Shown here: piece by piece, positions 1-62,736 of the stretch
Numbering within the stretch: position 1 is the stretch's first letter
Layout: every line of letters begins with the position of its first letter
NCBI GenBank assembly: GCA_038214755.1
Contig: JBBQRQ010000018.1
Coordinates: 1-62,736 of the forward strand
Length of the DNA: 62,736 nt
Origin: Verrucomicrobiota bacterium
GTDB taxonomy: Bacteria; Verrucomicrobiota; Verrucomicrobiia; Limisphaerales; CANJXF01
Direction: 5' to 3'
Position numbers and translations under genes: made by a program
Notes under the pieces: generated by a model
The model's input: the letters and a program-made list of their open reading frames with translations, nothing else
Databases searched by the model: none
Told to the model about the DNA's origin: nothing

Positions 1-40
1 GAAGCCGCCTCAACGGGGTGTGATTTCAAATGGCGGTCAC

Positions 41-191
41 GTAGCGCAGGAATGCATACAGCTTTATAGCCGGTTTGAAACCAGCTGTACGGCGCAACTA
101 TATAAAGTCATTAGTATTTGATGTCTTTCCGTTCTGGCGGCATCTCGCAGGTTGAAAACCTGCGATACAGCAGGATGCAATCCTGCGCTAC
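41..191. repeat. REP-like inverted-repeat element (GTAG family)
   Basis: GTAGCGCAGGA at 41 pairs with TCCTGCGCTAC ending at 191, with internal hairpins. Related to the element at 33385-33492. Confidence 0.7.
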
Positions 192-257
192 ACGGCGCGG
201 AATTTTAGGATTTGCAATTGCGCTTTCCCGCGGGCTGTGGCTGATTGTGCGCACTTT

Positions 258-713
258 ATGCCCCACCAAAAGGCCATCCGAGCTGCTTTTGCCCACGTCC
301 CTTATCCGGGGGACAATAATATCACGCGTTGTCCTTATCATTGCCGGACGTGCCGCGAGATCGCGGATTTTTTCAAAGGCAAAACCTGGGAGGGCCACGC
401 GCTGGAAGATCTGCGCGATCACCACACCGCCCTTTCGCTTTTCACGTCCGATGCCTTTCATTATTTTTTGCCGGCTTTCATGCTCGGCTCGCTGGAATCT
501 CCCGACAAAATAAATCTATTGCCCGACGCCATTCGGTATCATTTCGAATTTAATCTCGACCATCGGGATTATTTTTCCGTGCATCTGACCAAATTTTCCG
601 AGGAACAGCGCAAAGTAATCATCGAGTTTTTACGCTACGTGGAAAGCAAAGGAGGCGGTTCTGCGGAAGACGCCGTGGGACTGCTTCAGGAACAAGCGGC
701 TGAACGAGTGTAG
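258..713 (+). CDS. hypothetical protein (DUF6714-like)
   Basis: ATG at 258. The motifs IRAAFAHVPYPGD and LSLFTSDAFHYFLPAFM resemble this family. The stop TAG lies inside a REP. Confidence 0.6.
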   Translation: MPHQKAIRAAFAHVPYPGDNNITRCPYHCRTCREIADFFKGKTWEGHALEDLRDHHTALSLFTSDAFHYFLPAFMLGSLESPDKINLLPDAIRYHFEFNLDHRDYFSVHLTKFSEEQRKVIIEFLRYVESKGGGSAEDAVGLLQEQAAERV

Positions 714-778
714 CCGCTGACGTGAGGAGGCGGTCGGGACTGCATAAATCCAATCCACCTCCTCACGTCGGCGGCTAC
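710..778. repeat. REP doublet between convergent genes
   Basis: GTAGCCGCTGACGTGAGGAGG ... CCTCCTCACGTCGGCGGCTAC. A second copy is at 19072-19142. Confidence 0.8.
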
Positions 779-784
779 CATCAA

Positions 785-1093
785 TTAGCCATTCTGCGCA
801 TCCGCGATCCGCTGCAAATAATCGAACGAAAAAATTCCCGATCCGTGGCCATCGTTCCATGTCGGCTGAATGCCATAACCGCCGACGTAATCGAATTTTC
901 GCAATTGAAACGCGGCAGGAGAAAGCGGCCGGTCGGGACTCTTGTAGAGGTTTCCCATCACATCCACTTCGCCTTTGCAACCGGCGCACGGGCAATGGCG
1001 GCGCAAACTTTCCAGACGGACAAAACTTTCCGTGCCGTCGTCCCATTTGATCGCCAACTCATCGCCAATGGGTTGAATGTCTCGCGGGCGCAT
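785..1093 (-). CDS. DUF971 / GBBH-like N-terminal domain protein
   Basis: Motifs LAIKWDDG, LRRHCPCAGCKG, VGGYGIQPTWNDGHGSGIFSFDYL. Confidence 0.85.
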   Translation of the reverse strand: MRPRDIQPIGDELAIKWDDGTESFVRLESLRRHCPCAGCKGEVDVMGNLYKSPDRPLSPAAFQLRKFDYVGGYGIQPTWNDGHGSGIFSFDYLQRIADAQNG

Positions 1094-1344
1094 GGGCTGA
1101 CTTTACTCTGCCAGTTCGTTTAACGGCGAAAAGTTTTTTCAACAATTTTGTGGAAATACCAAACGCATCCTGGACGGAGTCTGCCCAGTAGCGCAGTGCG
1201 TCTCGTCTGCCGCTTTGTTCTCCCTCCTGCTCCGGCAACACGCTCCGCCCTACTTTGTGGTGTGCCCGGCGAAAACTTCCCAAATATAGACGCGGCTAAC
1301 TTTCTTTCTTGACTCAAACTATTGATCCGCTAATTTCTTCGCGC

Positions 1345-2241
1345 ATGAAAATGAAGTTCGTCCCGCCCAATTTTTTTCCGTGTGTGGCGTGGGCGGCGTG
1401 GTTTCTGGCCAGTGTTTCATCGCGGGGGGAGGGAATCGCCAGCGCCCCGACGCCGTCCGACAAGAGCGTTTATCATTTTTTCAATCCGACGCCGAAAGAA
1501 TTCATGCGGGAGTTTACAACCGATCGCCCCGACAAAACGGAAAGCCCTTTCACCGTGGACGCCGGGCATTTCCAGATGGAAATGGATTTGGTGAATTACA
1601 GTTATGATCGTTACAACCAAGCGAACATCCGAGCGGAGAGTTGGAGTTTCGCGGCGATGAATTTGAAAGCGGGATTGTGCAACAACGCCGATTTGCAATT
1701 GATCATTCCCACTTACAACCGAGCGCGCACCGATGATCGTGACGCCGGAAAAATTGAAAAGAGTTCCGGCTTCGGCGATTTGATTTCCCGCGTGAAAATC
1801 AACCTCTGGGGAAATGACGGAGGAAAAACCGCGTTCGCCTTCATGCCGTTTCTCAAATTGCCGACAAATCAAGATGGTCTAGGGAACGGCTCCGTGGAAG
1901 GCGGAATTATTTTTCCCTTGTCGGTCGAGTTGCCACGCAATTGGGGAATGGGACTGATGACGGAAGTGGATTTTAACCGGAACGAATCCCGCGCGGTCCA
2001 TCATGCCGAGTTCGTGAACTCAGTCACCTTCGGCCATCAGTTGACCGGGAAGCTGGAAGGCTATGTGGAATTTTTTAGCGCGGTCAGCGCCGAATCCGGT
2101 TCGGATTGGATTGGCACGTTGGACGCGGGATTGGTTTACGCGTTGACAGAAAACTTCCATCTTGACGGCGGAATTAATTTTGGAATTACTCGCGCCGCGG
2201 ACGATTTCAATCCGTTTGTCGGAATCTCATTTCGGTTCTAA
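1345..2241 (+). CDS. outer-membrane beta-barrel 'transporter' (MetA-pathway-of-phenol-degradation-like)
   Basis: Signal peptide, [21 protein letters not shown] motif, C-terminal Phe (GISFRF). Lies directly upstream of mntH. Confidence 0.75.
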
Positions 2242-2243
2242 AT

Positions 2244-3623
2244 ATGAAAGACCACGAGACAGCTACCGAAGAAACTTCGGAAGAAGGTTGGCGCAAGCGC
2301 AGTGAGCGACCCAGTTTGCAGGAAGTTCATCGCAGCATCACCGTGCCGAAAGGATTGGGCTTCTGGCGCAAGATGCTCGCGTTTTCCGGGCCGGGTTATC
2401 TGGTCGCCGTCGGCTACATGGATCCGGGAAATTGGGCGACGGACCTCGCGGGCGGTTCGGCCTTCGGTTACACGCTGCTCAGCGTCATTTTGATTTCCAA
2501 TCTGATGGCGATTCTTTTGCAATCGCTCTGTGCGAAACTCGGCATCGTCACCGGCCGTGATCTGGCGCAAGCCTGTCGCGATCATTATTCAAAACCGACG
2601 GCCATCGCGCTGTGGCTGATGTGCGAGATCGCGATCTGCGCGTGCGACCTTGCCGAGGTCATCGGCTCAGCCATCGCGCTGAATTTGCTTTTCAAGATTC
2701 CATTGGAGTGGGGCGTTTGCATCACGGCGCTGGATGTTTTTGCGATCATGTATTTGCAGAACAAAGGATTTCGTTACATCGAAGCGCTGGTCATCATTTT
2801 GATTCTCACGATTGGCGGCTGTTTTTTTGCGGAAATCATTTTCTCCCACCCGAAATTCGCCGCCGTTATGGGCGGATTTATTCCGCGTTTTGAAGTCATT
2901 AAGAATCCGCAAATGCTTTATGTCGCCATCGGGATTTTGGGCGCGACGGTGATGCCGCATAATTTATATTTGCATTCGTCCATTGTGCAGACCCGCAAAT
3001 ACGAGCAGAACCGCGAAGGCAAAAAAGAGGCGATCAAGTTTGCGACGATTGATTCGACGGTAGCGCTGATGTTCGCGTTGTTTATCAACGCGGCCATTCT
3101 GATTGTTTCGGCGGCGACGTTTCATACACGAGGGCAAAACGACGTGGCCGAAATTCAAGACGCCTACAAACTTCTCACGCCGACGCTGGGAGTGATCGGA
3201 GCGAGCACGCTTTTTGCGGTGGCGCTGCTGGCTTCGGGACAAAACTCGACTTTGACTGGCACGCTGGCGGGTCAAATTGTGATGGAAGGTTTTTTAAACA
3301 TTCGCTTGCGCCCGTGGTTGCGGCGGTTGATCACGCGGTTGATTGCGATCATTCCGGCGGTGATCGTGACCATGATGTATGGCGAAAGCGGCACGGCAAA
3401 ATTATTGATTTTCAGCCAGGTGCTTTTGAGCCTGCAACTGTCGTTCGCGGTCATTCCGCTGATTATTTTCACGAGCAGCCAAAAGAAAATGGGCGAATTC
3501 GTCAATCCGCTTTGGATAAAAATTCTGGCGTGGCTCACGGCGGGAATTATCGTCGCGTTGAACGTGAAATACTTGATGGATTTCAGCGGAGTGACCAAGT
3601 GGTTTATGAAATTGATTTCGTAG
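2244..3623 (+). CDS. mntH: Nramp family divalent metal (Mn2+) transporter
   Basis: [13 protein letters not shown] and [13 protein letters not shown] signature motifs; many transmembrane helices. Confidence 0.95.
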
Positions 3624-3713
3624 CCGCGTCCGTTCTGGCAGTCGCGTCTCGTGAGAGGGCGGATTTAAAAATTGAAATGTCCGCGCGCTCACGAAACGCG
3701 GACCCAAAAAATA

Positions 3714-4142
3714 ATGTATAAAAAAATTCTTGTCGCATTGGAAAACAGCCGCGCGGACAAAAGTTTGTTGCCGCACGTGATGGAGTTGGCCACGCATTTT
3801 CAATCAGAACTGTTGCTCGTGCACGTGGCAGATGGCTGGGTGGCGCGCAATTTTGAAAAATTAAAATTGGCCGAGTCCGATGAAATGAAAGAGGACCGGC
3901 GCTATCTCGAAAAAGTCGCCGCGCCGCTGCGAGAAAATGGATTGAAGGTTTCGACTCATCTGGCGATGGGCGATCCGCCGACCGAAATCATCAAGACAGC
4001 GGAGAAAGAACGTTGTGATTTGATCGCGATGACAACGCATGGCCATCGGCTGATCGGCGATATAATTTTCGGCAGCACCATCAACGAAGTCCGCCACAAA
4101 GTCAGCGTGCCGGTTTTATTGGTGAGGGCGGCGGGAAAATAA
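3714..4142 (+). CDS. universal stress protein
   Basis: MYKKILVAL start, DLIAMTTHGH...FGST motif, C-terminal VPVLLVR. Confidence 0.9.
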   Translation: MYKKILVALENSRADKSLLPHVMELATHFQSELLLVHVADGWVARNFEKLKLAESDEMKEDRRYLEKVAAPLRENGLKVSTHLAMGDPPTEIIKTAEKERCDLIAMTTHGHRLIGDIIFGSTINEVRHKVSVPVLLVRAAGK

Positions 4143-4182
4143 TTGTAGCTTCACCCCGCAAAAAAACGGGAAAGAGGGGCGG

Positions 4183-4404
4183 CTAAAAGTCGCGGATGAG
4201 ATTACGGACACGAATTTGCAATACCCTGGCAATTCTTAGAAGTGAATCGACGGATACATTTTCTTTTCCCCGTTTAAGGTCACTAATGAAGACGGTCGAC
4301 AGGTCGGCTTTTTCAGCTAATTTTTCTTGCGTTAGTTTGGCCTTCAGGCGTTTGGCCCGAATCCTTTGACCCAAACTTTTCCGATGTTGTGGAATAGCCG
4401 ACAC
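4183..4404 (-). CDS. XRE-family HTH transcriptional regulator
   Basis: LGQRIRAKR...LTQEKLAEKADLSTVFISDLKRG helix-turn-helix. Divergent from the 4545-8285 cluster. Confidence 0.85.
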   Translation of the reverse strand: MSAIPQHRKSLGQRIRAKRLKAKLTQEKLAEKADLSTVFISDLKRGKENVSVDSLLRIARVLQIRVRNLIRDF

Positions 4405-4544
4405 AAGCGGCTAACAGAAGCAGCAGAGCTAAAATGAAAACATAAGGTATACCTATATCTCTGCTTCTATTTTATTGCGGTTGGCGGATCTTGAGCTAAA
4501 GTCGGAACGCTTAAACCGAAATTATGGGATAGAAACAAAAAATT

Positions 4545-5888
4545 ATGAGAGGCGTCAAAGTAGGAGTGGCTGCGGCGGTCCTAGGTTTCATCATGTTCGT
4601 AATTCCATTATTCGCAGATCAACCAACCCAATCAATTTCGGAGGGTGAGTTAGGATTTGTCTTGGAAGCTATAAAAAAGCTGCCTCCCCTGCCACCGGAA
4701 AACCTTCCGCCAAGCGGAATGTTTTACTCTGTCAAAAATCCGGAATGGCCGCCATTTCCCGCCAATGTTTTTAATTTGTCCGCTTGGGATTTAGGTGAGG
4801 GCGGATTTTTACTGGATGATCGAACTTGGAAGTATGAAGGTTTAACTAGCGCGCAAAGTGAGCAGTCAATGCTCATGGACGTGAATTCGGGAGGTGGATC
4901 GTTTGCCAGCTATACCTCTGATGAACTTTGGTTGGAGGTTCCAACCAATAGTCTGGCTGTATCCAACCAGTTCAGCGTCATTCTTCACAACACGGTGACG
5001 AACCAGCCTTACGCGATATTGACCAAATCAGATCTCACCTGGTCCAACTGGACAGCAGAGCTACGCGTGACGGGCGTGGCGGGAAATGCAACTCCGGCGC
5101 AGTTGCCCAAAAACGACCGAACCAATTTGTTTATATGGGCGCGCACCTGCTCTTCTTCCAATCTAATAGTTGATGCCAGTCCGACGCCGCAAGAGCTGGC
5201 CCAATTGCTGGTTGGAGGGTGTGTGACAATTAGTAATGTCTCCTACACGGGAGCGGCAGTGGCCCGAGGCACATTTACGAATGGAATCTGTTCGGGCCTG
5301 GCGATAGACAACGGAGTAATCCTCTCTTCAGGAGATATAACCAATGCCATAGGGCCAAATAACACTTATTTTGCAAGTTCACCTTTGCAAACAAATGGTG
5401 ACACTGATTTGGATACCCTTGTTGGAGGCAGTGGCACTATTGATGCCACCGTGTTGGAATTCGACGTCATTTCACCCTCAAATTCCATTACCCTTACGTT
5501 TAACTACATTTTTGCGTCAGAAGAATACCCTGAATATATCAATCACTATAATGATCCGATGGCGATTTTTGTCAGCACAAACTACGTCGGCACAAACTGG
5601 ATCAACACCAATAACATCGCGCTTGTGCCGGGTACTACCAACTCTGTGAGCGTGAGTACTATCAATGAGAATTCCAATCCACAATTTTACGTGGACAATG
5701 GGGACCCAAAATATTCAACTAACGCACCGGTTGCCAACGTACAATATGATGGGTTCACCACGCTGCTTAGTGCGCAGACCCAAATTCTCCCTGGAATTAC
5801 TTACCATATCAAAATCGCCATCGCGGATTTCGATGATAACGGTTACGATTCGGCAGTTTTCATCAAAGCAGCGACACAATGTCCTTAA
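4545..5888 (+). CDS. secreted choice-of-anchor L-like domain protein
   Basis: Signal peptide. C-terminal domain carries GVILSSG, DATVLEFD, FNYIFASEEYPEY, NVQYDGFT and YHIKIAIAD..D..YDSAVFI. Confidence 0.8.
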   Translation: MRGVKVGVAAAVLGFIMFVIPLFADQPTQSISEGELGFVLEAIKKLPPLPPENLPPSGMFYSVKNPEWPPFPANVFNLSAWDLGEGGFLLDDRTWKYEGLTSAQSEQSMLMDVNSGGGSFASYTSDELWLEVPTNSLAVSNQFSVILHNTVTNQPYAILTKSDLTWSNWTAELRVTGVAGNATPAQLPKNDRTNLFIWARTCSSSNLIVDASPTPQELAQLLVGGCVTISNVSYTGAAVARGTFTNGICSGLAIDNGVILSSGDITNAIGPNNTYFASSPLQTNGDTDLDTLVGGSGTIDATVLEFDVISPSNSITLTFNYIFASEEYPEYINHYNDPMAIFVSTNYVGTNWINTNNIALVPGTTNSVSVSTINENSNPQFYVDNGDPKYSTNAPVANVQYDGFTTLLSAQTQILPGITYHIKIAIADFDDNGYDSAVFIKAATQCP

Positions 5889-5914
5889 CGTTGAAAAACA
5901 AAAAGAGGATCACT

Positions 5915-6595
5915 ATGGAAAAGATCATTCACATAATCCTGGCAGGATTCGGCTTGTTTACTGCGCAATTGGCAAACGCCCAAGGCACAATCTATTTATC
6001 GAATCTCGACAGTCCTTCGCGCGGCACCGGCGCTGTGGGAAGTGACGCCTGGATTGCCCAAGAGTTTTTCATTGGGAACACGGGCAACAGCTATCAACTT
6101 AATTCCATCCAATTACTGATGAGTCAAGCTACCGGCAGCCCAAGTGGCTTCAATGTCTTATTTTACAGCGCTAACGGGCGTATCCCCGGAAGCCTTCTGG
6201 GAAGCCTGAGCGGGCCTTCCGATCCATCGGCTGGCGGAATTTTTACTTATACGGCTTCGGGCCTCACGCTTTCATCCTCCACGGCCTATTTTATTGTCCT
6301 TACCTCTGCCACGCCCGTTGCAAACGGCTCTTACATTTGGAACCTCGGCGGCTTCGTCTATAGTAATAATTGGTCCGTGAACGCCAGTTATTCCAGTTCC
6401 ACGCATGGTGCAGATTGGGCTGGATTTACTGGGCCTTATAAATTTGCGGTGAATGCGACCGTGGTGCCTGAACCTACAACGTATGCGCTGGTGGGCTTGG
6501 GGCTGGTCTGTTTGACCTTCTGGCGCGCAAGAAAAGCCTTCACTATTATCAAAGCAATGAACCGCCTGTGTTCAATGTCCAGTATGACGGCATGA
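5915..6595 (+). CDS. PEP-CTERM protein (choice-of-anchor R-like), copy 1
   Basis: Signal peptide, AQGTIYLSNL start, VPEPTTYALVGLGLVCLTFWRARK tail. One extra A at about 6532-6535 relative to copy 2 lengthens the tail. Confidence 0.88.
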   Translation: MEKIIHIILAGFGLFTAQLANAQGTIYLSNLDSPSRGTGAVGSDAWIAQEFFIGNTGNSYQLNSIQLLMSQATGSPSGFNVLFYSANGRIPGSLLGSLSGPSDPSAGGIFTYTASGLTLSSSTAYFIVLTSATPVANGSYIWNLGGFVYSNNWSVNASYSSSTHGADWAGFTGPYKFAVNATVVPEPTTYALVGLGLVCLTFWRARKAFTIIKAMNRLCSMSSMTA

Positions 6596-6726
6596 CTACC
6601 AATCTTACAGCGCAGATACACATCATCGCCGGCGTTACCAACCATATCAAAATCGCCATCGCGGATTACTACGATACTGCTGTTGATTCAGCAGTTTTCC
6701 TCAAAGCAGCGACTCAATGCCCTTGA
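6538..6726 (+). pseudogene. orphan 3' fragment of choice-of-anchor L gene (variant 2)
   Basis: Stop-free 62 codons: LHYYQSNEPPVFNVQYDGMTTNLTAQIHIIAGVTNHIKIAIADYYDTAVDSAVFLKAATQCP*. Homologous to the end of 4545-5888. Confidence 0.85.
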
Positions 6727-6751
6727 CGGTTAGAGAGAGAAGAGCGCCGGT

Positions 6752-7438
6752 ATGAAAAAACACATTCGCATCATCCGCTTGGCCGTTGCGTTGTTCGCAC
6801 CCCTCGCTGCACAAGCGCAAGGCACAATTTATTTGTCGAATCTTGCACGACCCTCAATCGGCAGTGCGGCTGTCACAAGCGATGCCTGGATTGCCCAATT
6901 ACTCGTCACGGGAACGAATCCCAATGGTTATGCACTTAATTCCATTCAACTGCTCATGGGTGGCGCATCCAGCGGGCCAAGCGGTTTTTCCGTCATGATT
7001 TACAACAGTTCTACACCACATTATCCATTTAACCCTTCCAGTACCACGCCTGTGCAGAGCCTCGGAACTCTTAGCGGCCCTGATCCTTCGGCGGGCGGCA
7101 TTTTCACTTATACGGCTTCCGGCATAACCCTCTCTCCATCCACCCTTTATTTCATTGTCCTCACTGCCGCAACCCCTGCTGTCCAGGGTTCTTATGCTTG
7201 GAAGAGTGCCGACAATACTGTCATCCGAAATCCCAGCGACCCGTGGACACTTTACGATATTTATTACAGCTCGACCGAAGGCTCAAGCTGGGCGCTTCAT
7301 CTTCGTCAGGGAGTTTTTCAATTGGGATTGGACGCAACGGCGGTGCCGGAGCCTGCAACGTATGCGCTGGTGGGGTTGGGGCTGGTCTGTTTGACCTTCT
7401 GGCGCGCAAGAAAGCCTACACTATTATCAAAGCAATGA
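6752..7438 (+). CDS. PEP-CTERM protein (choice-of-anchor R-like), copy 2
   Basis: Signal peptide, AQGTIYLSNL, VPEPATYALVGLGLVCLTFWRARK. Confidence 0.88.
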   Translation: MKKHIRIIRLAVALFAPLAAQAQGTIYLSNLARPSIGSAAVTSDAWIAQLLVTGTNPNGYALNSIQLLMGGASSGPSGFSVMIYNSSTPHYPFNPSSTTPVQSLGTLSGPDPSAGGIFTYTASGITLSPSTLYFIVLTAATPAVQGSYAWKSADNTVIRNPSDPWTLYDIYYSSTEGSSWALHLRQGVFQLGLDATAVPEPATYALVGLGLVCLTFWRARKPTLLSKQ

Positions 7439-7604
7439 ACCGCCTGCGTTCAATTTCCAATTTGACGGCGTGACCGTGCGGCTGACAGCGGAGACACCAA
7501 TCTCTACCGGCATTCTTTACCATATCAAAATCGCCATCGCGGATTTCAATGATAACGGTTTCGATTCAGCAGTTTTCATCAAAGCAGCGCTACAATGTCC
7601 TTAA
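7416..7604 (+). pseudogene. orphan 3' fragment of choice-of-anchor L gene (variant 3)
   Basis: Stop-free 62 codons: LHYYQSNEPPAFNFQFDGVTVRLTAETPISTGILYHIKIAIADFNDNGFDSAVFIKAALQCP*. Confidence 0.85.
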
Positions 7605-7628
7605 CGTTGAAAACAAAAGAGAATCAGT

Positions 7629-8285
7629 ATGGAAAAAATAATGACCATTATGCTGTTAGCGGTGGGGCTGTTTGAACCGCAGCTTGCACCAGCCCAAGGC
7701 ACTCTTTACTTGTCAAACTTAGGCGAAACTCCAACCGGCAGTATGGCCACTGGAAGCAATGCGTGGCTTGCAAAGTCATTTCAAACTGGAACTGCTCCTG
7801 GAGGATATGTCCTTAATTCTGTTCAATTGCTGATGGATGACGCATCTGGAAATCCAAGTGGCTTTACTGTTGCGATCTACGATTATAATTCAATGTTCAA
7901 CCCGGGAAGCAGGCTTGGCAGTCTTAGCGGTTCAGATCCGCTGGCCAAGGGCGTTTACACTTACACGGCATCCGGCCTTACGCTGTCACGCTTGACTGTT
8001 TATTTTATAGTGATGACATCCGCAACCGCCATTGAAGATGGTTCTTTCAAGTGGAGTTTTGCAAATCCCGGTCTCTCTAGCGCCAGTGATAGATGGAATA
8101 TGGGAATTTATTATAATACCTCTCCTGACGGTTCAGACTGGACTAGAACTGCTGGCCCATATTTCCAGTTTGACGTTTATGCGACCGCGGTGCCGGAGCC
8201 TGCCACGTATGCGCTGGTAGCCTTGGGGCTGGTCTGTTTGACCATCTTGCGCGTAAGAAAACTTTCAATACCATCAAAGCAATGA
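7629..8285 (+). CDS. PEP-CTERM protein (choice-of-anchor R-like), copy 3
   Basis: Signal peptide, AQGTLYLSNL, VPEPATYALVALGLVCLTILRVRK. Confidence 0.88.
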   Translation: MEKIMTIMLLAVGLFEPQLAPAQGTLYLSNLGETPTGSMATGSNAWLAKSFQTGTAPGGYVLNSVQLLMDDASGNPSGFTVAIYDYNSMFNPGSRLGSLSGSDPLAKGVYTYTASGLTLSRLTVYFIVMTSATAIEDGSFKWSFANPGLSSASDRWNMGIYYNTSPDGSDWTRTAGPYFQFDVYATAVPEPATYALVALGLVCLTILRVRKLSIPSKQ

Positions 8286-8457
8286 CCGCCTGTATTTAAT
8301 GTCCAGTATGACGGGCTGACCGTGCTCCTCACAGCCAAGGCACAAATTTCTGTCGAAACTCCTCACCCATTTGCAGTCAACGCGACGGCCATGCCGGCGC
8401 CTTTCGGTTGGGCGCTATTGTTGATTGGAGCGGGTGCATTGTTGTTTCGCGGAAGCA
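8263..8457 (+). pseudogene. chimeric remnant: anchor-L 3' fragment fused to a degenerate PEP-CTERM tail
   Basis: FNVQYDGLTVLLTAKAQIS runs in frame into PFAVNATAMPAPFGWALLLIGAGALLFR. Confidence 0.65.
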
Positions 8458-9609
8458 CTATAACAATTCCAAAACGCGATTCAGTTCCGAGTCTGTGTTG
8501 TAAAAGTGCGGCGAAAGACGGATGTAGCGGCGTCCTGTTCGGTCGGCCCGCAACGAGGTGATGATATTCGTGTCTTCCAATTTTTTGTGCAGCGCGGACA
8601 AATCAAAATTCTCGCGGTAAAAGCTGGTGATAGCGCTGGCGTTCTCGGGCGGGGCGTCTGCTTGCAAAACCATGAATCCTTTTTTCTGTAGCGCGGGGAC
8701 AAGCCATTTCCTTTTTCGTAAAAGTTCAGCCGAAATATTTTCAATGCCGATTTCCAGAAGCATCTCGATGGCGGCATTGAGTCCAACCAGGCCGAGCAAA
8801 TTTTCTGAGCCGGCTTCGTAACGACGCGCATTGGTCGGATGAACGATGGTTTCTTGTGCGGTGTAGTTTGGGCAACTGACGTTGTGCCAGCCGAAAACTG
8901 TCGGGCGCAATTTTTCCTGGACGGCTTTTCGCACATACAGAATTCCCGCGGCGCACGGGCCGAGCAGCCACTTGTGCGCGTCGGCGGCGGCGAAATCAAC
9001 ATTCTCGACCGTGGTGGGAAAGGCACCGAGGGTTTGAATGGCGTCGAGGCAAAATAAAATATTTCGCTGGCGCAAAAATTCGCCGATGGCGCGGATGTCG
9101 ATTCGATATCCGGCGATAAAATGATTGGATGCGAGCGCGACGAGTCTGGTGTTTTCATCCACCTGTCCCATCACATCGAGCGAACGAATTTTTCCCAACT
9201 CGCGAATATTCATCAATCGGACTTGCACGCCTTTTTCGGCGAGGGCCATCCACGGATAAACATTGGAAGGATAGTCGTCGAAATAGATGAGAATGTTGTC
9301 GCCTTTTTTCCAGGACAAACCGCTGGCGACAAAACTCAAGCCGAGTGAAGTAGGGCCGACGAAAGCGATTTCGTCGGGCTGCGCGCAGAGGAGACGCGCG
9401 GCGTTTTCGCGAAATTTTTGAATTCGCGCTGGAGGAATAAGAGCTTCCTGATCGCCGAGCGTGCATAGAGTGGCGTAGTGGGCGATGGCTTCAGAAACGC
9501 GACGGGGCAGGGGACAAACTCCGGCGTGGCCGAGAAAAATTTTTTCTTTGACGACGGGGAATTCGTGTTGGCGCAGTTCTTCGTTGGAGAGGATTGCGGA
9601 GATTGTCAT
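8458..9609 (-). CDS. aminotransferase class V (cysteine desulfurase-like) PLP enzyme
   Basis: Motifs FLGHAG, LFCLDAIQTLG, ADAHKWLLGP (PLP lysine), IRLSPHFYN. Confidence 0.88.
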   Translation of the reverse strand: MTISAILSNEELRQHEFPVVKEKIFLGHAGVCPLPRRVSEAIAHYATLCTLGDQEALIPPARIQKFRENAARLLCAQPDEIAFVGPTSLGLSFVASGLSWKKGDNILIYFDDYPSNVYPWMALAEKGVQVRLMNIRELGKIRSLDVMGQVDENTRLVALASNHFIAGYRIDIRAIGEFLRQRNILFCLDAIQTLGAFPTTVENVDFAAADAHKWLLGPCAAGILYVRKAVQEKLRPTVFGWHNVSCPNYTAQETIVHPTNARRYEAGSENLLGLVGLNAAIEMLLEIGIENISAELLRKRKWLVPALQKKGFMVLQADAPPENASAITSFYRENFDLSALHKKLEDTNIITSLRADRTGRRYIRLSPHFYNTDSELNRVLELL

Positions 9610-9620
9610 AGCAGCGGTCG

Positions 9621-10643
9621 TCAAAAACTATTCAGCATGTTGCCGTAATAATTCGTCCAAAATCGAATCACGTTGAAGGCAATCAGCAAAACGATTGCGC
9701 CGTAAATGACGCCGTTCATCACCCAGGTGAACAGCCGCATCAAGCGAAAACCTTCGTCCTGATAGTAAGCGTGCAAACGCCCAAGCGAATCGTCCAACGA
9801 TCCGCTCTCTTCGCCCGTGTGGTAGAGGTTGGCAAACATTTCGGGAAAATATTTGGTTTGATTGATCAATTCACCCGGCGTTGAGCCGCTCTCCAGTCGT
9901 GATTTCCATCCCAAAATTTGGCGGCGCAAATAAGGGGAACCGCAGGCGGCGGCTGATAAATCCCATCCGATGATTATCGAGACACCAGCGCTGACCAGCG
10001 CTTGCAACGCGGCGGCCAGCCGAGAGAGAACCAGATATTTTTGCGCGACTCGTAAAATGGGAGTGCGTCGAGTAACGCTCTCGACCATGGCCCGCCAATG
10101 TTCTCCGCGTTTTCCCTGGCAAGCGAAAATCAGCGAGAGAACGCCGCCATAAAGAATTCCGAATACCGCAAGTTTTTCCAGGAGAAACGGGAGGCACAGG
10201 GCATAATCGTTGTTGATAATTCCCTGGGCGAAGGAAGTCAAAAGGCCGAGCGGAAAGACCAACAAAAAAACGTGGAGCGTCACCATCGTGGTCAGCAAGC
10301 CGGCAATGGTGTCGCGTATAATTTTCGCGCGCGAAGCATAATAAACCGCCAGCAATTTGAAGGTGGCATCGAGCCGTCCGGTTTTTTCGCCGGTCGCCAA
10401 AAGCGCTATATCGAATTCCGGCAACCAGCCCTGCACTTGCGTCATGCTCTGGCTAAAAGTCATTCCCTCCTGGAGACAGCGGATGAGACCAAAAATGGTT
10501 TTGCGAGAGACCCGAATGGTCGGGTTGGCGCTGACCATTTCCAATGCATTGATCAGCGGGATGCCGGCGGAAATCATGGAACCAAGTTGGTGATACAACT
10601 CGGCGCGGCGGTTGAGTTGAGTTGGCGTGACGATGAAGGACAT
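9621..10643 (-). CDS. type II secretion system F / PilC family protein
   Basis: Two T2SSF repeats: LGSMISAGIPLINAL...GEKTGRLD and LQALVSAGVSI...GEESGSLD. Confidence 0.85.
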   Translation of the reverse strand: MSFIVTPTQLNRRAELYHQLGSMISAGIPLINALEMVSANPTIRVSRKTIFGLIRCLQEGMTFSQSMTQVQGWLPEFDIALLATGEKTGRLDATFKLLAVYYASRAKIIRDTIAGLLTTMVTLHVFLLVFPLGLLTSFAQGIINNDYALCLPFLLEKLAVFGILYGGVLSLIFACQGKRGEHWRAMVESVTRRTPILRVAQKYLVLSRLAAALQALVSAGVSIIIGWDLSAAACGSPYLRRQILGWKSRLESGSTPGELINQTKYFPEMFANLYHTGEESGSLDDSLGRLHAYYQDEGFRLMRLFTWVMNGVIYGAIVLLIAFNVIRFWTNYYGNMLNSF

Positions 10644-10659
10644 ATCGTCCGCCGAAATA

Positions 10660-10992
10660 TTACGCGACCACTTTGTCCAGGCTGGATTTCAAATCGCGTT
10701 TGGAACGCATGCCGACAATTTGCTCGGCGACCTGGCCGTCTTTAAAAATGAGGAGAGTTGGAATGGCGCGCACTCCGTATTGCGAGGCGAGCGCCTGATC
10801 GTCATCGATATTTACTTTGCCGATCGTGGCGCGACCTTCGTACTCACTCGCCAATTCGTCGAGGACGGGCGCAATCATTTTGCAAGGGCCGCACCATTCC
10901 GCCCAGAAATCAACGAGGACGGGCGTGGCGGATTTAAGAACTTCAGCCGAAAAATTTCCTGAGTTGAGAGTGACGATATTTGCGGCGGCCAT
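10660..10992 (-). CDS. trxA: thioredoxin
   Basis: VLVDFWAEWCGPCKMIAP active site. Confidence 0.95.
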   Translation of the reverse strand: MAAANIVTLNSGNFSAEVLKSATPVLVDFWAEWCGPCKMIAPVLDELASEYEGRATIGKVNIDDDQALASQYGVRAIPTLLIFKDGQVAEQIVGMRSKRDLKSSLDKVVA

Positions 10993-11017
10993 ATTCGTTC
11001 GATTGCGTAAAATGATT

Positions 11018-11461
11018 TTAGGAATGGGTGTTAAAAATGAACGCGAGAAAAATTACGATGCCAAGCGCAGCGAGGCTGGCGACAGCGGCGGCGATGGCCA
11101 GACCTTTATCCACCCCGCTGATGACGTAAACGGAAGGCGGAGCTTGGCGGGGCGCGGGGACTGCGGGCGCGGAGACACCGGAACGTTGTCCCGTTTGCGG
11201 AGCGGCGACTCGAGCCGCAGTGCCGCCAGTGGGTGGAGTGGGTGGTTTCGGTCCGGTGCCCGGCGCGGCGGTGGGAGCAGCGGCGGAAACGGTTTGCGGG
11301 GGCGGCGCGCCGGTGGGCAGCGTTGGCAGTTTGATGGTCGGAGAGGCGGTGGGCTTGGGCGGCAAATTGATCCGCACCGTTTCTTTTTTTGGTTGAACTT
11401 TGACTGCGTCAGCCGGTTTGGGTGGAACAGCGCCGGAAGGTAAATTTGGGATTTCAGCCAT
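11018..11461 (-). CDS. Pro/Ala-rich protein with C-terminal transmembrane helix
   Basis: ATG start, low-complexity linker, hydrophobic C-terminus. Co-oriented with trxA. Confidence 0.7.
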   Translation of the reverse strand: MAEIPNLPSGAVPPKPADAVKVQPKKETVRINLPPKPTASPTIKLPTLPTGAPPPQTVSAAAPTAAPGTGPKPPTPPTGGTAARVAAPQTGQRSGVSAPAVPAPRQAPPSVYVISGVDKGLAIAAAVASLAALGIVIFLAFIFNTHS

Positions 11462-11520
11462 AATTTTTCTGTTGGCTCAAACTAGAGTTGAGCGGAATTA
11501 GTGTCAAATCTTTACCACGC

Positions 11521-11551
11521 AAAAAAAAGAGCCGGTTAAAAAAACCGGCTC
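11521..11551 (-). terminator. rho-independent terminator of RRM gene
   Basis: GAGCCGGTT...AACCGGCTC hairpin followed by T8 on the minus strand. Confidence 0.8.
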
Positions 11552-11575
11552 CGAGAAAACAGGGGGAGCAAATTC

Positions 11576-11968
11576 TCAGTAACGATCACTCCGACCGCCT
11601 CCGCCTCCTTCTCGATCGCGCCCGCCGCCACCACCACGATATCCACCACCACCGCCACCACCACCGCCGCCGCGATAGCCACCACCGCCGCCGCCTTCAC
11701 GGCGAGGAGGGCGATCTTCTTTCGGGCGCGCAATGTTCACGGTCAGCGCGCGGCCTTGAAAATCTTTGCCGTGAAATGTCTCCACCGCTTTTTGCGCGTC
11801 CGCCGGATTTGCAAATTCGATGAAAGCAAATCCGCGAGATTTGCCGGTGAATTTGTCCAACATCAGGTTCACCGAAGTGACCGTGCCCGCCTGGGAGAAA
11901 TACTCCTGGAGGTCGTTTTCCATCGTTTGATACGCGAGGTTTCCAACGAACAATCTATTTTCGCTCAT
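11576..11968 (-). CDS. RRM RNA-binding protein with Gly-rich tail
   Basis: RNP2 LFVGNL, RNP1 KSRGFAFIEF, and a GGGGYRGGG tail. Confidence 0.93.
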   Translation of the reverse strand: MSENRLFVGNLAYQTMENDLQEYFSQAGTVTSVNLMLDKFTGKSRGFAFIEFANPADAQKAVETFHGKDFQGRALTVNIARPKEDRPPRREGGGGGGYRGGGGGGGGGGYRGGGGGRDREGGGGGRSDRY

Positions 11969-12213
11969 GTGTTGAGTATCCGCTCAAAAAGGCGTGTTGG
12001 AGATTCTGCACCGGCAGCAATCACAAGGTCACTTTGGACCATCTGTCTTCTGACACCGACACCGCATTTCTTTCGCCGACGCGGTTTTTTTAACACACGG
12101 CTTTTGTGTGTCAACCGCGATTTGCTCAGGGAAAATCTGAGAGGCAACGATGTCGTAAAAAGCAATTTTTAACCACGGATGAACTCAGCGCGGCGAAGCT
12201 GCAATTGCCCGTT

Positions 12214-12407
12214 GGAGCACCGGTTTGCAACCGGCTTTCAGTCGATGCGCCCGGATCAAGAAAAAACCTTTCGCCATCGCCGGGTAGCATCTGCCTCTGG
12301 CGGGTGCGAAAAGACTTGTTGGGGCGACCGTTTTTTTTAAGAAAAAGACAGAGTCGTCACGCACCCGCCAGAGGCAGATGCTACCCGGAATTGCAAACCG
12401 GCGCTCC
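12214..12407. repeat. nested REP doublets (GGAGCGCCGGTTTGCAACCGGC family containing a CGGGTAGCATCTGCCTC family doublet at 12280-12388)
   Basis: Outer arms match 28996-29065 and 38085-38154. Inner arms match 20545-20696 and 29939-30078. Confidence 0.8.
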
Positions 12408-12423
12408 GTTACTGGGCAAGTTT

Positions 12424-13503
12424 CTATTTCAATTTTTCGTCGATGAACTGATACGCCGCCTCGCGAACTTCATCGGGAAAATCATGCGCGCAATCGGGAT
12501 GAACCACGCGCAAATTATTTTCGGCGCGGTGCAATTTATAAATCGTGCGCGCGGCGACGGCGACTCTGTCCACACTTTGCCATTTGAAATTCGTGTCGCC
12601 GATGGGCGCGTTGATAAAAACAGGGCGCGGCACAAGCGACGCTATCATCTCGTGAAAATCAAATGGAATTTCTGCGAGAGGATAATCCAACAACTTCGGC
12701 ATGTAACGTTCGCTCGTCCAACCTTTGATATTTTCATTCATGTAATCGAGATACGAATCGAAGCCGCAACTCGACACAATGACTTTGATGCGTGGATCGA
12801 ACACCGCCGTGTAAATCGAATTATGCCCGCCGAGCGAATGACCGATCGCCGCCACGCCGCCGCGTTTCACGTAAGGCAATGATTCCAACAAATCGATTCC
12901 GCGAAGGTTGTCCCAGATGGCTTTCATCGTGCCGCTCTCGTAACCGAGTGATTTCAAATCCGGCGCGTAATCGGCGAGATGCGGATACGCCGGAGCTAAC
13001 GTCACGTAACCGCGTTCCGTCAATTCGCTCGCGTAGTTTCGATTTTCTTTTCCTCCAAGGCCGACGACAACTTTGTGTCCCAGTTGCGCATCGGTGGGAT
13101 GTAAACAAAGCACCGCGCGCGCTTTCGACTTTTTTCGCAAAACATTTTTCGGGACGAGCAAATAGGCTGGCACACGCGAATTCGGTTCCGACTGGTAGCT
13201 GATCAATTGGCGAATGTAAGAGCCGCAATCCACTTCCTCAACGATCTGAACATCGAGCGGACAACGTTTCCCTTTTCCCGGTAATGGACCCATGACTTCC
13301 TGCATGGCGTGGAGAATTTCTGCGCGACGCTTTGCCCAATCACGTTTTGTTTTGCCCTGCGCCACGTTTCCAGTCGCGTCGTGAAACAGCAGGAGATTGG
13401 TGCGATCCAACCGCGACGCTGAGACGGGAGGAGTAGATTTAACTTCCGCCGCGAGAACCGTGGCGCAAAGCGCGAGAAAGAAAATGAAACAGCGAGTAAT
13501 CAT
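12424..13503 (-). CDS. secreted alpha/beta hydrolase (dienelactone hydrolase/esterase-like)
   Basis: Signal peptide, nucleophile elbow IGHSLGG, C-terminal HPDCAHDFP. Confidence 0.85.
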   Translation of the reverse strand: MITRCFIFFLALCATVLAAEVKSTPPVSASRLDRTNLLLFHDATGNVAQGKTKRDWAKRRAEILHAMQEVMGPLPGKGKRCPLDVQIVEEVDCGSYIRQLISYQSEPNSRVPAYLLVPKNVLRKKSKARAVLCLHPTDAQLGHKVVVGLGGKENRNYASELTERGYVTLAPAYPHLADYAPDLKSLGYESGTMKAIWDNLRGIDLLESLPYVKRGGVAAIGHSLGGHNSIYTAVFDPRIKVIVSSCGFDSYLDYMNENIKGWTSERYMPKLLDYPLAEIPFDFHEMIASLVPRPVFINAPIGDTNFKWQSVDRVAVAARTIYKLHRAENNLRVVHPDCAHDFPDEVREAAYQFIDEKLK

Positions 13504-13613
13504 CTCTCGGTAGAAAATATCGGGCGCTGGCATTACGCAAGTAATTTGCAAATACGAGTGCGCTGCTGGTGGAATCTTGCCGAATTTCTGCTACTGTATT
13601 GCAATACAAAAAC

Positions 13614-13841
13614 ATGAAAAACATTTACATTCTGGAAAAAGATCAGCTTTGGCAGTTGCCTGAATCTCATATCAAAATTGTCGGCGTTGGCCGGCATCTG
13701 ACTCATTTCAAGCACTGCAAAACGCTCGACCAAAAAAGAGTCACCACTCAAATCGAATCGATTGTTGACCTGCAAAAATATCTCAAAGAGCACCATGGGA
13801 AGTTGATCAAAGAATCCGCGCCGTTGAAAAAAGCGGCCTAA
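13614..13841 (+). CDS. small basic hypothetical protein
   Basis: 75-aa ORF from an ATG after an A-rich leader; codon usage looks plausible. Confidence 0.6.
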   Translation: MKNIYILEKDQLWQLPESHIKIVGVGRHLTHFKHCKTLDQKRVTTQIESIVDLQKYLKEHHGKLIKESAPLKKAA

Positions 13842-13860
13842 GCAAAAGCGCGCTGTCTTA

Positions 13861-14052
13861 GCCGTAACTATGCAGACAAAGAAAGATGGAAACCACAGAT
13901 GGACACAGATAGACACAGATGCGAATGCGGCCAGACGTTAGCCCGACTCTCACCGAATCGTGAACTCAATCGGGTCCGGCTCCTCGACCTTTTATCTGTG
14001 TTCATCTGTGTCCATCTGTGGTTTCCCTTTTTCTCCACCGCATGGTTGCGGC
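13861..14052. repeat. palindromic element with decamer tandem repeats
   Basis: ACACAGATGG-like units x3 at about 13891-13920, inverted ATCTGTGTTC-like units x3 at about 13994-14025. Outer arms GCCGTAACTATG / CATGGTTGCGGC. Confidence 0.7.
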
Positions 14053-14128
14053 TTAGTCCGAACAAGAGTTGAGCCGGGTGCCAGAACGCCCCGGAGTCAC
14101 GATCACAAATGGTCTTTCCTAAATGAGG

Positions 14129-14279
14129 GGGCGCATCTCACTAAATTGCAGGTTTCAAATCTCCGGAGGAGGTGGCAACGGAACGCCGATCTCCGATCGG
14201 CATCGGAACGCTCTACATTTTCGGGGAGCCGATCAGGAGATCGGCGTTCCGTTATTTTGCAAGAAATTGAGATGCGCCC
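14129..14279. mobile_element. MITE (151 bp) with 12-bp TIRs and 9-bp target duplication
   Basis: GGGCGCATCTCA...TGAGATGCGCCC, with TAAATGAGG at 14120-14128 and 14280-14288. Contains a GGAACGCCGATCTCC REP doublet. Confidence 0.85.
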
Positions 14280-14440
14280 TAAATGAGGCCGAGAGCGTTT
14301 GATCAGTCTTTCGCGTTAACAACCCTCCATTCACGAGAGAGGCGAGTGGCGTTGGGAATCCAGAAACTTCACTTGCGTTCGCCATGCTCGCTCTCTTGAA
14401 AAATGAGCAAGACACTTTCGCGGGTGTTCGGTCTGATTAA

Positions 14441-15640
14441 ATGCAGATGAAGCGAATAATCACTGTATCCTTACTCATCATCATGGGCGTGGTGCTGCTC
14501 GCGTTGCTGTTGCCATCGCCGTCGCAATCCAACGCGCCCCGCTTCGTGCCCGCGCCCGCTGGTTTCAAAGGCGGAGCCTACACAGAGATGGATTATAATT
14601 TTCTTCTGCCGAGTCCTTTTGAAGGTGGTCTGGTTTGGATTTCTGTTTTTAATAAACGCGTTTCGCACTCCTACCTTTACGACATCGAGCACAAAAAAGT
14701 CCTGGGCGAATTGATCAATGGCTGGCCTGAATTCGGCAATCGCGATCAATCCAAAGTTCTGCTGATGGGAAACCCGGGTTCGTTCAAGGAAAAACTTTTC
14801 CAATTGGTTGGCCGTATCACTGGCGGAAAACTCACTCTCTCCACTCGAAATATCGAAGAGAGTTTCGAGGTGTTCGACCGGAAAAAAAATCACGCCGAGC
14901 CAGTTGGCCGAATGTATCAATTCGCAGGCGCGGGAAGCCGCTGGTATCCTTCGCCCACCTATCGTTACGGCTTCACGCGCCCGACCGCCAACTCCGGCTC
15001 GGAAGTTTTCCTTTGCGATTTGGACAAGAGTCAAATGACCAAGATCACGATACGCGGTATCCCGGTGGGCTGGTGGAACGAGACGGCCATTTTATACAAA
15101 TCGAATGACCGGGATTTCGCGCTGTATGATGTCGTGAGAGAGAAGACTTCCGTTCTGTTGAAAGCCGATGCCATAAAAGAGTTCCTCAAACAAAATAAAT
15201 TCAGCACTGACCTTTCCAGGGATGACGTCAAACCATTTCCGATGTGGGATGGACGACAATATCAGTTTTATTTTACTGACACCTACAAACGTTGGGAGGC
15301 GACAAATTCCTTCCTCGCCAAAATCGAGCGGCCATCCGGCAGCCTGAAACTCATTGACGCCGATTTTAAATTCGAATGGTCCGACAGTTTCGACAATAAC
15401 GGGCGTTACTATCTTTTCGGCGGGCGCGAATTTTCCGATGGCGACAAAGTAAGCGGAGTTTATCTGCGCGATTTGCAAACGGGCGAGACCCGCACGCTCG
15501 TGGAAGATTGCGGAATCGACCAGCACAGCATTCCGCAGTGGTATGGCAACGGCGTCATTTACTCGCGAAGCAATATGCTTTGGCGAATCGGCCTTTCGGA
15601 AACCAATGCGACCCGTCTGTTTCCTCCGCCCGATAAATAA
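14441..15640 (+). CDS. exported hypothetical protein (possible beta-propeller)
   Basis: N-terminal hydrophobic segment; repeated YLYDIE, VFLCDLD, ALYDVV and VYLRDLQTG strands. Confidence 0.7.
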   Translation: MQMKRIITVSLLIIMGVVLLALLLPSPSQSNAPRFVPAPAGFKGGAYTEMDYNFLLPSPFEGGLVWISVFNKRVSHSYLYDIEHKKVLGELINGWPEFGNRDQSKVLLMGNPGSFKEKLFQLVGRITGGKLTLSTRNIEESFEVFDRKKNHAEPVGRMYQFAGAGSRWYPSPTYRYGFTRPTANSGSEVFLCDLDKSQMTKITIRGIPVGWWNETAILYKSNDRDFALYDVVREKTSVLLKADAIKEFLKQNKFSTDLSRDDVKPFPMWDGRQYQFYFTDTYKRWEATNSFLAKIERPSGSLKLIDADFKFEWSDSFDNNGRYYLFGGREFSDGDKVSGVYLRDLQTGETRTLVEDCGIDQHSIPQWYGNGVIYSRSNMLWRIGLSETNATRLFPPPDK

Positions 15641-15729
15641 AGTCGCGAGCCAATCCGGCGGGCCAAGAGTTTCCATTTTCACGAACGTGGACTGCTTCGG
15701 ATTAAAGGTTAAAAACTTAGCTACGCTTG

Positions 15730-15882
15730 GGGCGCATCTCACTTTCTTGCAAAATAACAGAACGCCGATCTCCTGATCGGCTTGCGGAAAATGGAGACCG
15801 TTCCTCTGCCGATCAGGAGATCGGCGTTCCGTTGCCGCCTTTTTCCGAACATTTGAAACCTGCAATTTAGTGAGATGCGCCC
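15730..15882. mobile_element. MITE, inverted copy of 14129-14279
   Basis: Reverse complement aligns along its length with the 14129 copy and has the same TIRs. The 9-bp flanks match at only 6 of 9 positions. Confidence 0.8.
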
Positions 15883-15966
15883 CTCCTGTTGTTCGCTGGC
15901 GAAATGTTCTTGGGAAAAGAAATTTGAGCGTCTATGTTCGCGGCGAAATAACCCATCGTTTTATTT

Positions 15967-17026
15967 ATGAAAACATCTCGGCACCTCATCGACACCATTG
16001 CCCTCATTACCTTGTGCGTCTTTTTCGTTCGCATCAGCCACGCGAGAGACAATCCTTACCATGTGTCGAAGGAGATTGCGGTCGGCGGCGAAGGCGGGTG
16101 GGATTATCTCTCTGTCGATGCAGAGGCGCGGCGACTTTACGTCAGTCATGCGAATAAAGTGGTGGTCATTGACCTCGACAAAGAAACCGTCGTTGGAGAA
16201 ATCGCGGATACTCCCGGTATTCACGGAGTGGCGCTTGCTCCCCGGTTGGGGCGCGCCTTTTGCAGCAATGGTCGTGAGAATAAAGTCAGCATTGTTGATC
16301 TGAAAACATTGCAGACGCTTTCCAAGGTGGGCACCGGCGAAAATCCCGATGCCATTCTTTTCGAACCGGCGCAGGAAGAAGTCTATGCCTTCAATGGGCG
16401 CAGCCATTCGGCCACGGTATTCGACGCGAAGTCAGCAAAAGTGGTCGCGACGATTCCCTTCTCGGGCAAACCGGAATTTGCCGTGACCGACTCCAAGGCC
16501 GGGCGCGTGTATTGCAACATCGAAGATAAGAATGAAGTCGCGGTCATCGACAGCAAGACGCATCAGGTGGTAAATCGTTGGCCCATTGCGCCCGGGGAGG
16601 AAGCCATCGGGCCTGGCCATTGATCTCGCGCATCATCGGCTGTTCCTCGGCTGCAATAATAAATTGATGGTGATGATGGACAGCGTGAGCGGGAAAGTGA
16701 TCGCGACGGTGCCGATCGGCGATGGAGTGGATGCAAATGCGTTCGATCCGGGAACACAATTTGCCTTCAGTTCCAACGGCGAAGGGACGGTCACGATTGC
16801 CCATGAAGATTCGCCGGACAAACTCACCGTGGTGCAAACGTTGAAAACGGAACGCGGTTCGAAAACCATGACGCTGGATCCGAGAACGCATAAAATTTAT
16901 TTGGCTGCGGCAAAATATGAGCCAGCACCCGCACCAACTCCGGGTGCGCCCCGGCAGCGTCCGAAAATGATTTCGGGCAGCTTCAAGATTCTGGTGTGCG
17001 AGTTGGAAAAACCGGCGGTGAAATAG
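15967..17026 (+). pseudogene. YncE-family beta-propeller protein, frameshifted near 16604
   Basis: 15967..16623 (GGEGGWDYLSVD, HGVALAP) continues in the 16586..17026 frame (SGLAIDLAHHRLF). Removing one base joins them. Confidence 0.8.
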
Positions 17027-17182
17027 CAGGAGTCAGCGAACAGTCTTCTCCGTTATCGTTTTTTTCAGACGATCTTTCTTGGCTACTCGACGGGAGTCTC
17101 GCCCCACCCCCTTCAGTTTTTGCGGCGTAAAAAATTTTTCCGCTCGCGTCACGGGAGTTCAAGAGGTACACGGATTTGCTGC

Positions 17183-19035
<1,853 letters not shown>

Positions 19036-19039
<4 letters not shown>

Positions 19040-20535
19040 CTACCACTGATTTCATAAGTTCGACCACATTCGTAGCCGCCGACGTGAGGAGGCGGATTCG
19101 CGGTTTCTCAAACAAAAACCGCCTCCTCACCTCAGCTTCTACCGAGCAGACGGCTTCTCGGAATTTTTCACCGTCTAATTTGCAAAGACCAAACCTCGAA
19201 CACCGAAATCGGAAAAACCTTGGACGTGGGACGTTGAACGTTGGATGTTCGACGTTCCTCATCTGTGCAATCAATTTCTCTACCTCCAATTCCGCCATCG
19301 CCGAAAAAATAATTTTCGCCGACGCCATCATCCACACCGTCAGCGGCGAAATACTTTCTCCAGGCATGATCGCGATTGATGGCGAAAAAATCGTGGAGGT
19401 CGGGACCAATGTTCGCGTGACCGGCGCGGTGGTTTCACTCAAAGGATTGCACTTGTATCCCGGCCTCATCGCGTTGGACACCGCGCTCGGTTTGAGCGAA
19501 ATCGCCGGCGTCCGTTCCACGCGCGATGATGCCGAAGTCGGCGATTACACGCCGGACGTTGAGTCGTGGATCGCGGTCAATCCCGATTCGGAATTAATTC
19601 CTGTCGCGCGCGCCAACGGCATCACGCACATCGAACCCGCGCCGCAAGGCGGAATCGTCGCCGGGCAGTCGGGCCTCATCTCGTTGACCGGCTGGACTGC
19701 GGAACAAATGGCGATCAAAAAACCGGCGGCGCTCCACGTCTATTGGCCGGGCATGGAACTGGACAATCGGCCGAAAGAAAAATTCCGCGACAAATCCAAA
19801 TGGAAGTCGCCCGAAGATCAAGCCAAGGAACGCCAGATAAAATTACGTTCGCTCGAAGATTTTTTCGAGGAGGCGCGCGCGTACGAAAAAGCCGCTTCAG
19901 ACAAAAAATCCGTTTTCGAGAAAACTCCCGCGTGGGAAGCGATGCGCCCTTTTGTTCGAGGGGAAAATCCTATTTTTGTCCACGCCGATGAGCTTCGCCA
20001 AATCAAAGCCGCTCTGAATTGGGCGGAGACCAATCACTTCAAAATTGTTCTGGTGGGCGGACGCGATGCCGCGCTGCTCGCTCAAAAAATTGCCCTGCAA
20101 AAAGTGCCGGTTATTTACGAACACGTTTTCAGCCAGCCCGCTCGCGACACGGACAGTTATGACGTAAATTTTCGCGCGCCGGAAATTTTGCGCACGAATG
20201 GAGTCGTCTTTGCTTTAGGAATGGGCGCGGCAACCTTTGATGCGGCTTTGATAAAAAATTTGCCTTACGTGGCCGCGCAGGCGATGGCCTTTGGCCTGCC
20301 GGAAAATGACGCGCTGAAAAGCATCACGCTCATTCCCGCGCAACTGCTCGGTGTCACTAATCGCCTCGGTTCAATCGAAGCTGGCAGGGAAGCCACGTTC
20401 TTCGCGTCGGACGGAAATATTTTTGACATTCGCTCCAACGTGAAACGGCTCTGGATTGCCGGAAAAGAAATCAATCTGGAAACGCGCCACACCCGGCTCT
20501 ACGGGAAATATAAAAACCGTCCGAAACAGAAATAG
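19036..20535 (+). CDS. amidohydrolase family protein (imidazolonepropionase-like fold)
   Basis: Motifs LYPGLIALDTALGL, IFVHAD, LGSIEAGREA. The start is uncertain: ATG 19036 overlaps the upstream TGA, and the N-terminus runs through repeats. Confidence 0.8.
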
Positions 20536-20544
20536 GAAAGGGTG

Positions 20545-20696
20545 GGGTAGCTTCTGCCTCGGGCGGGTGCGAAGAAACCCTTCATCCGATGTTCACTGTT
20601 GGAGGTTGGATGTTCGATGTTCGCTAATTTCAAACATCGAACGCCGAAGATCAAACGGAGAGGTAAATTCGCACCCGCCGGAGGCAGATGCTACCC
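20545..20696. repeat. REP doublet enclosing inverted heptamer repeats
   Basis: GGGTAGCTTCTGCCTCGGGCGGGTGCGAA / TTCGCACCCGCCGGAGGCAGATGCTACCC, with inner GATGTTC / GAACATC-type units. Confidence 0.8.
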
Positions 20697-20715
20697 GGTC
20701 GCGCTCATTCCAATT

Positions 20716-22341
20716 ATGAAATTCTTAAGGCAAAAATTTATTTCGCGGGTTTGCGCCGTTACCTTGTTGTTTAGTTTTTTCGGCTGCGCGTCGCCGCCAA
20801 AAAATAATTCTCTGCGCGCAGAGACTTTTTGGCTTTCTCGCGCCGATTATGAAGACCGCGTTCAAGCCGCGTGGACCGCGCAGATCATCGCGTGCCTCAT
20901 GGGTTTTCAATTCGAGCACAAAGTCGCTTCCACCAAATGGGTTGAGGAATATCCAAAAAAATATTCCGCCGCCCCCGTGGATGACGATTGGTATTACGAA
21001 ATGTGCGCCATTCGCGGTTTTGAAAATTACGGAATCGACATGACCGTTGAGCAACTCGGTGAACAATGGAAAAAAAATTCCTGCGGCTCCTGGGGTTCGA
21101 GCGAGCAGGCGCGATTGCTTTTGGAACGCGGCCTCAAAGCGCCGGACACCGGCCATCCGCGTTACAATAAATTTTGGTTCTCCATCGGCCCCCAATTCAG
21201 CGCGGACATTTACGGATTGCTCGCGCCCGGTATGCCAAACCTCGCTGGGAAACTTGCGCGCAATTTCGGTCACGTGAACGGTTACGCCGAAGGAACGGAC
21301 GGCGCGGTTTTCATGGCTGCAATGGTCAGCCTGGCTTTCGTCGAACACGACACACACGTCATCGTGAGAAAAGCGGCGCGGATGATTCATCCCGCTTCGC
21401 CCTACCGAAAATGCCTCGACGAAATCATCGGGATGGCTGACGCCGGAAAAAGCGCGCAAGAAATCGCCGACGCCATCGAAGACCGCTGGCACACCGAATA
21501 TCCCTGGACCAACAATGCCGTGCCGAATGGCGGAATCGCCGCGCTTGGTGTTTGGTTTGGCGAAGGAGATTTTTTGAAAACGGTGAACATCATTTATCGA
21601 GCAGCCGATTTTACCGATGCCGATTGCAACGCCGCCAACGCCGCCGCCGTTGTTGGAGCGATGCACGGAATGAAATGTTTGCCCAAAAATCTGACCGAGC
21701 CATTGCACGACAGAATTGTTGGCGCGGAAATGGGCGGCGTGAAACTCACTCCATCGGTGAACGAAAAAATTTCTGACCTGGCGAGGCGCACTGTTGCAGT
21801 CGGAGAAAAATTTCTCTTGCGGGACGGAGCAAAAATCTCTGGAGGAAACTTTTCCATTCCAACACAAAGACCGGCCACTCAGCCCGCCGAACTTTTCGCT
21901 CTGGCCGACCTGACGAAGTGGTGGAATCCCGATTGGAAATTGGAACGCGCCGGTTTTGGTGGAACGGTCGGTGGCTCGGGCAACCTTCGCGGCATCACGC
22001 ATCTCGAAGGCGACGTGCTCGCGACCTGGCCACGCGATCCCGTTCGCGGCGTTGTGCTGCGCCGCAATCTGAAATTGAGCGCACAACCTTCTCTGACTTT
22101 TCAAGCTGGAGTTGATGCGGCTCGCGCCTGGAACCTTGAAGTTTACGCCGGAAACAAACGGGTGTTGCAAAAGATCATCGATGGCACGACGGAACAATCC
22201 AGCGAGCGTAAATGGGAAAGCATCCAGGTCGATTTGAGCGCGTTTGCCAATCAGGAGATTCAGTTGCGTTTGTATCAACGCGTTTTACTGCACGACAAAA
22301 TTCCCGGCAATGCGTATTGGAAATCGTTCGAACTAAAATGA
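20716..22341 (+). CDS. ADP-ribosylglycohydrolase family lipoprotein
   Basis: Lipobox FFGC; motifs PVDDDWYYE and DFTDADCNAANAAAVVGA; C-terminal beta-rich domain. Confidence 0.8.
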   Translation: MKFLRQKFISRVCAVTLLFSFFGCASPPKNNSLRAETFWLSRADYEDRVQAAWTAQIIACLMGFQFEHKVASTKWVEEYPKKYSAAPVDDDWYYEMCAIRGFENYGIDMTVEQLGEQWKKNSCGSWGSSEQARLLLERGLKAPDTGHPRYNKFWFSIGPQFSADIYGLLAPGMPNLAGKLARNFGHVNGYAEGTDGAVFMAAMVSLAFVEHDTHVIVRKAARMIHPASPYRKCLDEIIGMADAGKSAQEIADAIEDRWHTEYPWTNNAVPNGGIAALGVWFGEGDFLKTVNIIYRAADFTDADCNAANAAAVVGAMHGMKCLPKNLTEPLHDRIVGAEMGGVKLTPSVNEKISDLARRTVAVGEKFLLRDGAKISGGNFSIPTQRPATQPAELFALADLTKWWNPDWKLERAGFGGTVGGSGNLRGITHLEGDVLATWPRDPVRGVVLRRNLKLSAQPSLTFQAGVDAARAWNLEVYAGNKRVLQKIIDGTTEQSSERKWESIQVDLSAFANQEIQLRLYQRVLLHDKIPGNAYWKSFELK

Positions 22342-22380
22342 CGCAGCGCAAAACGGTGGAGCGCATTTGAGGATCTGAAA

Positions 22381-22532
22381 TCTCATTAACGCCGTGGCTT
22401 TAGCCCGGTGATAAGAGGCAGGACAAAAGTTTTAGCCGTTTTAACGGCTTCGGGGGGGGAAGATAAACCGTTAACGGTTCATCCTCCGTCGATTATCTTT
22501 TTCACCAGGCTAAAGCCACGGTGTTAATGAGA
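22381..22532. repeat. ~150-bp palindromic MITE/REP element
   Basis: TCTCATTAACGCCGTGGCTTTAGCCCGGTGA pairs with TCACCAGGCTAAAGCCACGGTGTTAATGAGA; inner hairpins are present. Confidence 0.8.
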
Positions 22533-22602
22533 GTCGCGCTTGGAACGGCGCACGCCAAATTTCCTTGAGCCGATTTCTTTGGGCGATAACTTCCAATCGT
22601 TC

Positions 22603-23925
22603 ATGAATATTTTTCGCGAATTGCAATGGCGTGGATTGATATCCCAGTTTTCCCATCCCGAAGAGTTCTTTACTAAATACGGTTCGGAGGCTGTTCAAAA
22701 ATTCAATGAGGTAATGGGTTGGGAGAATAAACATCTAACACTTTATTGCGGTTTCGATCCCACCGCCGATTCGCTTCACGTCGGCAATCTTGTTCCGCTC
22801 ATTGCGTTGCGGCGTTTTCAAAATTTTGGGCATAATCCCATCGCTGTGGCCGGTGGTGCAACTGGTTCGATTGGCGATCCGAGCGGCAAAACGCAAGAGC
22901 GGCAATTGCTCACCAAAGAAATTCTCGACCGCAATATTGCCAGCGTGAAGGAGCAATTGAAACGCCTGCTCGATTTTGAAACGAAAACCAATCCAGCGCG
23001 CTTGCTCGATAACGCGAGTTGGACGGCGGGCGTTTCGTTTTTGGATTTTTTGCGCGACATTGGAAAACATTTTTCCGTGAACCAGATGGTCGCCAAAGAA
23101 AGCGTCCGCGCGCGCATGGAGGACCGCGAGGCCGGCATCAGCTACACCGAATTCAGCTACATGCTTTTGCAGGCGTTTGATTTTTACATGCTTTTTCGCG
23201 ACGCGAATTGTGAATTGCAAATCGGCGGCAGCGATCAATGGGGCAACATCACCGCTGGCATCGAACTCACGCGCAAGAAACTTGGCAAACACGTCTTCGG
23301 CCTGACGCTTCCGCTCATTACGAACGCGGACGGAACCAAGTTCGGCAAAACTGAAGCGGGCGCAATCTGGTTGGATGCGAAGCGCACGAGCGTTTACAAA
23401 TTTTATCAATTTTGGATTAACACCGATGATCGCGACGTTATCCGCTACCTGAAATATTTTACCTTTTTGAATCGCGAAGAAATTGAAGCGCTGGAAAAAG
23501 CGCACAATGAAAATCCCGGCGCGCGCGCGGCACACAAAGCGTTGGCCAAAACTGTGACTGATTTAATTCACGGCGAGAACGCAACTGCGGAAGCCGTTCG
23601 CGCCAGCGAAATTCTTTTCGGCGGCGGACTCGGAGGAATGGCCGAAACCACTTTCAACGAAATCATCGGCGAAGTTCCGACGAAGGATCTGGAAAAATCA
23701 AAACTCGACGGCGCAGGAATTCCGCTTGTTGAATTGCTCGTTCATTCCGGCCTTTGTCCATCAAAAGGACAGGCGCGAAAAGACGTCGAAGGCGGTGGAG
23801 TTAATATCAACAACGTTCGCGAAACGAATTTTCAACGCGCCGTGACCACAACCGATTTGCTTTTCGGTAAACACATTCTCCTGCGCAGAGGAAAAAAGAA
23901 TTACGTCATCGTGACCGCGAAATAG
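22603..23925 (+). CDS. tyrS: tyrosine--tRNA ligase
   Basis: YCGFDPTADSLHVGN (HIGH), QIGGSDQWGNI, KFGKT (KMSKS), C-terminal S4 domain. Confidence 0.97.
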   Translation: MNIFRELQWRGLISQFSHPEEFFTKYGSEAVQKFNEVMGWENKHLTLYCGFDPTADSLHVGNLVPLIALRRFQNFGHNPIAVAGGATGSIGDPSGKTQERQLLTKEILDRNIASVKEQLKRLLDFETKTNPARLLDNASWTAGVSFLDFLRDIGKHFSVNQMVAKESVRARMEDREAGISYTEFSYMLLQAFDFYMLFRDANCELQIGGSDQWGNITAGIELTRKKLGKHVFGLTLPLITNADGTKFGKTEAGAIWLDAKRTSVYKFYQFWINTDDRDVIRYLKYFTFLNREEIEALEKAHNENPGARAAHKALAKTVTDLIHGENATAEAVRASEILFGGGLGGMAETTFNEIIGEVPTKDLEKSKLDGAGIPLVELLVHSGLCPSKGQARKDVEGGGVNINNVRETNFQRAVTTTDLLFGKHILLRRGKKNYVIVTAK

Positions 23926-24051
23926 CTGACAACTCGGGTTTCCTCACGGCGAGTTAACCGGTCCAGCCGGATTTTTTTCCGGTTGCGTCAATAAATACGC
24001 GACTGAGTCGAACGTGAAACAAACCCATTCCATGGCGCGTCCCGTGATTGA

Positions 24052-25272
24052 TCATTTCGCCAACACTTCTTTCACCAGGCGGTCATCCCCATCATTCGGT
24101 GCGGGTCTTAGGCCGAGCGTTGCGCAAAGTAAATTATAGAGGTGAACATTTTCCACCGGCTTGATCGTGACGCCGCGTCGAAATGCAGGCCCCCACGCGA
24201 TGAATGTGGCGCCCATCGAATCCAGCTCAGGATCGAAACCGTGCGTCGCCTTGTTGGGCGTGAGGGAACGATTGCGCAAATACCAGCCATCGTCCGCAAC
24301 TAAAATAACCGGAGGAATACGCGGGTTTGCGGTGAAGTGAAAACGCGCCGGCATAGTTTCCCGACGATATACGCGGAAGTTTTTTTCCTTGGATTTACAT
24401 GCGTCGTAAAGCGCGTCCACGTTTCCATCCAACGGACGCAACCCCGCGAGCGCGCCGGAAAAGTCCACCTGCACTTTTTCCAAATCGACGAAATCGCCGA
24501 GCACGATCATTCGGTTCTGGCTGATTTCCTTCATCCCGTGATCAGAGACGATGATCACATTCGCGACGTCACCCAATTTGCGTTGATGAATTCCATCAAT
24601 GAGGTGACCAATGGCGTCGTCCACCAGCTTCACCGCCTCGGACATTTTTGGGGAATCGGGGCCGTCGTGATGCCCCGCGCTGTCCACATGATGAAAATAA
24701 GTCATCAATAGGCTCGCGCGTTTTTCCACGGGTTGATCGAGCCAAACCAATACCGGCTCGACACAGCCAATCGGATCAGGATCTTTTTCAAAAGGTCTGA
24801 ATTCCGTCGGCAAAACCCCCGCCATTTTCACGCCTGTCCCCGGCCAGAACATGCAGTTGGCTCTCAATCCCTGTTTGACCGACGTCGCCCAAATTGGTTC
24901 GCCGCTCCACCAAAAAGAATCTTCCGGTTTGTATTTATTGAACGCAAAACTTTCTTTGCGTTCCGGATCGAAAAAATTGTTGTGAATCACGCCGTGATGT
25001 TCCGGGCGCAAACCAGTGACGATCGTTTGATGATTCGGAAACGTCATGGTCGGAAACACAGGGATCAATTTCTCCGCGTGAACTCCTTCTGCCGCCAGCT
25101 TCATTAAGTGCGGCGGCTTGAATTTCTGCAAATAGTCGGCGCGAAACGCATCAATCGAAATAAGGATCAAACTCCGTTCGCGCGGCGGAACGGAGTTTGT
25201 CTCAGCCCGAGTTTGAGAAACGAGCAGGAGAAGGAGAGCGAACCGAATCAACCAGCGAGAAATTATTTTCAT
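24052..25272 (-). CDS. nucleotide pyrophosphatase/phosphodiesterase (alkaline phosphatase superfamily)
   Basis: Motifs LISIDAFRADY, FPTMTFPNH, IIVSDHGM, THGFDP. Confidence 0.92.
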   Translation of the reverse strand: MKIISRWLIRFALLLLLVSQTRAETNSVPPRERSLILISIDAFRADYLQKFKPPHLMKLAAEGVHAEKLIPVFPTMTFPNHQTIVTGLRPEHHGVIHNNFFDPERKESFAFNKYKPEDSFWWSGEPIWATSVKQGLRANCMFWPGTGVKMAGVLPTEFRPFEKDPDPIGCVEPVLVWLDQPVEKRASLLMTYFHHVDSAGHHDGPDSPKMSEAVKLVDDAIGHLIDGIHQRKLGDVANVIIVSDHGMKEISQNRMIVLGDFVDLEKVQVDFSGALAGLRPLDGNVDALYDACKSKEKNFRVYRRETMPARFHFTANPRIPPVILVADDGWYLRNRSLTPNKATHGFDPELDSMGATFIAWGPAFRRGVTIKPVENVHLYNLLCATLGLRPAPNDGDDRLVKEVLAK

Positions 25273-25384
25273 GTCATTTCAAATAGTTCAGGGGATTGAA
25301 CTGCGAACGAATAACGATTTGCAATTAAACATTGGCGTGTTACTTAACTCCCCCCGTTTCCAAAACGAGCGGGTCAAAAAATTT

Positions 25385-25540
25385 ATGTCACAGCATCGCA
25401 GTCTCCGCGCCGCCAGCAACACCGGCGGCAAACGTAACGTCCTCAAAAGATTTGAACGTGTCGCCATATTGAAAAAACGCGGCCAATGGAAAGAGGGCGA
25501 CCGCGTCAGCGGATTGCGCAAAACCAAACCCGACGCCTGA
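25385..25540 (+). CDS. PVC superphylum small basic protein
   Basis: MSQHRSLR...KRNVLKRFERVAILKKRGQWKEGDRVSGLRKTK matches the family as I recall it. Confidence 0.88.
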   Translation: MSQHRSLRAASNTGGKRNVLKRFERVAILKKRGQWKEGDRVSGLRKTKPDA

Positions 25541-25544
25541 AACC

Positions 25545-25630
25545 AACGCGAAACGCGAAACGCGAAACGCGGAATCCGTGACGAGCCGTATTTACTTTTT
25601 TCCGCGTTCCGCGTTCTGCGTTCCGCGTTT
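25545..25630. repeat. inverted heptamer tandem repeats
   Basis: AACGCGA-type units followed by TTCCGCG/TTCTGCG units. Confidence 0.75.
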
Positions 25631-25635
25631 CTCTT

Positions 25636-26346
25636 ATGGTTCGCTTGCAAAAATTTTTGGCAGACGCCGGGTTGGCTTCGCGACGCGCCAGTGAGAAAAT
25701 TATTTTGGATGGTCAAGTTGCGGTGAATGGCAAGGTCGTGCGCGAACTGGGAACGAAGATCGACCCGGATCACGATCGCGTAGAGGTCGATGGGCGCCGG
25801 ATAAAATCCAAGCGCAAGATTTACGTGGCATTGCACAAGCCGCGAAAATTTCTTTGCGCGCGCGACGAAAGTTCTCCGCGCCGGCTGGTGGGCGATTTGC
25901 TTCCGCGCGAATGGAACAATCTGTATTCGGTGGGCCGCCTGGATTACGAAAGCGAGGGATTGATTTTCCTGACGAACGATGGCGATTTCTGTTTGCGCCT
26001 GACTCACCCGCGCTATGGCGTTCGCAAAACTTATCTGGCCACAGTCGAAGGAAAAGTTAGACCTGAGATCGTGCGAAAGTTAACTCAGGGAATCGAAGAG
26101 GGCGGCGACATTTTGAAAGCGGAAAAAGCGCGTTTGGTGTCGGCGACCAATAGCAGCAGTGTGGTAGAGCTGGAAATGAGCGAAGGAAAAAATCGCGAAG
26201 TGCGCCGGATGTTCGAGGCTCAAGGATTGACGGTGAACCGGCTGCAACGAACAAAAATCGGGCCGATCAAGCTCGGAGAATTGCCCGAAGGAAAATGGCG
26301 GACATTGACAGAAGCCGAGATTAAATCTCTACTTCCCAAGTTATGA
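25636..26346 (+). CDS. rRNA pseudouridine synthase (RluB/RsuA family)
   Basis: Motifs RLQKFLADAGLASRR (S4), VGRLDYESEGL, EGKNREVRRM. Confidence 0.93.
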   Translation: MVRLQKFLADAGLASRRASEKIILDGQVAVNGKVVRELGTKIDPDHDRVEVDGRRIKSKRKIYVALHKPRKFLCARDESSPRRLVGDLLPREWNNLYSVGRLDYESEGLIFLTNDGDFCLRLTHPRYGVRKTYLATVEGKVRPEIVRKLTQGIEEGGDILKAEKARLVSATNSSSVVELEMSEGKNREVRRMFEAQGLTVNRLQRTKIGPIKLGELPEGKWRTLTEAEIKSLLPKL

Positions 26347-27458
26347 AAATGATAAATGGTTTTATTTTAGCTCTGATAATTTCAACCTCGCCTGTTGTGG
26401 CGGAAACAAATTCGCCCGCGCCCGTTGCGCCCTCCTCGCCGACGGTTGCGCCTTCGACAAATACCGCGCCGGAAATTGCTCCCGCCAAAAAAACAAAAGC
26501 CAAAGCAAAACCGACCGCAAAGAAATCCAAAAAAACAAAAGCGCCCGCCAAAGCTCCGAAGACCGCTCCGTCCGCTGAGCCTTCCTCCCTAAAACCCACG
26601 AGCCACGTCGCGATTGAGCCGCCGGATAATGGCCTCGTTCTCCAGCGCAACGTCAATGTTCGAGGCCAACCTTCTTTCATCGGCGAAGTGATTACCAAGT
26701 TGCACAAGGGAGAAACAGTCAAGCTGCTCGAAGAAATTACTCTCGGAAAAACCAAACAGGACGAGCCTTCGCAATGGTTCCGCATCGCCATGCCGAGCAA
26801 CACGCCGGTGTGGGTCAACGCCAGTTTCCTCGATCAGGCCGGGAAAACGGTCGTGCCAAAAAGATTAAAAGTTCGCGCCGGTCCCGGAGAAAATTTCAGT
26901 GTGGTCGGCTTCTTGAAAAAAGGCGATGTGGTCAAAGAAATTCGCACCGTCAGCGAGTGGAGCGAAATCGAAACGCCGCCCGACACTTACGCTTTTGTCG
27001 CCGCTGATTTGATCGAGAGGACTCCCGCCGCGCCGATCATAACTCCGCCGGCGGTTGTCGCGCCGGAAGTCGTCGCGGTTCCGCCGACACAAGTCAACGC
27101 CCCGCCGCCCGCCGTCGAAGCTCCCGCGACTACTCCTCCAGCTACGCCGCCGCCCGCGGAAAATGTGACGCCAACTGTGGTGCCCGCCACTCCCCCGCCG
27201 GTTGAGGAACCGTTGCCCAAACGCATCGTCACGCGGGAAGGAATCGTCCGTCGTTCGATCAATATCCAAACACCCTCTTACTTTGCATTGGAAAATCCCG
27301 AGACGCGAAAAATCATCAATTACCTCTACAATCCGCAGCCCGGTTTCACTTTGAAAAGTTGGATCGGCATGAACGTCGTCGTCACCGGTGAAGAATCCAT
27401 CGACAAACGCTGGCCCAACACACCGGTCATCGAAATCGAAACCATCGACCCGCGTTGA
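26343..27458 (+). CDS. exported SH3-domain protein with Pro/Lys-rich linkers
   Basis: Two bacterial SH3-like repeats (NVNVRGQPS, LKVRAGPG). Confidence 0.8.
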   Translation: MKMINGFILALIISTSPVVAETNSPAPVAPSSPTVAPSTNTAPEIAPAKKTKAKAKPTAKKSKKTKAPAKAPKTAPSAEPSSLKPTSHVAIEPPDNGLVLQRNVNVRGQPSFIGEVITKLHKGETVKLLEEITLGKTKQDEPSQWFRIAMPSNTPVWVNASFLDQAGKTVVPKRLKVRAGPGENFSVVGFLKKGDVVKEIRTVSEWSEIETPPDTYAFVAADLIERTPAAPIITPPAVVAPEVVAVPPTQVNAPPPAVEAPATTPPATPPPAENVTPTVVPATPPPVEEPLPKRIVTREGIVRRSINIQTPSYFALENPETRKIINYLYNPQPGFTLKSWIGMNVVVTGEESIDKRWPNTPVIEIETIDPR

Positions 27459-28342
27459 CCGTGGAGAATTTGATCGACGGTCGCGCGCTTGCCGAACAAC
27501 TCCACGAGGAAACCGCGCGCCGCCTCGCCGCTCTCAAAGCGCGCGGCATCCAGCCGAAATTATTTTTTGTCCGCGTCGGAGAAGATCCCGCCTCACAAAT
27601 TTACGTCGGCATGAAATCGCGCACCTGCGCGCGCCTCGGCATTTTGTCGGAGACAAAAGTTCTTCGCGAAACTGCTTCCGAAGAAGAATTGATTGCGGTC
27701 GTCCATGGCCTCAACGAGGATCGGGCGGTTCACGGAATTCTGGTGCAAGCGCCGTTGCCAAAACAAATCAGCGAGACAAAAATTTTCTCCGCCGTTTCCC
27801 CGCAAAAAGATGTCGATGGTTTTCACCCCGTCAATATCGGCAAGTTGCTCCTCGGCGACACGACGGGATTTGCTCCCTGCACTCCGGCTGGCATTCACGA
27901 ATTGTTGATCCGCTCGCAAATAAAAATTGCCGGCGCGGAAGTGGTGGTGCTTGGTCGTGGAAATATTGTGGGCAAACCGATGGCCGCAATCCTGATGCAA
28001 AAAGGAAAAAACGCCAACGCCACCGTCACCATTTGTCACTCGCAAACGCGTGACATTGTGGGGCATTGTCAGCGCGCGGATATTCTCATCGCGGCCATTG
28101 GCGTCGCTGAATTTGTCAAAGCGGAAATGGTGAACCCCGGGACCACCGTCATTGACGTCGGAGTGAATCGCGTCAACGATCCTTTCGCAAAAGGCGGTTC
28201 GCGTTTAGTCGGCGACGTGGATTTTGCGGCTGTGCAAAAAGTGGCCGGAAAAATCACGCCCAACCCTGGCGGTGTCGGGCCGATGACCATCGCCATGTTG
28301 TTACGAAACACCGTTCGCGCCGCGGAACTGGCAACGCGCTAA
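27455..28342 (+). CDS. folD: bifunctional methylenetetrahydrofolate dehydrogenase/cyclohydrolase
   Basis: Motifs GILVQAPLP, KDVDGFHPVN, PCTPAG, TPNPGGVGPMT. Confidence 0.96.
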   Translation: MTVENLIDGRALAEQLHEETARRLAALKARGIQPKLFFVRVGEDPASQIYVGMKSRTCARLGILSETKVLRETASEEELIAVVHGLNEDRAVHGILVQAPLPKQISETKIFSAVSPQKDVDGFHPVNIGKLLLGDTTGFAPCTPAGIHELLIRSQIKIAGAEVVVLGRGNIVGKPMAAILMQKGKNANATVTICHSQTRDIVGHCQRADILIAAIGVAEFVKAEMVNPGTTVIDVGVNRVNDPFAKGGSRLVGDVDFAAVQKVAGKITPNPGGVGPMTIAMLLRNTVRAAELATR

Positions 28343-28376
28343 GTTTTTAATTTGTAATTTTTAATTTTGAATTCTC

Positions 28377-28817
28377 ATGCAAGCCTCCCGAATTTTACCC
28401 GACCTGCAATGTTCTCTCGTCTGCGAAGACGTGCGCCTGGAAGCCAACGGAAATTTGATCCTCATCGGCGTGATTGATTTGATTCGCGTGCCGCAACTTC
28501 CCGTCACGGCGGGGAAGCTTTGTATTTTCAATCGTTGGACCGCCGGGTTCGGGCAATTTACGGAAACGGTTCGATTGATTGCTCCAGACCAGACTACCGT
28601 TCTCGGAAAAAGAGAGATGAAATTCGGTCTCGAAAACGCCGCGCGCAATGCCACTAATGTGACCGTGTTTAGCCCCGTTCATTTTGAATTCGCCGGAACT
28701 TATTACGTGGAAATTTCCGTGGATGACGTGATGAAAATCCGTTTCCCATTACCCGTTGTCGTTGTCCCGCCGCCGACCGGAGCGCAACCGCAAAATCCGA
28801 CAGCAGGCACGACGTAG
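28377..28817 (+). CDS. hypothetical protein (DUF6941-like)
   Basis: LVCEDVRLEANGNLILIGV motif; beta-rich with FEFAGTYYVEI. Confidence 0.7.
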   Translation: MQASRILPDLQCSLVCEDVRLEANGNLILIGVIDLIRVPQLPVTAGKLCIFNRWTAGFGQFTETVRLIAPDQTTVLGKREMKFGLENAARNATNVTVFSPVHFEFAGTYYVEISVDDVMKIRFPLPVVVVPPPTGAQPQNPTAGTT

Positions 28818-28944
28818 CGCAGGCTTCCAGTCCCGCTCGCGGGATTCGGAGTTTCCAGAGTTCAGTGGAGATCGGCGTTAGAGGTACGAGCGAAGCTTCG
28901 TGCGTAAGGGCGACCAAGCGACAAATTTTGAACCGATGGACGAC

Positions 28945-29090
28945 GGGCGGATCTCGACACTGCCACCCAACCGCGACAAAATTTTTCCCGCGCGACGGAG
29001 CGCCGGTTTGTAACCGGCTTTGAATCAATGCGCCGCGGCCAAGCCGGTTGCAAACCGGCGCTCCGATGGTGGTGGTGTCAAGATGCGCCC
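28945..29090. mobile_element. MITE (146 bp) with 9-bp target duplication ATGGACGAC
   Basis: TIRs GGGCGGATCTCGACAC / GTGTCAAGATGCGCCC, with ATGGACGAC at 28936-28944 and 29091-29099. Contains a GGAGCGCCGGTTTG REP doublet. Confidence 0.85.
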
Positions 29091-29921
29091 ATGGACGACG
29101 TTCCCGAAAAACCCGTTGCCGATTACGCGATGCCAGAAATCAAACTGGCGAGCGCGTGGCAGCCATTCACCCCGCGCGGCGTCGCTGCCTTCGCTCCCGC
29201 GCGCCCGTCGAGAGTATTCGTTTTAAAACTAAGCGTTGCTCTCCTGGCAACGGCGGCGGTGATTTGGTTTCTGAAAACGAATTATTTTCCATCCATTTCG
29301 GAAGCGATAAAGAATTTGCCCGACGAAGCCGCTTTGCAGAATGGCGCGTTGACAAATGTCGTCTCGGGAATTTTGACTCAGAGAAAATTTCTCTCTACGT
29401 TGATTGAAATGGAGGAGACGGGGCGCGCTGGACAAACCTCTGACGTGCAACTGGAATTGCACCGGAATTATTTTCAGATTTGTTCGCTGTTGGGTTGCGC
29501 GCAGTTTGACTATCCGAAGGAAAATATTTCTGTGGGACGCTCAACGTCCGAGCCGTGGTGGGGCGCGCGGCAGCCAGTAATTTGGATCATTTGCAGCGCG
29601 ACTATTTTAGCTGGCCTTTGGTTGGTTTGGGAAATTCTGGCGATCCTTTACGCGCCGCTGGCAAAATTAATCGCGTATTTTTTAAACCGCGAATTATCCT
29701 GGAGGGGAAGCTGGCGGCTCGCTTTCGCCGCGCAAATGACCGGCGCGCTTTTGCTGAGCTTCGGCGTTATTTTGTACGGGCTGCAGGTGTTCGATCTCAT
29801 TGGGTTTCTATTTTTCTTCGGCTCGCATTTTGTTGTGGCGTGGGTTTACGTTTTTTCCGCGCCCTTTTTTCTGCCGCGCGTTTTGTTCACGACTCCAACA
29901 AATCCCTTTTTCTCAAATTAG
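29091..29921 (+). CDS. multi-pass membrane hypothetical protein
   Basis: Starts MDDVPEK at the duplicated ATG; several hydrophobic segments. Confidence 0.75.
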   Translation: MDDVPEKPVADYAMPEIKLASAWQPFTPRGVAAFAPARPSRVFVLKLSVALLATAAVIWFLKTNYFPSISEAIKNLPDEAALQNGALTNVVSGILTQRKFLSTLIEMEETGRAGQTSDVQLELHRNYFQICSLLGCAQFDYPKENISVGRSTSEPWWGARQPVIWIICSATILAGLWLVWEILAILYAPLAKLIAYFLNRELSWRGSWRLAFAAQMTGALLLSFGVILYGLQVFDLIGFLFFFGSHFVVAWVYVFSAPFFLPRVLFTTPTNPFFSN

Positions 29922-29938
29922 TTTGGATCAACAAAAGC

Positions 29939-30078
29939 CGGGTAGCATCTGCCTCCGGCGGGTGCGAAGTCGTTTCTGATTTCAGCGTTGGATGTTCGAT
30001 GTTTTCTTTCAATTTTACACATCGAACGCTGAGTATCGAATGAGTGTCTTCGCACCCGCCGGAGGCAGATGCTACCCG
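29939..30078. repeat. REP doublet enclosing heptamer repeats
   Basis: Same family as 12280-12388 and 20545-20696. Confidence 0.8.
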
Positions 30079-30157
30079 CGAAAAAATCCAATCCCCATTT
30101 GCTCTTTCGCCTTTTCTTCCCTCGACATTCGCAATTCGCCCCTTGAAATTTCCGCCC

Positions 30158-30664
30158 ATGTCTTTGCCGTATAAAGTTGCGACGCTGCTTTATTGCTTCA
30201 ACGACCGCGAAGAAATTCTTTTGCTCGAACGAACGCAGGAACCCAATTGCGGGTGCTGGAGTCCATGCGGGGGAAAGTTGTTGATGGAGATCGGCGAGTC
30301 GCCCTACGCCTGCGCCTGCCGCGAAGCCGAGGAAGAAATCGGCTTGAAAATTCAAGCGTCCGATCTGCATCTCTTTGGCGTCATCAGCGAGCACGCCTAT
30401 CAAGGACAAACGCACTGGCTCATTTTTCTTTTTGAAATTAAAACGCGTCTCGCAAAATTACCGCCGGTCCATCGCGAAGGAAAATTCGGGTTCTTTCGCT
30501 CGGACGAATTGGCTTCTCTGAAAATGCCGGCCAGTGATCTTGAACAAATCTGGCCGCTGTTTTGGAAATATCGCCACGGATTTTTCGCCGCGCATTGCCA
30601 TTGCCGCCCCGATGTCGCGAACGAATGGGTGATTGAAGAAAGTCGAACTGCGAATGGGGAATGA
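30158..30664 (+). CDS. NUDIX hydrolase
   Basis: Nudix box GGKLLMEIGESPYACACREAEEEIGL. Confidence 0.9.
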   Translation: MSLPYKVATLLYCFNDREEILLLERTQEPNCGCWSPCGGKLLMEIGESPYACACREAEEEIGLKIQASDLHLFGVISEHAYQGQTHWLIFLFEIKTRLAKLPPVHREGKFGFFRSDELASLKMPASDLEQIWPLFWKYRHGFFAAHCHCRPDVANEWVIEESRTANGE

Positions 30665-30698
30665 AATTTTGCAGCCTATGTAAGTGTAGGCGGCGTGG

Positions 30699-31100
30699 TC
30701 ACTGAGCACAAAGATAAAAGTCCTGAAACCTGCCCTCGGCGTCAAAAAACAACCAAGTCATCGTCCACATTGTCGAGTGAAACAAAATGGTCGGGTAACG
30801 CACCTCGCCCTCTCGCACTCGAACGAATGAAGTGCTCGGCTCTCGTGACAGCCAATCCTTGAGTGCCGGGTGATTGGTGCTGCTGCGCGAATAGTCCGTG
30901 AACTCGAAGGCAAGTGCCTGTGTGACCTGCTGCATCGAGGCGTGCTGTCTCAACAGTGGTGCAAGCACCGCCTCTCGCTCCCGATACTCGCGCCCCGGGG
31001 GGCCATACTTGTGGTAGCAACCGACGGCAATCGCCAGTGCCGCGAACAGTGCGACGAGAACGCCGACTCCGACGAGTACCCATTTGGCGATGGTGGGCAT
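30699..31100 (-). CDS. hypothetical membrane-anchored protein in a gene-cassette-like insert
   Basis: N-terminal TM helix; visibly more GC-rich than its neighbours. Flanked by GTTAGGCGGCGT / ACGCCGCCTAC inverted motifs. Confidence 0.65.
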   Translation of the reverse strand: MPTIAKWVLVGVGVLVALFAALAIAVGCYHKYGPPGREYREREAVLAPLLRQHASMQQVTQALAFEFTDYSRSSTNHPALKDWLSREPSTSFVRVREGEVRYPTILFHSTMWTMTWLFFDAEGRFQDFYLCAQ

Positions 31101-31284
31101 GGTGCATGACGCGCGAACGCCGCCTAACAAAGATTAGGCGGCGGGTTTTGCAGCCTATCAAGTTTCATGGCCGAACCGTAATTTGAATGAAAGTCACCGT
31201 CCAGCACTGCTTTGTTTGCGGAATGAAGCTCAACTATTTTCCGAGGGGCGCATTTCTTTTTTGAGCGACAGATTACCTGAGTTC

Positions 31285-31477
31285 GTCCCGAAGGGACATT
31301 TGATAATAGCCCGGCGTTTGAACGCCGGGATAATGTGGAGCGGGATTTCAGTTCCGAAGGAACGGCTGAAAATCCATCCAATAGTCACGCATTTCAGCCG
31401 TCCCTTCGGGACTCATGAATTGCGTCCCTTTTCCCGGCGTTGAAACGCCGGGCTATTCTCGGCAGTCCCTCCGGGAC
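31285..31477. repeat. ~190-bp multi-hairpin palindromic element (REP/MITE)
   Basis: GTCCCGAAGGGAC...AATAGCCCGGCGTTTGAACGCCGGGA pairs with TCCCGGCGTTGAAACGCCGGGCTATT...GTCCCTCCGGGAC. Confidence 0.8.
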
Positions 31478-31530
31478 AATCCTGTTTCCTGGATACTTAA
31501 AACTTGGGACGCGTTCGCAAATCAATTTCC

Positions 31531-31624
31531 GGTAGGGCGCGTCACTCCGTGCGCGCCGCTTCTCGCATTCACGGCTGGAATTTAATTGTTTTTCCACGGC
31601 GCGCACGGAGTGGCGCGCCCTACC
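31531..31624. repeat. REP doublet (GTAG family)
   Basis: GGTAGGGCGCGTCACTCCGTGCGCGCCG / CGGCGCGCACGGAGTGGCGCGCCCTACC. Confidence 0.85.
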
Positions 31625-31738
31625 TTTTCCGCTACGCATGATTTGAGCAACGCGCGCCCCTTTCCGACAAAGGCTACGAACATTGCTTGTGCGCGGTTGC
31701 GGGCTTGTGTTTTTTTTCTCAAATAATAAAGTGAGGCT

Positions 31739-32191
31739 ATGAAGAGCGATGTTCTGCCAGTTGAAATCCGGGGCATTCTCCCCGCCAACAGCGGCTGCGC
31801 GATTTTCGTCGGGAATGAACAAAAAGTTTTCGTGATTCAGGTCGAACACAACATGGGCGCGGTCATCGGAATGTTCATGCGCGACACGCCGAAAGAACGG
31901 CCACTGACCCACGATTTGATGGGACACGTTTTCAAAGGATTCAACATCACGGTCGAGCGTGTCATCATCACTGAACTGAAAAATTCCACTTACTTCGCTC
32001 GTCTCGTTCTGCAACAGGAAAATGAACTCGGCCAAAAAATTGTTGAAATTGACGCGCGTCCGAGCGATTGCCTCGCGTTGGCCGCCGCGCAAAAACGTCC
32101 CATCTTTGTCCGCAACGCTCTTTTTGAACAGGTCGAGGACATGAGTGAAGTCCTCGAACGCATCAATGAGAACGGTGGCGAAACCGAATAA
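31739..32191 (+). CDS. bifunctional nuclease family protein (DUF151)
   Basis: Motifs RPLTHDL, STYFARL, IDARPSDCLALA. Confidence 0.9.
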   Translation: MKSDVLPVEIRGILPANSGCAIFVGNEQKVFVIQVEHNMGAVIGMFMRDTPKERPLTHDLMGHVFKGFNITVERVIITELKNSTYFARLVLQQENELGQKIVEIDARPSDCLALAAAQKRPIFVRNALFEQVEDMSEVLERINENGGETE

Positions 32192-32192
32192 C

Positions 32193-33344
32193 ATGCCGCC
32201 GTCCGTTTCTGTCCGATCCCTCCTGCTGGTTTGCGGCGACGATGAGTTCGCCGTCAAACAACGCGCCAAACAAATTTTCCAGGAATGGTGCGAAGAACTC
32301 GGAGGCATGGACCACGAAACCATCGACGCCAGCGTGAGCAACAGCGGTGAAGCGTTGAAGGCCCTGGCTAAGTTGCGCGAAGCCTTGCAGACCCTTCCAT
32401 TTTTTGGCGGAGCAAAAGTTGTCTGGCTGAAAAATTGTAATTTTCTCGGTGAAGAACGCACTGCCTCCGCGCAAGCCGTCACTGAAACGTTGGCCGAAAT
32501 TTCCCAAGAGCTAAAAAGTTTCGACTGGAAAAATGTCCGTCTCCTCATCAGTTCCGGCAAAGTGGACAAGCGAAAAGTTTTTTACAAAGCCATCGAGAAA
32601 ATTGGTTCGGTCGAAAGTTTCGCCGGCTGGTCGATCGATGACAAAGATTGGGTTGACCAGGCGGAAATATTTGCCCGCCGCTCGTTGCGCGAGTTGAAAA
32701 AGGAAATTTCCGACGACGCGCTTTCGCAATTGGTCGCGAACGTTGGGCCGCATATTCGTCTGCTCAATAACGAGATTGAAAAACTTAGTTTGTATGTCGG
32801 CGCGCGGGAGAAAATAAATTCCGATGACGTTTCGGAAATCGTCACGCGCAACAAACAGGCGCGCGCCTTTGCGCTGGGCGACGCGTTGGGCGAGCGCAAT
32901 CTTCCGCGTCTCCTTTGCTGCCTCGACGAGGAAATGTGGGAAATGCAATTCGACAAACAGAAGTCAGAAATCGGTTTGCTCTACGGTTTGATCTCGAAAA
33001 TCCGCACTTTGATTTTTTTGAGAGAGATGTTCGACGCAGGGTGGATAAAACCGGGCGGCGATTATCCCCGGTTCAAAGCGCAATTGGATAAGGTGCCCAA
33101 GGATGCGATGCCGGAAGACAAACGTTTCAATCCGCTGGCCACAAATCCCTACGTCCTTTTCAAAGCTTCGACCCAGGCGCGCAACTACACTTCGGCCGAA
33201 TTAGTGCGCGCGATGGATTTGCTTTTGCAGTGCAATCGGCAACTGGTGTTGACCAATCTGGATGATTCGCTCGTCTTGCAACAAGCGCTGGTGAAAATTG
33301 TCAACCGAACCCCCACCGCTGAAAAAGTTGGAAAATATGTTTAA
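32193..33344 (+). CDS. holA: DNA polymerase III subunit delta
   Basis: Motifs LVCGDDEF, TLPFFGGAKVV, NEIEKLSLY, AFALGDAL. Confidence 0.85.
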   Translation: MPPSVSVRSLLLVCGDDEFAVKQRAKQIFQEWCEELGGMDHETIDASVSNSGEALKALAKLREALQTLPFFGGAKVVWLKNCNFLGEERTASAQAVTETLAEISQELKSFDWKNVRLLISSGKVDKRKVFYKAIEKIGSVESFAGWSIDDKDWVDQAEIFARRSLRELKKEISDDALSQLVANVGPHIRLLNNEIEKLSLYVGAREKINSDDVSEIVTRNKQARAFALGDALGERNLPRLLCCLDEEMWEMQFDKQKSEIGLLYGLISKIRTLIFLREMFDAGWIKPGGDYPRFKAQLDKVPKDAMPEDKRFNPLATNPYVLFKASTQARNYTSAELVRAMDLLLQCNRQLVLTNLDDSLVLQQALVKIVNRTPTAEKVGKYV

Positions 33345-33515
33345 ACCCGAATTTTGCATTAGAGTCGTAGCGCAACTCTTTGTCGTAGGGCAGGTTTGCA
33401 ACCTGCCGTATCGCAGGTTTGCAACCTGCTGGATATCGCGACGCCTTGCCGGTTGCAAATCGGCGATACAGCAGCTTGCAAAGCTGCGCTACGTCTCATG
33501 CAGAATCCGGTTTAA
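33341..33515. mobile_element. MITE-like element bounded by TTAA, containing a REP array
   Basis: TTAAACCCGAATTTTGCAT ... ATGCAGAATCCGGTTTAA, with internal CAGGTTTGCAACCTG hairpins. The left TTAA contains the holA stop. Confidence 0.7.
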
Positions 33516-33564
33516 GACCGTGACGCCGCACAAACTAGCCTCAAACTGAAATTGATAATTTTCT

Positions 33565-34104
33565 ATGGAACCCCCACCCAACTCCTCGCCCTTGATGGTC
33601 GCCATCATCGATCAAATTGTCTGGATCAAAATTTCCGGCCGCGCAAATTTCACCTGGAGCCTCGATCTCAAAAAGCTCATTGATGAACTTTGGCGGCGCG
33701 GTCACCGGCGCGTCATTCTCGAACTGCGCGATTGCATTACGATGGACAGCACATTTCTCGGTGAACTCGCTGGAATCGCGTTGAAGTTTGCCGAAGCCAG
33801 AAAGCGCGGCGAAGACTGCTCGGTGGAGATCGCCAATTCCAACGCGCGAATTTCCGATACATTGGAAAATGTAGGTATGGCCCCTCTGTTTCAAATGGCG
33901 CAAACGACGAGTTGCGAGAGCGAAAAATTTGAGCCGCTCACCCGGGATGGAGAAGCTCCTTCGCGGGAAGACCTCACCCGTAATTGCCTCGAAGCGCACA
34001 AAACATTGATGGCTTTGGATTCCGCTAATATCGGTAAATTCAAGGATGTGAAAGAATTTCTGGAGGACGACTTGAAGAGGCTCCAACAGGCGAAATCCGG
34101 GTGA
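33565..34104 (+). CDS. STAS domain protein (anti-sigma factor antagonist)
   Basis: LELRDCITMDSTFLG (DS phospho-site motif). Confidence 0.85.
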   Translation: MEPPPNSSPLMVAIIDQIVWIKISGRANFTWSLDLKKLIDELWRRGHRRVILELRDCITMDSTFLGELAGIALKFAEARKRGEDCSVEIANSNARISDTLENVGMAPLFQMAQTTSCESEKFEPLTRDGEAPSREDLTRNCLEAHKTLMALDSANIGKFKDVKEFLEDDLKRLQQAKSG

Positions 34105-34129
34105 CCCTCGGAATCATGGCGACTCGCGC

Positions 34130-36190
34130 ATGTTAAATCTTTCCACGCTCAATCCGCCCCAGCGTCTCGCCGTGGAAACCATCGATGGTCCCGTTTTGAT
34201 TTTGGCTGGCGCGGGCACTGGAAAAACGCGGGTGATCACTTTTCGCATCGCGCACATGATCGAACGTGGAATCTCCCCGGAAAATATTCTTGCCGTCACC
34301 TTTACCAATAAAGCCGCGCGCGAGATGATGGAGCGCGTCAGTAAACTCATTCCCAAAACGCGGAACGCAGAACGGGGAACGCGGAATGAAGACTCTCAAC
34401 CCTCAACCCTCAACGCTCAACCCACCGTCTGCACATTTCATTCTCTGTGTGTCCGCATCCTGCGCCGGCACATCGAGCGGCTCGGCTACAAACGCAATTT
34501 TGTTATTTACGACGAATCGGAACAACTCAGCGCGATCAAAAAAATTCTCAGCCACATTTCCGCCAAAGGAGAAAAGACGGATCCGGCAGCGGTTTTAAGT
34601 TTATTGAGCCGTTACAAAAATGGCGGAGAACGCGCGGCAGTTTTTGCCGAACCCAGCGTGGCCGCGCTCGCGCAACACGTTCGTTTGAAATACGAGTCCG
34701 CTCTCCGCGCCTGCAACGCCGTGGATTTCGACGATTTGATTTTGCTCACGCTGAAACTTTTCACCGAACATCCCGAAACGCTCGAAGCCTGTCGCGCAAA
34801 ATATCGCTACGTGATGGTGGACGAATATCAGGACACCAACGCCTCGCAATTTCAGCTCATGCATCTGTTGACGAAGGAGCATCAAAATTTTTGCGTGGTC
34901 GGCGATGATGACCAAAGTATTTACGGCTGGCGCGGCGCGGAAATCGCCAATCTCCTCGAAGTCGAAAAACATTTTCCGAAGGTCAAAGTCATCAAGCTCG
35001 AGCAAAATTATCGCTCGACCACGACCATTCTCGCCGCCGCCAATGCCGTGATTAAAAACAATTTGCGCCGTCGCGGAAAACAGCTTTGGTCGCAAAAAGG
35101 GCAGGGGGTAAAAATTATTTTGCACACGTTTGCCGATGATGAAACGGAAGCGCGCACGGTGATAGAGCAAATCGAATTCGCCCGACACGCGCATCGCATC
35201 GCGTGGTCGGACCAGGCGATTCTTTTCCGAACCAACATCCAATCGCGCGCTCTGGAAATGGCGTTGCGCCAGGCCAGCGTCCGCTACCATTTGATCGGCG
35301 GACAAAGTTATTTTGATCGACGCGAGATAAAAGATTTTCTGGCTTACCTGAAAGTTTTTATCAACCCGCATGACGACGTGAGTTTGCTGCGGATCGCGAA
35401 TGTTCCGGCGCGCGGCTTGAGCGATGTGACGATGGAACGTTTGCTCGCCGCGAGTCAGGAGCGGCATTGCTCCGTTTTTTCAGCGATGCGCCACACTGAT
35501 GTACAAAGTTCGTTTCAAACCAAAACGCGCGAGAGCATTTCGGAATTTATCAAATTGATTGAAACGACCCGCGCAAATTTGGAAGGAGCAACCTCGCTTC
35601 GACTTTGGGCGGAAAAAATTTTGGACGAAACGGGTTATCTGAATGAATTGCGTCGCTCGGAAAAAAATGTGGAGGCAGCGGAAAATCGAATTCGTAATTT
35701 AAAAGATTTGATTGCGACATTGGACAACACCGGCGCGCTTTCAGTGAAACCGGCGGAGCGCCTGGAAAAGTTTCTCGAAGACATCATGCTCGACAGCGAT
35801 CGCGAGGATGAAAAAGAAAATCAAGGCGATGCCGTCACGCTGATCACGATGCACAGTTGCAAGGGGCTGGAATTTCCCCACGTTTATATTGTCGGTTTGG
35901 AAGACGGGCTTCTGCCGCATTCACGCTCGAAAGTGGAAGGCACGATGGATGAAGAGCGCCGCCTTTTTTATGTCGCAATTACTCGCGCGATGACCACGCT
36001 GACAATCAGCCATTGCGGTGGCCGAAAAAAATATGGGCAGATGATGCCGTGTCATCCGTCGCCGTTTTTGAAGGAGCTTCCTGCTGAACTCGTCGAGTTG
36101 GCCGACGAAAAGGCGAAAACAATTGTCGCCCCGTCCGCCGGGAAAAACTTATTTGCCGCGATGCGTTCGGCGGCAGGAATTGCGGAGTGA
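34130..36190 (+). CDS. UvrD/PcrA/Rep family DNA helicase
   Basis: Motifs LAGAGTGKT, VTFTNKAA, VDEYQDTN, VGDDDQSIYGWRG, LEQNYRS, HSCKGLEF, EERRLFYVAITRA. Confidence 0.95.
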   Translation: MLNLSTLNPPQRLAVETIDGPVLILAGAGTGKTRVITFRIAHMIERGISPENILAVTFTNKAAREMMERVSKLIPKTRNAERGTRNEDSQPSTLNAQPTVCTFHSLCVRILRRHIERLGYKRNFVIYDESEQLSAIKKILSHISAKGEKTDPAAVLSLLSRYKNGGERAAVFAEPSVAALAQHVRLKYESALRACNAVDFDDLILLTLKLFTEHPETLEACRAKYRYVMVDEYQDTNASQFQLMHLLTKEHQNFCVVGDDDQSIYGWRGAEIANLLEVEKHFPKVKVIKLEQNYRSTTTILAAANAVIKNNLRRRGKQLWSQKGQGVKIILHTFADDETEARTVIEQIEFARHAHRIAWSDQAILFRTNIQSRALEMALRQASVRYHLIGGQSYFDRREIKDFLAYLKVFINPHDDVSLLRIANVPARGLSDVTMERLLAASQERHCSVFSAMRHTDVQSSFQTKTRESISEFIKLIETTRANLEGATSLRLWAEKILDETGYLNELRRSEKNVEAAENRIRNLKDLIATLDNTGALSVKPAERLEKFLEDIMLDSDREDEKENQGDAVTLITMHSCKGLEFPHVYIVGLEDGLLPHSRSKVEGTMDEERRLFYVAITRAMTTLTISHCGGRKKYGQMMPCHPSPFLKELPAELVELADEKAKTIVAPSAGKNLFAAMRSAAGIAE

Positions 36191-36233
36191 GATAGTTTTT
36201 AGTAAACCTGAAGTCATTCAAAAACAAAAAAAC

Positions 36234-36554
36234 ATGAGTTTGCCAGAAACCATAAAAAGCGCGGCGAGACATCTGCATGAAGCGCGCCCGACGGCGACGA
36301 TCATTCTGTTTGGCTCGCAAGCGCGGGGCGACGCCCGATCCGATAGTGATGTGGATTTTATGGTGGTGTTGCCGGAACCGCCCGCCTCCACACGGGGGGA
36401 AATGGTGGCGCTGGCGGACTTGTTGCGCCCGTTGCGGGTCTGGGCGGATGTGTTGGTGGTGAGTGCATCGAGGTTTCGGGAGGCGGCGACCGTGCCGGGG
36501 ACGATTTACCACACCGTGGCGCAGGAAGGAAAGGTGCTCTATGGCGGCGTGTGA
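36234..36554 (+). CDS. minimal nucleotidyltransferase (MNT) antitoxin-like protein
   Basis: ILFGSQARGDARSDSDVD (GSx10DxD). Confidence 0.9.
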   Translation: MSLPETIKSAARHLHEARPTATIILFGSQARGDARSDSDVDFMVVLPEPPASTRGEMVALADLLRPLRVWADVLVVSASRFREAATVPGTIYHTVAQEGKVLYGGV

Positions 36555-36954
36555 TGAAGCCCGCCGCCTGCTCGATAAAGCGGGCGAGGATGAGTATGTG
36601 CTTGATCGGCTGCTAAATGATGCGCTCGCACCAGAGGCCATGGTTGGCTTTCACGCTCAACAAGCTGCGGAAAAGCTGCTCAAAGCCGCATTGTTTTTGG
36701 CCGCCGCCGCGCCACCGCGCACACACAACCTGACGCAGTTGATGGACTTGGCCGAAGTTCACGGGCTAGTTCTGCCTCCCGAATGTGAAGCATTGCGGTG
36801 GTTGACTCCGTATGCGGTGCTCTACCGATACGATGGCGACGCGGAAGCGGATGAGGAGAAATTGTCCCGCCAAGAGGCGCGGGAAAATCTGCGCCGGTTT
36901 CGTACTTGGGTGGAAGCGCTGCTAGCAGCCAAAACAGAAAATGGTTCTGCCTGA
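36541..36954 (+). CDS. HEPN domain protein
   Basis: Motifs FHAQQAAEKLLKA, RTHNL, LTPYAVLYRY. Overlaps the MNT gene. Confidence 0.88.
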   Translation: MAACDEARRLLDKAGEDEYVLDRLLNDALAPEAMVGFHAQQAAEKLLKAALFLAAAAPPRTHNLTQLMDLAEVHGLVLPPECEALRWLTPYAVLYRYDGDAEADEEKLSRQEARENLRRFRTWVEALLAAKTENGSA

Positions 36955-36983
36955 GAGTGCGAATATTTTAATCGAAACGACAC

Positions 36984-37202
36984 TCAGCCGCTGCTTTTGC
37001 CGGCTACCCAATCCAGCAGCAAAAAAGAAGAAACAAAAAAAGGAAATACCCCATACAACGTGTCGCTTACCGAATGAGAATGTCGCTCCACTGCCCGGAA
37101 GATCGTTAAGCAAAAAACAGCAGCGATCAAATATACGACGACACCGGGAACGGACGCCCGGGACGTAGAACCAACCGACTCGTTTGAACATTTTGTTTTC
37201 AT
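36984..37202 (-). CDS. small hypothetical membrane protein
   Basis: 72 aa with two hydrophobic segments and an AT-rich leader. Confidence 0.4.
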   Translation of the reverse strand: MKTKCSNESVGSTSRASVPGVVVYLIAAVFCLTIFRAVERHSHSVSDTLYGVFPFFVSSFLLLDWVAGKSSG

Positions 37203-37314
37203 ATTTTATTTTTATGAAATAACGAGTCGCTTGATTACAACGAAGTAAGTCCAGCGACACGAATTCTCAGCGAAATTTAGAAACTGTTTCTGCCGGTTCA
37301 TTCTGCCGCTGGGA

Positions 37315-38082
37315 TTACTGAGTAAGCTCTTTGATCGCCTCGAAATTCTCCGGGACTTTTGGACGCGCCCGAAACCGCGTGTCGCCTTCAAATAAAACCT
37401 TTTTCTTTTGCACGGTGAATTGAGTTTTTCCTGACAACGCAAGCGCTTCCAAAATTTCCCAGCCATCCAAATTGTGCGCGGCGAAGTGGAACCGATAGAA
37501 ATGGTGGGAATCGTGCGAGCCTCTCCGGGGTAAAATTCTCGTATCCAGACGAAACGCGAGCGTCGGCAAAATAAAATCCCAGTTGCGATCTTCGTAGTTG
37601 ACGTGCGGAGCGAATTTCTTTTTGCGAATCCGTTCCGCCGTGGGCTGATGCTCAATTATCTCGATTGGCTCCAGTGAATCTTCGGCGGTATGGAGGAGAA
37701 CGAACGGCGGACGAAACGTGGCGCGAATTAAAGTCTGATTGGTCAGCGCGGTGAGGGCGTCGAGCAAACTGGGAGAGGGGTTAGTCAGCGTCGCGTTGCC
37801 GCGATTGAAAAAATAAAATTCGTCGGTCGCGCCCGGCATGAAGATGAGCGCTTTGACAGCATCATTTTGTTGGAACGATTCGAGCATGATCTCGACTGCG
37901 TTGGTTTTGGTAAGTTGCATCGCGCCGTTTTTTAAAGGCATCTTCGCCAAGGCATCCTGCCACGGCTCCAGAGCGGAAAGTGAGAAGGGAGAAATGAAAA
38001 GGGAGAAAAAGAAAACTGTGCCGAGTAGTTTATTCGTCAATCCGCAATGCAATGACGAAGTGTGGCAAAAAATTTTCTCAGC
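37315..38082 (-). CDS. exported hypothetical protein (start uncertain)
   Basis: 3' part of the long ORF 37315..38628. Signal-like LLGTVFFFSLFISPFSLSA-LEPW; the further upstream frame runs through repeats and hscB. Confidence 0.6.
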   Translation of the reverse strand, partial: AEKIFCHTSSLHCGLTNKLLGTVFFFSLFISPFSLSALEPWQDALAKMPLKNGAMQLTKTNAVEIMLESFQQNDAVKALIFMPGATDEFYFFNRGNATLTNPSPSLLDALTALTNQTLIRATFRPPFVLLHTAEDSLEPIEIIEHQPTAERIRKKKFAPHVNYEDRNWDFILPTLAFRLDTRILPRRGSHDSHHFYRFHFAAHNLDGWEILEALALSGKTQFTVQKKKVLFEGDTRFRARPKVPENFEAIKELTQ

Positions 38083-38084
38083 CA

Positions 38085-38154
38085 CGGAGCGCCGGTTTGC
38101 AACCGGCTTCGAGCCATCGCGGTGAATCAAAGCCGGTTGCAAACCGGCGCTCCG
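38085..38154. repeat. REP doublet
   Basis: CGGAGCGCCGGTTTGCAACCGGCTT / AAGCCGGTTGCAAACCGGCGCTCCG. Confidence 0.85.
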
Positions 38155-38255
38155 GTGTGATTGAGACTTCAGCGCATTAGGTTTATCCGTACTACAATGT
38201 CGAAGGATCGCGCATTTCCGACAAGATGTTTCTCCGTTGTTGAAGAAACGATTGG

Positions 38256-38349
38256 TTTCAACGCAAAGGACGCGGAGGTTCTCGCAAAGGACGCAAAGGT
38301 CGTTTCTCTGCGCGCCTCTGCGAGAACCTTTGCGACCTCTGCGTTGAAA
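38256..38349. repeat. palindrome of 9-mer repeats
   Basis: ACGCAAAGG-type units followed by inverted CCTCTGCG / CCTTTGCG units. Confidence 0.75.
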
Positions 38350-38396
38350 TCCGGTAGTCATTGGGTTGCGGCTCGCCGCGCTGGGTTTATCTGTCA

Positions 38397-39017
38397 CTAA
38401 AAAGAAAGTTGCACCACGCGCTCTTGGATTTGTTCCGACCACCGGACGATGTAGCTGAAGACGCGATAGATTTGCTCCAGCCGTTCCAGCGGAAGAGCAG
38501 CGGCGCGATTGGGCGAACCAATCGGCGGAGCGTTTTGCCACACAGAATTCAGTTCGCGTAACTGGGCGGAGAGATCGTTGCGTTTCAAATTTATTTTCTG
38601 TTGAAGCGAATTGAGTTTGTCCACCCATTCCTGGCCGCGCTCGAAAAGTTGAACCTTTAAAAGCGGCGAAGTGACTTTGGATTTCTCGGTGAGAAAGGCG
38701 TCGGCATCGCGGCAGGTTTGGCCGACTTCAATAAACAAATCCATTGTGCCGGGCGGAATTTTTTGGATGTCGGACGGCTTTTTCCCGGCCTCCAATTCGA
38801 GGAGATGAAGCAAGCGTTCTTTCGGCTCGCGCAAACAATTATAAGCCGCATTCAATTCGGCATAGCGGTGGTTGGCGGAAAGTTTTTCGGCCTCGGTTCC
38901 GCCATGAACGCGGTCGGGATGAAACGGAGCGGCGAGTGGAAAAAATTTTTGCTTCAACGAATCGGGATCGAGCCACGGAAGGCGCGGCTCGTTGAGCAAA
39001 GCAAAGTTGTCGGTCAT
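38397..39017 (-). CDS. hscB: Fe-S cluster co-chaperone HscB-like J-domain protein
   Basis: J-domain FHPDR, LNAAYNCLREPKER; lies downstream of an IscA-like gene. Confidence 0.75.
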   Translation of the reverse strand: MTDNFALLNEPRLPWLDPDSLKQKFFPLAAPFHPDRVHGGTEAEKLSANHRYAELNAAYNCLREPKERLLHLLELEAGKKPSDIQKIPPGTMDLFIEVGQTCRDADAFLTEKSKVTSPLLKVQLFERGQEWVDKLNSLQQKINLKRNDLSAQLRELNSVWQNAPPIGSPNRAAALPLERLEQIYRVFSYIVRWSEQIQERVVQLSF

Positions 39018-39030
39018 CTTGATTTGACAA

Positions 39031-39153
39031 GGAGCGCGGACCCTTCTCGTCCGCGAGTTTTGAAATTATTTATTGGTGCCGGGAGGATTTGATTTTTCTA
39101 AACAAAATTATAGCGATTGCTGTTCGCCTCGCGGAGGAGAACGTCCGCGCTCC
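39031..39153. repeat. REP doublet
   Basis: GGAGCGCGGACCCTTCTCGTCCGCGAG / CTCGCGGAGGAGAACGTCCGCGCTCC. Confidence 0.75.
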
Positions 39154-39155
39154 GA

Positions 39156-39542
39156 TCACGCGCTAAAACTTTCGCCACACGAACAACTGCTGGCCGCGTT
39201 GGGATTCTTTACTTTGAAACCGCCATCGGTCAGCGCATCCACGTAATCCAGTTCGCTGCCCGTCACGTAAAGCGCGCTCTTGGGATCGACCACCACTTTG
39301 ATTCCGCTGCTCTCGACGAGGATGTCGCGATTTGCCGGAGCGTCCTGCAAATCCATTTTGTATTGCAGACCGGAACAGCCACCGCCCATGACCGCGACGC
39401 GCAAGACGCCTTGGGGCCGACCCTGTTTAGTAAGAAGCGATGAAACTTTTTGCGCGGCGGTCGGAGAAACTTTGATGAGCCGCTCGTCACCTTTGCGAAA
39501 GGTCGGCTGAGAAATTGTTGGACTGGTTGTTCCTGCAATCAT
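39156..39542 (-). CDS. HesB/IscA/ErpA iron-sulfur cluster assembly accessory protein
   Basis: Motifs GGGCSGLQY and NPNAASSCSCGESF. Confidence 0.93.
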   Translation of the reverse strand: MIAGTTSPTISQPTFRKGDERLIKVSPTAAQKVSSLLTKQGRPQGVLRVAVMGGGCSGLQYKMDLQDAPANRDILVESSGIKVVVDPKSALYVTGSELDYVDALTDGGFKVKNPNAASSCSCGESFSA

Positions 39543-39608
39543 TTGTGAATGAAACTACCGGTGTCCCCTGAGAGCGTCAACCAAACTGCGGGTTCGGTAA
39601 TGGCTCAA

Positions 39609-39671
39609 TTTGGTTTGGAGTTCCGCCTTCAGGCGGTTCCTGGCCGCGTAAACGCGAAACTCCAAACCAAA
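39609..39671. repeat. REP doublet
   Basis: TTTGGTTTGGAGTT ... AACTCCAAACCAAA. Confidence 0.7.
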
Positions 39672-39678
39672 AAGAACT

Positions 39679-41797
39679 TCAATTTGAGCCTCTACCGCGG
39701 GTTCGGAGCCTGGGTCTTGAGGGGCATAGCAGGATGCAGCGCAATTTTGGCCGCACTCTGAACTTAGCACGGGTACGAATTGTCATCGTGAAATCTTCGG
39801 GATCGGGAAAAACTCTCTTCGCAAGAGACAATCGTTTTGATAATTCAATTTCCGAAAAATATTCCTTAAGTAGTCGCGCCTGAAGTTCTGGATTTTTCTC
39901 CCGTGCCTCGTCCACAGAAATGCTCCCATTGGTCAATGACAAGACGCGCACTTCGCCGCTCCTCGGGGTGAACTCCAACACCAAATTATTTTTCAGGTAG
40001 TAACCTTTTTCCGTTGTTCCGGTGACCAATCCGTTTTGAGTTGAATTGGAATCCAAAAGATTTTTTCCCAGGCCCGCATATTCATGATCTCCCGGCAACA
40101 GGGCCAATACCGTTGGGAGAACGTCCACTTGGCTGGCCGCGGGCGAGTCGTGTTTTTGAGCGGGGATCGAATGTGGACTATAAAAAATCAACGGAATGCG
40201 AAATCGTTCCAGAAAACTATCGCCAAAGGTGATGCTGGTATGATCAGCAATAATAACGACGAGAGTTTTTTCCCATACGGTGAGATTTTTCTCCATTCGC
40301 TCGATGAAAGCCTGGATGGAACTGTCGAGATAAGCGAAAGCGTTCAATTCCTTTTTTTGAAATGGTTTTGAAAATGTGGCAGGAACTTCCCAGGGAGAGT
40401 GAGTCGAGCAGGTCATCAAATGCGCAGTGAACGAAGTTAGACATTGCAGCATGATTTCCGCGCTCTCCTGAAAAAAATAGCCATCGAAAAGTCCGAGCTT
40501 GGTGCTGGCTGCATCCAGTTGATTTTTTTCCTGCAGAATTTTCGTGAGTTCGGAATAGTTGACAGTCTTGTAACCCTGCCCTGACATGAAGCCGATAAAG
40601 TCATCTGAACTTTGGCGGAACCCTTCAAATGAAAAGTGCATGTAGTTGCTCGCGTGCAAGACGTGTGGAAGCGAGCCATAATAACCGCTCAATTCGTAGG
40701 TGGTGAAGCGCTGGTAGGTTTGTTCATAGGAAGCTTTCGGCAAGCTGGCCACGGTAGAAACACTCCCCCGAAGTAAAATCAGCGCATTGAAACGTGTTCG
40801 GAAAATAAAGACCTCCCTGTGAAAGCTTGCGAACGAAAGGCATGACGAAGCGTCCATTCTCTTCTCGTTCCAGAACGGATTGAGAAAAACCTTCGACCTG
40901 AATAAGGATCACATTTTGGATGCGGGAGTTCGTTCGACCATGAATGGTGGTAAGGAGCGGATATTGCGCGTCGGTGGAATTGCGACCCGATATTTCGTTC
41001 CAGATTTTAAGTGCCTCGATTTCGCTCAAACGGAAACGGCCATAATTTCGGAAGTACGACGGGATTTGCAGTTGGAGGAATTCCAGAAGCGGATTGAGCA
41101 CGGCTTGGTTAAGGGCATAACGGCTAAACGTGGCGAAATATTTGCTCTCGCTGATTTTTAATTTCCATCGCAGGGACCAGCCTTGGCCACTGAATTTCAC
41201 TCCCATCAAATTAATGGCTCGTTTCGTAATGACCGGTTGCAGGGTGAGCACAATTGGCAAAATGGAAATCGCCAGCGTGCAGAGAAAAATCTTTTTGTTT
41301 CCCCACAGATCAATTTTTTCACTGGTGAATTTGCGGCTGAATCGAAAACCGGCCCAGAAGAAGAAGCCCACGGAACCAATCAGCACACAAATCAAAATCC
41401 AATGGCTTTGGCAAAACGGTATGACCGATAAATAAATTTGATAGGGTGACGTGAGGTAAGGCATCAGCAATTCGCCAGCGTTTTGGTTTCGCTCGGCAAA
41501 AGTGGAAAGGTTCGCCACGCAAATTAACAGATGCGCACCGGTGAGAAGCCAAAACCAGAGGAAAAGCTTTCGCGGTTTCAATCCGCGAAGCAAAAGTGAG
41601 ATCAACCCGGTTGCGCAAAATTCAAACCCGAGGAGGGCCAGATCAAGACGCAGGCCGCCCCAGAAAACCTGGCGCGTCTCGATCCAGGAAAGTCCGGGCG
41701 CGAATTGCCACAAAAAAATCAGGCGGTAAGCGCCGAACATAGCGAGATTGGCGAGGAACCCAAGACCGGCCAAAAAAAGGATTTTTCTTCCCGCCAT
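39679..41797 (-). pseudogene. LTA synthase/sulfatase-family membrane protein, frameshifted near 40760
   Basis: 40724..41797 has TM helices plus NVILIQVEGFS and VMPF; 39679..40857 has TCSTHSPW, YLDSSI, VIIADH, RIPL and SQVDVLPT. The break lies at G5/T3 runs. Confidence 0.8.
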
Positions 41798-41820
41798 AAA
41801 CAGTGGACTTTTTCTTCGCG

Positions 41821-42327
41821 CTATTTCTTTATCTCGCGATTTTCGAGTCCACGTTGAGTTTGTTTATCCCGGAAGCGAATATAAGCGGCGCGGTATTCGG
41901 GATATTTATTTCCAAGAATTGCCACGGCGAGCAGCGCAGCGTTGATCGCGCCAGGCTTACCAATCGCTAACGTTCCAACCGGAATTCCTCCGGGCATTTG
42001 CACCATTGAGAGAAGAGAATCCATTCCGTGCAAAGATTTGGATTCCATCGGGACGCCGAGAACGGGCAGCGCAGTTTTCGCTGCAGTCACTCCCGCGAGA
42101 TGCGCCGCGCCACCGGCCGCTGCAATTATGACTTCCAAGCCACGGTCTGCTGCGCTGGAGGCATATTCGAAAAGCAAATCCGGGGTGCGATGAGCCGAGA
42201 TGATCTGAATTTCGTGAGGGACGTTTAGTTCGGCGAGTTGCGCGGCGGCGTGTTGCATGGTTTCCCAGTCGGACTGGCTGCCCATGATAATTCCTACAAG
42301 GGGTTTTTGAGTTTCTTTCGTGGACAT
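41821..42327 (-). CDS. purE: N5-carboxyaminoimidazole ribonucleotide mutase
   Basis: Motifs [33 protein letters not shown]. Confidence 0.97.
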
Positions 42328-42371
42328 AATTTTGCCGGTTCTTTACGAAACTTGATAATACGCATCGGGAA

Positions 42372-44489
42372 TCACTTCGACGCCTTTTCCAACGCATCCA
42401 AAACTATTTGCGGTGTCAAAATCGGCGGAAGCACGATGACCTCGCGGGCAGAATCGCGCGGGTAAACCAAGACCAGCGGAACTCCAGCGCGCTCCTGGCG
42501 TTTTAATTCAGCGGCGATGCGCGGGTCTTTATCCGTGAAATCTCCAAGGAACGCGACGGCGTTTATCTCTTTTAATTTTTTGCGCGTGGCCGGAATTTCC
42601 AGGCTTGTCGCCTTGTTCACCTGACAGTTAACACAGGTGTCGGCGGTGAAATCGACGAGCACGGGATGGCCTTGACCGCGCGCTTTCTCGACGCCTTCGG
42701 GACTCCACGGTTGCCAATCGATTCCATCCGCGCCTTCCTTCAGATTATTTGTGCTCGCAGAAAACGTTGCGGCCGTGCGCCAGTTCAATTTTTTTTCCAA
42801 AGCGAAAACATAACCCGCGCCAATAAGTAAAAAACAGATGACAATCGCCAAACCTTTTCGCGTGCGACCGCGTTGCACGAACTCACCCCAAACCCACGCA
42901 GCGGTGGAAAGAACAACGAGAAACAAACCGAGCCAGAGCACGCCGGATTTTCCGAAGCGCGGCGCGGTGAACCAGAAAATCCAAACGGCGGTGGCGAGCA
43001 TGGGAAAGCCCATTGCGATTTTAAATTTCTCCATCCACGCCCCAGGTCGCGGCAAAATTTTCAACCACCCGGGTTTCCAACACAAAATTACAAAGGGCGC
43101 GGCCAGTCCCAAACCGGCAGCGAGAAACATCAACAGAATGACCGCCGGTTTTTGCGTGAACGCGAAACCAATGGCGCCCGCCAGAAAAGGCGCGGTGCAT
43201 GGCGTCGCGAGAATGGTCGCTAAAACGCCATTGAAAAACGCGCCGGAGAAACCATCTTTGGCGCTGAGATTTCCCGCCGCGCCCATCACGCTGCCGCTCA
43301 AAGTGATTTCAAAAAGCCCGAAAAGATTCAGCGCGACCAGAGTGATCAAGACGGTCAGCACGACGCGGAATGTTTGGTTTTGCAGAATCATCCCCCAACT
43401 CGCCAGCCCGCCCGCTTTTTGCACGGCGATGGCCAACGCCGCGAGAACCGCAAACGAAACCAGAACGCCAACGCCGTAAAGCAAACCCAACGTCCGGACG
43501 CGCGCCGGAGATTCTTTGCTCTGGTTGACAAAACTCAAAACTTTCAGAGCGATCACCGGCAGAACGCACGGCATGATGTTTAAAATTAAACCGCCGAGAA
43601 AGGCGGAGAGCAGCATCAACCAAAGAGATTTTCTCCGGGTGATGACCGAACCGGCGCTGCTCGAGGTCGATGGTTGCAGGTTTACTTCGTAGCCCACGAC
43701 TGGTTGTCCATTTTCCAAATGCACCAGCAGGCCGGAGATTTCCTTCGGCCAATCGTTGCCTGTTTTTTTAATTTCTTTTTGCAAGCGCACCGTGCCAGCG
43801 GGGGAGGAAAGGGGTTTCGTTTCGCCGGAAATTTTTGCGTAACGATTTTTGTAGGGGAAAAAATCCCAGTCGCCCGGCAAAATGCCGGAAAGATTGACGA
43901 CCAAATTCGCGACAGAGTTCTCGGATTGTTCGAGCGAGGCCGCAATGGAAAAATCAAATTTCTTTCGCGGCAATTTTTTCTGCGCGGCGTTGATCAACTC
44001 GAAATCAAGCGATGGTTTGGAATCATTTCCGACGGAAAGTTTTGCGGCCACGGTTTTGTTTCCGAGCACGCAAACGGTTTCGCATTCCTGCCAGGAAATA
44101 TTTGCGCTGATTGTTTTTTCTCCGAACGAAACGTTCGCGGAAATTTTCAGAGGGGCCACCAACACTGCTTCATTGTTAAAAACGTAAGTGACGAAAGTTT
44201 CTTTTCCGGCGGGCAAAACGTCTTTTTCCGGAATGGGCCATTGCACGTCTCCTGCGGTGATTCCCTCCGGCAAGGTCCATTCAATTTCCGTGGCGGAGCC
44301 GGAGTCGCCGGCATTCGTCCAGTAAGTGTGCCAGCCGGAAGGCATTTGCATTTTCACCGCGGCGAGAATGGTTTCACCGGGCCTGGCTGATTCTGCCGAC
44401 AACATAAGTTGTACCTGAGTCTTGCTGGCAAAAAGATTTGTGGCGTTGCAGCAGCAGAGGAGAAAAAAAAGTTGCGCGGCGCGTTTCAT
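42372..44489 (-). CDS. dsbD: protein-disulfide reductase DsbD family
   Basis: Motifs GWHTYW, CETVC, LNIMPCVLPV, ATPCTAPF, and a thioredoxin-like DFTADTCVNC. Confidence 0.88.
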   Translation of the reverse strand: MKRAAQLFFLLCCCNATNLFASKTQVQLMLSAESARPGETILAAVKMQMPSGWHTYWTNAGDSGSATEIEWTLPEGITAGDVQWPIPEKDVLPAGKETFVTYVFNNEAVLVAPLKISANVSFGEKTISANISWQECETVCVLGNKTVAAKLSVGNDSKPSLDFELINAAQKKLPRKKFDFSIAASLEQSENSVANLVVNLSGILPGDWDFFPYKNRYAKISGETKPLSSPAGTVRLQKEIKKTGNDWPKEISGLLVHLENGQPVVGYEVNLQPSTSSSAGSVITRRKSLWLMLLSAFLGGLILNIMPCVLPVIALKVLSFVNQSKESPARVRTLGLLYGVGVLVSFAVLAALAIAVQKAGGLASWGMILQNQTFRVVLTVLITLVALNLFGLFEITLSGSVMGAAGNLSAKDGFSGAFFNGVLATILATPCTAPFLAGAIGFAFTQKPAVILLMFLAAGLGLAAPFVILCWKPGWLKILPRPGAWMEKFKIAMGFPMLATAVWIFWFTAPRFGKSGVLWLGLFLVVLSTAAWVWGEFVQRGRTRKGLAIVICFLLIGAGYVFALEKKLNWRTAATFSASTNNLKEGADGIDWQPWSPEGVEKARGQGHPVLVDFTADTCVNCQVNKATSLEIPATRKKLKEINAVAFLGDFTDKDPRIAAELKRQERAGVPLVLVYPRDSAREVIVLPPILTPQIVLDALEKASK

Positions 44490-44517
44490 AAAAAAGATTC
44501 AGGACAAACGCCTTGCT

Positions 44518-44649
44518 GTTGGAGTTCAAGCTTCAGCTTGTTCCGCCGGTCTTGGAACGCCGATCTCCTGATCGGCAGAAATCGGTGGGCATCAGCGGGC
44601 CGATCGGGAGATCGGCGTTCCGGGAACAAATTGAAGCTTTGACTCCAAC
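44518..44649. repeat. nested REP doublets
   Basis: Outer GTTGGAGTTCAAGCTTCAGCTTGTTCC / GGAACAAATTGAAGCTTTGACTCCAAC; inner GGAACGCCGATCTCC doublet at 44554-44621. Confidence 0.8.
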
Positions 44650-44715
44650 GGGAACATTTTTCGAACGTCACGAACAATAGATGCCCGAACGGTGAAATAA
44701 TTTGAAACTAATTCG

Positions 44716-45855
44716 TTGGCTCCTAGACTCCGCGCCGTGCGTTCTGATTCTTCCTTTCAATGGCTTCGAACCGGCGATGAGGCTTTCGCCGAGATGTTGG
44801 AGGCAATCGATGGCGCGAAAATTTCCGTCCGGTTGGAGATGTATATTTTTCATTCGGGCGGGATTGGAGACCAGTTTCGCGACGCGTTGATTCGAGCCTG
44901 CCAGCGCGGAGTGCGGGTCCATGTTCTCATCGATGCGCTCGGCTCAATCGCGCTGGCCGAAAGTTTTTGGACAACGCTCCAGACCAGCGGTGGTCATTTT
45001 CGTTGGTTCAATCGATTGAGCCTGGCCCATTTGGGCATGCGCAATCATCGGAAAAGTCTGGTGTGCGATGAGGCTATCGCCACCGTGGGCGGATTTAATA
45101 TCGCTCCGGTGTATCAAGGCGACGGCCTCGCTGCCGGTTGGCGCGATTTTGGGCTGAAAATTTCCGGCCCGCTCGCCCAACATCTGGCGGCGGCATTTGA
45201 CGAGATGTTCGCCATTGCGGAATCCAAGGCCAAGCCGTTCGCGCCTCTTCGTAAATCGCGCCAGTCGAAAATCGTGAGCGTGCGTGAGGCAGAACTTTTA
45301 TTGAGCGTGCCGGGTCGAACCCGCAATCCGATGAAGCGGGCGTTGCGGATGGACCTGGGGCGCGCGCGCGATGTCCAAATTATTTGCGCCTATTTTTTGC
45401 CGAACTGGAGAATCCGCCGCGATCTGCTTCGGGTGGTGCGGCGTGGGGGGCGAGTGCAACTCATTCTGGCGGGCAAAAGCGATGTGCCGCTTTCACGACT
45501 GGCCGCGCGAAGTTTTTTTACGCGGTTGCTCCGTGGGGGAATTGAGATTTACGAATATCAACCGCAAATTTTGCACGCGAAAATGTTCATCATTGACAAG
45601 GCGGTTTACGCCGGGTCGTCCAATCTGGACACCCGCAGTTTGGAATTGAATTACGAACTGCTCGTCCGGTTGACGGAGCCAAAAACGGTGGAGGAAGCGC
45701 GCCTGATGTTTTCCGGTGACTTGCCACATTGCGAGAAAATAGATCTGGAGCTTTGGAAAAAGACACGAACTTTTTGGGATCAACTTAAAGGGCGTTGGGC
45801 GGGTTTTCTTTTGGCGCGAGTCGATCCGTATTTCTCACGGCGGAAGTGGAAGTAG
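44716..45855 (+). CDS. clsB: cardiolipin synthase B / phospholipase D family
   Basis: Two HKD motifs (RNHRKSLVCD, LHAKMFIID) and GSSNLD; no N-terminal TM helices. Confidence 0.8.
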   Translation: MAPRLRAVRSDSSFQWLRTGDEAFAEMLEAIDGAKISVRLEMYIFHSGGIGDQFRDALIRACQRGVRVHVLIDALGSIALAESFWTTLQTSGGHFRWFNRLSLAHLGMRNHRKSLVCDEAIATVGGFNIAPVYQGDGLAAGWRDFGLKISGPLAQHLAAAFDEMFAIAESKAKPFAPLRKSRQSKIVSVREAELLLSVPGRTRNPMKRALRMDLGRARDVQIICAYFLPNWRIRRDLLRVVRRGGRVQLILAGKSDVPLSRLAARSFFTRLLRGGIEIYEYQPQILHAKMFIIDKAVYAGSSNLDTRSLELNYELLVRLTEPKTVEEARLMFSGDLPHCEKIDLELWKKTRTFWDQLKGRWAGFLLARVDPYFSRRKWK

Positions 45856-45994
45856 GCCCGCACCACGGGCGCTTCCCAGGTTCTCCGCCCCCCTGTTCCC
45901 GGTTTCGGGGAAACTTCAAGTTCTTGTTCCCGCGATAACCCAGACAAATGATTCATTCGTGTCTCAGACGGTCCCTAAAGATAAAAGTTTCATC

Positions 45995-46114
45995 ATGGCA
46001 AAAGTTTTCACACAGACTCGCGCTGAAGTCCGCCGAAGACTTGCTAAGAATTCGGAGATTTATCACGGCATCAATGGCCCTCGCCCGAAGGTCACGCAAC
46101 TGGACCTCGTTTGA
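45995..46114 (+). CDS. candidate 39-aa small protein
   Basis: MAKVFTQTRAEVRRRLAKNSEIYHGINGPRPKVTQLDLV*. Below the ORF-track cutoff; fills the clsB-lepA gap. Confidence 0.4.
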   Translation: MAKVFTQTRAEVRRRLAKNSEIYHGINGPRPKVTQLDLV

Positions 46115-46291
46115 TTTGAAATCCAGACCCACCAAGCCGTGCTCGTTTTCACGGAGCAAATTTTCTTTCCTTCAATCACTTTGCCTCTATCTTGCCGCGC
46201 TCGGTAAATGCGTTGAATCGTTAAAAAGGTTGAATCGTTGAATTACGAATTACGATTCAACGATTTAACGATCCAATGGTGTAACAAAGAC

Positions 46292-46426
46292 ATGGACGCG
46301 GCGCACATTAGAAATTTCAGCATCATCGCCCACATCGATCACGGGAAGACCACGCTTTCAGACCGCCTTTTGCATTCGACGGGGACCATCGCCACGCGCG
46401 ACATGGAGGAGCAGGGACTTCGATAA
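46292..46426 (+). pseudogene. lepA: 5' fragment of elongation factor 4, truncated at an island junction
   Basis: [41 protein letters not shown], then GLR* instead of the expected LLDSMDLERERGITIK. Confidence 0.88.
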
Positions 46427-46430
46427 AGAC

Positions 46431-46459
46431 AAAAAACCGAACGGTGCTACTCCGTTCGG
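46431..46459 (-). terminator. rho-independent terminator
   Basis: CCGAACGG-loop-CCGTTCGG hairpin followed by T6 on the minus strand. Confidence 0.75.
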
Positions 46460-46483
46460 CGTTGTTAGGGGATAAAAAGCGGC

Positions 46484-46864
46484 TTATGCAGCTAATTTCA
46501 CCACAGTAGGTTCTACGCTGGGACGCTGATGCTTCATGCCGGTCTTACGTTCGCTTTTGCGCACGTAACCCATCGCGGCATACAACGAACTATCTTCGCC
46601 GTGTTCGGGATCGCCTTTGATGGAATTGACTACCATAAGGATGGCGTCATTGGATTCCTGATCTGCGGTAGCGCGTTTATCCAATGCAATCGCGAGCTGA
46701 CTATCCAGTGTCTCAGCCTCAGTGCGGACATCCAGAGACGGCTGTACTTTGGTCTTGAACTTCGCCAAGGTGAACCCGCCGAAAGACGCATCCGACGCCA
46801 GACTATCCCAGGCTGTAACGACCGCATTTATTTTCGTTTCAATTTCTTTAGGAGCTAAGGGCAT
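46484..46864 (-). CDS. hypothetical helical protein with basic C-terminus
   Basis: Strong RBS AAGGAGGTGA 6 nt before the ATG; C-terminal SSLYAAMGYVRKSERKTG. Confidence 0.75.
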   Translation of the reverse strand: MPLAPKEIETKINAVVTAWDSLASDASFGGFTLAKFKTKVQPSLDVRTEAETLDSQLAIALDKRATADQESNDAILMVVNSIKGDPEHGEDSSLYAAMGYVRKSERKTGMKHQRPSVEPTVVKLAA

Positions 46865-47452
46865 ACTATTTCACCTCCTTCCAATTACATCTGCGGAGGG
46901 TTTAGCAGGAAAGAAGCCAACCAACAGAATTCGATAGATCAGCGGTGACCGCAACGGATTTGTAGAGTTTTTAGACGCGCGACAGCGGTAAATCCCACGA
47001 TAGAGACAAGAAAATCTAAAAACAGGAGTTAGGCATCCCTCCGTTTTTAACGGGCCAAACCAACATCAAACCTCGGGTGGAATCTCCCTTAGGAACCGTT
47101 CACGCTTTTCGTCCGGCAACACTAACGGCAAGAATGTTCCTTTGGAGTGCCCCTATTGACGAAAGTCTGTGCCGAATCGAGCTTAGGCTAGAGCCAGCGC
47201 AGTCGCGCTTCTAACTCGGTTAGCAGGAAATCTTTGGTGACGGCGAAGAATTTTCCGAGGTTGACCTGGACAGCACTGGATGTGGGTGGCCCGTGTGTTG
47301 AAGCGTTCGGAATGATAAGTGAAAACTCCTCTCCTTCGGGACAGGGCAGGTCAGTAACGTGAAGCTGTTGCTGGCACCAAAATAGAAAAGTTGGTCAAAA
47401 GCCTGCTATTGGTTGCCGTCTGTTACATTCGTCGTCGTGCCAGTGTTGTCCG

Positions 47453-48607
47453 TCATTTGATCTCAAGCGTCCATGCTTCTGGATAAATGAATTCTTGGTC
47501 AAGAGCACTGCAAAGCCTAAACTGGAGAAAATTGGTGCCTTTCAATAACCTCACTGGGCTCGAAAATACAATATCGCCTTCGTCATTTTTTTTGCCATCA
47601 GCCAGCGGCAGCCATGTTTCTGCATTCCTTTCAGAGCTTGTAATTCGAAATTCAATGGCACCGGAGAAGCTTTGATTATAATCGTTTTCTGAAATTTCAA
47701 TTCTCAGTTGCGCAAATTCTTCTGGGGGCCACGGGTCGATTCTTGCGCTCAAAACGAAGTTGTCGGGTAACTGCCAAAAAGTGCTCCTTTTAGCAATCAC
47801 TTCGGACTCTTCCGTTTCATTTCCTCGCTTTGCACACGCGTTCCGAAGCATATTAGTTAATTCTTCTGCTTTCTCTTCAAGGGCGATATCTAAGGCAGTT
47901 TTCCCATCGAGGGACTTGACATTTACATCGGCTCCAGCTTCCAGAAGCACTCGCGTTACATCTGCATCTTTGCTTCTGGCTGCAGCCATCAATGCCGTCC
48001 ATCTGCCATAGCCAATATGGCTAGGATCAGCACCAGTCTTCAGCAAGAGACTTACCATGTCCAATCTCCCCTGAAGCGCCGCTGACGCCAAGGCACTGTC
48101 TTTTCCTGATTCTGCATTCACAACGGCCCCAGCTTGCAAGAGAGCTTCTACAACTTTTATGTTTTTGCCGTCCACAGCCGCAACGAGAGGCCCGCGCATG
48201 AATCCCTTGCCAGAAGAGAGATTCGGGTCTGCACCCTTAGAAAGCAAAAATTTCACGATCTCTTCCTTCCCAGACAAGGCGGCATACTCCAATGCCGTTG
48301 CGCCATTCTTATTGTGCTTGTTAATGTCGGCACCTAGTTGCAATAATAACTGAATATGTTCGAGTGTTTTGGCGAGCATCAACGCAGTGAAACCGTGCTG
48401 ATCGCGAACATTCACGCCTGCTCCGCATTTTACTAATTCACGAGTGGCTCCGATCTGATTGTGTTCGGTTGCGAAATGTAACGGTGTCCAGCCGTCTTTC
48501 TTGGCATTTACATCTGCGCCTGCAGTGACAAACCGTTGAATAGCTAATACATCACCTCGCTTGGATGCACTCCATAAGTCTTTTGGACCGAACAAACTTT
48601 CAAGCAT
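47453..48607 (-). CDS. ankyrin-repeat protein, putative immunity for the orphan Rhs-CT
   Basis: Repeated GWTPLH, GFTALM, GATALE and GKTALD units plus a C-terminal non-ankyrin domain. Lies immediately downstream of the toxin. Confidence 0.85.
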   Translation of the reverse strand: MLESLFGPKDLWSASKRGDVLAIQRFVTAGADVNAKKDGWTPLHFATEHNQIGATRELVKCGAGVNVRDQHGFTALMLAKTLEHIQLLLQLGADINKHNKNGATALEYAALSGKEEIVKFLLSKGADPNLSSGKGFMRGPLVAAVDGKNIKVVEALLQAGAVVNAESGKDSALASAALQGRLDMVSLLLKTGADPSHIGYGRWTALMAAARSKDADVTRVLLEAGADVNVKSLDGKTALDIALEEKAEELTNMLRNACAKRGNETEESEVIAKRSTFWQLPDNFVLSARIDPWPPEEFAQLRIEISENDYNQSFSGAIEFRITSSERNAETWLPLADGKKNDEGDIVFSSPVRLLKGTNFLQFRLCSALDQEFIYPEAWTLEIK

Positions 48608-48621
48608 AAAATTTAGCAAAA

Positions 48622-50433
48622 TTACTTAAGCCTCTTACCTGGAAAGCTTTGCAAACTAAACACAACGGCAACCACTCCATGTCTTGTGGCTTCTCTGCCA
48701 ACGATTACACGAGCATCTTTGATCGCTTGAGAGTTCTTCCCTCCCGTTAGAGCCACGAAAGCCGCGACTTTGGCAAGCTGATGCTTTGCTGCATACTTCA
48801 GAATTGCGTCCAGTTGCCCCTTCTTTTTCGTACCGCCATAAGCAATAAGTGTTTGCTCTCGCAATTTGATTTCCACGGTAAGCCATTCTTTATTCGGGGA
48901 ATTGTCTGCGCCAATTGGATCGCGCGGGCCGATTATTATGTCAGGTCGGCGTATTTTGTTTCGGATTTTTAAAGCTTGATTATAGTTATGACAGCTAAGG
49001 CCGTTGTCAACAGGATTGCCCGACTCTTCATGAACACCGACTTCAAAGTGAAACCATCCAATATCGGCGAGGCAAAGTGTGCTTTTGATAATACCTTCAA
49101 ATGCTCTACCACCCTTAACATCCTTCCAAGGATCGAAATTCCCGGGCAAGTATGCTTTGATTAAATCAGTGAACTTGCTTACAAAAAAGGATTGTACTTT
49201 GTCTCTAGCCCAACTTCTTGCGTAGGTGATAGCCGCAGTTTTGAACGCAGCTAATCCTTCCTGTATCAGACCAACAATATTGATCTCGGGCATGGAAAAT
49301 AATCCACTCAAATCACGCTGGATATAACCATTATTGTTTGCATAGATATAAGGGGGCAGGGTTTCTGGAAATTTGAAATCACCTCCTGCCGGATCCCTAC
49401 TTGTAAATCTCCCCAACCGTGCGTCATATTCTCTCGCCCGCATGTTATAGAGGCCGCTGCCTTCTTCCAGCCACGCTCCATGGAAACGGAAGTCTCCTCC
49501 CGTCCCACTCGGCGCATTGGTCGTGCCGCTCTGACTCCGCACATTTCCAAATCCATCGTAGTTGAAATTCGCCACCGTCGCCGTGCCCGCGCTGTTGGCC
49601 AGTGCCGCCACACTCCCCATCGCATCTTCCAAATAATAAATCCGATTGCCCGCTCCATCAAAGCGCAGCAGCGGTTGATCCCCCACATACACATACCCTT
49701 GCTGCACTGTCCCGCCCGCGTTCGCAATCAGATGCGGACTTTCCAGATCACTGCCCGGTGTCGGCGCAACCAACCATCGCCTCACCGTGCCAGCGGAGTT
49801 GGTCGAAATCGTTCTGCGCCCATTGGCATCATGGACGTAGCTCACCCAAGTTGCTCCGTTGGTCACCGCAATCACCTGATCCGATGTGTTGTAACCGAGA
49901 TTCAACGTGGCGCTGTCACGGGTGATTGACGTCACACGCCCGCCATCGTCGTAGCCATAACTTTCAGCTTGGATTCCGCTGGAAGCATTCGTCACTCCCT
50001 TGATGCGATAGCCACCCGATACACCGTTCGTCAACGTCACTCCGCTTTTCACGAGGTTTGTCCGATTCCCAGCCGCATCGTAACCGTAGCTGATTTCATC
50101 CGTCACAGAGCCGCCACTCGCTTTATAGACTTCATTAGTCAATCGCCATGCCGCGTCATACTTCAATTCCACGTAAGTCCCGTCCTCACGCGTGATCCGG
50201 TTCGGTTCACCGCCCCCGTTGCGCACATACCCGAAGGACGCCAGCACGCTCCCGCCACTTGTCTTGTGCACGATGTTCGTCACCCGGTCGCGCCAATCGT
50301 ATTGCCACTCCGTCACCACTCCATTGGGCAACGTCCGCTTGGTTCGCCGTCCCACACGATCATATTCCAACTTCGTATTCCCGTTGAACGGATCAATCAC
50401 GTTCGTCACGCTCCCCGACAAATCATATTTCAT
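48622..50433 (-). CDS. orphan Rhs core fragment with PD-(D/E)XK-like toxin tip
   Basis: ~1.1 kb near-copy of the main Rhs core end (YNMRAREYDARLGRFTSRDP), then DLSG, then a 225-aa tip with RPDIIIG...VEIK. Confidence 0.88.
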   Translation of the reverse strand: MKYDLSGSVTNVIDPFNGNTKLEYDRVGRRTKRTLPNGVVTEWQYDWRDRVTNIVHKTSGGSVLASFGYVRNGGGEPNRITREDGTYVELKYDAAWRLTNEVYKASGGSVTDEISYGYDAAGNRTNLVKSGVTLTNGVSGGYRIKGVTNASSGIQAESYGYDDGGRVTSITRDSATLNLGYNTSDQVIAVTNGATWVSYVHDANGRRTISTNSAGTVRRWLVAPTPGSDLESPHLIANAGGTVQQGYVYVGDQPLLRFDGAGNRIYYLEDAMGSVAALANSAGTATVANFNYDGFGNVRSQSGTTNAPSGTGGDFRFHGAWLEEGSGLYNMRAREYDARLGRFTSRDPAGGDFKFPETLPPYIYANNNGYIQRDLSGLFSMPEINIVGLIQEGLAAFKTAAITYARSWARDKVQSFFVSKFTDLIKAYLPGNFDPWKDVKGGRAFEGIIKSTLCLADIGWFHFEVGVHEESGNPVDNGLSCHNYNQALKIRNKIRRPDIIIGPRDPIGADNSPNKEWLTVEIKLREQTLIAYGGTKKKGQLDAILKYAAKHQLAKVAAFVALTGGKNSQAIKDARVIVGREATRHGVVAVVFSLQSFPGKRLK

Positions 50434-51914
50434 AGAAGTCGTCGTTTCCTGGAAATTTTTACAGGTTTTGGTGTCCCTTGAAGTTTAGCGACAGTCAAAC
50501 GCCCTCCTTGATTATCTATGAGGTCGAGGCCATTCTTCTTCAACCAATAGTTAACATTGTGACCTGCGCTATCGCGAATATCGAAGAGCGCTCCTGCTTC
50601 GATCAACAGTTGGGTCAGGTGCGGAGTCAATGAAAACGTTAGAGGCGTTCGGCCTTTCCGGTCACGGCGGTTTACATCCGCTCCATGATCCAGTAAGCAT
50701 TTTACAACCTCAATCACCCGATTATTCTCCGAAACATTATTGATCGGCTGAGTTGCAATTAGGTTCGCGCCACTCGGAAATTTTCGATGAATAAACGTGG
50801 CTGCTGGATTGCTTTGCACGGCGTAGAAGAGGGCCGTCCAACCGTTGTCATCCGCACGTTCAACTTCTGCGCCTTTGGAAATCAGAAACTGAACCAGTTC
50901 TGCGGAACCACATGCACTGACGGCGTCCATCAGCGCCGTTTCTCCCGACATATTTGCCGAGTTAGAATCGGCTCCCGAATCGAGAAATTTTTTAACTAAT
51001 TCGAGATACCCCAGCATACAGGCAGTCTGAAACGGATCGACGCAGTTTTGGTTCAAGGCCTTTGGAATTGCACCGGCTTTGAAAAGTATTTCGGCAATAT
51101 CCGGACGTTCTTTGCGCAAGGCAGCCTCCAAAGGCGAAACACCTTCGATTTCTACATTCACTTCGGCGCCTGCTCCCAATAACTTCTGCACAAATTCCAA
51201 TGACCCAACTTCGATGGCCCGATCCAAGGGACTCCACTTAAATTGATTTCGAGCATTCACATTCATTCCAAACGTCAGATACAAATCAAAGCTGCAAGAA
51301 TCCAGATTCTTAATGGCATCCAGAAGCTTTTCCAAATCGGATTTCGGGCGTGGTTTAGTTTTAGAAAGCGGGGCCAGCAGTGCGGCAGACTCCTGTTGTT
51401 TGTATTCGAGTGCGTTGTCATAAGCCGTTCGATTGATTTCATCAACTGCCAATGGATCAGCGCCTGCCGCTAATAACATGTTAATGATTTCCAACCGACC
51501 CTCTCTGGCGGCGCGAATTAACGGCGTCGCTTTTGCAATATCTCTTTGGTCAACATTGGCTCCTGCACCCAAAAGCAGCTTAATCCCTTCGGGCAGACCG
51601 TTTGCTGCCGAGTAGATCAATGGAGGGTTCAACGCATTTCCCTTACTTGGAGATGCCCCGGCTTCAAGGAGGATCTTAACTCCTTTGAAATCCTTATTTT
51701 TCAAAGCTACGTTAAGGGGGGTATCCCCCCAATAATTGACGTCGTTTACCTCAACCCGAGCTGCGATCAACAGCTTCAGAATAGTATGCGATTTAACACG
51801 GACCGCCTTGAAACAACAGGCTGGATCCGGCAAGACACCATCTTTTATCAGCCGACTTACTTTTGATGCATTTTGTGTTTCAATAGCAGAATACAATTCG
51901 GAAATTGCGCTCAT
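50430..51914 (-). CDS. ankyrin-repeat protein, putative immunity for the main Rhs toxin
   Basis: Many ankyrin repeats (GDTPL, ATPLI, WSPLD, GETALM, GWTALF, GRTPL); RBS AAGGTGAGG. Confidence 0.88.
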   Translation of the reverse strand: MSAISELYSAIETQNASKVSRLIKDGVLPDPACCFKAVRVKSHTILKLLIAARVEVNDVNYWGDTPLNVALKNKDFKGVKILLEAGASPSKGNALNPPLIYSAANGLPEGIKLLLGAGANVDQRDIAKATPLIRAAREGRLEIINMLLAAGADPLAVDEINRTAYDNALEYKQQESAALLAPLSKTKPRPKSDLEKLLDAIKNLDSCSFDLYLTFGMNVNARNQFKWSPLDRAIEVGSLEFVQKLLGAGAEVNVEIEGVSPLEAALRKERPDIAEILFKAGAIPKALNQNCVDPFQTACMLGYLELVKKFLDSGADSNSANMSGETALMDAVSACGSAELVQFLISKGAEVERADDNGWTALFYAVQSNPAATFIHRKFPSGANLIATQPINNVSENNRVIEVVKCLLDHGADVNRRDRKGRTPLTFSLTPHLTQLLIEAGALFDIRDSAGHNVNYWLKKNGLDLIDNQGGRLTVAKLQGTPKPVKISRKRRLL

Positions 51915-51929
51915 ATGTTTCCCTCACCT

Positions 51930-54900
51930 TCAATCAACAATCACCAACACTATCGGAATCGCTCCCATCCTTAACCCTTCTTTAAGAATTGTGGCTTTAA
52001 TAACTGCCTTCGTTGGGGCATTTCTCCCTTTGGTTGCACAAATCATCAATGCAATCTTTGGATGGGTATGTTTTGCTGCATAGTTGATCATTGCGTTAAA
52101 CTGACGCGGATTCGTCTGGGGTTTCGCATACTCTCTGTAAAGACCTGCCAGAGTAGATTTTATTTCGCCAACTACCCACGTTTTTCCTGACATAGGAGCA
52201 TTTCCTCCGAGAATAAAATCGGGACGTGGGACGCGAAGTCGGACATACTTCATTAGCTGTTTGACATCAATTCCTTCTTTGCAGTTAAACCCATTGTCTT
52301 GCGGTTCCCCAGCGGGACTCACCGGAACTTCTAAAAATAATTTGTCCGGTGCGTGTAGTTCATCACAGATAAACTTGGATATCGTTTTCGAGAATTCCAA
52401 TCCCTTTTTCCAATCTGAGGGAAAGTCAGGTAACGGAAAAAGGTTCTTCACTTCCTTGAGCACTTCATCTTTAACTAAATTGCCAATTGTTTGAAGCGCC
52501 TTCTGTCTTCCCTTTGCTACGGCCACGCCTCTGAGTGCTTGAAGACCACTATTGATCAGCGATGTAATGCTGACCTCGATTAAAGTGAACTGTCCACTCG
52601 GATCGCGGTAAATCAATGGATTGGAATTCGCAAAATTATACGTATGTAATGATTCCGGAATTTGAAAGTTTCCTGGGTCAGCATCCCTACTCGTAAACCT
52701 GCCGAGTCTTGCGTCATATTCCCGCGCCCGCATGTTGTAGAGGCTACTGCCTTCTTCCAGCCATGCGCCATGGAAACGGAAATCTCCACCTGTCCCACTC
52801 GGCGCATTGGTCGTGCCGCTCTGACTCCGCACATTTCCAAATCCATCGTATCTGAAACTCGCAACCGTTGCCGTTCCAGCGCCGTTAGCCAACGCCGCCA
52901 CACTTCCCATCGCATCTTCCAGATAATAAACGCGATTGCCAGCAGCATCGAAGCGCAGGATCGGTTCATCACCCACATACACATACCCTTGTTGCACCGT
53001 TCCGCTCGCGTTCGCTATCAAATGCACACTTTCCAAATTACTGCCCGGAGTCGGCGCGACCAGCAGCCTTCTCACTGTCCCAGCCGAGTTCGTCGAGATT
53101 GTCCGTCGCCCATTCGCATCATGCTGATATTTCACCCAAGCACTTCCGTTCGTCACTGCAATCACCTGATCCGCCGTGTTGTAACCCAGGTTCAACGTCG
53201 CGCTGTCGCGAGTGATAGTTGTGACTCGACCACCATCGTCATAACCGTAACTTTCAGTCTGAACTCCACTCGACGCATTGGTCACTGCCGTGATCCGATA
53301 GCCGCCGGAAACACGGTTCGTCAACGTCACTCCGCCTTTGACCAGATTCGTCCGGTTCCCCGCCGCGTCATACCCGTAGATAATCTCCTCTGTCACCGAG
53401 CCGCCGCTCGTTTTGTAAACCTCATTGGTCAAGCGCCATGCCTCGTCATACTTCAATTCCACATACGTCCCATCCTCTCGCGTGATCTTGTTTGGTTCAC
53501 CGCCCGTGTTGCGCACGTAACCAAATGAAGCCAACGTTGTCCCGCCTGACGTTTTATGGGAGATGTTGGTCATACGATCCCGCCAGTCATACTTCCACTC
53601 CGTCACGACGCCATTGGGCAGCACTCGTTTGGTTCGTCTGCCCACCCGATCATATTCAAAGCCAGTGTTCCCGCTGAAGGGATCAATCACGTTAGTCACG
53701 CTCCCCGACAAGTCATATTGATAGCGCGTCACATACGCCGTGCCACCCGCCGATGCTTTGTTGGTCATACTGGTGATTCGATCCAGCACGTCCAGCCCAT
53801 ACCGCACCGTCGCGCCGGATGGATAATTGATCCCGACAAACCGTCCCGCCACATCAGATAGATTCGTCGTCGTTCCCGTGTTGTCGCTCATCTGGGTCAC
53901 TGCATCGTTGCCATTGAAACTAAACGTCGCTGTCTCCCCAATCGTGGAACTACGATTGGTCAACCGTCCAGCCTCATCAAAAAAGTTGGTCAGATACACC
54001 CCGCTCGGCAGCCGCGCCCCGTTCAATCGATTCTCTGCGTTGTAATAATTCGTCAGATAATTCCCATCCCCAAACCGAATCGTCTTCACGTTATCCAGAT
54101 CGTCGTAAGAATACGTGAGCTTCTCACTGGTAGGACTCAGCACATTGGTTAACGCGCCGGTGTCCAGGTCATATTGATTCGTCCAAAGATTGCCACCCAA
54201 ATCCGTCGCCGTCAAAAGCTGGCCGAGATCGGTGTAGGCATAACTGCGAACACGCCCTCCTTCATCCGTCACTGTCGCCGGATATTCCTCCGCTTCCTGT
54301 TCCGGCGTCGTCAGGCCAGCCAGATACGTCGTGCTATTCGTCGCCGCATTCGCCCCCGTCGCTCCCGCGCTCGCCCGACGAATCGTTTGCAGCGGCAAGC
54401 CGTGTGCAGACGTGACACTTTCTGTGACGCGAGCCAATACATCTGTCACCGAGCCTGAATTGCCGCACGCTGAACAGGCTCCCGCCGCGTCGGAGTAAAG
54501 CCAGAAATTCGTGCCCGTGGCATTCGTCATCGCCTTGAGACTGCCGCTCGGCCAGTAACCAAACCAAGTCACTTGTCCCAGCGCATTCGTCTGTGAAGTT
54601 TTTCTTCCCGCCGCATCGTAACTGTAAGCAGCATATCCGCCCGTGGCCAGATTCGTCGAGGACGTCAACCAGCCGACCGCATTGTAAACACGCCGCGTCA
54701 CGACGCCAATGGAGTTGGTTTCATACTCCAACCGTCCGTTCACGTCATAGGCAAAGCCCGGCGTCGAGCCGTTCGCGGTCACCCATCCACCCAATCTACC
54801 TTGAGTATCGAATTGCCGTTCCATGTGTCCAATCGTGGGGCCGTCCACACTGCTCCAATCCGAAAACGTCTCGTAATTGTTGGTCAAGGTAATGCCATGC

Positions 54901-57900
54901 CCATAATCCGCCGTTCGCTCCCGATTTTGCGCATCATAACTCGTGACACTCGTTCCGCTGCCATCCCCGAGCGTGGTCAGATTACCATTGTCATCGTAAC
55001 TATTCGTTGTGACTTTGCTCAGTGAATTAGTGAACAACTTCAAATTTCCGATGGCATCGAAACCATAACGATTCGTTCCAAATTTATCGCCGTCCGAATC
55101 CACCAAACCAAGCGAATTGAACGTGGTGGAAGAAATCAAATTCCCCGCTTCATCTCTCGTTTCCGTAAGATTGCCGTTTGCGTCATAGACGTTGGTAATT
55201 ACGCCCCCCGTCGGCAGAACCACACTGGTTTGATTATCAAACGCATCCCAGGTAAACCGAGTCGTGTAAGTCGCGGGATCAGCCCCCACCGGATACGGAA
55301 CCGTCACCGAAAGCACATTGCCCCGCGCATCGTTGGTGAAGTAGGTCGTGTTCGTCAGCGCATCCGTGGAGGCGAGCAGATAGCCATTGGTATCATATTG
55401 AAACGAAGTCGGATGTCCCAACGCATCGACAATATTCGTGACGTTGCCCTGCGAATCATATTTGTAGATCGTTGGCTGGCCACTGCGGTCATAATGCACC
55501 TCCCGGCGACCCGCAATGTCGTGTTCAAAACTGTTGGTGCGACCTGCAGCATCAATGATCCCAGTCAGCCGTCCGCTGTCATCATACAAATTGCGAGCAA
55601 TGGGAATCCCGCGCGCATCTTCAATTGACGTGATGTAATGCGGAAAGCTCGGATGGTCGTAATGATATTTATTAGTGAGATAGGAACCGGTAGCTCGATC
55701 CACCAGTTTAAAAACCTGAATGAGGTTGCCTGATGTGTTGTTATAGACATATCGAACGATGGGTAGGCCGGAACTCCCCGAGTTTGGATCGCGGACAGCA
55801 ATAATTCGGTTCTCTCCGTCGCGCTCAAAAAGCGTTGCTCGTGTGACGGCACCGGTCGGGTTGTAATGAGTAATATCATTGGGATTAATCGCGATGGCGT
55901 TGCCACTTCGTTGTAGAATTCGCGTGAGTCTTGGCTTGTTAGCATGGGGTTTAATATAGTAGGCCTTAAACGGAACGCCAAAGTAGTTCTCTTTATCCAA
56001 CAAGGTGTAAGTAAAAGAATTCTCTCCCGGAAGGTCGCGACTGATTTCATATTGCGTTCCATCGGAAGTGGTCAAAACCCATTGGGAAAAATCATATCCA
56101 TCCATCGGCACATAGTTTCCCGCTTTCCATACCGGTGGATTAAATAGAGCGAAAAGCGTGTTATCACCCGCACCATCTTTGGTGGCAGGATTAGTGGTAG
56201 TTAGAGTCGCAAGGACGCCTGGTGGCGGAATCCACTTGGCATCGTAACAACTCGGACAATCTAAAGCAGCAGAATTAGTCAGCGTGAATTGGAAGGTCGC
56301 CCGTTCCCCATTGGGCAGGGTTAACGTGACATTGCGACCACCACCTGTGCGCAGACTGAACGTCAACTCATCATCGGGACCATCCAGACTCGAGAGCGCT
56401 TCTACGTTGGTTCTCTCTTCGTCCAGCACCACATCCATATCATTGAGAGCATAAGTCCAATTGAAACCAAAATCGCCCTGCTTCGTATTCAAAGAATTGT
56501 AAGTGCGAATCACGGTCAGGGGAATGCCATTGACCGGAATAACCAGATCCTGTTCGCTGAAACTGAATTGCCCGATCTTAAGTTGAGTATCGAGTGAGAA
56601 CCGCACCATAGCAGTGGCTTCTGCGCCACCCCCTTGGACGGTTAGAACCAAATCGTAAATTCCGTTCGGGATGGCAGAGAGGTCAAGATCTCCCAGCGCC
56701 CCATTTGTGTCTCCGCCGGAGTGGAAACCTTGAGCATCAAGAGGCAGCATCGTCAGGTTGGCGAGAACATTTTCGAGATCGTCAGGATAATGAAGGGAGA
56801 CTCGGTAGGAGACGGGATCATCATCGTAGGCTCGCCCCACTAAAGCGAAATGACCTTCTCTAATGACGGGATTGTTAGTCACCAAAACGTCGGTTCCTCC
56901 GACCATAAATACTGTGCCGACTAAATTGCTAATGACCGCCTCCGGCAAATGAGTTCCACTGGAACTATTCGTGATGACCACCAGCAACGTGCTCGACCGG
57001 TTGGAAAGGCCGTGGTTATCAGTAGCGACCGCAACGATACTATAATAGCTAGCCACATTTGTGCTCCAAGTGAAACTAAAGGCGGGATTAGTAGATTGAT
57101 TCACTTTGTTACCGTTGACGAAGAGATCGATGTTCGTGACGGTTCCATCGTAGTCCTTCGAAGTTCCACTTATGGCAATGGTAGATGAAACGTTGGTCGT
57201 GAATCGATTGACAGGGGAGCCGATTTGCACTGTCGGTTTGGAACGGATTATGACTGTTACCCAGGCATCGACCGCAGCCCCAGTTGAATTAGTCGCCGTA
57301 TAGATAAAGTTATCCGTCCCGTAAGTGTTCGGGAACGGGGTATATGTCAAGTAGGTTCGGTCTTGGCTGACGGCCACTTCGCCTAGCCCGGCCCCTCGCT
57401 GGGCAATTTTTTCGATACGCAGGCCTGCGGTGAGATCATTAGTGAGGACGAAGAATTCCACGGCAGGACTATTGACCGTGAGAATATAGGTGTCATCCTT
57501 GACATTGACGATATTGTTACTGTCGATAACTCTGATAATTACCGGGGAAGAGACTCCTTGAACATTGTTGTCATCAGTCGCGGTCGCGGTAAGGAAGTGG
57601 ACCCCAAAGCCTATGCCACTTATCCAACTGCCAGTCCGATTGGTCGAATTCGTCGGGGTTCCCGATGCCACGTAAGCTCCATCAGCAAAAAACATCACAG
57701 AGGTTATGGCGGAGTTGGTATCTCCTCGGATTGCCTGCGCGTCAATCGTGATACTGGTCGGATTGGTGAACGTTGTATAACTGGATGGATTGGTGATGGT
57801 GATAGTCGGTACGGTCGGAGGATACGGTTTTCCTACACTCCACCGGCCAATGTTATTGCTCACTTTCTGGGATGCTCCGGCGTTAGTAAAACATCCTCCG

Positions 57901-60900
57901 ACAAACAAATCATAGGCATTGGTGACCGGCCCCTGCAAAATTGCCGATGAAAAAACATGGTCATAGGTACCAAAGCCCGAAACACCTTCATCCAAGCTAC
58001 TCCATGTCCATGTTTGGCTAGCTTCACTCCACGTAGCACGGGCGACATAAAGTGCCGACACCATGTTTGTGCCGTTCCAAACTTCAGTAAACTCGCCGCC
58101 CACGAAGACCTGATTCTCTCTGAGGACAATGGTGAACACGCTCGGCGCGGCTTGACTCTCAGAATCATCAATGCCCCCACTTACCCCAATACCCAATGTG
58201 CTCCAGCGATTCTGTTCCCACTTAGCAATACAATTAGCGTTGGTATCACCCCCCGCTTCATTAAAATCCCCACCCACAAACAGGTTGTCCCCGCACGCGA
58301 CCAAGGCGCGCACCCTTCCTGAGACACCGCTTCCCAGATTTGTCCATGTGGTACCATTTAATCGCGCAATGTAGTTTGCATCGGAGTTGCCGCCAGCATT
58401 CGAGAAATCACCTCCAATATAAACCGTGTTGCTGATTGACGTGATTGCGCGAACAGGACCACTTAATGGGCTTCCAACAGGAACCCAGTTTGTGCCACTC
58501 AATTTGGCAAGGTACTGGACATTCGTGTCGTTTCCGGCGGAGGTAAATTCACCTCCAATGTACACCTCCGATCCAACCAACGCGATGGCGAAGACAGCCG
58601 GAGTGCCGCTGTAACCAAGTTCATTTCCAATCGCTACCCAATTTGTTCCATTCCACCTAGCAATATGGGAAACCCGATTACTGCCGGAATTTGTAAAACT
58701 GCCTCCGGCGAAGATATTAGTGCCTTCGACGGTAATTGCATACACTACGCCGTGGAAGCCAGCCGCCATCGCGGACCAATTCGTACCATCCCACCGCGCA
58801 ATGGATTCAGCCGAGACTGATCCAAAGTGCGTAAGGCTACGACCGCCCGCAAACAGAGATCCATTAGGTCCAGGAGTGAGTGCCCAAATCGTGGGAAATA
58901 TACCAGGTCCAGGATTGGCGAAGACCGGATCCCAGAACCCCCCGCCGTCTGTGGGCAACTGCTCATTAATGGTGATGTTGACCGGGTCTGAAAGAGTTTT
59001 TGCATTTCCGTTATCGGTCGCCTTTGCAGTCAAAACATAAGTGCCCGGCTCCCAACACCACTTGGTAATACTGTATGGATCGCTTGGATCATGGCCGAGT
59101 AATTTTCCGTCGATATAGAAGGAGACATTGGTAACGGAACCTGGAGAGGTGTCCGTTGCGGTAGCCCTTATCGTAATATCCGAGCCTGCATGAAAGAAGG
59201 AGTTGTTTGTCGGATAGGTAATCTGAATCGTCGGACTGGGATTAGTCGAGGTAACGGTAAAATAACTGATTGGAGAATTGCCCGTTGCCCCACGATTATC
59301 GGTGGCAACCGCGGTGATCGGATAAACCTGATGGGTTCGATCATTCCAGGTAAAAGTGTAGTATCCGCCCACCGGGCTCGTGACAGTTTGGATCAAGTTT
59401 GTGCCATGATAAAAGTCAACCTTGCTGATTGTGCCATCGCTGTCCGAAGCTGTCGCCGACAGAGTCACGTTAGCAACTTCCGTAAAGACAGCATTGTTCG
59501 TGGGACTAACGATGCTCACGGTAGGCGGCGCGTTCACTGTGATACTGACGCTGGCGGAAGTAGCGCTAGCACCGAGAGTGTTGGTCGCTTTCGCAGACAA
59601 ATTATAAATTCCACTTGTGACATTCGTCCACAATAGAGAATAGCTGTTACTCGCTCCGGCAGTTCCATTGCCCAAAAGCGTCGCCCCGTTATAGAATCCA
59701 ACCCCCGTTATGGTTCCGCTAGCAGTTGTGGCCGTCGCGGTTAAAAGAATATTCGTCGGCGAGAGAACAAATAATTGGTTGTTGGTCGGCGAAACCATAG
59801 AAACGCTCGGTCCCGCGCCGGATAGTGTAACCGTCACTTGAAACGTGCCCGTCACGGGATCATCCCCGCCGACAATGGCGTTCCCGGCAAACCCGGCGAC
59901 AGTCCTGGCAATAAATGGCGGACCGATCCCGCCACCGCCACCGCCACCGCCGCCGTCTGACCAAGCAGCTTGCACACCCCACCTACCTGGGGTATTACTG
60001 CGCCCGGTGAGATGGATTAGGGCCGTGCCCTCCACACTCAAAAGATTAGTGGAACGGCCAGTTAGAATTATCCCCGCAGCATCGACGCTGCAAATTTTAT
60101 TAGCATTGGTAAATATCAAAAAGGTATCTACCCAGGGAATCGGCGGATCAAATTGGAGAGGGATGTAAGAAACTATATTACTCGAACTAAAGCCCGCAAA
60201 GTCCCCAGAATTTGTCGAGCTCGCTTGACCGGAACCAATAAAATCGAGATTTGTGACCAGGCTCAGGCCGGAATTTGAATTACACGTGATGACGCCGTTA
60301 AAATTGAAGCTGCCATTGATCAAATTCGTATCCCTGATGTTATGCACGGTGACGCTTATCGTCACGACGCCGGTTCCAGTCGTGGCGGGCGTGAAATAAA
60401 GCGTGCCGTTGGTGTTAGGATTTGTGTAGCTGACCGAGAGCGTGGGAATCAGGTTAGTATCGCTCGCGCTTGCGGTTAGGTTGAGAACCCCTAGTTCCGC
60501 ACAGCCGGGGGCAATTCCCGTAAGCGCAATAGAATGAGATCCCGACCCGGCCGCAACACTCAGATTCGAGATTGAATCCAACAAGGGCGAGCAGACGATT
60601 AAGGAGGCGTCGGAACTGATAATTGAACCCGACGAATTTGAAACAATAACCGAATAATTACCAGCGTTAGTTGCGTGAAGATCACAAAGGATGAGGGTAG
60701 GACCGGTTTGCCCAGAAAGATTTGTTCCATTGAAACGCCATTGATAGGTGATAGGCGAAATACCTCCAGCGGTTACCTTGAAGGCCGCGCATCGGCCCTT
60801 GGCTACAACCTGATTGGTCGGGTGCGAGAGGATGGAAAGCTTCCAAAGAGTTTCCCCAGAATCCAGAATGCCATTGCCGTTATGGTCTTCTTGATAATCG

Positions 60901-62594
60901 GGAATGCCGTCGTCATCGGTGTCGTAGCAAAGATTTCCGCCACTCTTGCCCGCGTAATCCCAGGTCGCACGCCCGTCGTAGAGAGTAAAAGCCATTCCGT
61001 TTAAGGTATGTCCTTCCAGTTCGACGACACCGGCTGGAACTTCTAATCGCACCCATTGGCCGGTGGGAGGAAGCGCACCCATGTAATGACGAGCGGCGGT
61101 TGCGTTGGCGCCCCAGGGAATGCTGTTGGCTCCCCAGTACGCGCGATGTTCCCAACTGCCATCATTCCATTGCAGCATGACTTCGCCCGGAGTGTTGGTT
61201 GGGTCTAAGTAGGCGTAACAAATCAAAGTATCATTAGTATGGATGACCAGGGTGTTGGTAACGCTTTGGAAATATTGTTGATGAATGCCAGACTCGCTCG
61301 CGGATTGACTGGCGCGTGTTGCAGAAAACGGGGTTGGGTTGTTAGTGACCCATGTCCAGGGTGTCACACTGGAGCCATCGTTTCCACCTAACGGGATAGA
61401 ATCGTCAACCCAAACAACGTCAATGGGCCGACAAGCGGTCGCGACGTAATGGTACCCGATATCGATCTGTGTCGCTGCTTCCCGGACTTCATTAGTCTGG
61501 GTAGTGAAATGGTAGAGTCCTGCTTCGTCAGCGGTTTGACTTCCTCGATTGATTAAGGCGCTGTTGGTCGAGAGATAGAAATTACCCCGCGTCCCAGTTT
61601 GCCAGTTGAAATTGGTGACAAGAATATCGTTTGACCCTCTTGGGTTGGTGTATTGGGCTCCATCAATGAATGCGTTGTAGTCGTAATCGGTATATGTTGG
61701 ATTGTTTGTATAACCATCGGAAACAGAAAAGGCCGTTTCATCAAACGCACAGTTTCGGATGCTGACACGCACCGGTTTGGTTCGGGCCAATCCAACCGCT
61801 CCGCCCCGCATGGTGCAATTTTGAGCCATCAGATAGGTATTGGTATAGCCTTGCCCCATCCCCAGCCACAGTCTCTCAAATAAACAGTTGGTAAAGGCAG
61901 CCGAGACAATGTAACCCCCTAGGATACCGCCATTGAATTCACTATTGGCCGCATTGACTTTGATAAAGGCGAGCGCATTTGCATTGCCGTTTGAACTTCC
62001 GTAATCCTCCCGAAAGTAGCAGGTAGGCTCGCCTGCCAGCATTGAACCACGGGTGAAGTTAAATTTAAGTTGCGGCGCGGTATTGGTCGAGGTCGCCCAA
62101 CCGGTCATCCCACCTGGCCCTCCGCGAATTTCCCACTGCCCATTGCCTTCCTGCACCGTATTGTATCTCACCCAATAGTCGTGGTTCTCTACCGTGCCAT
62201 TAAAACTGAGAATATTTGTGTCTGCGATATGAATGCCGTGTCCCTGATGAGAATAACCGGAAGTAGTTTGAAACCAGGATACGGCGGTGCCTTCGGTAAA
62301 GGTTAAATTTCCAACCGTCGTTCCGCCGAAGGCATAATCTAATGGGTCGTAGTGATAGCCTAAGTCCGGCGTGTCAGTGTCGCGTTGCGCTTGGGGCGAG
62401 AGAGTTAAATCTGCGCTAATGGTCGCATTGGAATAAACCAGCGGCGGATAGCTCGTTCTCTTTTGTATGTCAGCCAAAACGGTGGCACTGATGTTGGTGG
62501 TTCCGGCATTGCGATAAATGCTATTGGTGGCGAGATAGCAACTCCCCGCGCCAACGGTTTGAAATACGCCCGGAACATCATTCGTAATGACAAA
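51930..62594 (-). CDS. giant Rhs/YD-repeat polymorphic toxin with Ig-like and propeller domains; 5' end interrupted by IS4
   Basis: Frame is open from the IS junction to 51930. Contains an I-set Ig domain, several bacterial Ig-like repeats, IARWDGTNW propeller repeats, YD repeats, NPLIYRDPSG, and a 219-aa tip with RPDFILG...GEIK. Confidence 0.9.
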   Translation of the reverse strand, partial: FVITNDVPGVFQTVGAGSCYLATNSIYRNAGTTNISATVLADIQKRTSYPPLVYSNATISADLTLSPQAQRDTDTPDLGYHYDPLDYAFGGTTVGNLTFTEGTAVSWFQTTSGYSHQGHGIHIADTNILSFNGTVENHDYWVRYNTVQEGNGQWEIRGGPGGMTGWATSTNTAPQLKFNFTRGSMLAGEPTCYFREDYGSSNGNANALAFIKVNAANSEFNGGILGGYIVSAAFTNCLFERLWLGMGQGYTNTYLMAQNCTMRGGAVGLARTKPVRVSIRNCAFDETAFSVSDGYTNNPTYTDYDYNAFIDGAQYTNPRGSNDILVTNFNWQTGTRGNFYLSTNSALINRGSQTADEAGLYHFTTQTNEVREAATQIDIGYHYVATACRPIDVVWVDDSIPLGGNDGSSVTPWTWVTNNPTPFSATRASQSASESGIHQQYFQSVTNTLVIHTNDTLICYAYLDPTNTPGEVMLQWNDGSWEHRAYWGANSIPWGANATAARHYMGALPPTGQWVRLEVPAGVVELEGHTLNGMAFTLYDGRATWDYAGKSGGNLCYDTDDDGIPDYQEDHNGNGILDSGETLWKLSILSHPTNQVVAKGRCAAFKVTAGGISPITYQWRFNGTNLSGQTGPTLILCDLHATNAGNYSVIVSNSSGSIISSDASLIVCSPLLDSISNLSVAAGSGSHSIALTGIAPGCAELGVLNLTASASDTNLIPTLSVSYTNPNTNGTLYFTPATTGTGVVTISVTVHNIRDTNLINGSFNFNGVITCNSNSGLSLVTNLDFIGSGQASSTNSGDFAGFSSSNIVSYIPLQFDPPIPWVDTFLIFTNANKICSVDAAGIILTGRSTNLLSVEGTALIHLTGRSNTPGRWGVQAAWSDGGGGGGGGGIGPPFIARTVAGFAGNAIVGGDDPVTGTFQVTVTLSGAGPSVSMVSPTNNQLFVLSPTNILLTATATTASGTITGVGFYNGATLLGNGTAGASNSYSLLWTNVTSGIYNLSAKATNTLGASATSASVSITVNAPPTVSIVSPTNNAVFTEVANVTLSATASDSDGTISKVDFYHGTNLIQTVTSPVGGYYTFTWNDRTHQVYPITAVATDNRGATGNSPISYFTVTSTNPSPTIQITYPTNNSFFHAGSDITIRATATDTSPGSVTNVSFYIDGKLLGHDPSDPYSITKWCWEPGTYVLTAKATDNGNAKTLSDPVNITINEQLPTDGGGFWDPVFANPGPGIFPTIWALTPGPNGSLFAGGRSLTHFGSVSAESIARWDGTNWSAMAAGFHGVVYAITVEGTNIFAGGSFTNSGSNRVSHIARWNGTNWVAIGNELGYSGTPAVFAIALVGSEVYIGGEFTSAGNDTNVQYLAKLSGTNWVPVGSPLSGPVRAITSISNTVYIGGDFSNAGGNSDANYIARLNGTTWTNLGSGVSGRVRALVACGDNLFVGGDFNEAGGDTNANCIAKWEQNRWSTLGIGVSGGIDDSESQAAPSVFTIVLRENQVFVGGEFTEVWNGTNMVSALYVARATWSEASQTWTWSSLDEGVSGFGTYDHVFSSAILQGPVTNAYDLFVGGCFTNAGASQKVSNNIGRWSVGKPYPPTVPTITITNPSSYTTFTNPTSITIDAQAIRGDTNSAITSVMFFADGAYVASGTPTNSTNRTGSWISGIGFGVHFLTATATDDNNVQGVSSPVIIRVIDSNNIVNVKDDTYILTVNSPAVEFFVLTNDLTAGLRIEKIAQRGAGLGEVAVSQDRTYLTYTPFPNTYGTDNFIYTATNSTGAAVDAWVTVIIRSKPTVQIGSPVNRFTTNVSSTIAISGTSKDYDGTVTNIDLFVNGNKVNQSTNPAFSFTWSTNVASYYSIVAVATDNHGLSNRSSTLLVVITNSSSGTHLPEAVISNLVGTVFMVGGTDVLVTNNPVIREGHFALVGRAYDDDPVSYRVSLHYPDDLENVLANLTMLPLDAQGFHSGGDTNGALGDLDLSAIPNGIYDLVLTVQGGGAEATAMVRFSLDTQLKIGQFSFSEQDLVIPVNGIPLTVIRTYNSLNTKQGDFGFNWTYALNDMDVVLDEERTNVEALSSLDGPDDELTFSLRTGGGRNVTLTLPNGERATFQFTLTNSAALDCPSCYDAKWIPPPGVLATLTTTNPATKDGAGDNTLFALFNPPVWKAGNYVPMDGYDFSQWVLTTSDGTQYEISRDLPGENSFTYTLLDKENYFGVPFKAYYIKPHANKPRLTRILQRSGNAIAINPNDITHYNPTGAVTRATLFERDGENRIIAVRDPNSGSSGLPIVRYVYNNTSGNLIQVFKLVDRATGSYLTNKYHYDHPSFPHYITSIEDARGIPIARNLYDDSGRLTGIIDAAGRTNSFEHDIAGRREVHYDRSGQPTIYKYDSQGNVTNIVDALGHPTSFQYDTNGYLLASTDALTNTTYFTNDARGNVLSVTVPYPVGADPATYTTRFTWDAFDNQTSVVLPTGGVITNVYDANGNLTETRDEAGNLISSTTFNSLGLVDSDGDKFGTNRYGFDAIGNLKLFTNSLSKVTTNSYDDNGNLTTLGDGSGTSVTSYDAQNRERTADYGHGITLTNNYETFSDWSSVDGPTIGHMERQFDTQGRLGGWVTANGSTPGFAYDVNGRLEYETNSIGVVTRRVYNAVGWLTSSTNLATGGYAAYSYDAAGRKTSQTNALGQVTWFGYWPSGSLKAMTNATGTNFWLYSDAAGACSACGNSGSVTDVLARVTESVTSAHGLPLQTIRRASAGATGANAATNSTTYLAGLTTPEQEAEEYPATVTDEGGRVRSYAYTDLGQLLTATDLGGNLWTNQYDLDTGALTNVLSPTSEKLTYSYDDLDNVKTIRFGDGNYLTNYYNAENRLNGARLPSGVYLTNFFDEAGRLTNRSSTIGETATFSFNGNDAVTQMSDNTGTTTNLSDVAGRFVGINYPSGATVRYGLDVLDRITSMTNKASAGGTAYVTRYQYDLSGSVTNVIDPFSGNTGFEYDRVGRRTKRVLPNGVVTEWKYDWRDRMTNISHKTSGGTTLASFGYVRNTGGEPNKITREDGTYVELKYDEAWRLTNEVYKTSGGSVTEEIIYGYDAAGNRTNLVKGGVTLTNRVSGGYRITAVTNASSGVQTESYGYDDGGRVTTITRDSATLNLGYNTADQVIAVTNGSAWVKYQHDANGRRTISTNSAGTVRRLLVAPTPGSNLESVHLIANASGTVQQGYVYVGDEPILRFDAAGNRVYYLEDAMGSVAALANGAGTATVASFRYDGFGNVRSQSGTTNAPSGTGGDFRFHGAWLEEGSSLYNMRAREYDARLGRFTSRDADPGNFQIPESLHTYNFANSNPLIYRDPSGQFTLIEVSITSLINSGLQALRGVAVAKGRQKALQTIGNLVKDEVLKEVKNLFPLPDFPSDWKKGLEFSKTISKFICDELHAPDKLFLEVPVSPAGEPQDNGFNCKEGIDVKQLMKYVRLRVPRPDFILGGNAPMSGKTWVVGEIKSTLAGLYREYAKPQTNPRQFNAMINYAAKHTHPKIALMICATKGRNAPTKAVIKATILKEGLRMGAIPIVLVIVD

Positions 62595-62595
62595 G

Positions 62596-62736
62596 CACTA
62601 CTGTCCGGTTTAAAAGCCCGGTAAACACGGGTGATATCGAGGGTCGAGCGATTCCGAGGGTGGCGGCAGTTGAGCAAGGGCCTGGAAAATGGGCGTTTTC
62701 TCGAAAAGTGTGAGGCTCAAAATCTGTAGAATGGTG
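62596..62736 (-). mobile_element. IS4-family element end (transposase C-terminus and terminal inverted repeat)
   Basis: Minus-strand frame TILQILSLTLFEKTPIFQAL...PGF* (stop at 62610), followed by the terminal sequence ACCGGACAGTAGTG. Confidence 0.8.

What the first reader, a model, noticed from the sequence alone, without database searches (positions are those of the whole stretch)
49230..52604. Both Rhs toxin tips begin with a mature type IV pilin-like N-terminus (F1...E5) at the autocleavage site
Seen: the main toxin reads DPSGQ|FTLIEVSITSLINSGLQAL (Phe codon at 52589) and the orphan reads DLSGL|FSMPEINIVGLIQEGLAAF (Phe codon at 49299). Established: Rhs/TccC cores self-cleave after the residue following DPxG, and mature type IV pilins and pseudopilins begin Phe+1 with Glu+5 and an apolar helix (G|FTLIE). 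Both released toxins would therefore start like processed pilins, and F1/E5 is kept although the two tips are otherwise diverged. Inference: a pilin-mimic entry peptide, generated by the Rhs protease rather than prepilin peptidase, that uses the target's T4P/T2SS machinery or inner membrane to deliver a nuclease. No T6SS (VgrG/PAAR) genes are visible in the window. Caveat: the helices are less hydrophobic than true pilins.
Basis: partly seen in the sequence, partly recalled or inferred. Interest (0 to 1): 0.85.

Follow-up and report, generated by a model that had tools for sequence, protein, structure and literature searches.

The report
Pilin-like cap on Rhs toxin tips
Two Rhs toxin tips in this window start, right at the self-cleavage site, with the same five-residue cap as mature type IV pilins, and related Rhs proteins carry a whole pilin-type helix there, pointing to an undescribed membrane-engaging leader on these antibacterial toxins.

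Summary
Both tips read DPSGQ|FTLIE and DLSGL|FSMPE at the stated codons. In 104 homologous tips, F+1 occurs in 84, S/T+2 in 98 and E+5 in 79.

The tips are an unnamed PD-(D/E)xK nuclease family. Ankyrin immunity genes follow them. The genome shows no T6SS sheath or PAAR hit.

The window's own helices are pilin-like only through residues 5-6. Pilin HMMs do not hit them, their hydropathy is 0.85 and 0.70 against 2.9 for the genome's pilins, and profile similarity vanishes once the cap is removed. The first ~35 residues lie outside the nuclease fold and outside the predicted immunity interface.

New here: in a sister Rhs clade (core end ...SLHKY..DPxGx), 47 of 99 tips begin with a hydrophobic helix. 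Of these, 17 also have F1 and E5. Curated pilin/pseudopilin models match starting exactly where the Rhs core model ends, on many unrelated toxin domains. One relative's tip aligns residue 1-34 to solved type IVa pilins.

So a pilin-type N-terminus made by Rhs autoproteolysis is a real, recurrent design, and the window carries a cap-only, amphipathic version. Its role as a membrane-engaging leader is my inference. Use of the target's pilus machinery has no support.

The parts
51930..62477 (-). Full-length Rhs/YD polymorphic toxin gene (3515 aa from the first TTG). It has Ig-like domains and beta-propeller-like repeats, then the YD shell, the Rhs-associated core and the toxin tip.
   Evidence: RHS_repeat 6e-56, Big_7, DUF6531; TIGR03696.
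52590..52604 (-). Junction DPSGQ, the end of the Rhs-associated core and the presumed aspartyl autocleavage site after Q.
   Evidence: TIGR03696 model position 76/76 ends on this Q; the two Asp (D347 and D374 in orphan numbering) are invariant in 64 sequences. Cleavage position taken from the literature.
52575..52589 (-). Cap FTLIE of the main tip (toxin residues 1-5).
   Evidence: Family counts.
52485..52574 (-). Rest of the N-terminal leader of the main tip (residues 6-35): an amphipathic, polar-faced helix.
   Evidence: hydropathy, conserved N7/Q13/Q17/R20; pLDDT below 50 for residues 1-24; nuclease matches start at residue 33-36.
51930..52484 (-). PD-(D/E)xK nuclease core of the main tip (residues 36-219, stop codon included). 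Motif RPDF...GEIK.
   Evidence: P123, D124 and K144 at least 90% conserved; pLDDT above 90 from about residue 80; NucC Z 6.5, EcoRII Z 6.3 and others.
50430..51914 (-). Ankyrin-repeat protein (494 aa, no signal peptide by eye): the likely cognate immunity protein of the main tip.
   Evidence: Ank_2 1e-49; complex score 0.72 against best control 0.00.
48622..50433 (-). Orphan Rhs fragment (603 aa): 373 aa of core closely similar to the main gene, followed by a diverged tip of the same family.
49285..49299 (-). Cap FSMPE of the orphan tip, preceded by the junction DLSGL (49300-49314).
47453..48619 (-). Second ankyrin-repeat protein (388 aa): the likely immunity protein of the orphan tip.
   Evidence: Ank_2 9e-41. 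Assigned by position only.

Best explanation
The locus is a T6SS-independent Rhs/YD polymorphic toxin with a displaced orphan tip. Each tip is followed by an ankyrin-repeat immunity gene. Both tips belong to an unnamed PD-(D/E)xK nuclease family.

The first ~35 residues of each tip form a separate N-terminal leader. It consists of a cap F-[ST]-hydrophobic-hydrophobic-E and then an amphipathic helix with a conserved polar face. The cap is identical in pattern to the mature N-terminus of type IV pilins. It would be exposed by the Rhs aspartyl autoprotease, not by prepilin peptidase.

In a sister Rhs clade the same position carries a full hydrophobic helix, often of the pilin type, in front of many unrelated toxin domains. 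I therefore read the element as a membrane-engaging leader of the released toxin.

Proposed mechanism (inferred): as in pilins, Glu5 can neutralise the free N-terminal amine, so that the N-terminus can enter the target's cytoplasmic membrane. The fully hydrophobic versions would anchor the toxin there. The window's cap-plus-amphipathic version would start membrane association or translocation of a nuclease that must reach the cytoplasm.

Shown here: the anatomy, the conservation, the recurrence, and the separation from the nuclease fold. Inferred: the cleavage register and the membrane function.
For: Family-wide conservation of the cap:
- F+1 in 84, S/T+2 in 98 and E+5 in 79 of 104 representatives.

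The leader lies outside the catalytic domain:
- The 30 best structural matches are all PD-(D/E)xK nucleases and align to model residues 33-36 onward.
- AF2 gives pLDDT below 50 for residues 1-24 of the tip and for residues 367-412 of the whole orphan.
- The predicted ankyrin interface (score 0.72, best control 0.00, runs agree in at least 79% of contacts, partner pLDDT at least 84) names toxin residues 35-219 only.

Recurrence on other tips:
- A metagenome scan for DPxGxFTLIE+hydrophobic gave 24 Rhs-junction loci with 17 distinct tips. 7 have a helix with KD about 2 or more, and 13 are not of the nuclease family. These tips are mutually unrelated beyond residue 35 by BLASTP.
- TIGR03696 ends 0-1 residue before F in 11 of 12 loci. 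TIGR02532 (IV_pilin_GFxxxE) then starts at its F position in 6 of 12, above its cut-off in 3. GspG, GspH, ComGC and PilA models also hit.
- An unbiased sample of the sister clade, queried with core residues only, gave a hydrophobic start in 47 of 99 tips. F1&E5 occurs in 17 of those 47 against 6 of the other 52.
- GspG matches in 6 of 94 scanned and Rhs_assc_core in 94 of 94.
- P0187's tip aligns residue 1-34 to residue 1-34 of solved type IVa pilins; all 15 hits are pilins or pilus proteins, best E 5e-4.

Within the window's own genome:
- The family leader HMM finds the genome's pilins as the best non-self hits: 81 of the top 100, in register.

Not needed for cleavage:
- F+1 occurs in only 36 of 99 and E+5 in only 38 of 99 in the sister clade.

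Published precedent for hydrophobic encapsulated tips:
- PMC13018210 (passages).
Against: - No experiment or computation here shows membrane binding.
- Amphipathicity of the window's family is only modest: max muH 0.444 against 0.376 +/- 0.098 for shuffles.
- Beyond the five-residue cap there is no significant profile similarity between the window's leader and pilins (Prob 1.7% without the cap). There is also none with the sister-clade leaders (best 15.4 bits, below the 20-bit background). Common origin is therefore not shown.
- Low pLDDT may mean that the leader folds only in a context not modelled, such as inside the shell, on DNA or in an oligomer.
- The cleavage register is inferred. In this family the residue after DPxG is variable (L 28, E 24, R 10, M 10, G 9, Q 8 of 104), unlike the published [L/W/F]. 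Cleavage after F cannot be excluded.
- Sequences in the clade samples are kin, so the Fisher p of 0.004 overstates independence.
Confidence: 0.45

Rival explanations
1. First reader's mechanism. The released toxin mimics a processed pilin and is handled by the target's type IV pilus or type II secretion machinery (platform, ATPases or peptidase) to enter the cell.
For: The cap equals the pilin F1-T2-L3-I4-E5. The window's genome has 101 N_methyl hits reading G|FTLIELLVV.... Relatives carry helices that curated pilin and pseudopilin models recognise out to model positions 38-44 and that align to solved pilins. Pilin-handling machinery is widespread; a prepilin peptidase is present in this genome.
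Against: The window's helices cannot sit in a membrane or a filament core like pilins: KD 0.85 and 0.70 against 2.9, with conserved N7/Q13/Q17/R20. Pilin HMMs do not hit them. Pilin topology leaves the C-terminal domain in the periplasm, which does not explain delivery of a nuclease whose predicted immunity protein has no signal peptide. No co-occurrence or genetic evidence was obtainable.
Confidence: 0.15
2. The cap acts in cis before release. It would be the P1'-P5' side of the autocleavage site, or a strand or helix that holds the unfolded toxin inside the Rhs shell, and would have no role after release.
For: It sits directly at the junction and is kept across unrelated tips. In this Rhs group the P1 residue is unusually variable, so specificity might have moved to the primed side.
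Against: Within the sister clade only 36 of 99 tips have F+1 and only 38 of 99 have E+5. 0 of 21 other Rhs ends of the phylum have both. Cleavage therefore does not require it. A cis role does not explain 20-45 residue matches to pilin models. AF2 of the orphan does not dock the segment onto the Rhs plug (pLDDT below 50), though that is weak evidence.
Confidence: 0.2
3. The leader is simply part of the nuclease, for example a DNA-binding or dimerisation helix, or the first-helix Glu of PD-(D/E)xK enzymes. The pilin resemblance would then be a coincidence of five residues.
For: It is conserved together with the nuclease in all 9 genome loci whose Rhs core is at least 39% identical. Many PD-(D/E)xK enzymes use a Glu on the first helix (recalled, not tested).
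Against: Structural matches to nucleases begin at residue 33-36. The first 24 residues have pLDDT below 50. The same cap stands in front of metallopeptidase-like and other unrelated domains.
Confidence: 0.12
4. Historical accident. Pilin genes are so abundant in these genomes that recombination occasionally grafted pilin 5' ends onto Rhs tips, and the cap is a neutral remnant.
For: There are about 100 near-identical pilin 5' ends per genome. Some family members keep pilin-like residues out to position 11 (P0171, P0007).
Against: F, S/T and E are as conserved as many core positions across clusters at 50% identity or less from several phyla. That indicates purifying selection. The graft is always in exact register with the cleavage site.
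Confidence: 0.08

Closest known systems
Rhs/YD polymorphic toxins with C-terminal aspartyl autoproteolysis (P. protegens RhsA, PMC8765631; Tc toxin TcC; Bacillus WapA, recalled)
   Same: YD-repeat shell, Rhs_assc_core ending PxxxxDPxG-x, two invariant Asp, variable encapsulated tip, downstream immunity gene, orphan tip-immunity module.
   Different: No PAAR or VgrG in the protein, and no VipB or PAAR hit in the genome. The residue after DPxG is variable rather than L/W/F. The tip starts with a conserved pilin-type cap, which the papers I searched do not describe.
Type IV pilins and type II secretion pseudopilins (class III signal; Pfam N_methyl PF07963, NCBIfam TIGR02532)
   Same: F+1, S/T+2, hydrophobic +3/+4, E+5. 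In relatives the whole alpha1-N helix is present, including the G14/P22-type positions seen in the alignment to solved pilins.
   Different: No leader peptide with Gly at -1 (9 of 104). Exposure would be by Rhs autoproteolysis. In the window the helix is amphipathic and polar, and no pilin model hits it. There is no pilin globular domain.
N-terminal 'entry' parts of delivered toxins: CdiA-CT cytoplasm-entry domains and the transmembrane helices of prePAAR T6SS effectors (recalled from the literature; only PMC8765631 passages seen)
   Same: Works-like analogy: a delivered toxin carries a segment separate from the catalytic domain that deals with the target's inner membrane.
   Different: Here the segment is the very N-terminus created by self-cleavage and is pilin-patterned. 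No sequence relation was tested.
Bacterial teneurin-like proteins (PMC13018210, passages) and the Rhs pore-former Tse5 (PMC10684867, abstract in a search listing only)
   Same: YD shells that enclose hydrophobic C-terminal fragments. The teneurin-like proteins have no obvious delivery machinery, and one has a predicted transmembrane stretch about 25 residues after the catalytic Asp.
   Different: No pilin-type motif is reported ('pilin' 0 occurrences). The window's tip is a soluble nuclease with only a cap and an amphipathic helix.
Restriction-endonuclease-fold toxin domains (Tox-REase families of PMC3482391; CdiA-CT nucleases 4g6u and 4zqu)
   Same: PD-(D/E)xK motif and fold. 4zqu_A scores Z 4.6 and 4g6u_A Z 4.4, while NucC scores Z 6.5. 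Ankyrin immunity (Imm-ank) is known for polymorphic toxins.
   Different: No Pfam or NCBIfam family matches any of 73 members apart from the Rhs parts.

Membership tests
Rhs/YD polymorphic toxin | YD/RHS repeats forming the shell | tested here: met
   PF05593 6.3e-56 in the main protein and 1.9e-17 in the orphan. AF2 of the orphan shows a beta-hairpin spiral with pLDDT about 90.
Rhs/YD polymorphic toxin | Rhs-associated core ending in PxxxxDPxG-x, with the two catalytic Asp | tested here: met
   TIGR03696 1.8e-15, model 1-76/76, ending on the Q before F. D347 and D374 invariant in 64 sequences. The orphan has DLSGL in place of DPxGx.
Rhs/YD polymorphic toxin | Self-cleavage actually occurs at that bond | not testable with these tools
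   Position inferred from RhsA (PMC8765631).
Rhs/YD polymorphic toxin | Variable C-terminal toxin followed by an immunity gene; orphan modules | tested here: met
   Tips 28% identical. Ankyrin genes follow each tip. Predicted complex scores 0.72 against 0.00 for the best control.
T6SS-delivered Rhs effector | PAAR, VgrG or prePAAR on or near the protein, and a T6SS in the genome | tested here: not met
   No PAAR or VgrG domain in the protein. No VipB or PAAR hit in the 97%-complete genome. Neighbouring genes are housekeeping.
Type IV pilin / pseudopilin (class III signal) | Phe (or another hydrophobic residue) at +1 and Glu at +5 | tested here: met
   FTLIE and FSMPE. 84 and 79 of 104 in the family.
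Type IV pilin / pseudopilin (class III signal) | Short leader ending in Gly at -1, cut by prepilin peptidase | tested here: not met
   Q and L at -1. Gly at -1 in 9 of 104. The 'leader' would be the whole Rhs protein.
Type IV pilin / pseudopilin (class III signal) | About 20 hydrophobic residues after Glu5 (alpha1-N) | tested here: not met
   KD(+1..+21) is 0.85 and 0.70 (family mean 0.36) against 2.9 for the genome's own pilins. N7, Q13, Q17 and R/K20 are conserved.
Type IV pilin / pseudopilin (class III signal) | Match to curated models (PF07963, TIGR02532) | tested here: not met
   No hit at E<=10 or E<=1. The tips are not among the 101 genome hits. The own-pilin HMM gives 3.1 bits and none. 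Relatives L104, L032 and L086 do pass TIGR02532.
Type IV pilin / pseudopilin (class III signal) | N-methylation of residue 1 and assembly into a filament | not testable with these tools
   -
PD-(D/E)xK (restriction endonuclease-like) nuclease | Core fold | tested here: inconclusive
   The 30 best of 48,161 chains are all such nucleases, but Z is only 6.5-4.8. Foldseek finds nothing at E<=0.001.
PD-(D/E)xK (restriction endonuclease-like) nuclease | Catalytic D ... (D/E)xK motif | tested here: met
   RPD124F ... GE142IK144. P123, D124 and K144 are at least 90% conserved in 73 sequences.
PD-(D/E)xK (restriction endonuclease-like) nuclease | Membership of a named toxin family (the Tox-REase Pfam families) | tested here: not met
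   No Pfam family other than the Rhs ones in 73 members.

The most novel reading that the evidence does not exclude
Rhs autoproteolysis stands in for prepilin peptidase. A large group of T6SS-independent Rhs toxins releases cargo whose N-terminus is a mature pilin alpha1-N, either complete or reduced to its F1/E5 cap as in this window. The cargo would then be taken up by the target's own pilin-handling machinery or membrane-reinsertion pathway, the route by which retracting pili dissolve subunits into the inner membrane. That would be a new toxin entry route shared by many unrelated toxin domains.
Probability: 0.15. Interest if true: 0.9.

Novelty: new variant of a known kind. Interest (0 to 1): 0.68.

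Why it matters
How Rhs and teneurin-like toxins that lack a T6SS leave their shell and cross the target's membranes is an open question. A 2026 paper on bacterial teneurin-like proteins states this openly (passages).

This analysis finds a conserved element placed exactly at the self-cleavage site. It ranges from a full pilin-type transmembrane helix to the five-residue cap seen in this window, and it is shared by nucleases, peptidase-like domains and other toxin domains. That gives a concrete, mutable handle on the entry step.

The analysis also defines an unnamed PD-(D/E)xK toxin family, with 154 cluster representatives at E<=0.001 and ankyrin immunity.

Finally, it warns annotators that pilin N-terminal motifs inside long Rhs proteins are not artefacts.

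Tried and rejected
- **Family models on the tips.** Pfam and NCBIfam scans of the tips with and without the five junction residues gave nothing. The 73 members gave only Rhs families.
- **Foldseek against the PDB.** No match at E<=0.001. The weak list was already rich in PD-(D/E)xK nucleases, and VIA-align confirmed the trend.
- **AF2 of the whole orphan.** This was meant to show whether the cap docks onto the Rhs plug. The junction and leader came out at pLDDT below 50, so it decided nothing.
- **hhalign of the family leader against the genome's pilins.** Prob 93%, in register 1-32. Without the first five columns Prob falls to 1.7%, so I dropped the idea that the window's helix is a recognisable degenerate pilin helix.
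- **Family leader HMM against the sister-clade tips.** Best score 15.4 bits, below the 20-bit background, so no homology claim is made.
- **My pilin HMM built from 44 near-identical own-genome pilins.** It is too narrow. It gave -1.6 bits to the P0187 tip, which nevertheless aligns to solved pilins. Pfam also missed P0187.
- **Exact DPxGxFTLIE pattern in 401 genomes of the phylum.** Only the window itself matched. The exact variant is therefore rare in the reference genomes searched, and no taxonomic pattern could be drawn.
- **A general Rhs property?** Rejected: 0 of 21 junctions in the phylum sample have F+1 with E+5.
- **Earlier findings of this scan.** Nothing by place, words or sequence.
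- **Literature.** 'pilin' occurs 0 times in the held text of PMC3482391. The search rhs + pilin-like + polymorphic toxin + prepilin gave 4 papers, none on this. The search N-terminal methylation + rhs + toxin gave 0 papers. A fourth search gave nothing on a pilin-type tip. Subscription-only papers were not searched.

Full report
**1. What is at the coordinates**

The minus strand holds four genes in a row:
- a 3515-aa Rhs gene (51930..62477);
- an ankyrin-repeat gene (50430..51914);
- a 603-aa orphan Rhs fragment (48622..50433);
- a second ankyrin-repeat gene (47453..48619).

The main protein reads ...NSNPLIYRDPSGQ|FTLIEVSITSLINSGLQAL. The orphan reads ...NGYIQRDLSGL|FSMPEINIVGLIQEGLAAF.

The curated Rhs-associated core model TIGR03696 ends at its last position on the Q just before F. 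Two Asp residues in this region are invariant in 64 relatives. By position they correspond to the catalytic pair mutated in RhsA. In P. protegens RhsA the map stops after the residue that follows DPxG, and the consensus is PxxxxDPxG[W/L/F] (PMC8765631, passages; also bioRxiv 2024.02.26.582050, passages). Cleavage before F is therefore the standard inference. It is still an inference, because in this family the residue after G is variable (L 28, E 24, R 10, M 10, G 9, Q 8 of 104).

**2. Is the F1/E5 pattern more than chance?**

The two tips are homologous along their whole length (28% identity, E 2e-22), so on their own they are one data point.

An exhaustive HMMER search of 1.84 billion cluster representatives with the main tip found 154 proteins at E<=0.001. 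104 of the listed representatives align across the junction. Among them:
- D, P and G of DPxG are nearly or fully invariant (D and G in 104, P in 103);
- F+1 is present in 84;
- S/T+2 is present in 98;
- an aliphatic residue is at +3 in 102;
- E+5 is present in 79;
- N+7 is present in 67, Q+13 in 64, L+16 in 69 and R/K+20 in 77.

The enrichment is strong.

It is not a general Rhs feature. None of 21 junctions read from the best loci of the phylum sample has F+1 with E+5 (the model hit 97 of 151 genomes, 527 matches). The other Rhs ends of this genome start DFIAV and YDLQF.

**3. What the tips are**

No Pfam or NCBIfam family matches the tips or any of 73 members, apart from the Rhs parts.

An AlphaFold2 model built on 73 sequences has mean pLDDT 82, with values above 90 from about residue 80. 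Aligned against 48,161 PDB representatives, the 30 best matches are all PD-(D/E)xK nucleases: NucC Z 6.5 (rmsd 4.0, 141 aligned), EcoRII Z 6.3, R.BspD6I Z 6.2 and others. These Z values are only middling. Foldseek alone found nothing significant.

The sequence carries the classical motif RPD124F...GE142IK144. P123, D124 and K144 are conserved in at least 90% of members.

The ankyrin protein encoded next is predicted to bind the tip. The score is 0.72 against 0.00 for the best of three controls. The runs agree in at least 79% of contacts and the partner's pLDDT is at least 84. That mark was reached by 116 of 157 solved complexes and 2 of 215 mismatched pairs. Ankyrin immunity proteins are a known class (PMC3482391, passages). 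By eye, the ankyrin proteins have no signal peptide, which fits a cytoplasmic target.

The genome (97% complete) gives no hit to the T6SS sheath (VipB) or to PAAR. The neighbouring genes are housekeeping.

**4. Is the window's N-terminus a pilin N-terminus?**

Only for five or six residues.
- The genome has 101 matches to the Pfam N_methyl model, most reading G|FTLIELLVVIAIIAILAGLLLPAL. The two tips are not among them.
- Direct scans give no hit, even at E<=10 or E<=1.
- An HMM built from 44 of the genome's own pilin starts, run without filters, gives at least 15 bits to 92 ORFs. It gives 3.1 bits over positions 1-6 to the main tip and nothing to the orphan.
- Kyte-Doolittle hydropathy of residues 1-21 is 0.85 and 0.70 (family mean 0.36), against 2.9 for the pilins.
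- Profile-profile comparison of the family leader with the pilins aligns 1-32 to 1-32 (Prob 93%). Without the first five columns it finds nothing (Prob 1.7%).

In the other direction, an HMM of the family leader searched against all 42,515 six-frame ORFs of the genome finds the pilins as its best non-self hits. 81 of the top 100 are pilins, aligned in register, at 13-20 bits against 43-45 bits for the two tips. That mostly reflects the shared pentapeptide.

The leader is moderately amphipathic (max muH 0.444 against 0.376 +/- 0.098 for shuffles). It lies outside the nuclease fold, since matches start at residue 33-36. It is modelled with pLDDT below 50, both alone and in the context of the Rhs end. 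It is not named in the predicted immunity interface, which covers residues 35-219. That absence is uncertain, not negative.

**5. The unexpected part: relatives with a real pilin helix at the same place**

*A first relative.* A search with the orphan's core end returned mostly the same tip family. It also returned P0187, whose tip starts DPSGE|FSLGETMLALAVTGILASTAMPAYQ.... Its first 40 residues hit only pilins and pilus proteins among all PDB chains (15 hits). Residues 1-34 align to residues 1-34 of mature type IVa pilins, with best E 5e-4. The main tip's first 50 residues hit nothing at E<=10. P0187's catalytic part is a different domain, shared with three other proteins that have other linkers.

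*A metagenome scan.* I scanned the metagenome collection for DNA encoding DPxGxFTLIE plus one hydrophobic residue. This gave 106 stretches, which sort as follows:

| Class | Loci |
|---|---|
| NuoE-like proteins that happen to contain the string | 50 |
| Ordinary prepilins with G or A at -1 | 20 |
| Rhs junctions (17 distinct tips) | 24 |
| Other | 8 |
| No translated match | 4 |

Of the 24 Rhs junctions, 19 were found by my pattern. Five more were added by reading them and by the TIGR03696 hit.

Of the 17 distinct Rhs tips, 4 belong to the window's nuclease family. Seven have a strongly hydrophobic continuation, for example FTLIELLVVITIIAILAAIVVSG. Six continue otherwise. Beyond residue 35 these tips are unrelated to each other by BLASTP.

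In 11 of 12 loci scanned, TIGR03696 ends zero or one residue before the F. In 6 of 12, TIGR02532 (prepilin-type N-terminal domain) starts at its F position right after. Three of these exceed the cut-off of 16.3 bits: L104 at 22.3, L032 at 18.4 and L086 at 16.4. GspG, GspH, ComGC and PilA models also hit, out to model positions 38-53. Pfam N_methyl scores 13.8-19.5, below its cut-off. One of these tips is an Aspzincin_M35-type peptidase (2e-13).

*An unbiased sample.* The scan above selected for FTLIE. I therefore queried with core residues only (180-333 of the L066 protein, tip excluded). This returned 104 proteins. A junction was found in 101 of them, and 99 have at least 21 tip residues. In these 99:
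- the core end reads ...SLHKYxYxxxDPVNxxDPxGx, close to the window's ...SLHTYNFANSNPLIYRDPSGQ;
- 47 start with a hydrophobic stretch (KD at least 2 over +6..+21);
- F+1 is present in 36, E+5 in 38 and both in 23;
- both plus the hydrophobic stretch occur in 17.

The cap goes with the hydrophobic helix: 17 of 47 against 6 of 52 (Fisher p 0.004; these sequences are kin, so this overstates independence).

The precomputed Pfam column shows many different toxin domains on these tips: PF15648, PF15649, PF14040, PF08808, PF01764, PF14113, PF15637, PF14521, PF14412, PF14424 and others. I did not check the names of these accessions, except PF14521 = Aspzincin_M35.

NCBIfam on 94 of the 104 (the 10 longest were dropped for a size limit) gives Rhs_assc_core in 94. 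At E<=0.01 it gives GspG in 6, ComGE in 3, PilA in 2 and GspH in 2.

*Downstream genes.* By eye, the gene after two of the hydrophobic-helix tips (L086, L066) begins with a signal-peptide-like segment followed by Cys. The gene after a nuclease-family tip (L037) is an ankyrin protein without one. This small hint suggests the fully hydrophobic versions act from the membrane or periplasm.

**6. Reading**

A pilin-type N-terminus placed exactly at the Rhs self-cleavage site is a recurrent, selected design in this group of Rhs proteins. Because the residue before F is not Gly, only the Rhs protease could expose it.

The window's own tips carry a reduced form: the cap plus an amphipathic, polar-faced helix. 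This cannot behave like a pilin in a membrane or in a filament.

The cap is not needed for cleavage, because most tips of the sister clade lack it. It is also not part of the nuclease fold.

My preferred explanation (confidence about 0.45) is a membrane-engaging leader of the released toxin. The free amine of F1 would be neutralised by E5, as established for pilins (recalled knowledge). This would let the N-terminus enter the inner membrane. The hydrophobic versions would anchor there, and the amphipathic version would start association or translocation of a cytoplasm-acting nuclease.

The rivals are:
- use of the target's pilus or T2SS machinery (0.15);
- a cis role inside the shell or at the cleavage site (0.2);
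- a part of the nuclease itself (0.12);
- a neutral remnant of recombination with pilin genes (0.08).

**7. Novelty**

Rhs toxins, orphan tips, ankyrin immunity, PD-(D/E)xK toxins and hydrophobic encapsulated tips are all known. I found no description of a pilin-type N-terminus on Rhs tips. In detail:
- 'pilin' occurs 0 times in the held 300,000 characters of PMC3482391;
- 'pilin' occurs 0 times in PMC13018210;
- two targeted searches gave 4 irrelevant papers and 0 papers;
- a fourth search gave nothing on this point.

Subscription-only literature and supplements were not seen. I rate the finding a new variant of a known kind. The window itself shows the weaker, cap-only form. The stronger evidence lies in relatives from metagenomes.

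Noticed in passing
window 62300-62736 (-): The giant Rhs gene has no ATG or GTG start. The first start codon after an in-frame stop is TTG at 62477. More open frame, interrupted by two stops, runs to the contig end at 62736. No signal peptide is visible, so the true N-terminus and the export route are unresolved.
   Followed up: partly
G000, many contigs (e.g. C23:36542-36622, C11:21627-21704): The genome holds 101 matches to the prepilin N_methyl motif, most with the near-identical start G|FTLIELLVVIAIIAILAGLLLPAL. A prepilin peptidase is on C86.
   Followed up: partly
P0187 (889 aa, metagenome protein): An Rhs protein whose tip is a type IVa-pilin-like alpha1-N helix, followed by Gly/Ala-rich hydrophobic stretches. 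It ends in a C-terminal domain with the motif ...FSQSSVNG...DNTRL, shared with P0194-P0196. Pfam gave that domain no name.
   Followed up: partly
G000:C57, Rhs end in a 4079-aa frame: A further Rhs end in the same genome reads DAFGL|VALVEYSVNLGKQSAS.... This is a leader-like start (x-x-L-V-E, then polar/aliphatic alternation) on a 108-aa tip. I did not test whether it is related to the window's leader.
   Followed up: no
L014-L117 (50 metagenome loci): NuoE-like proteins contain ...GETDPSGT FTLIEVECLGACDRAP.... This matches DPxGxFTLIE by coincidence and is a trap for motif searches on this junction.
   Followed up: yes
L001, L003 (genome contigs): Two Rhs loci with this tip family sit in a MAG titled 'uncultured Bifidobacterium sp.' on contigs of 228 and 142 kb. 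Their cores are 64-67% identical to the window's. The label looks odd for this kind of gene, and binning or naming may be wrong.
   Followed up: no
window 44716-45855 (+) and 42372-44489 (-): The genes beside the toxin locus are ordinary: a PLD-type phospholipase/synthase, DsbD, PurE (AIR carboxylase), a sulfatase and a UvrD helicase further on. No secretion-system genes are present.
   Followed up: yes
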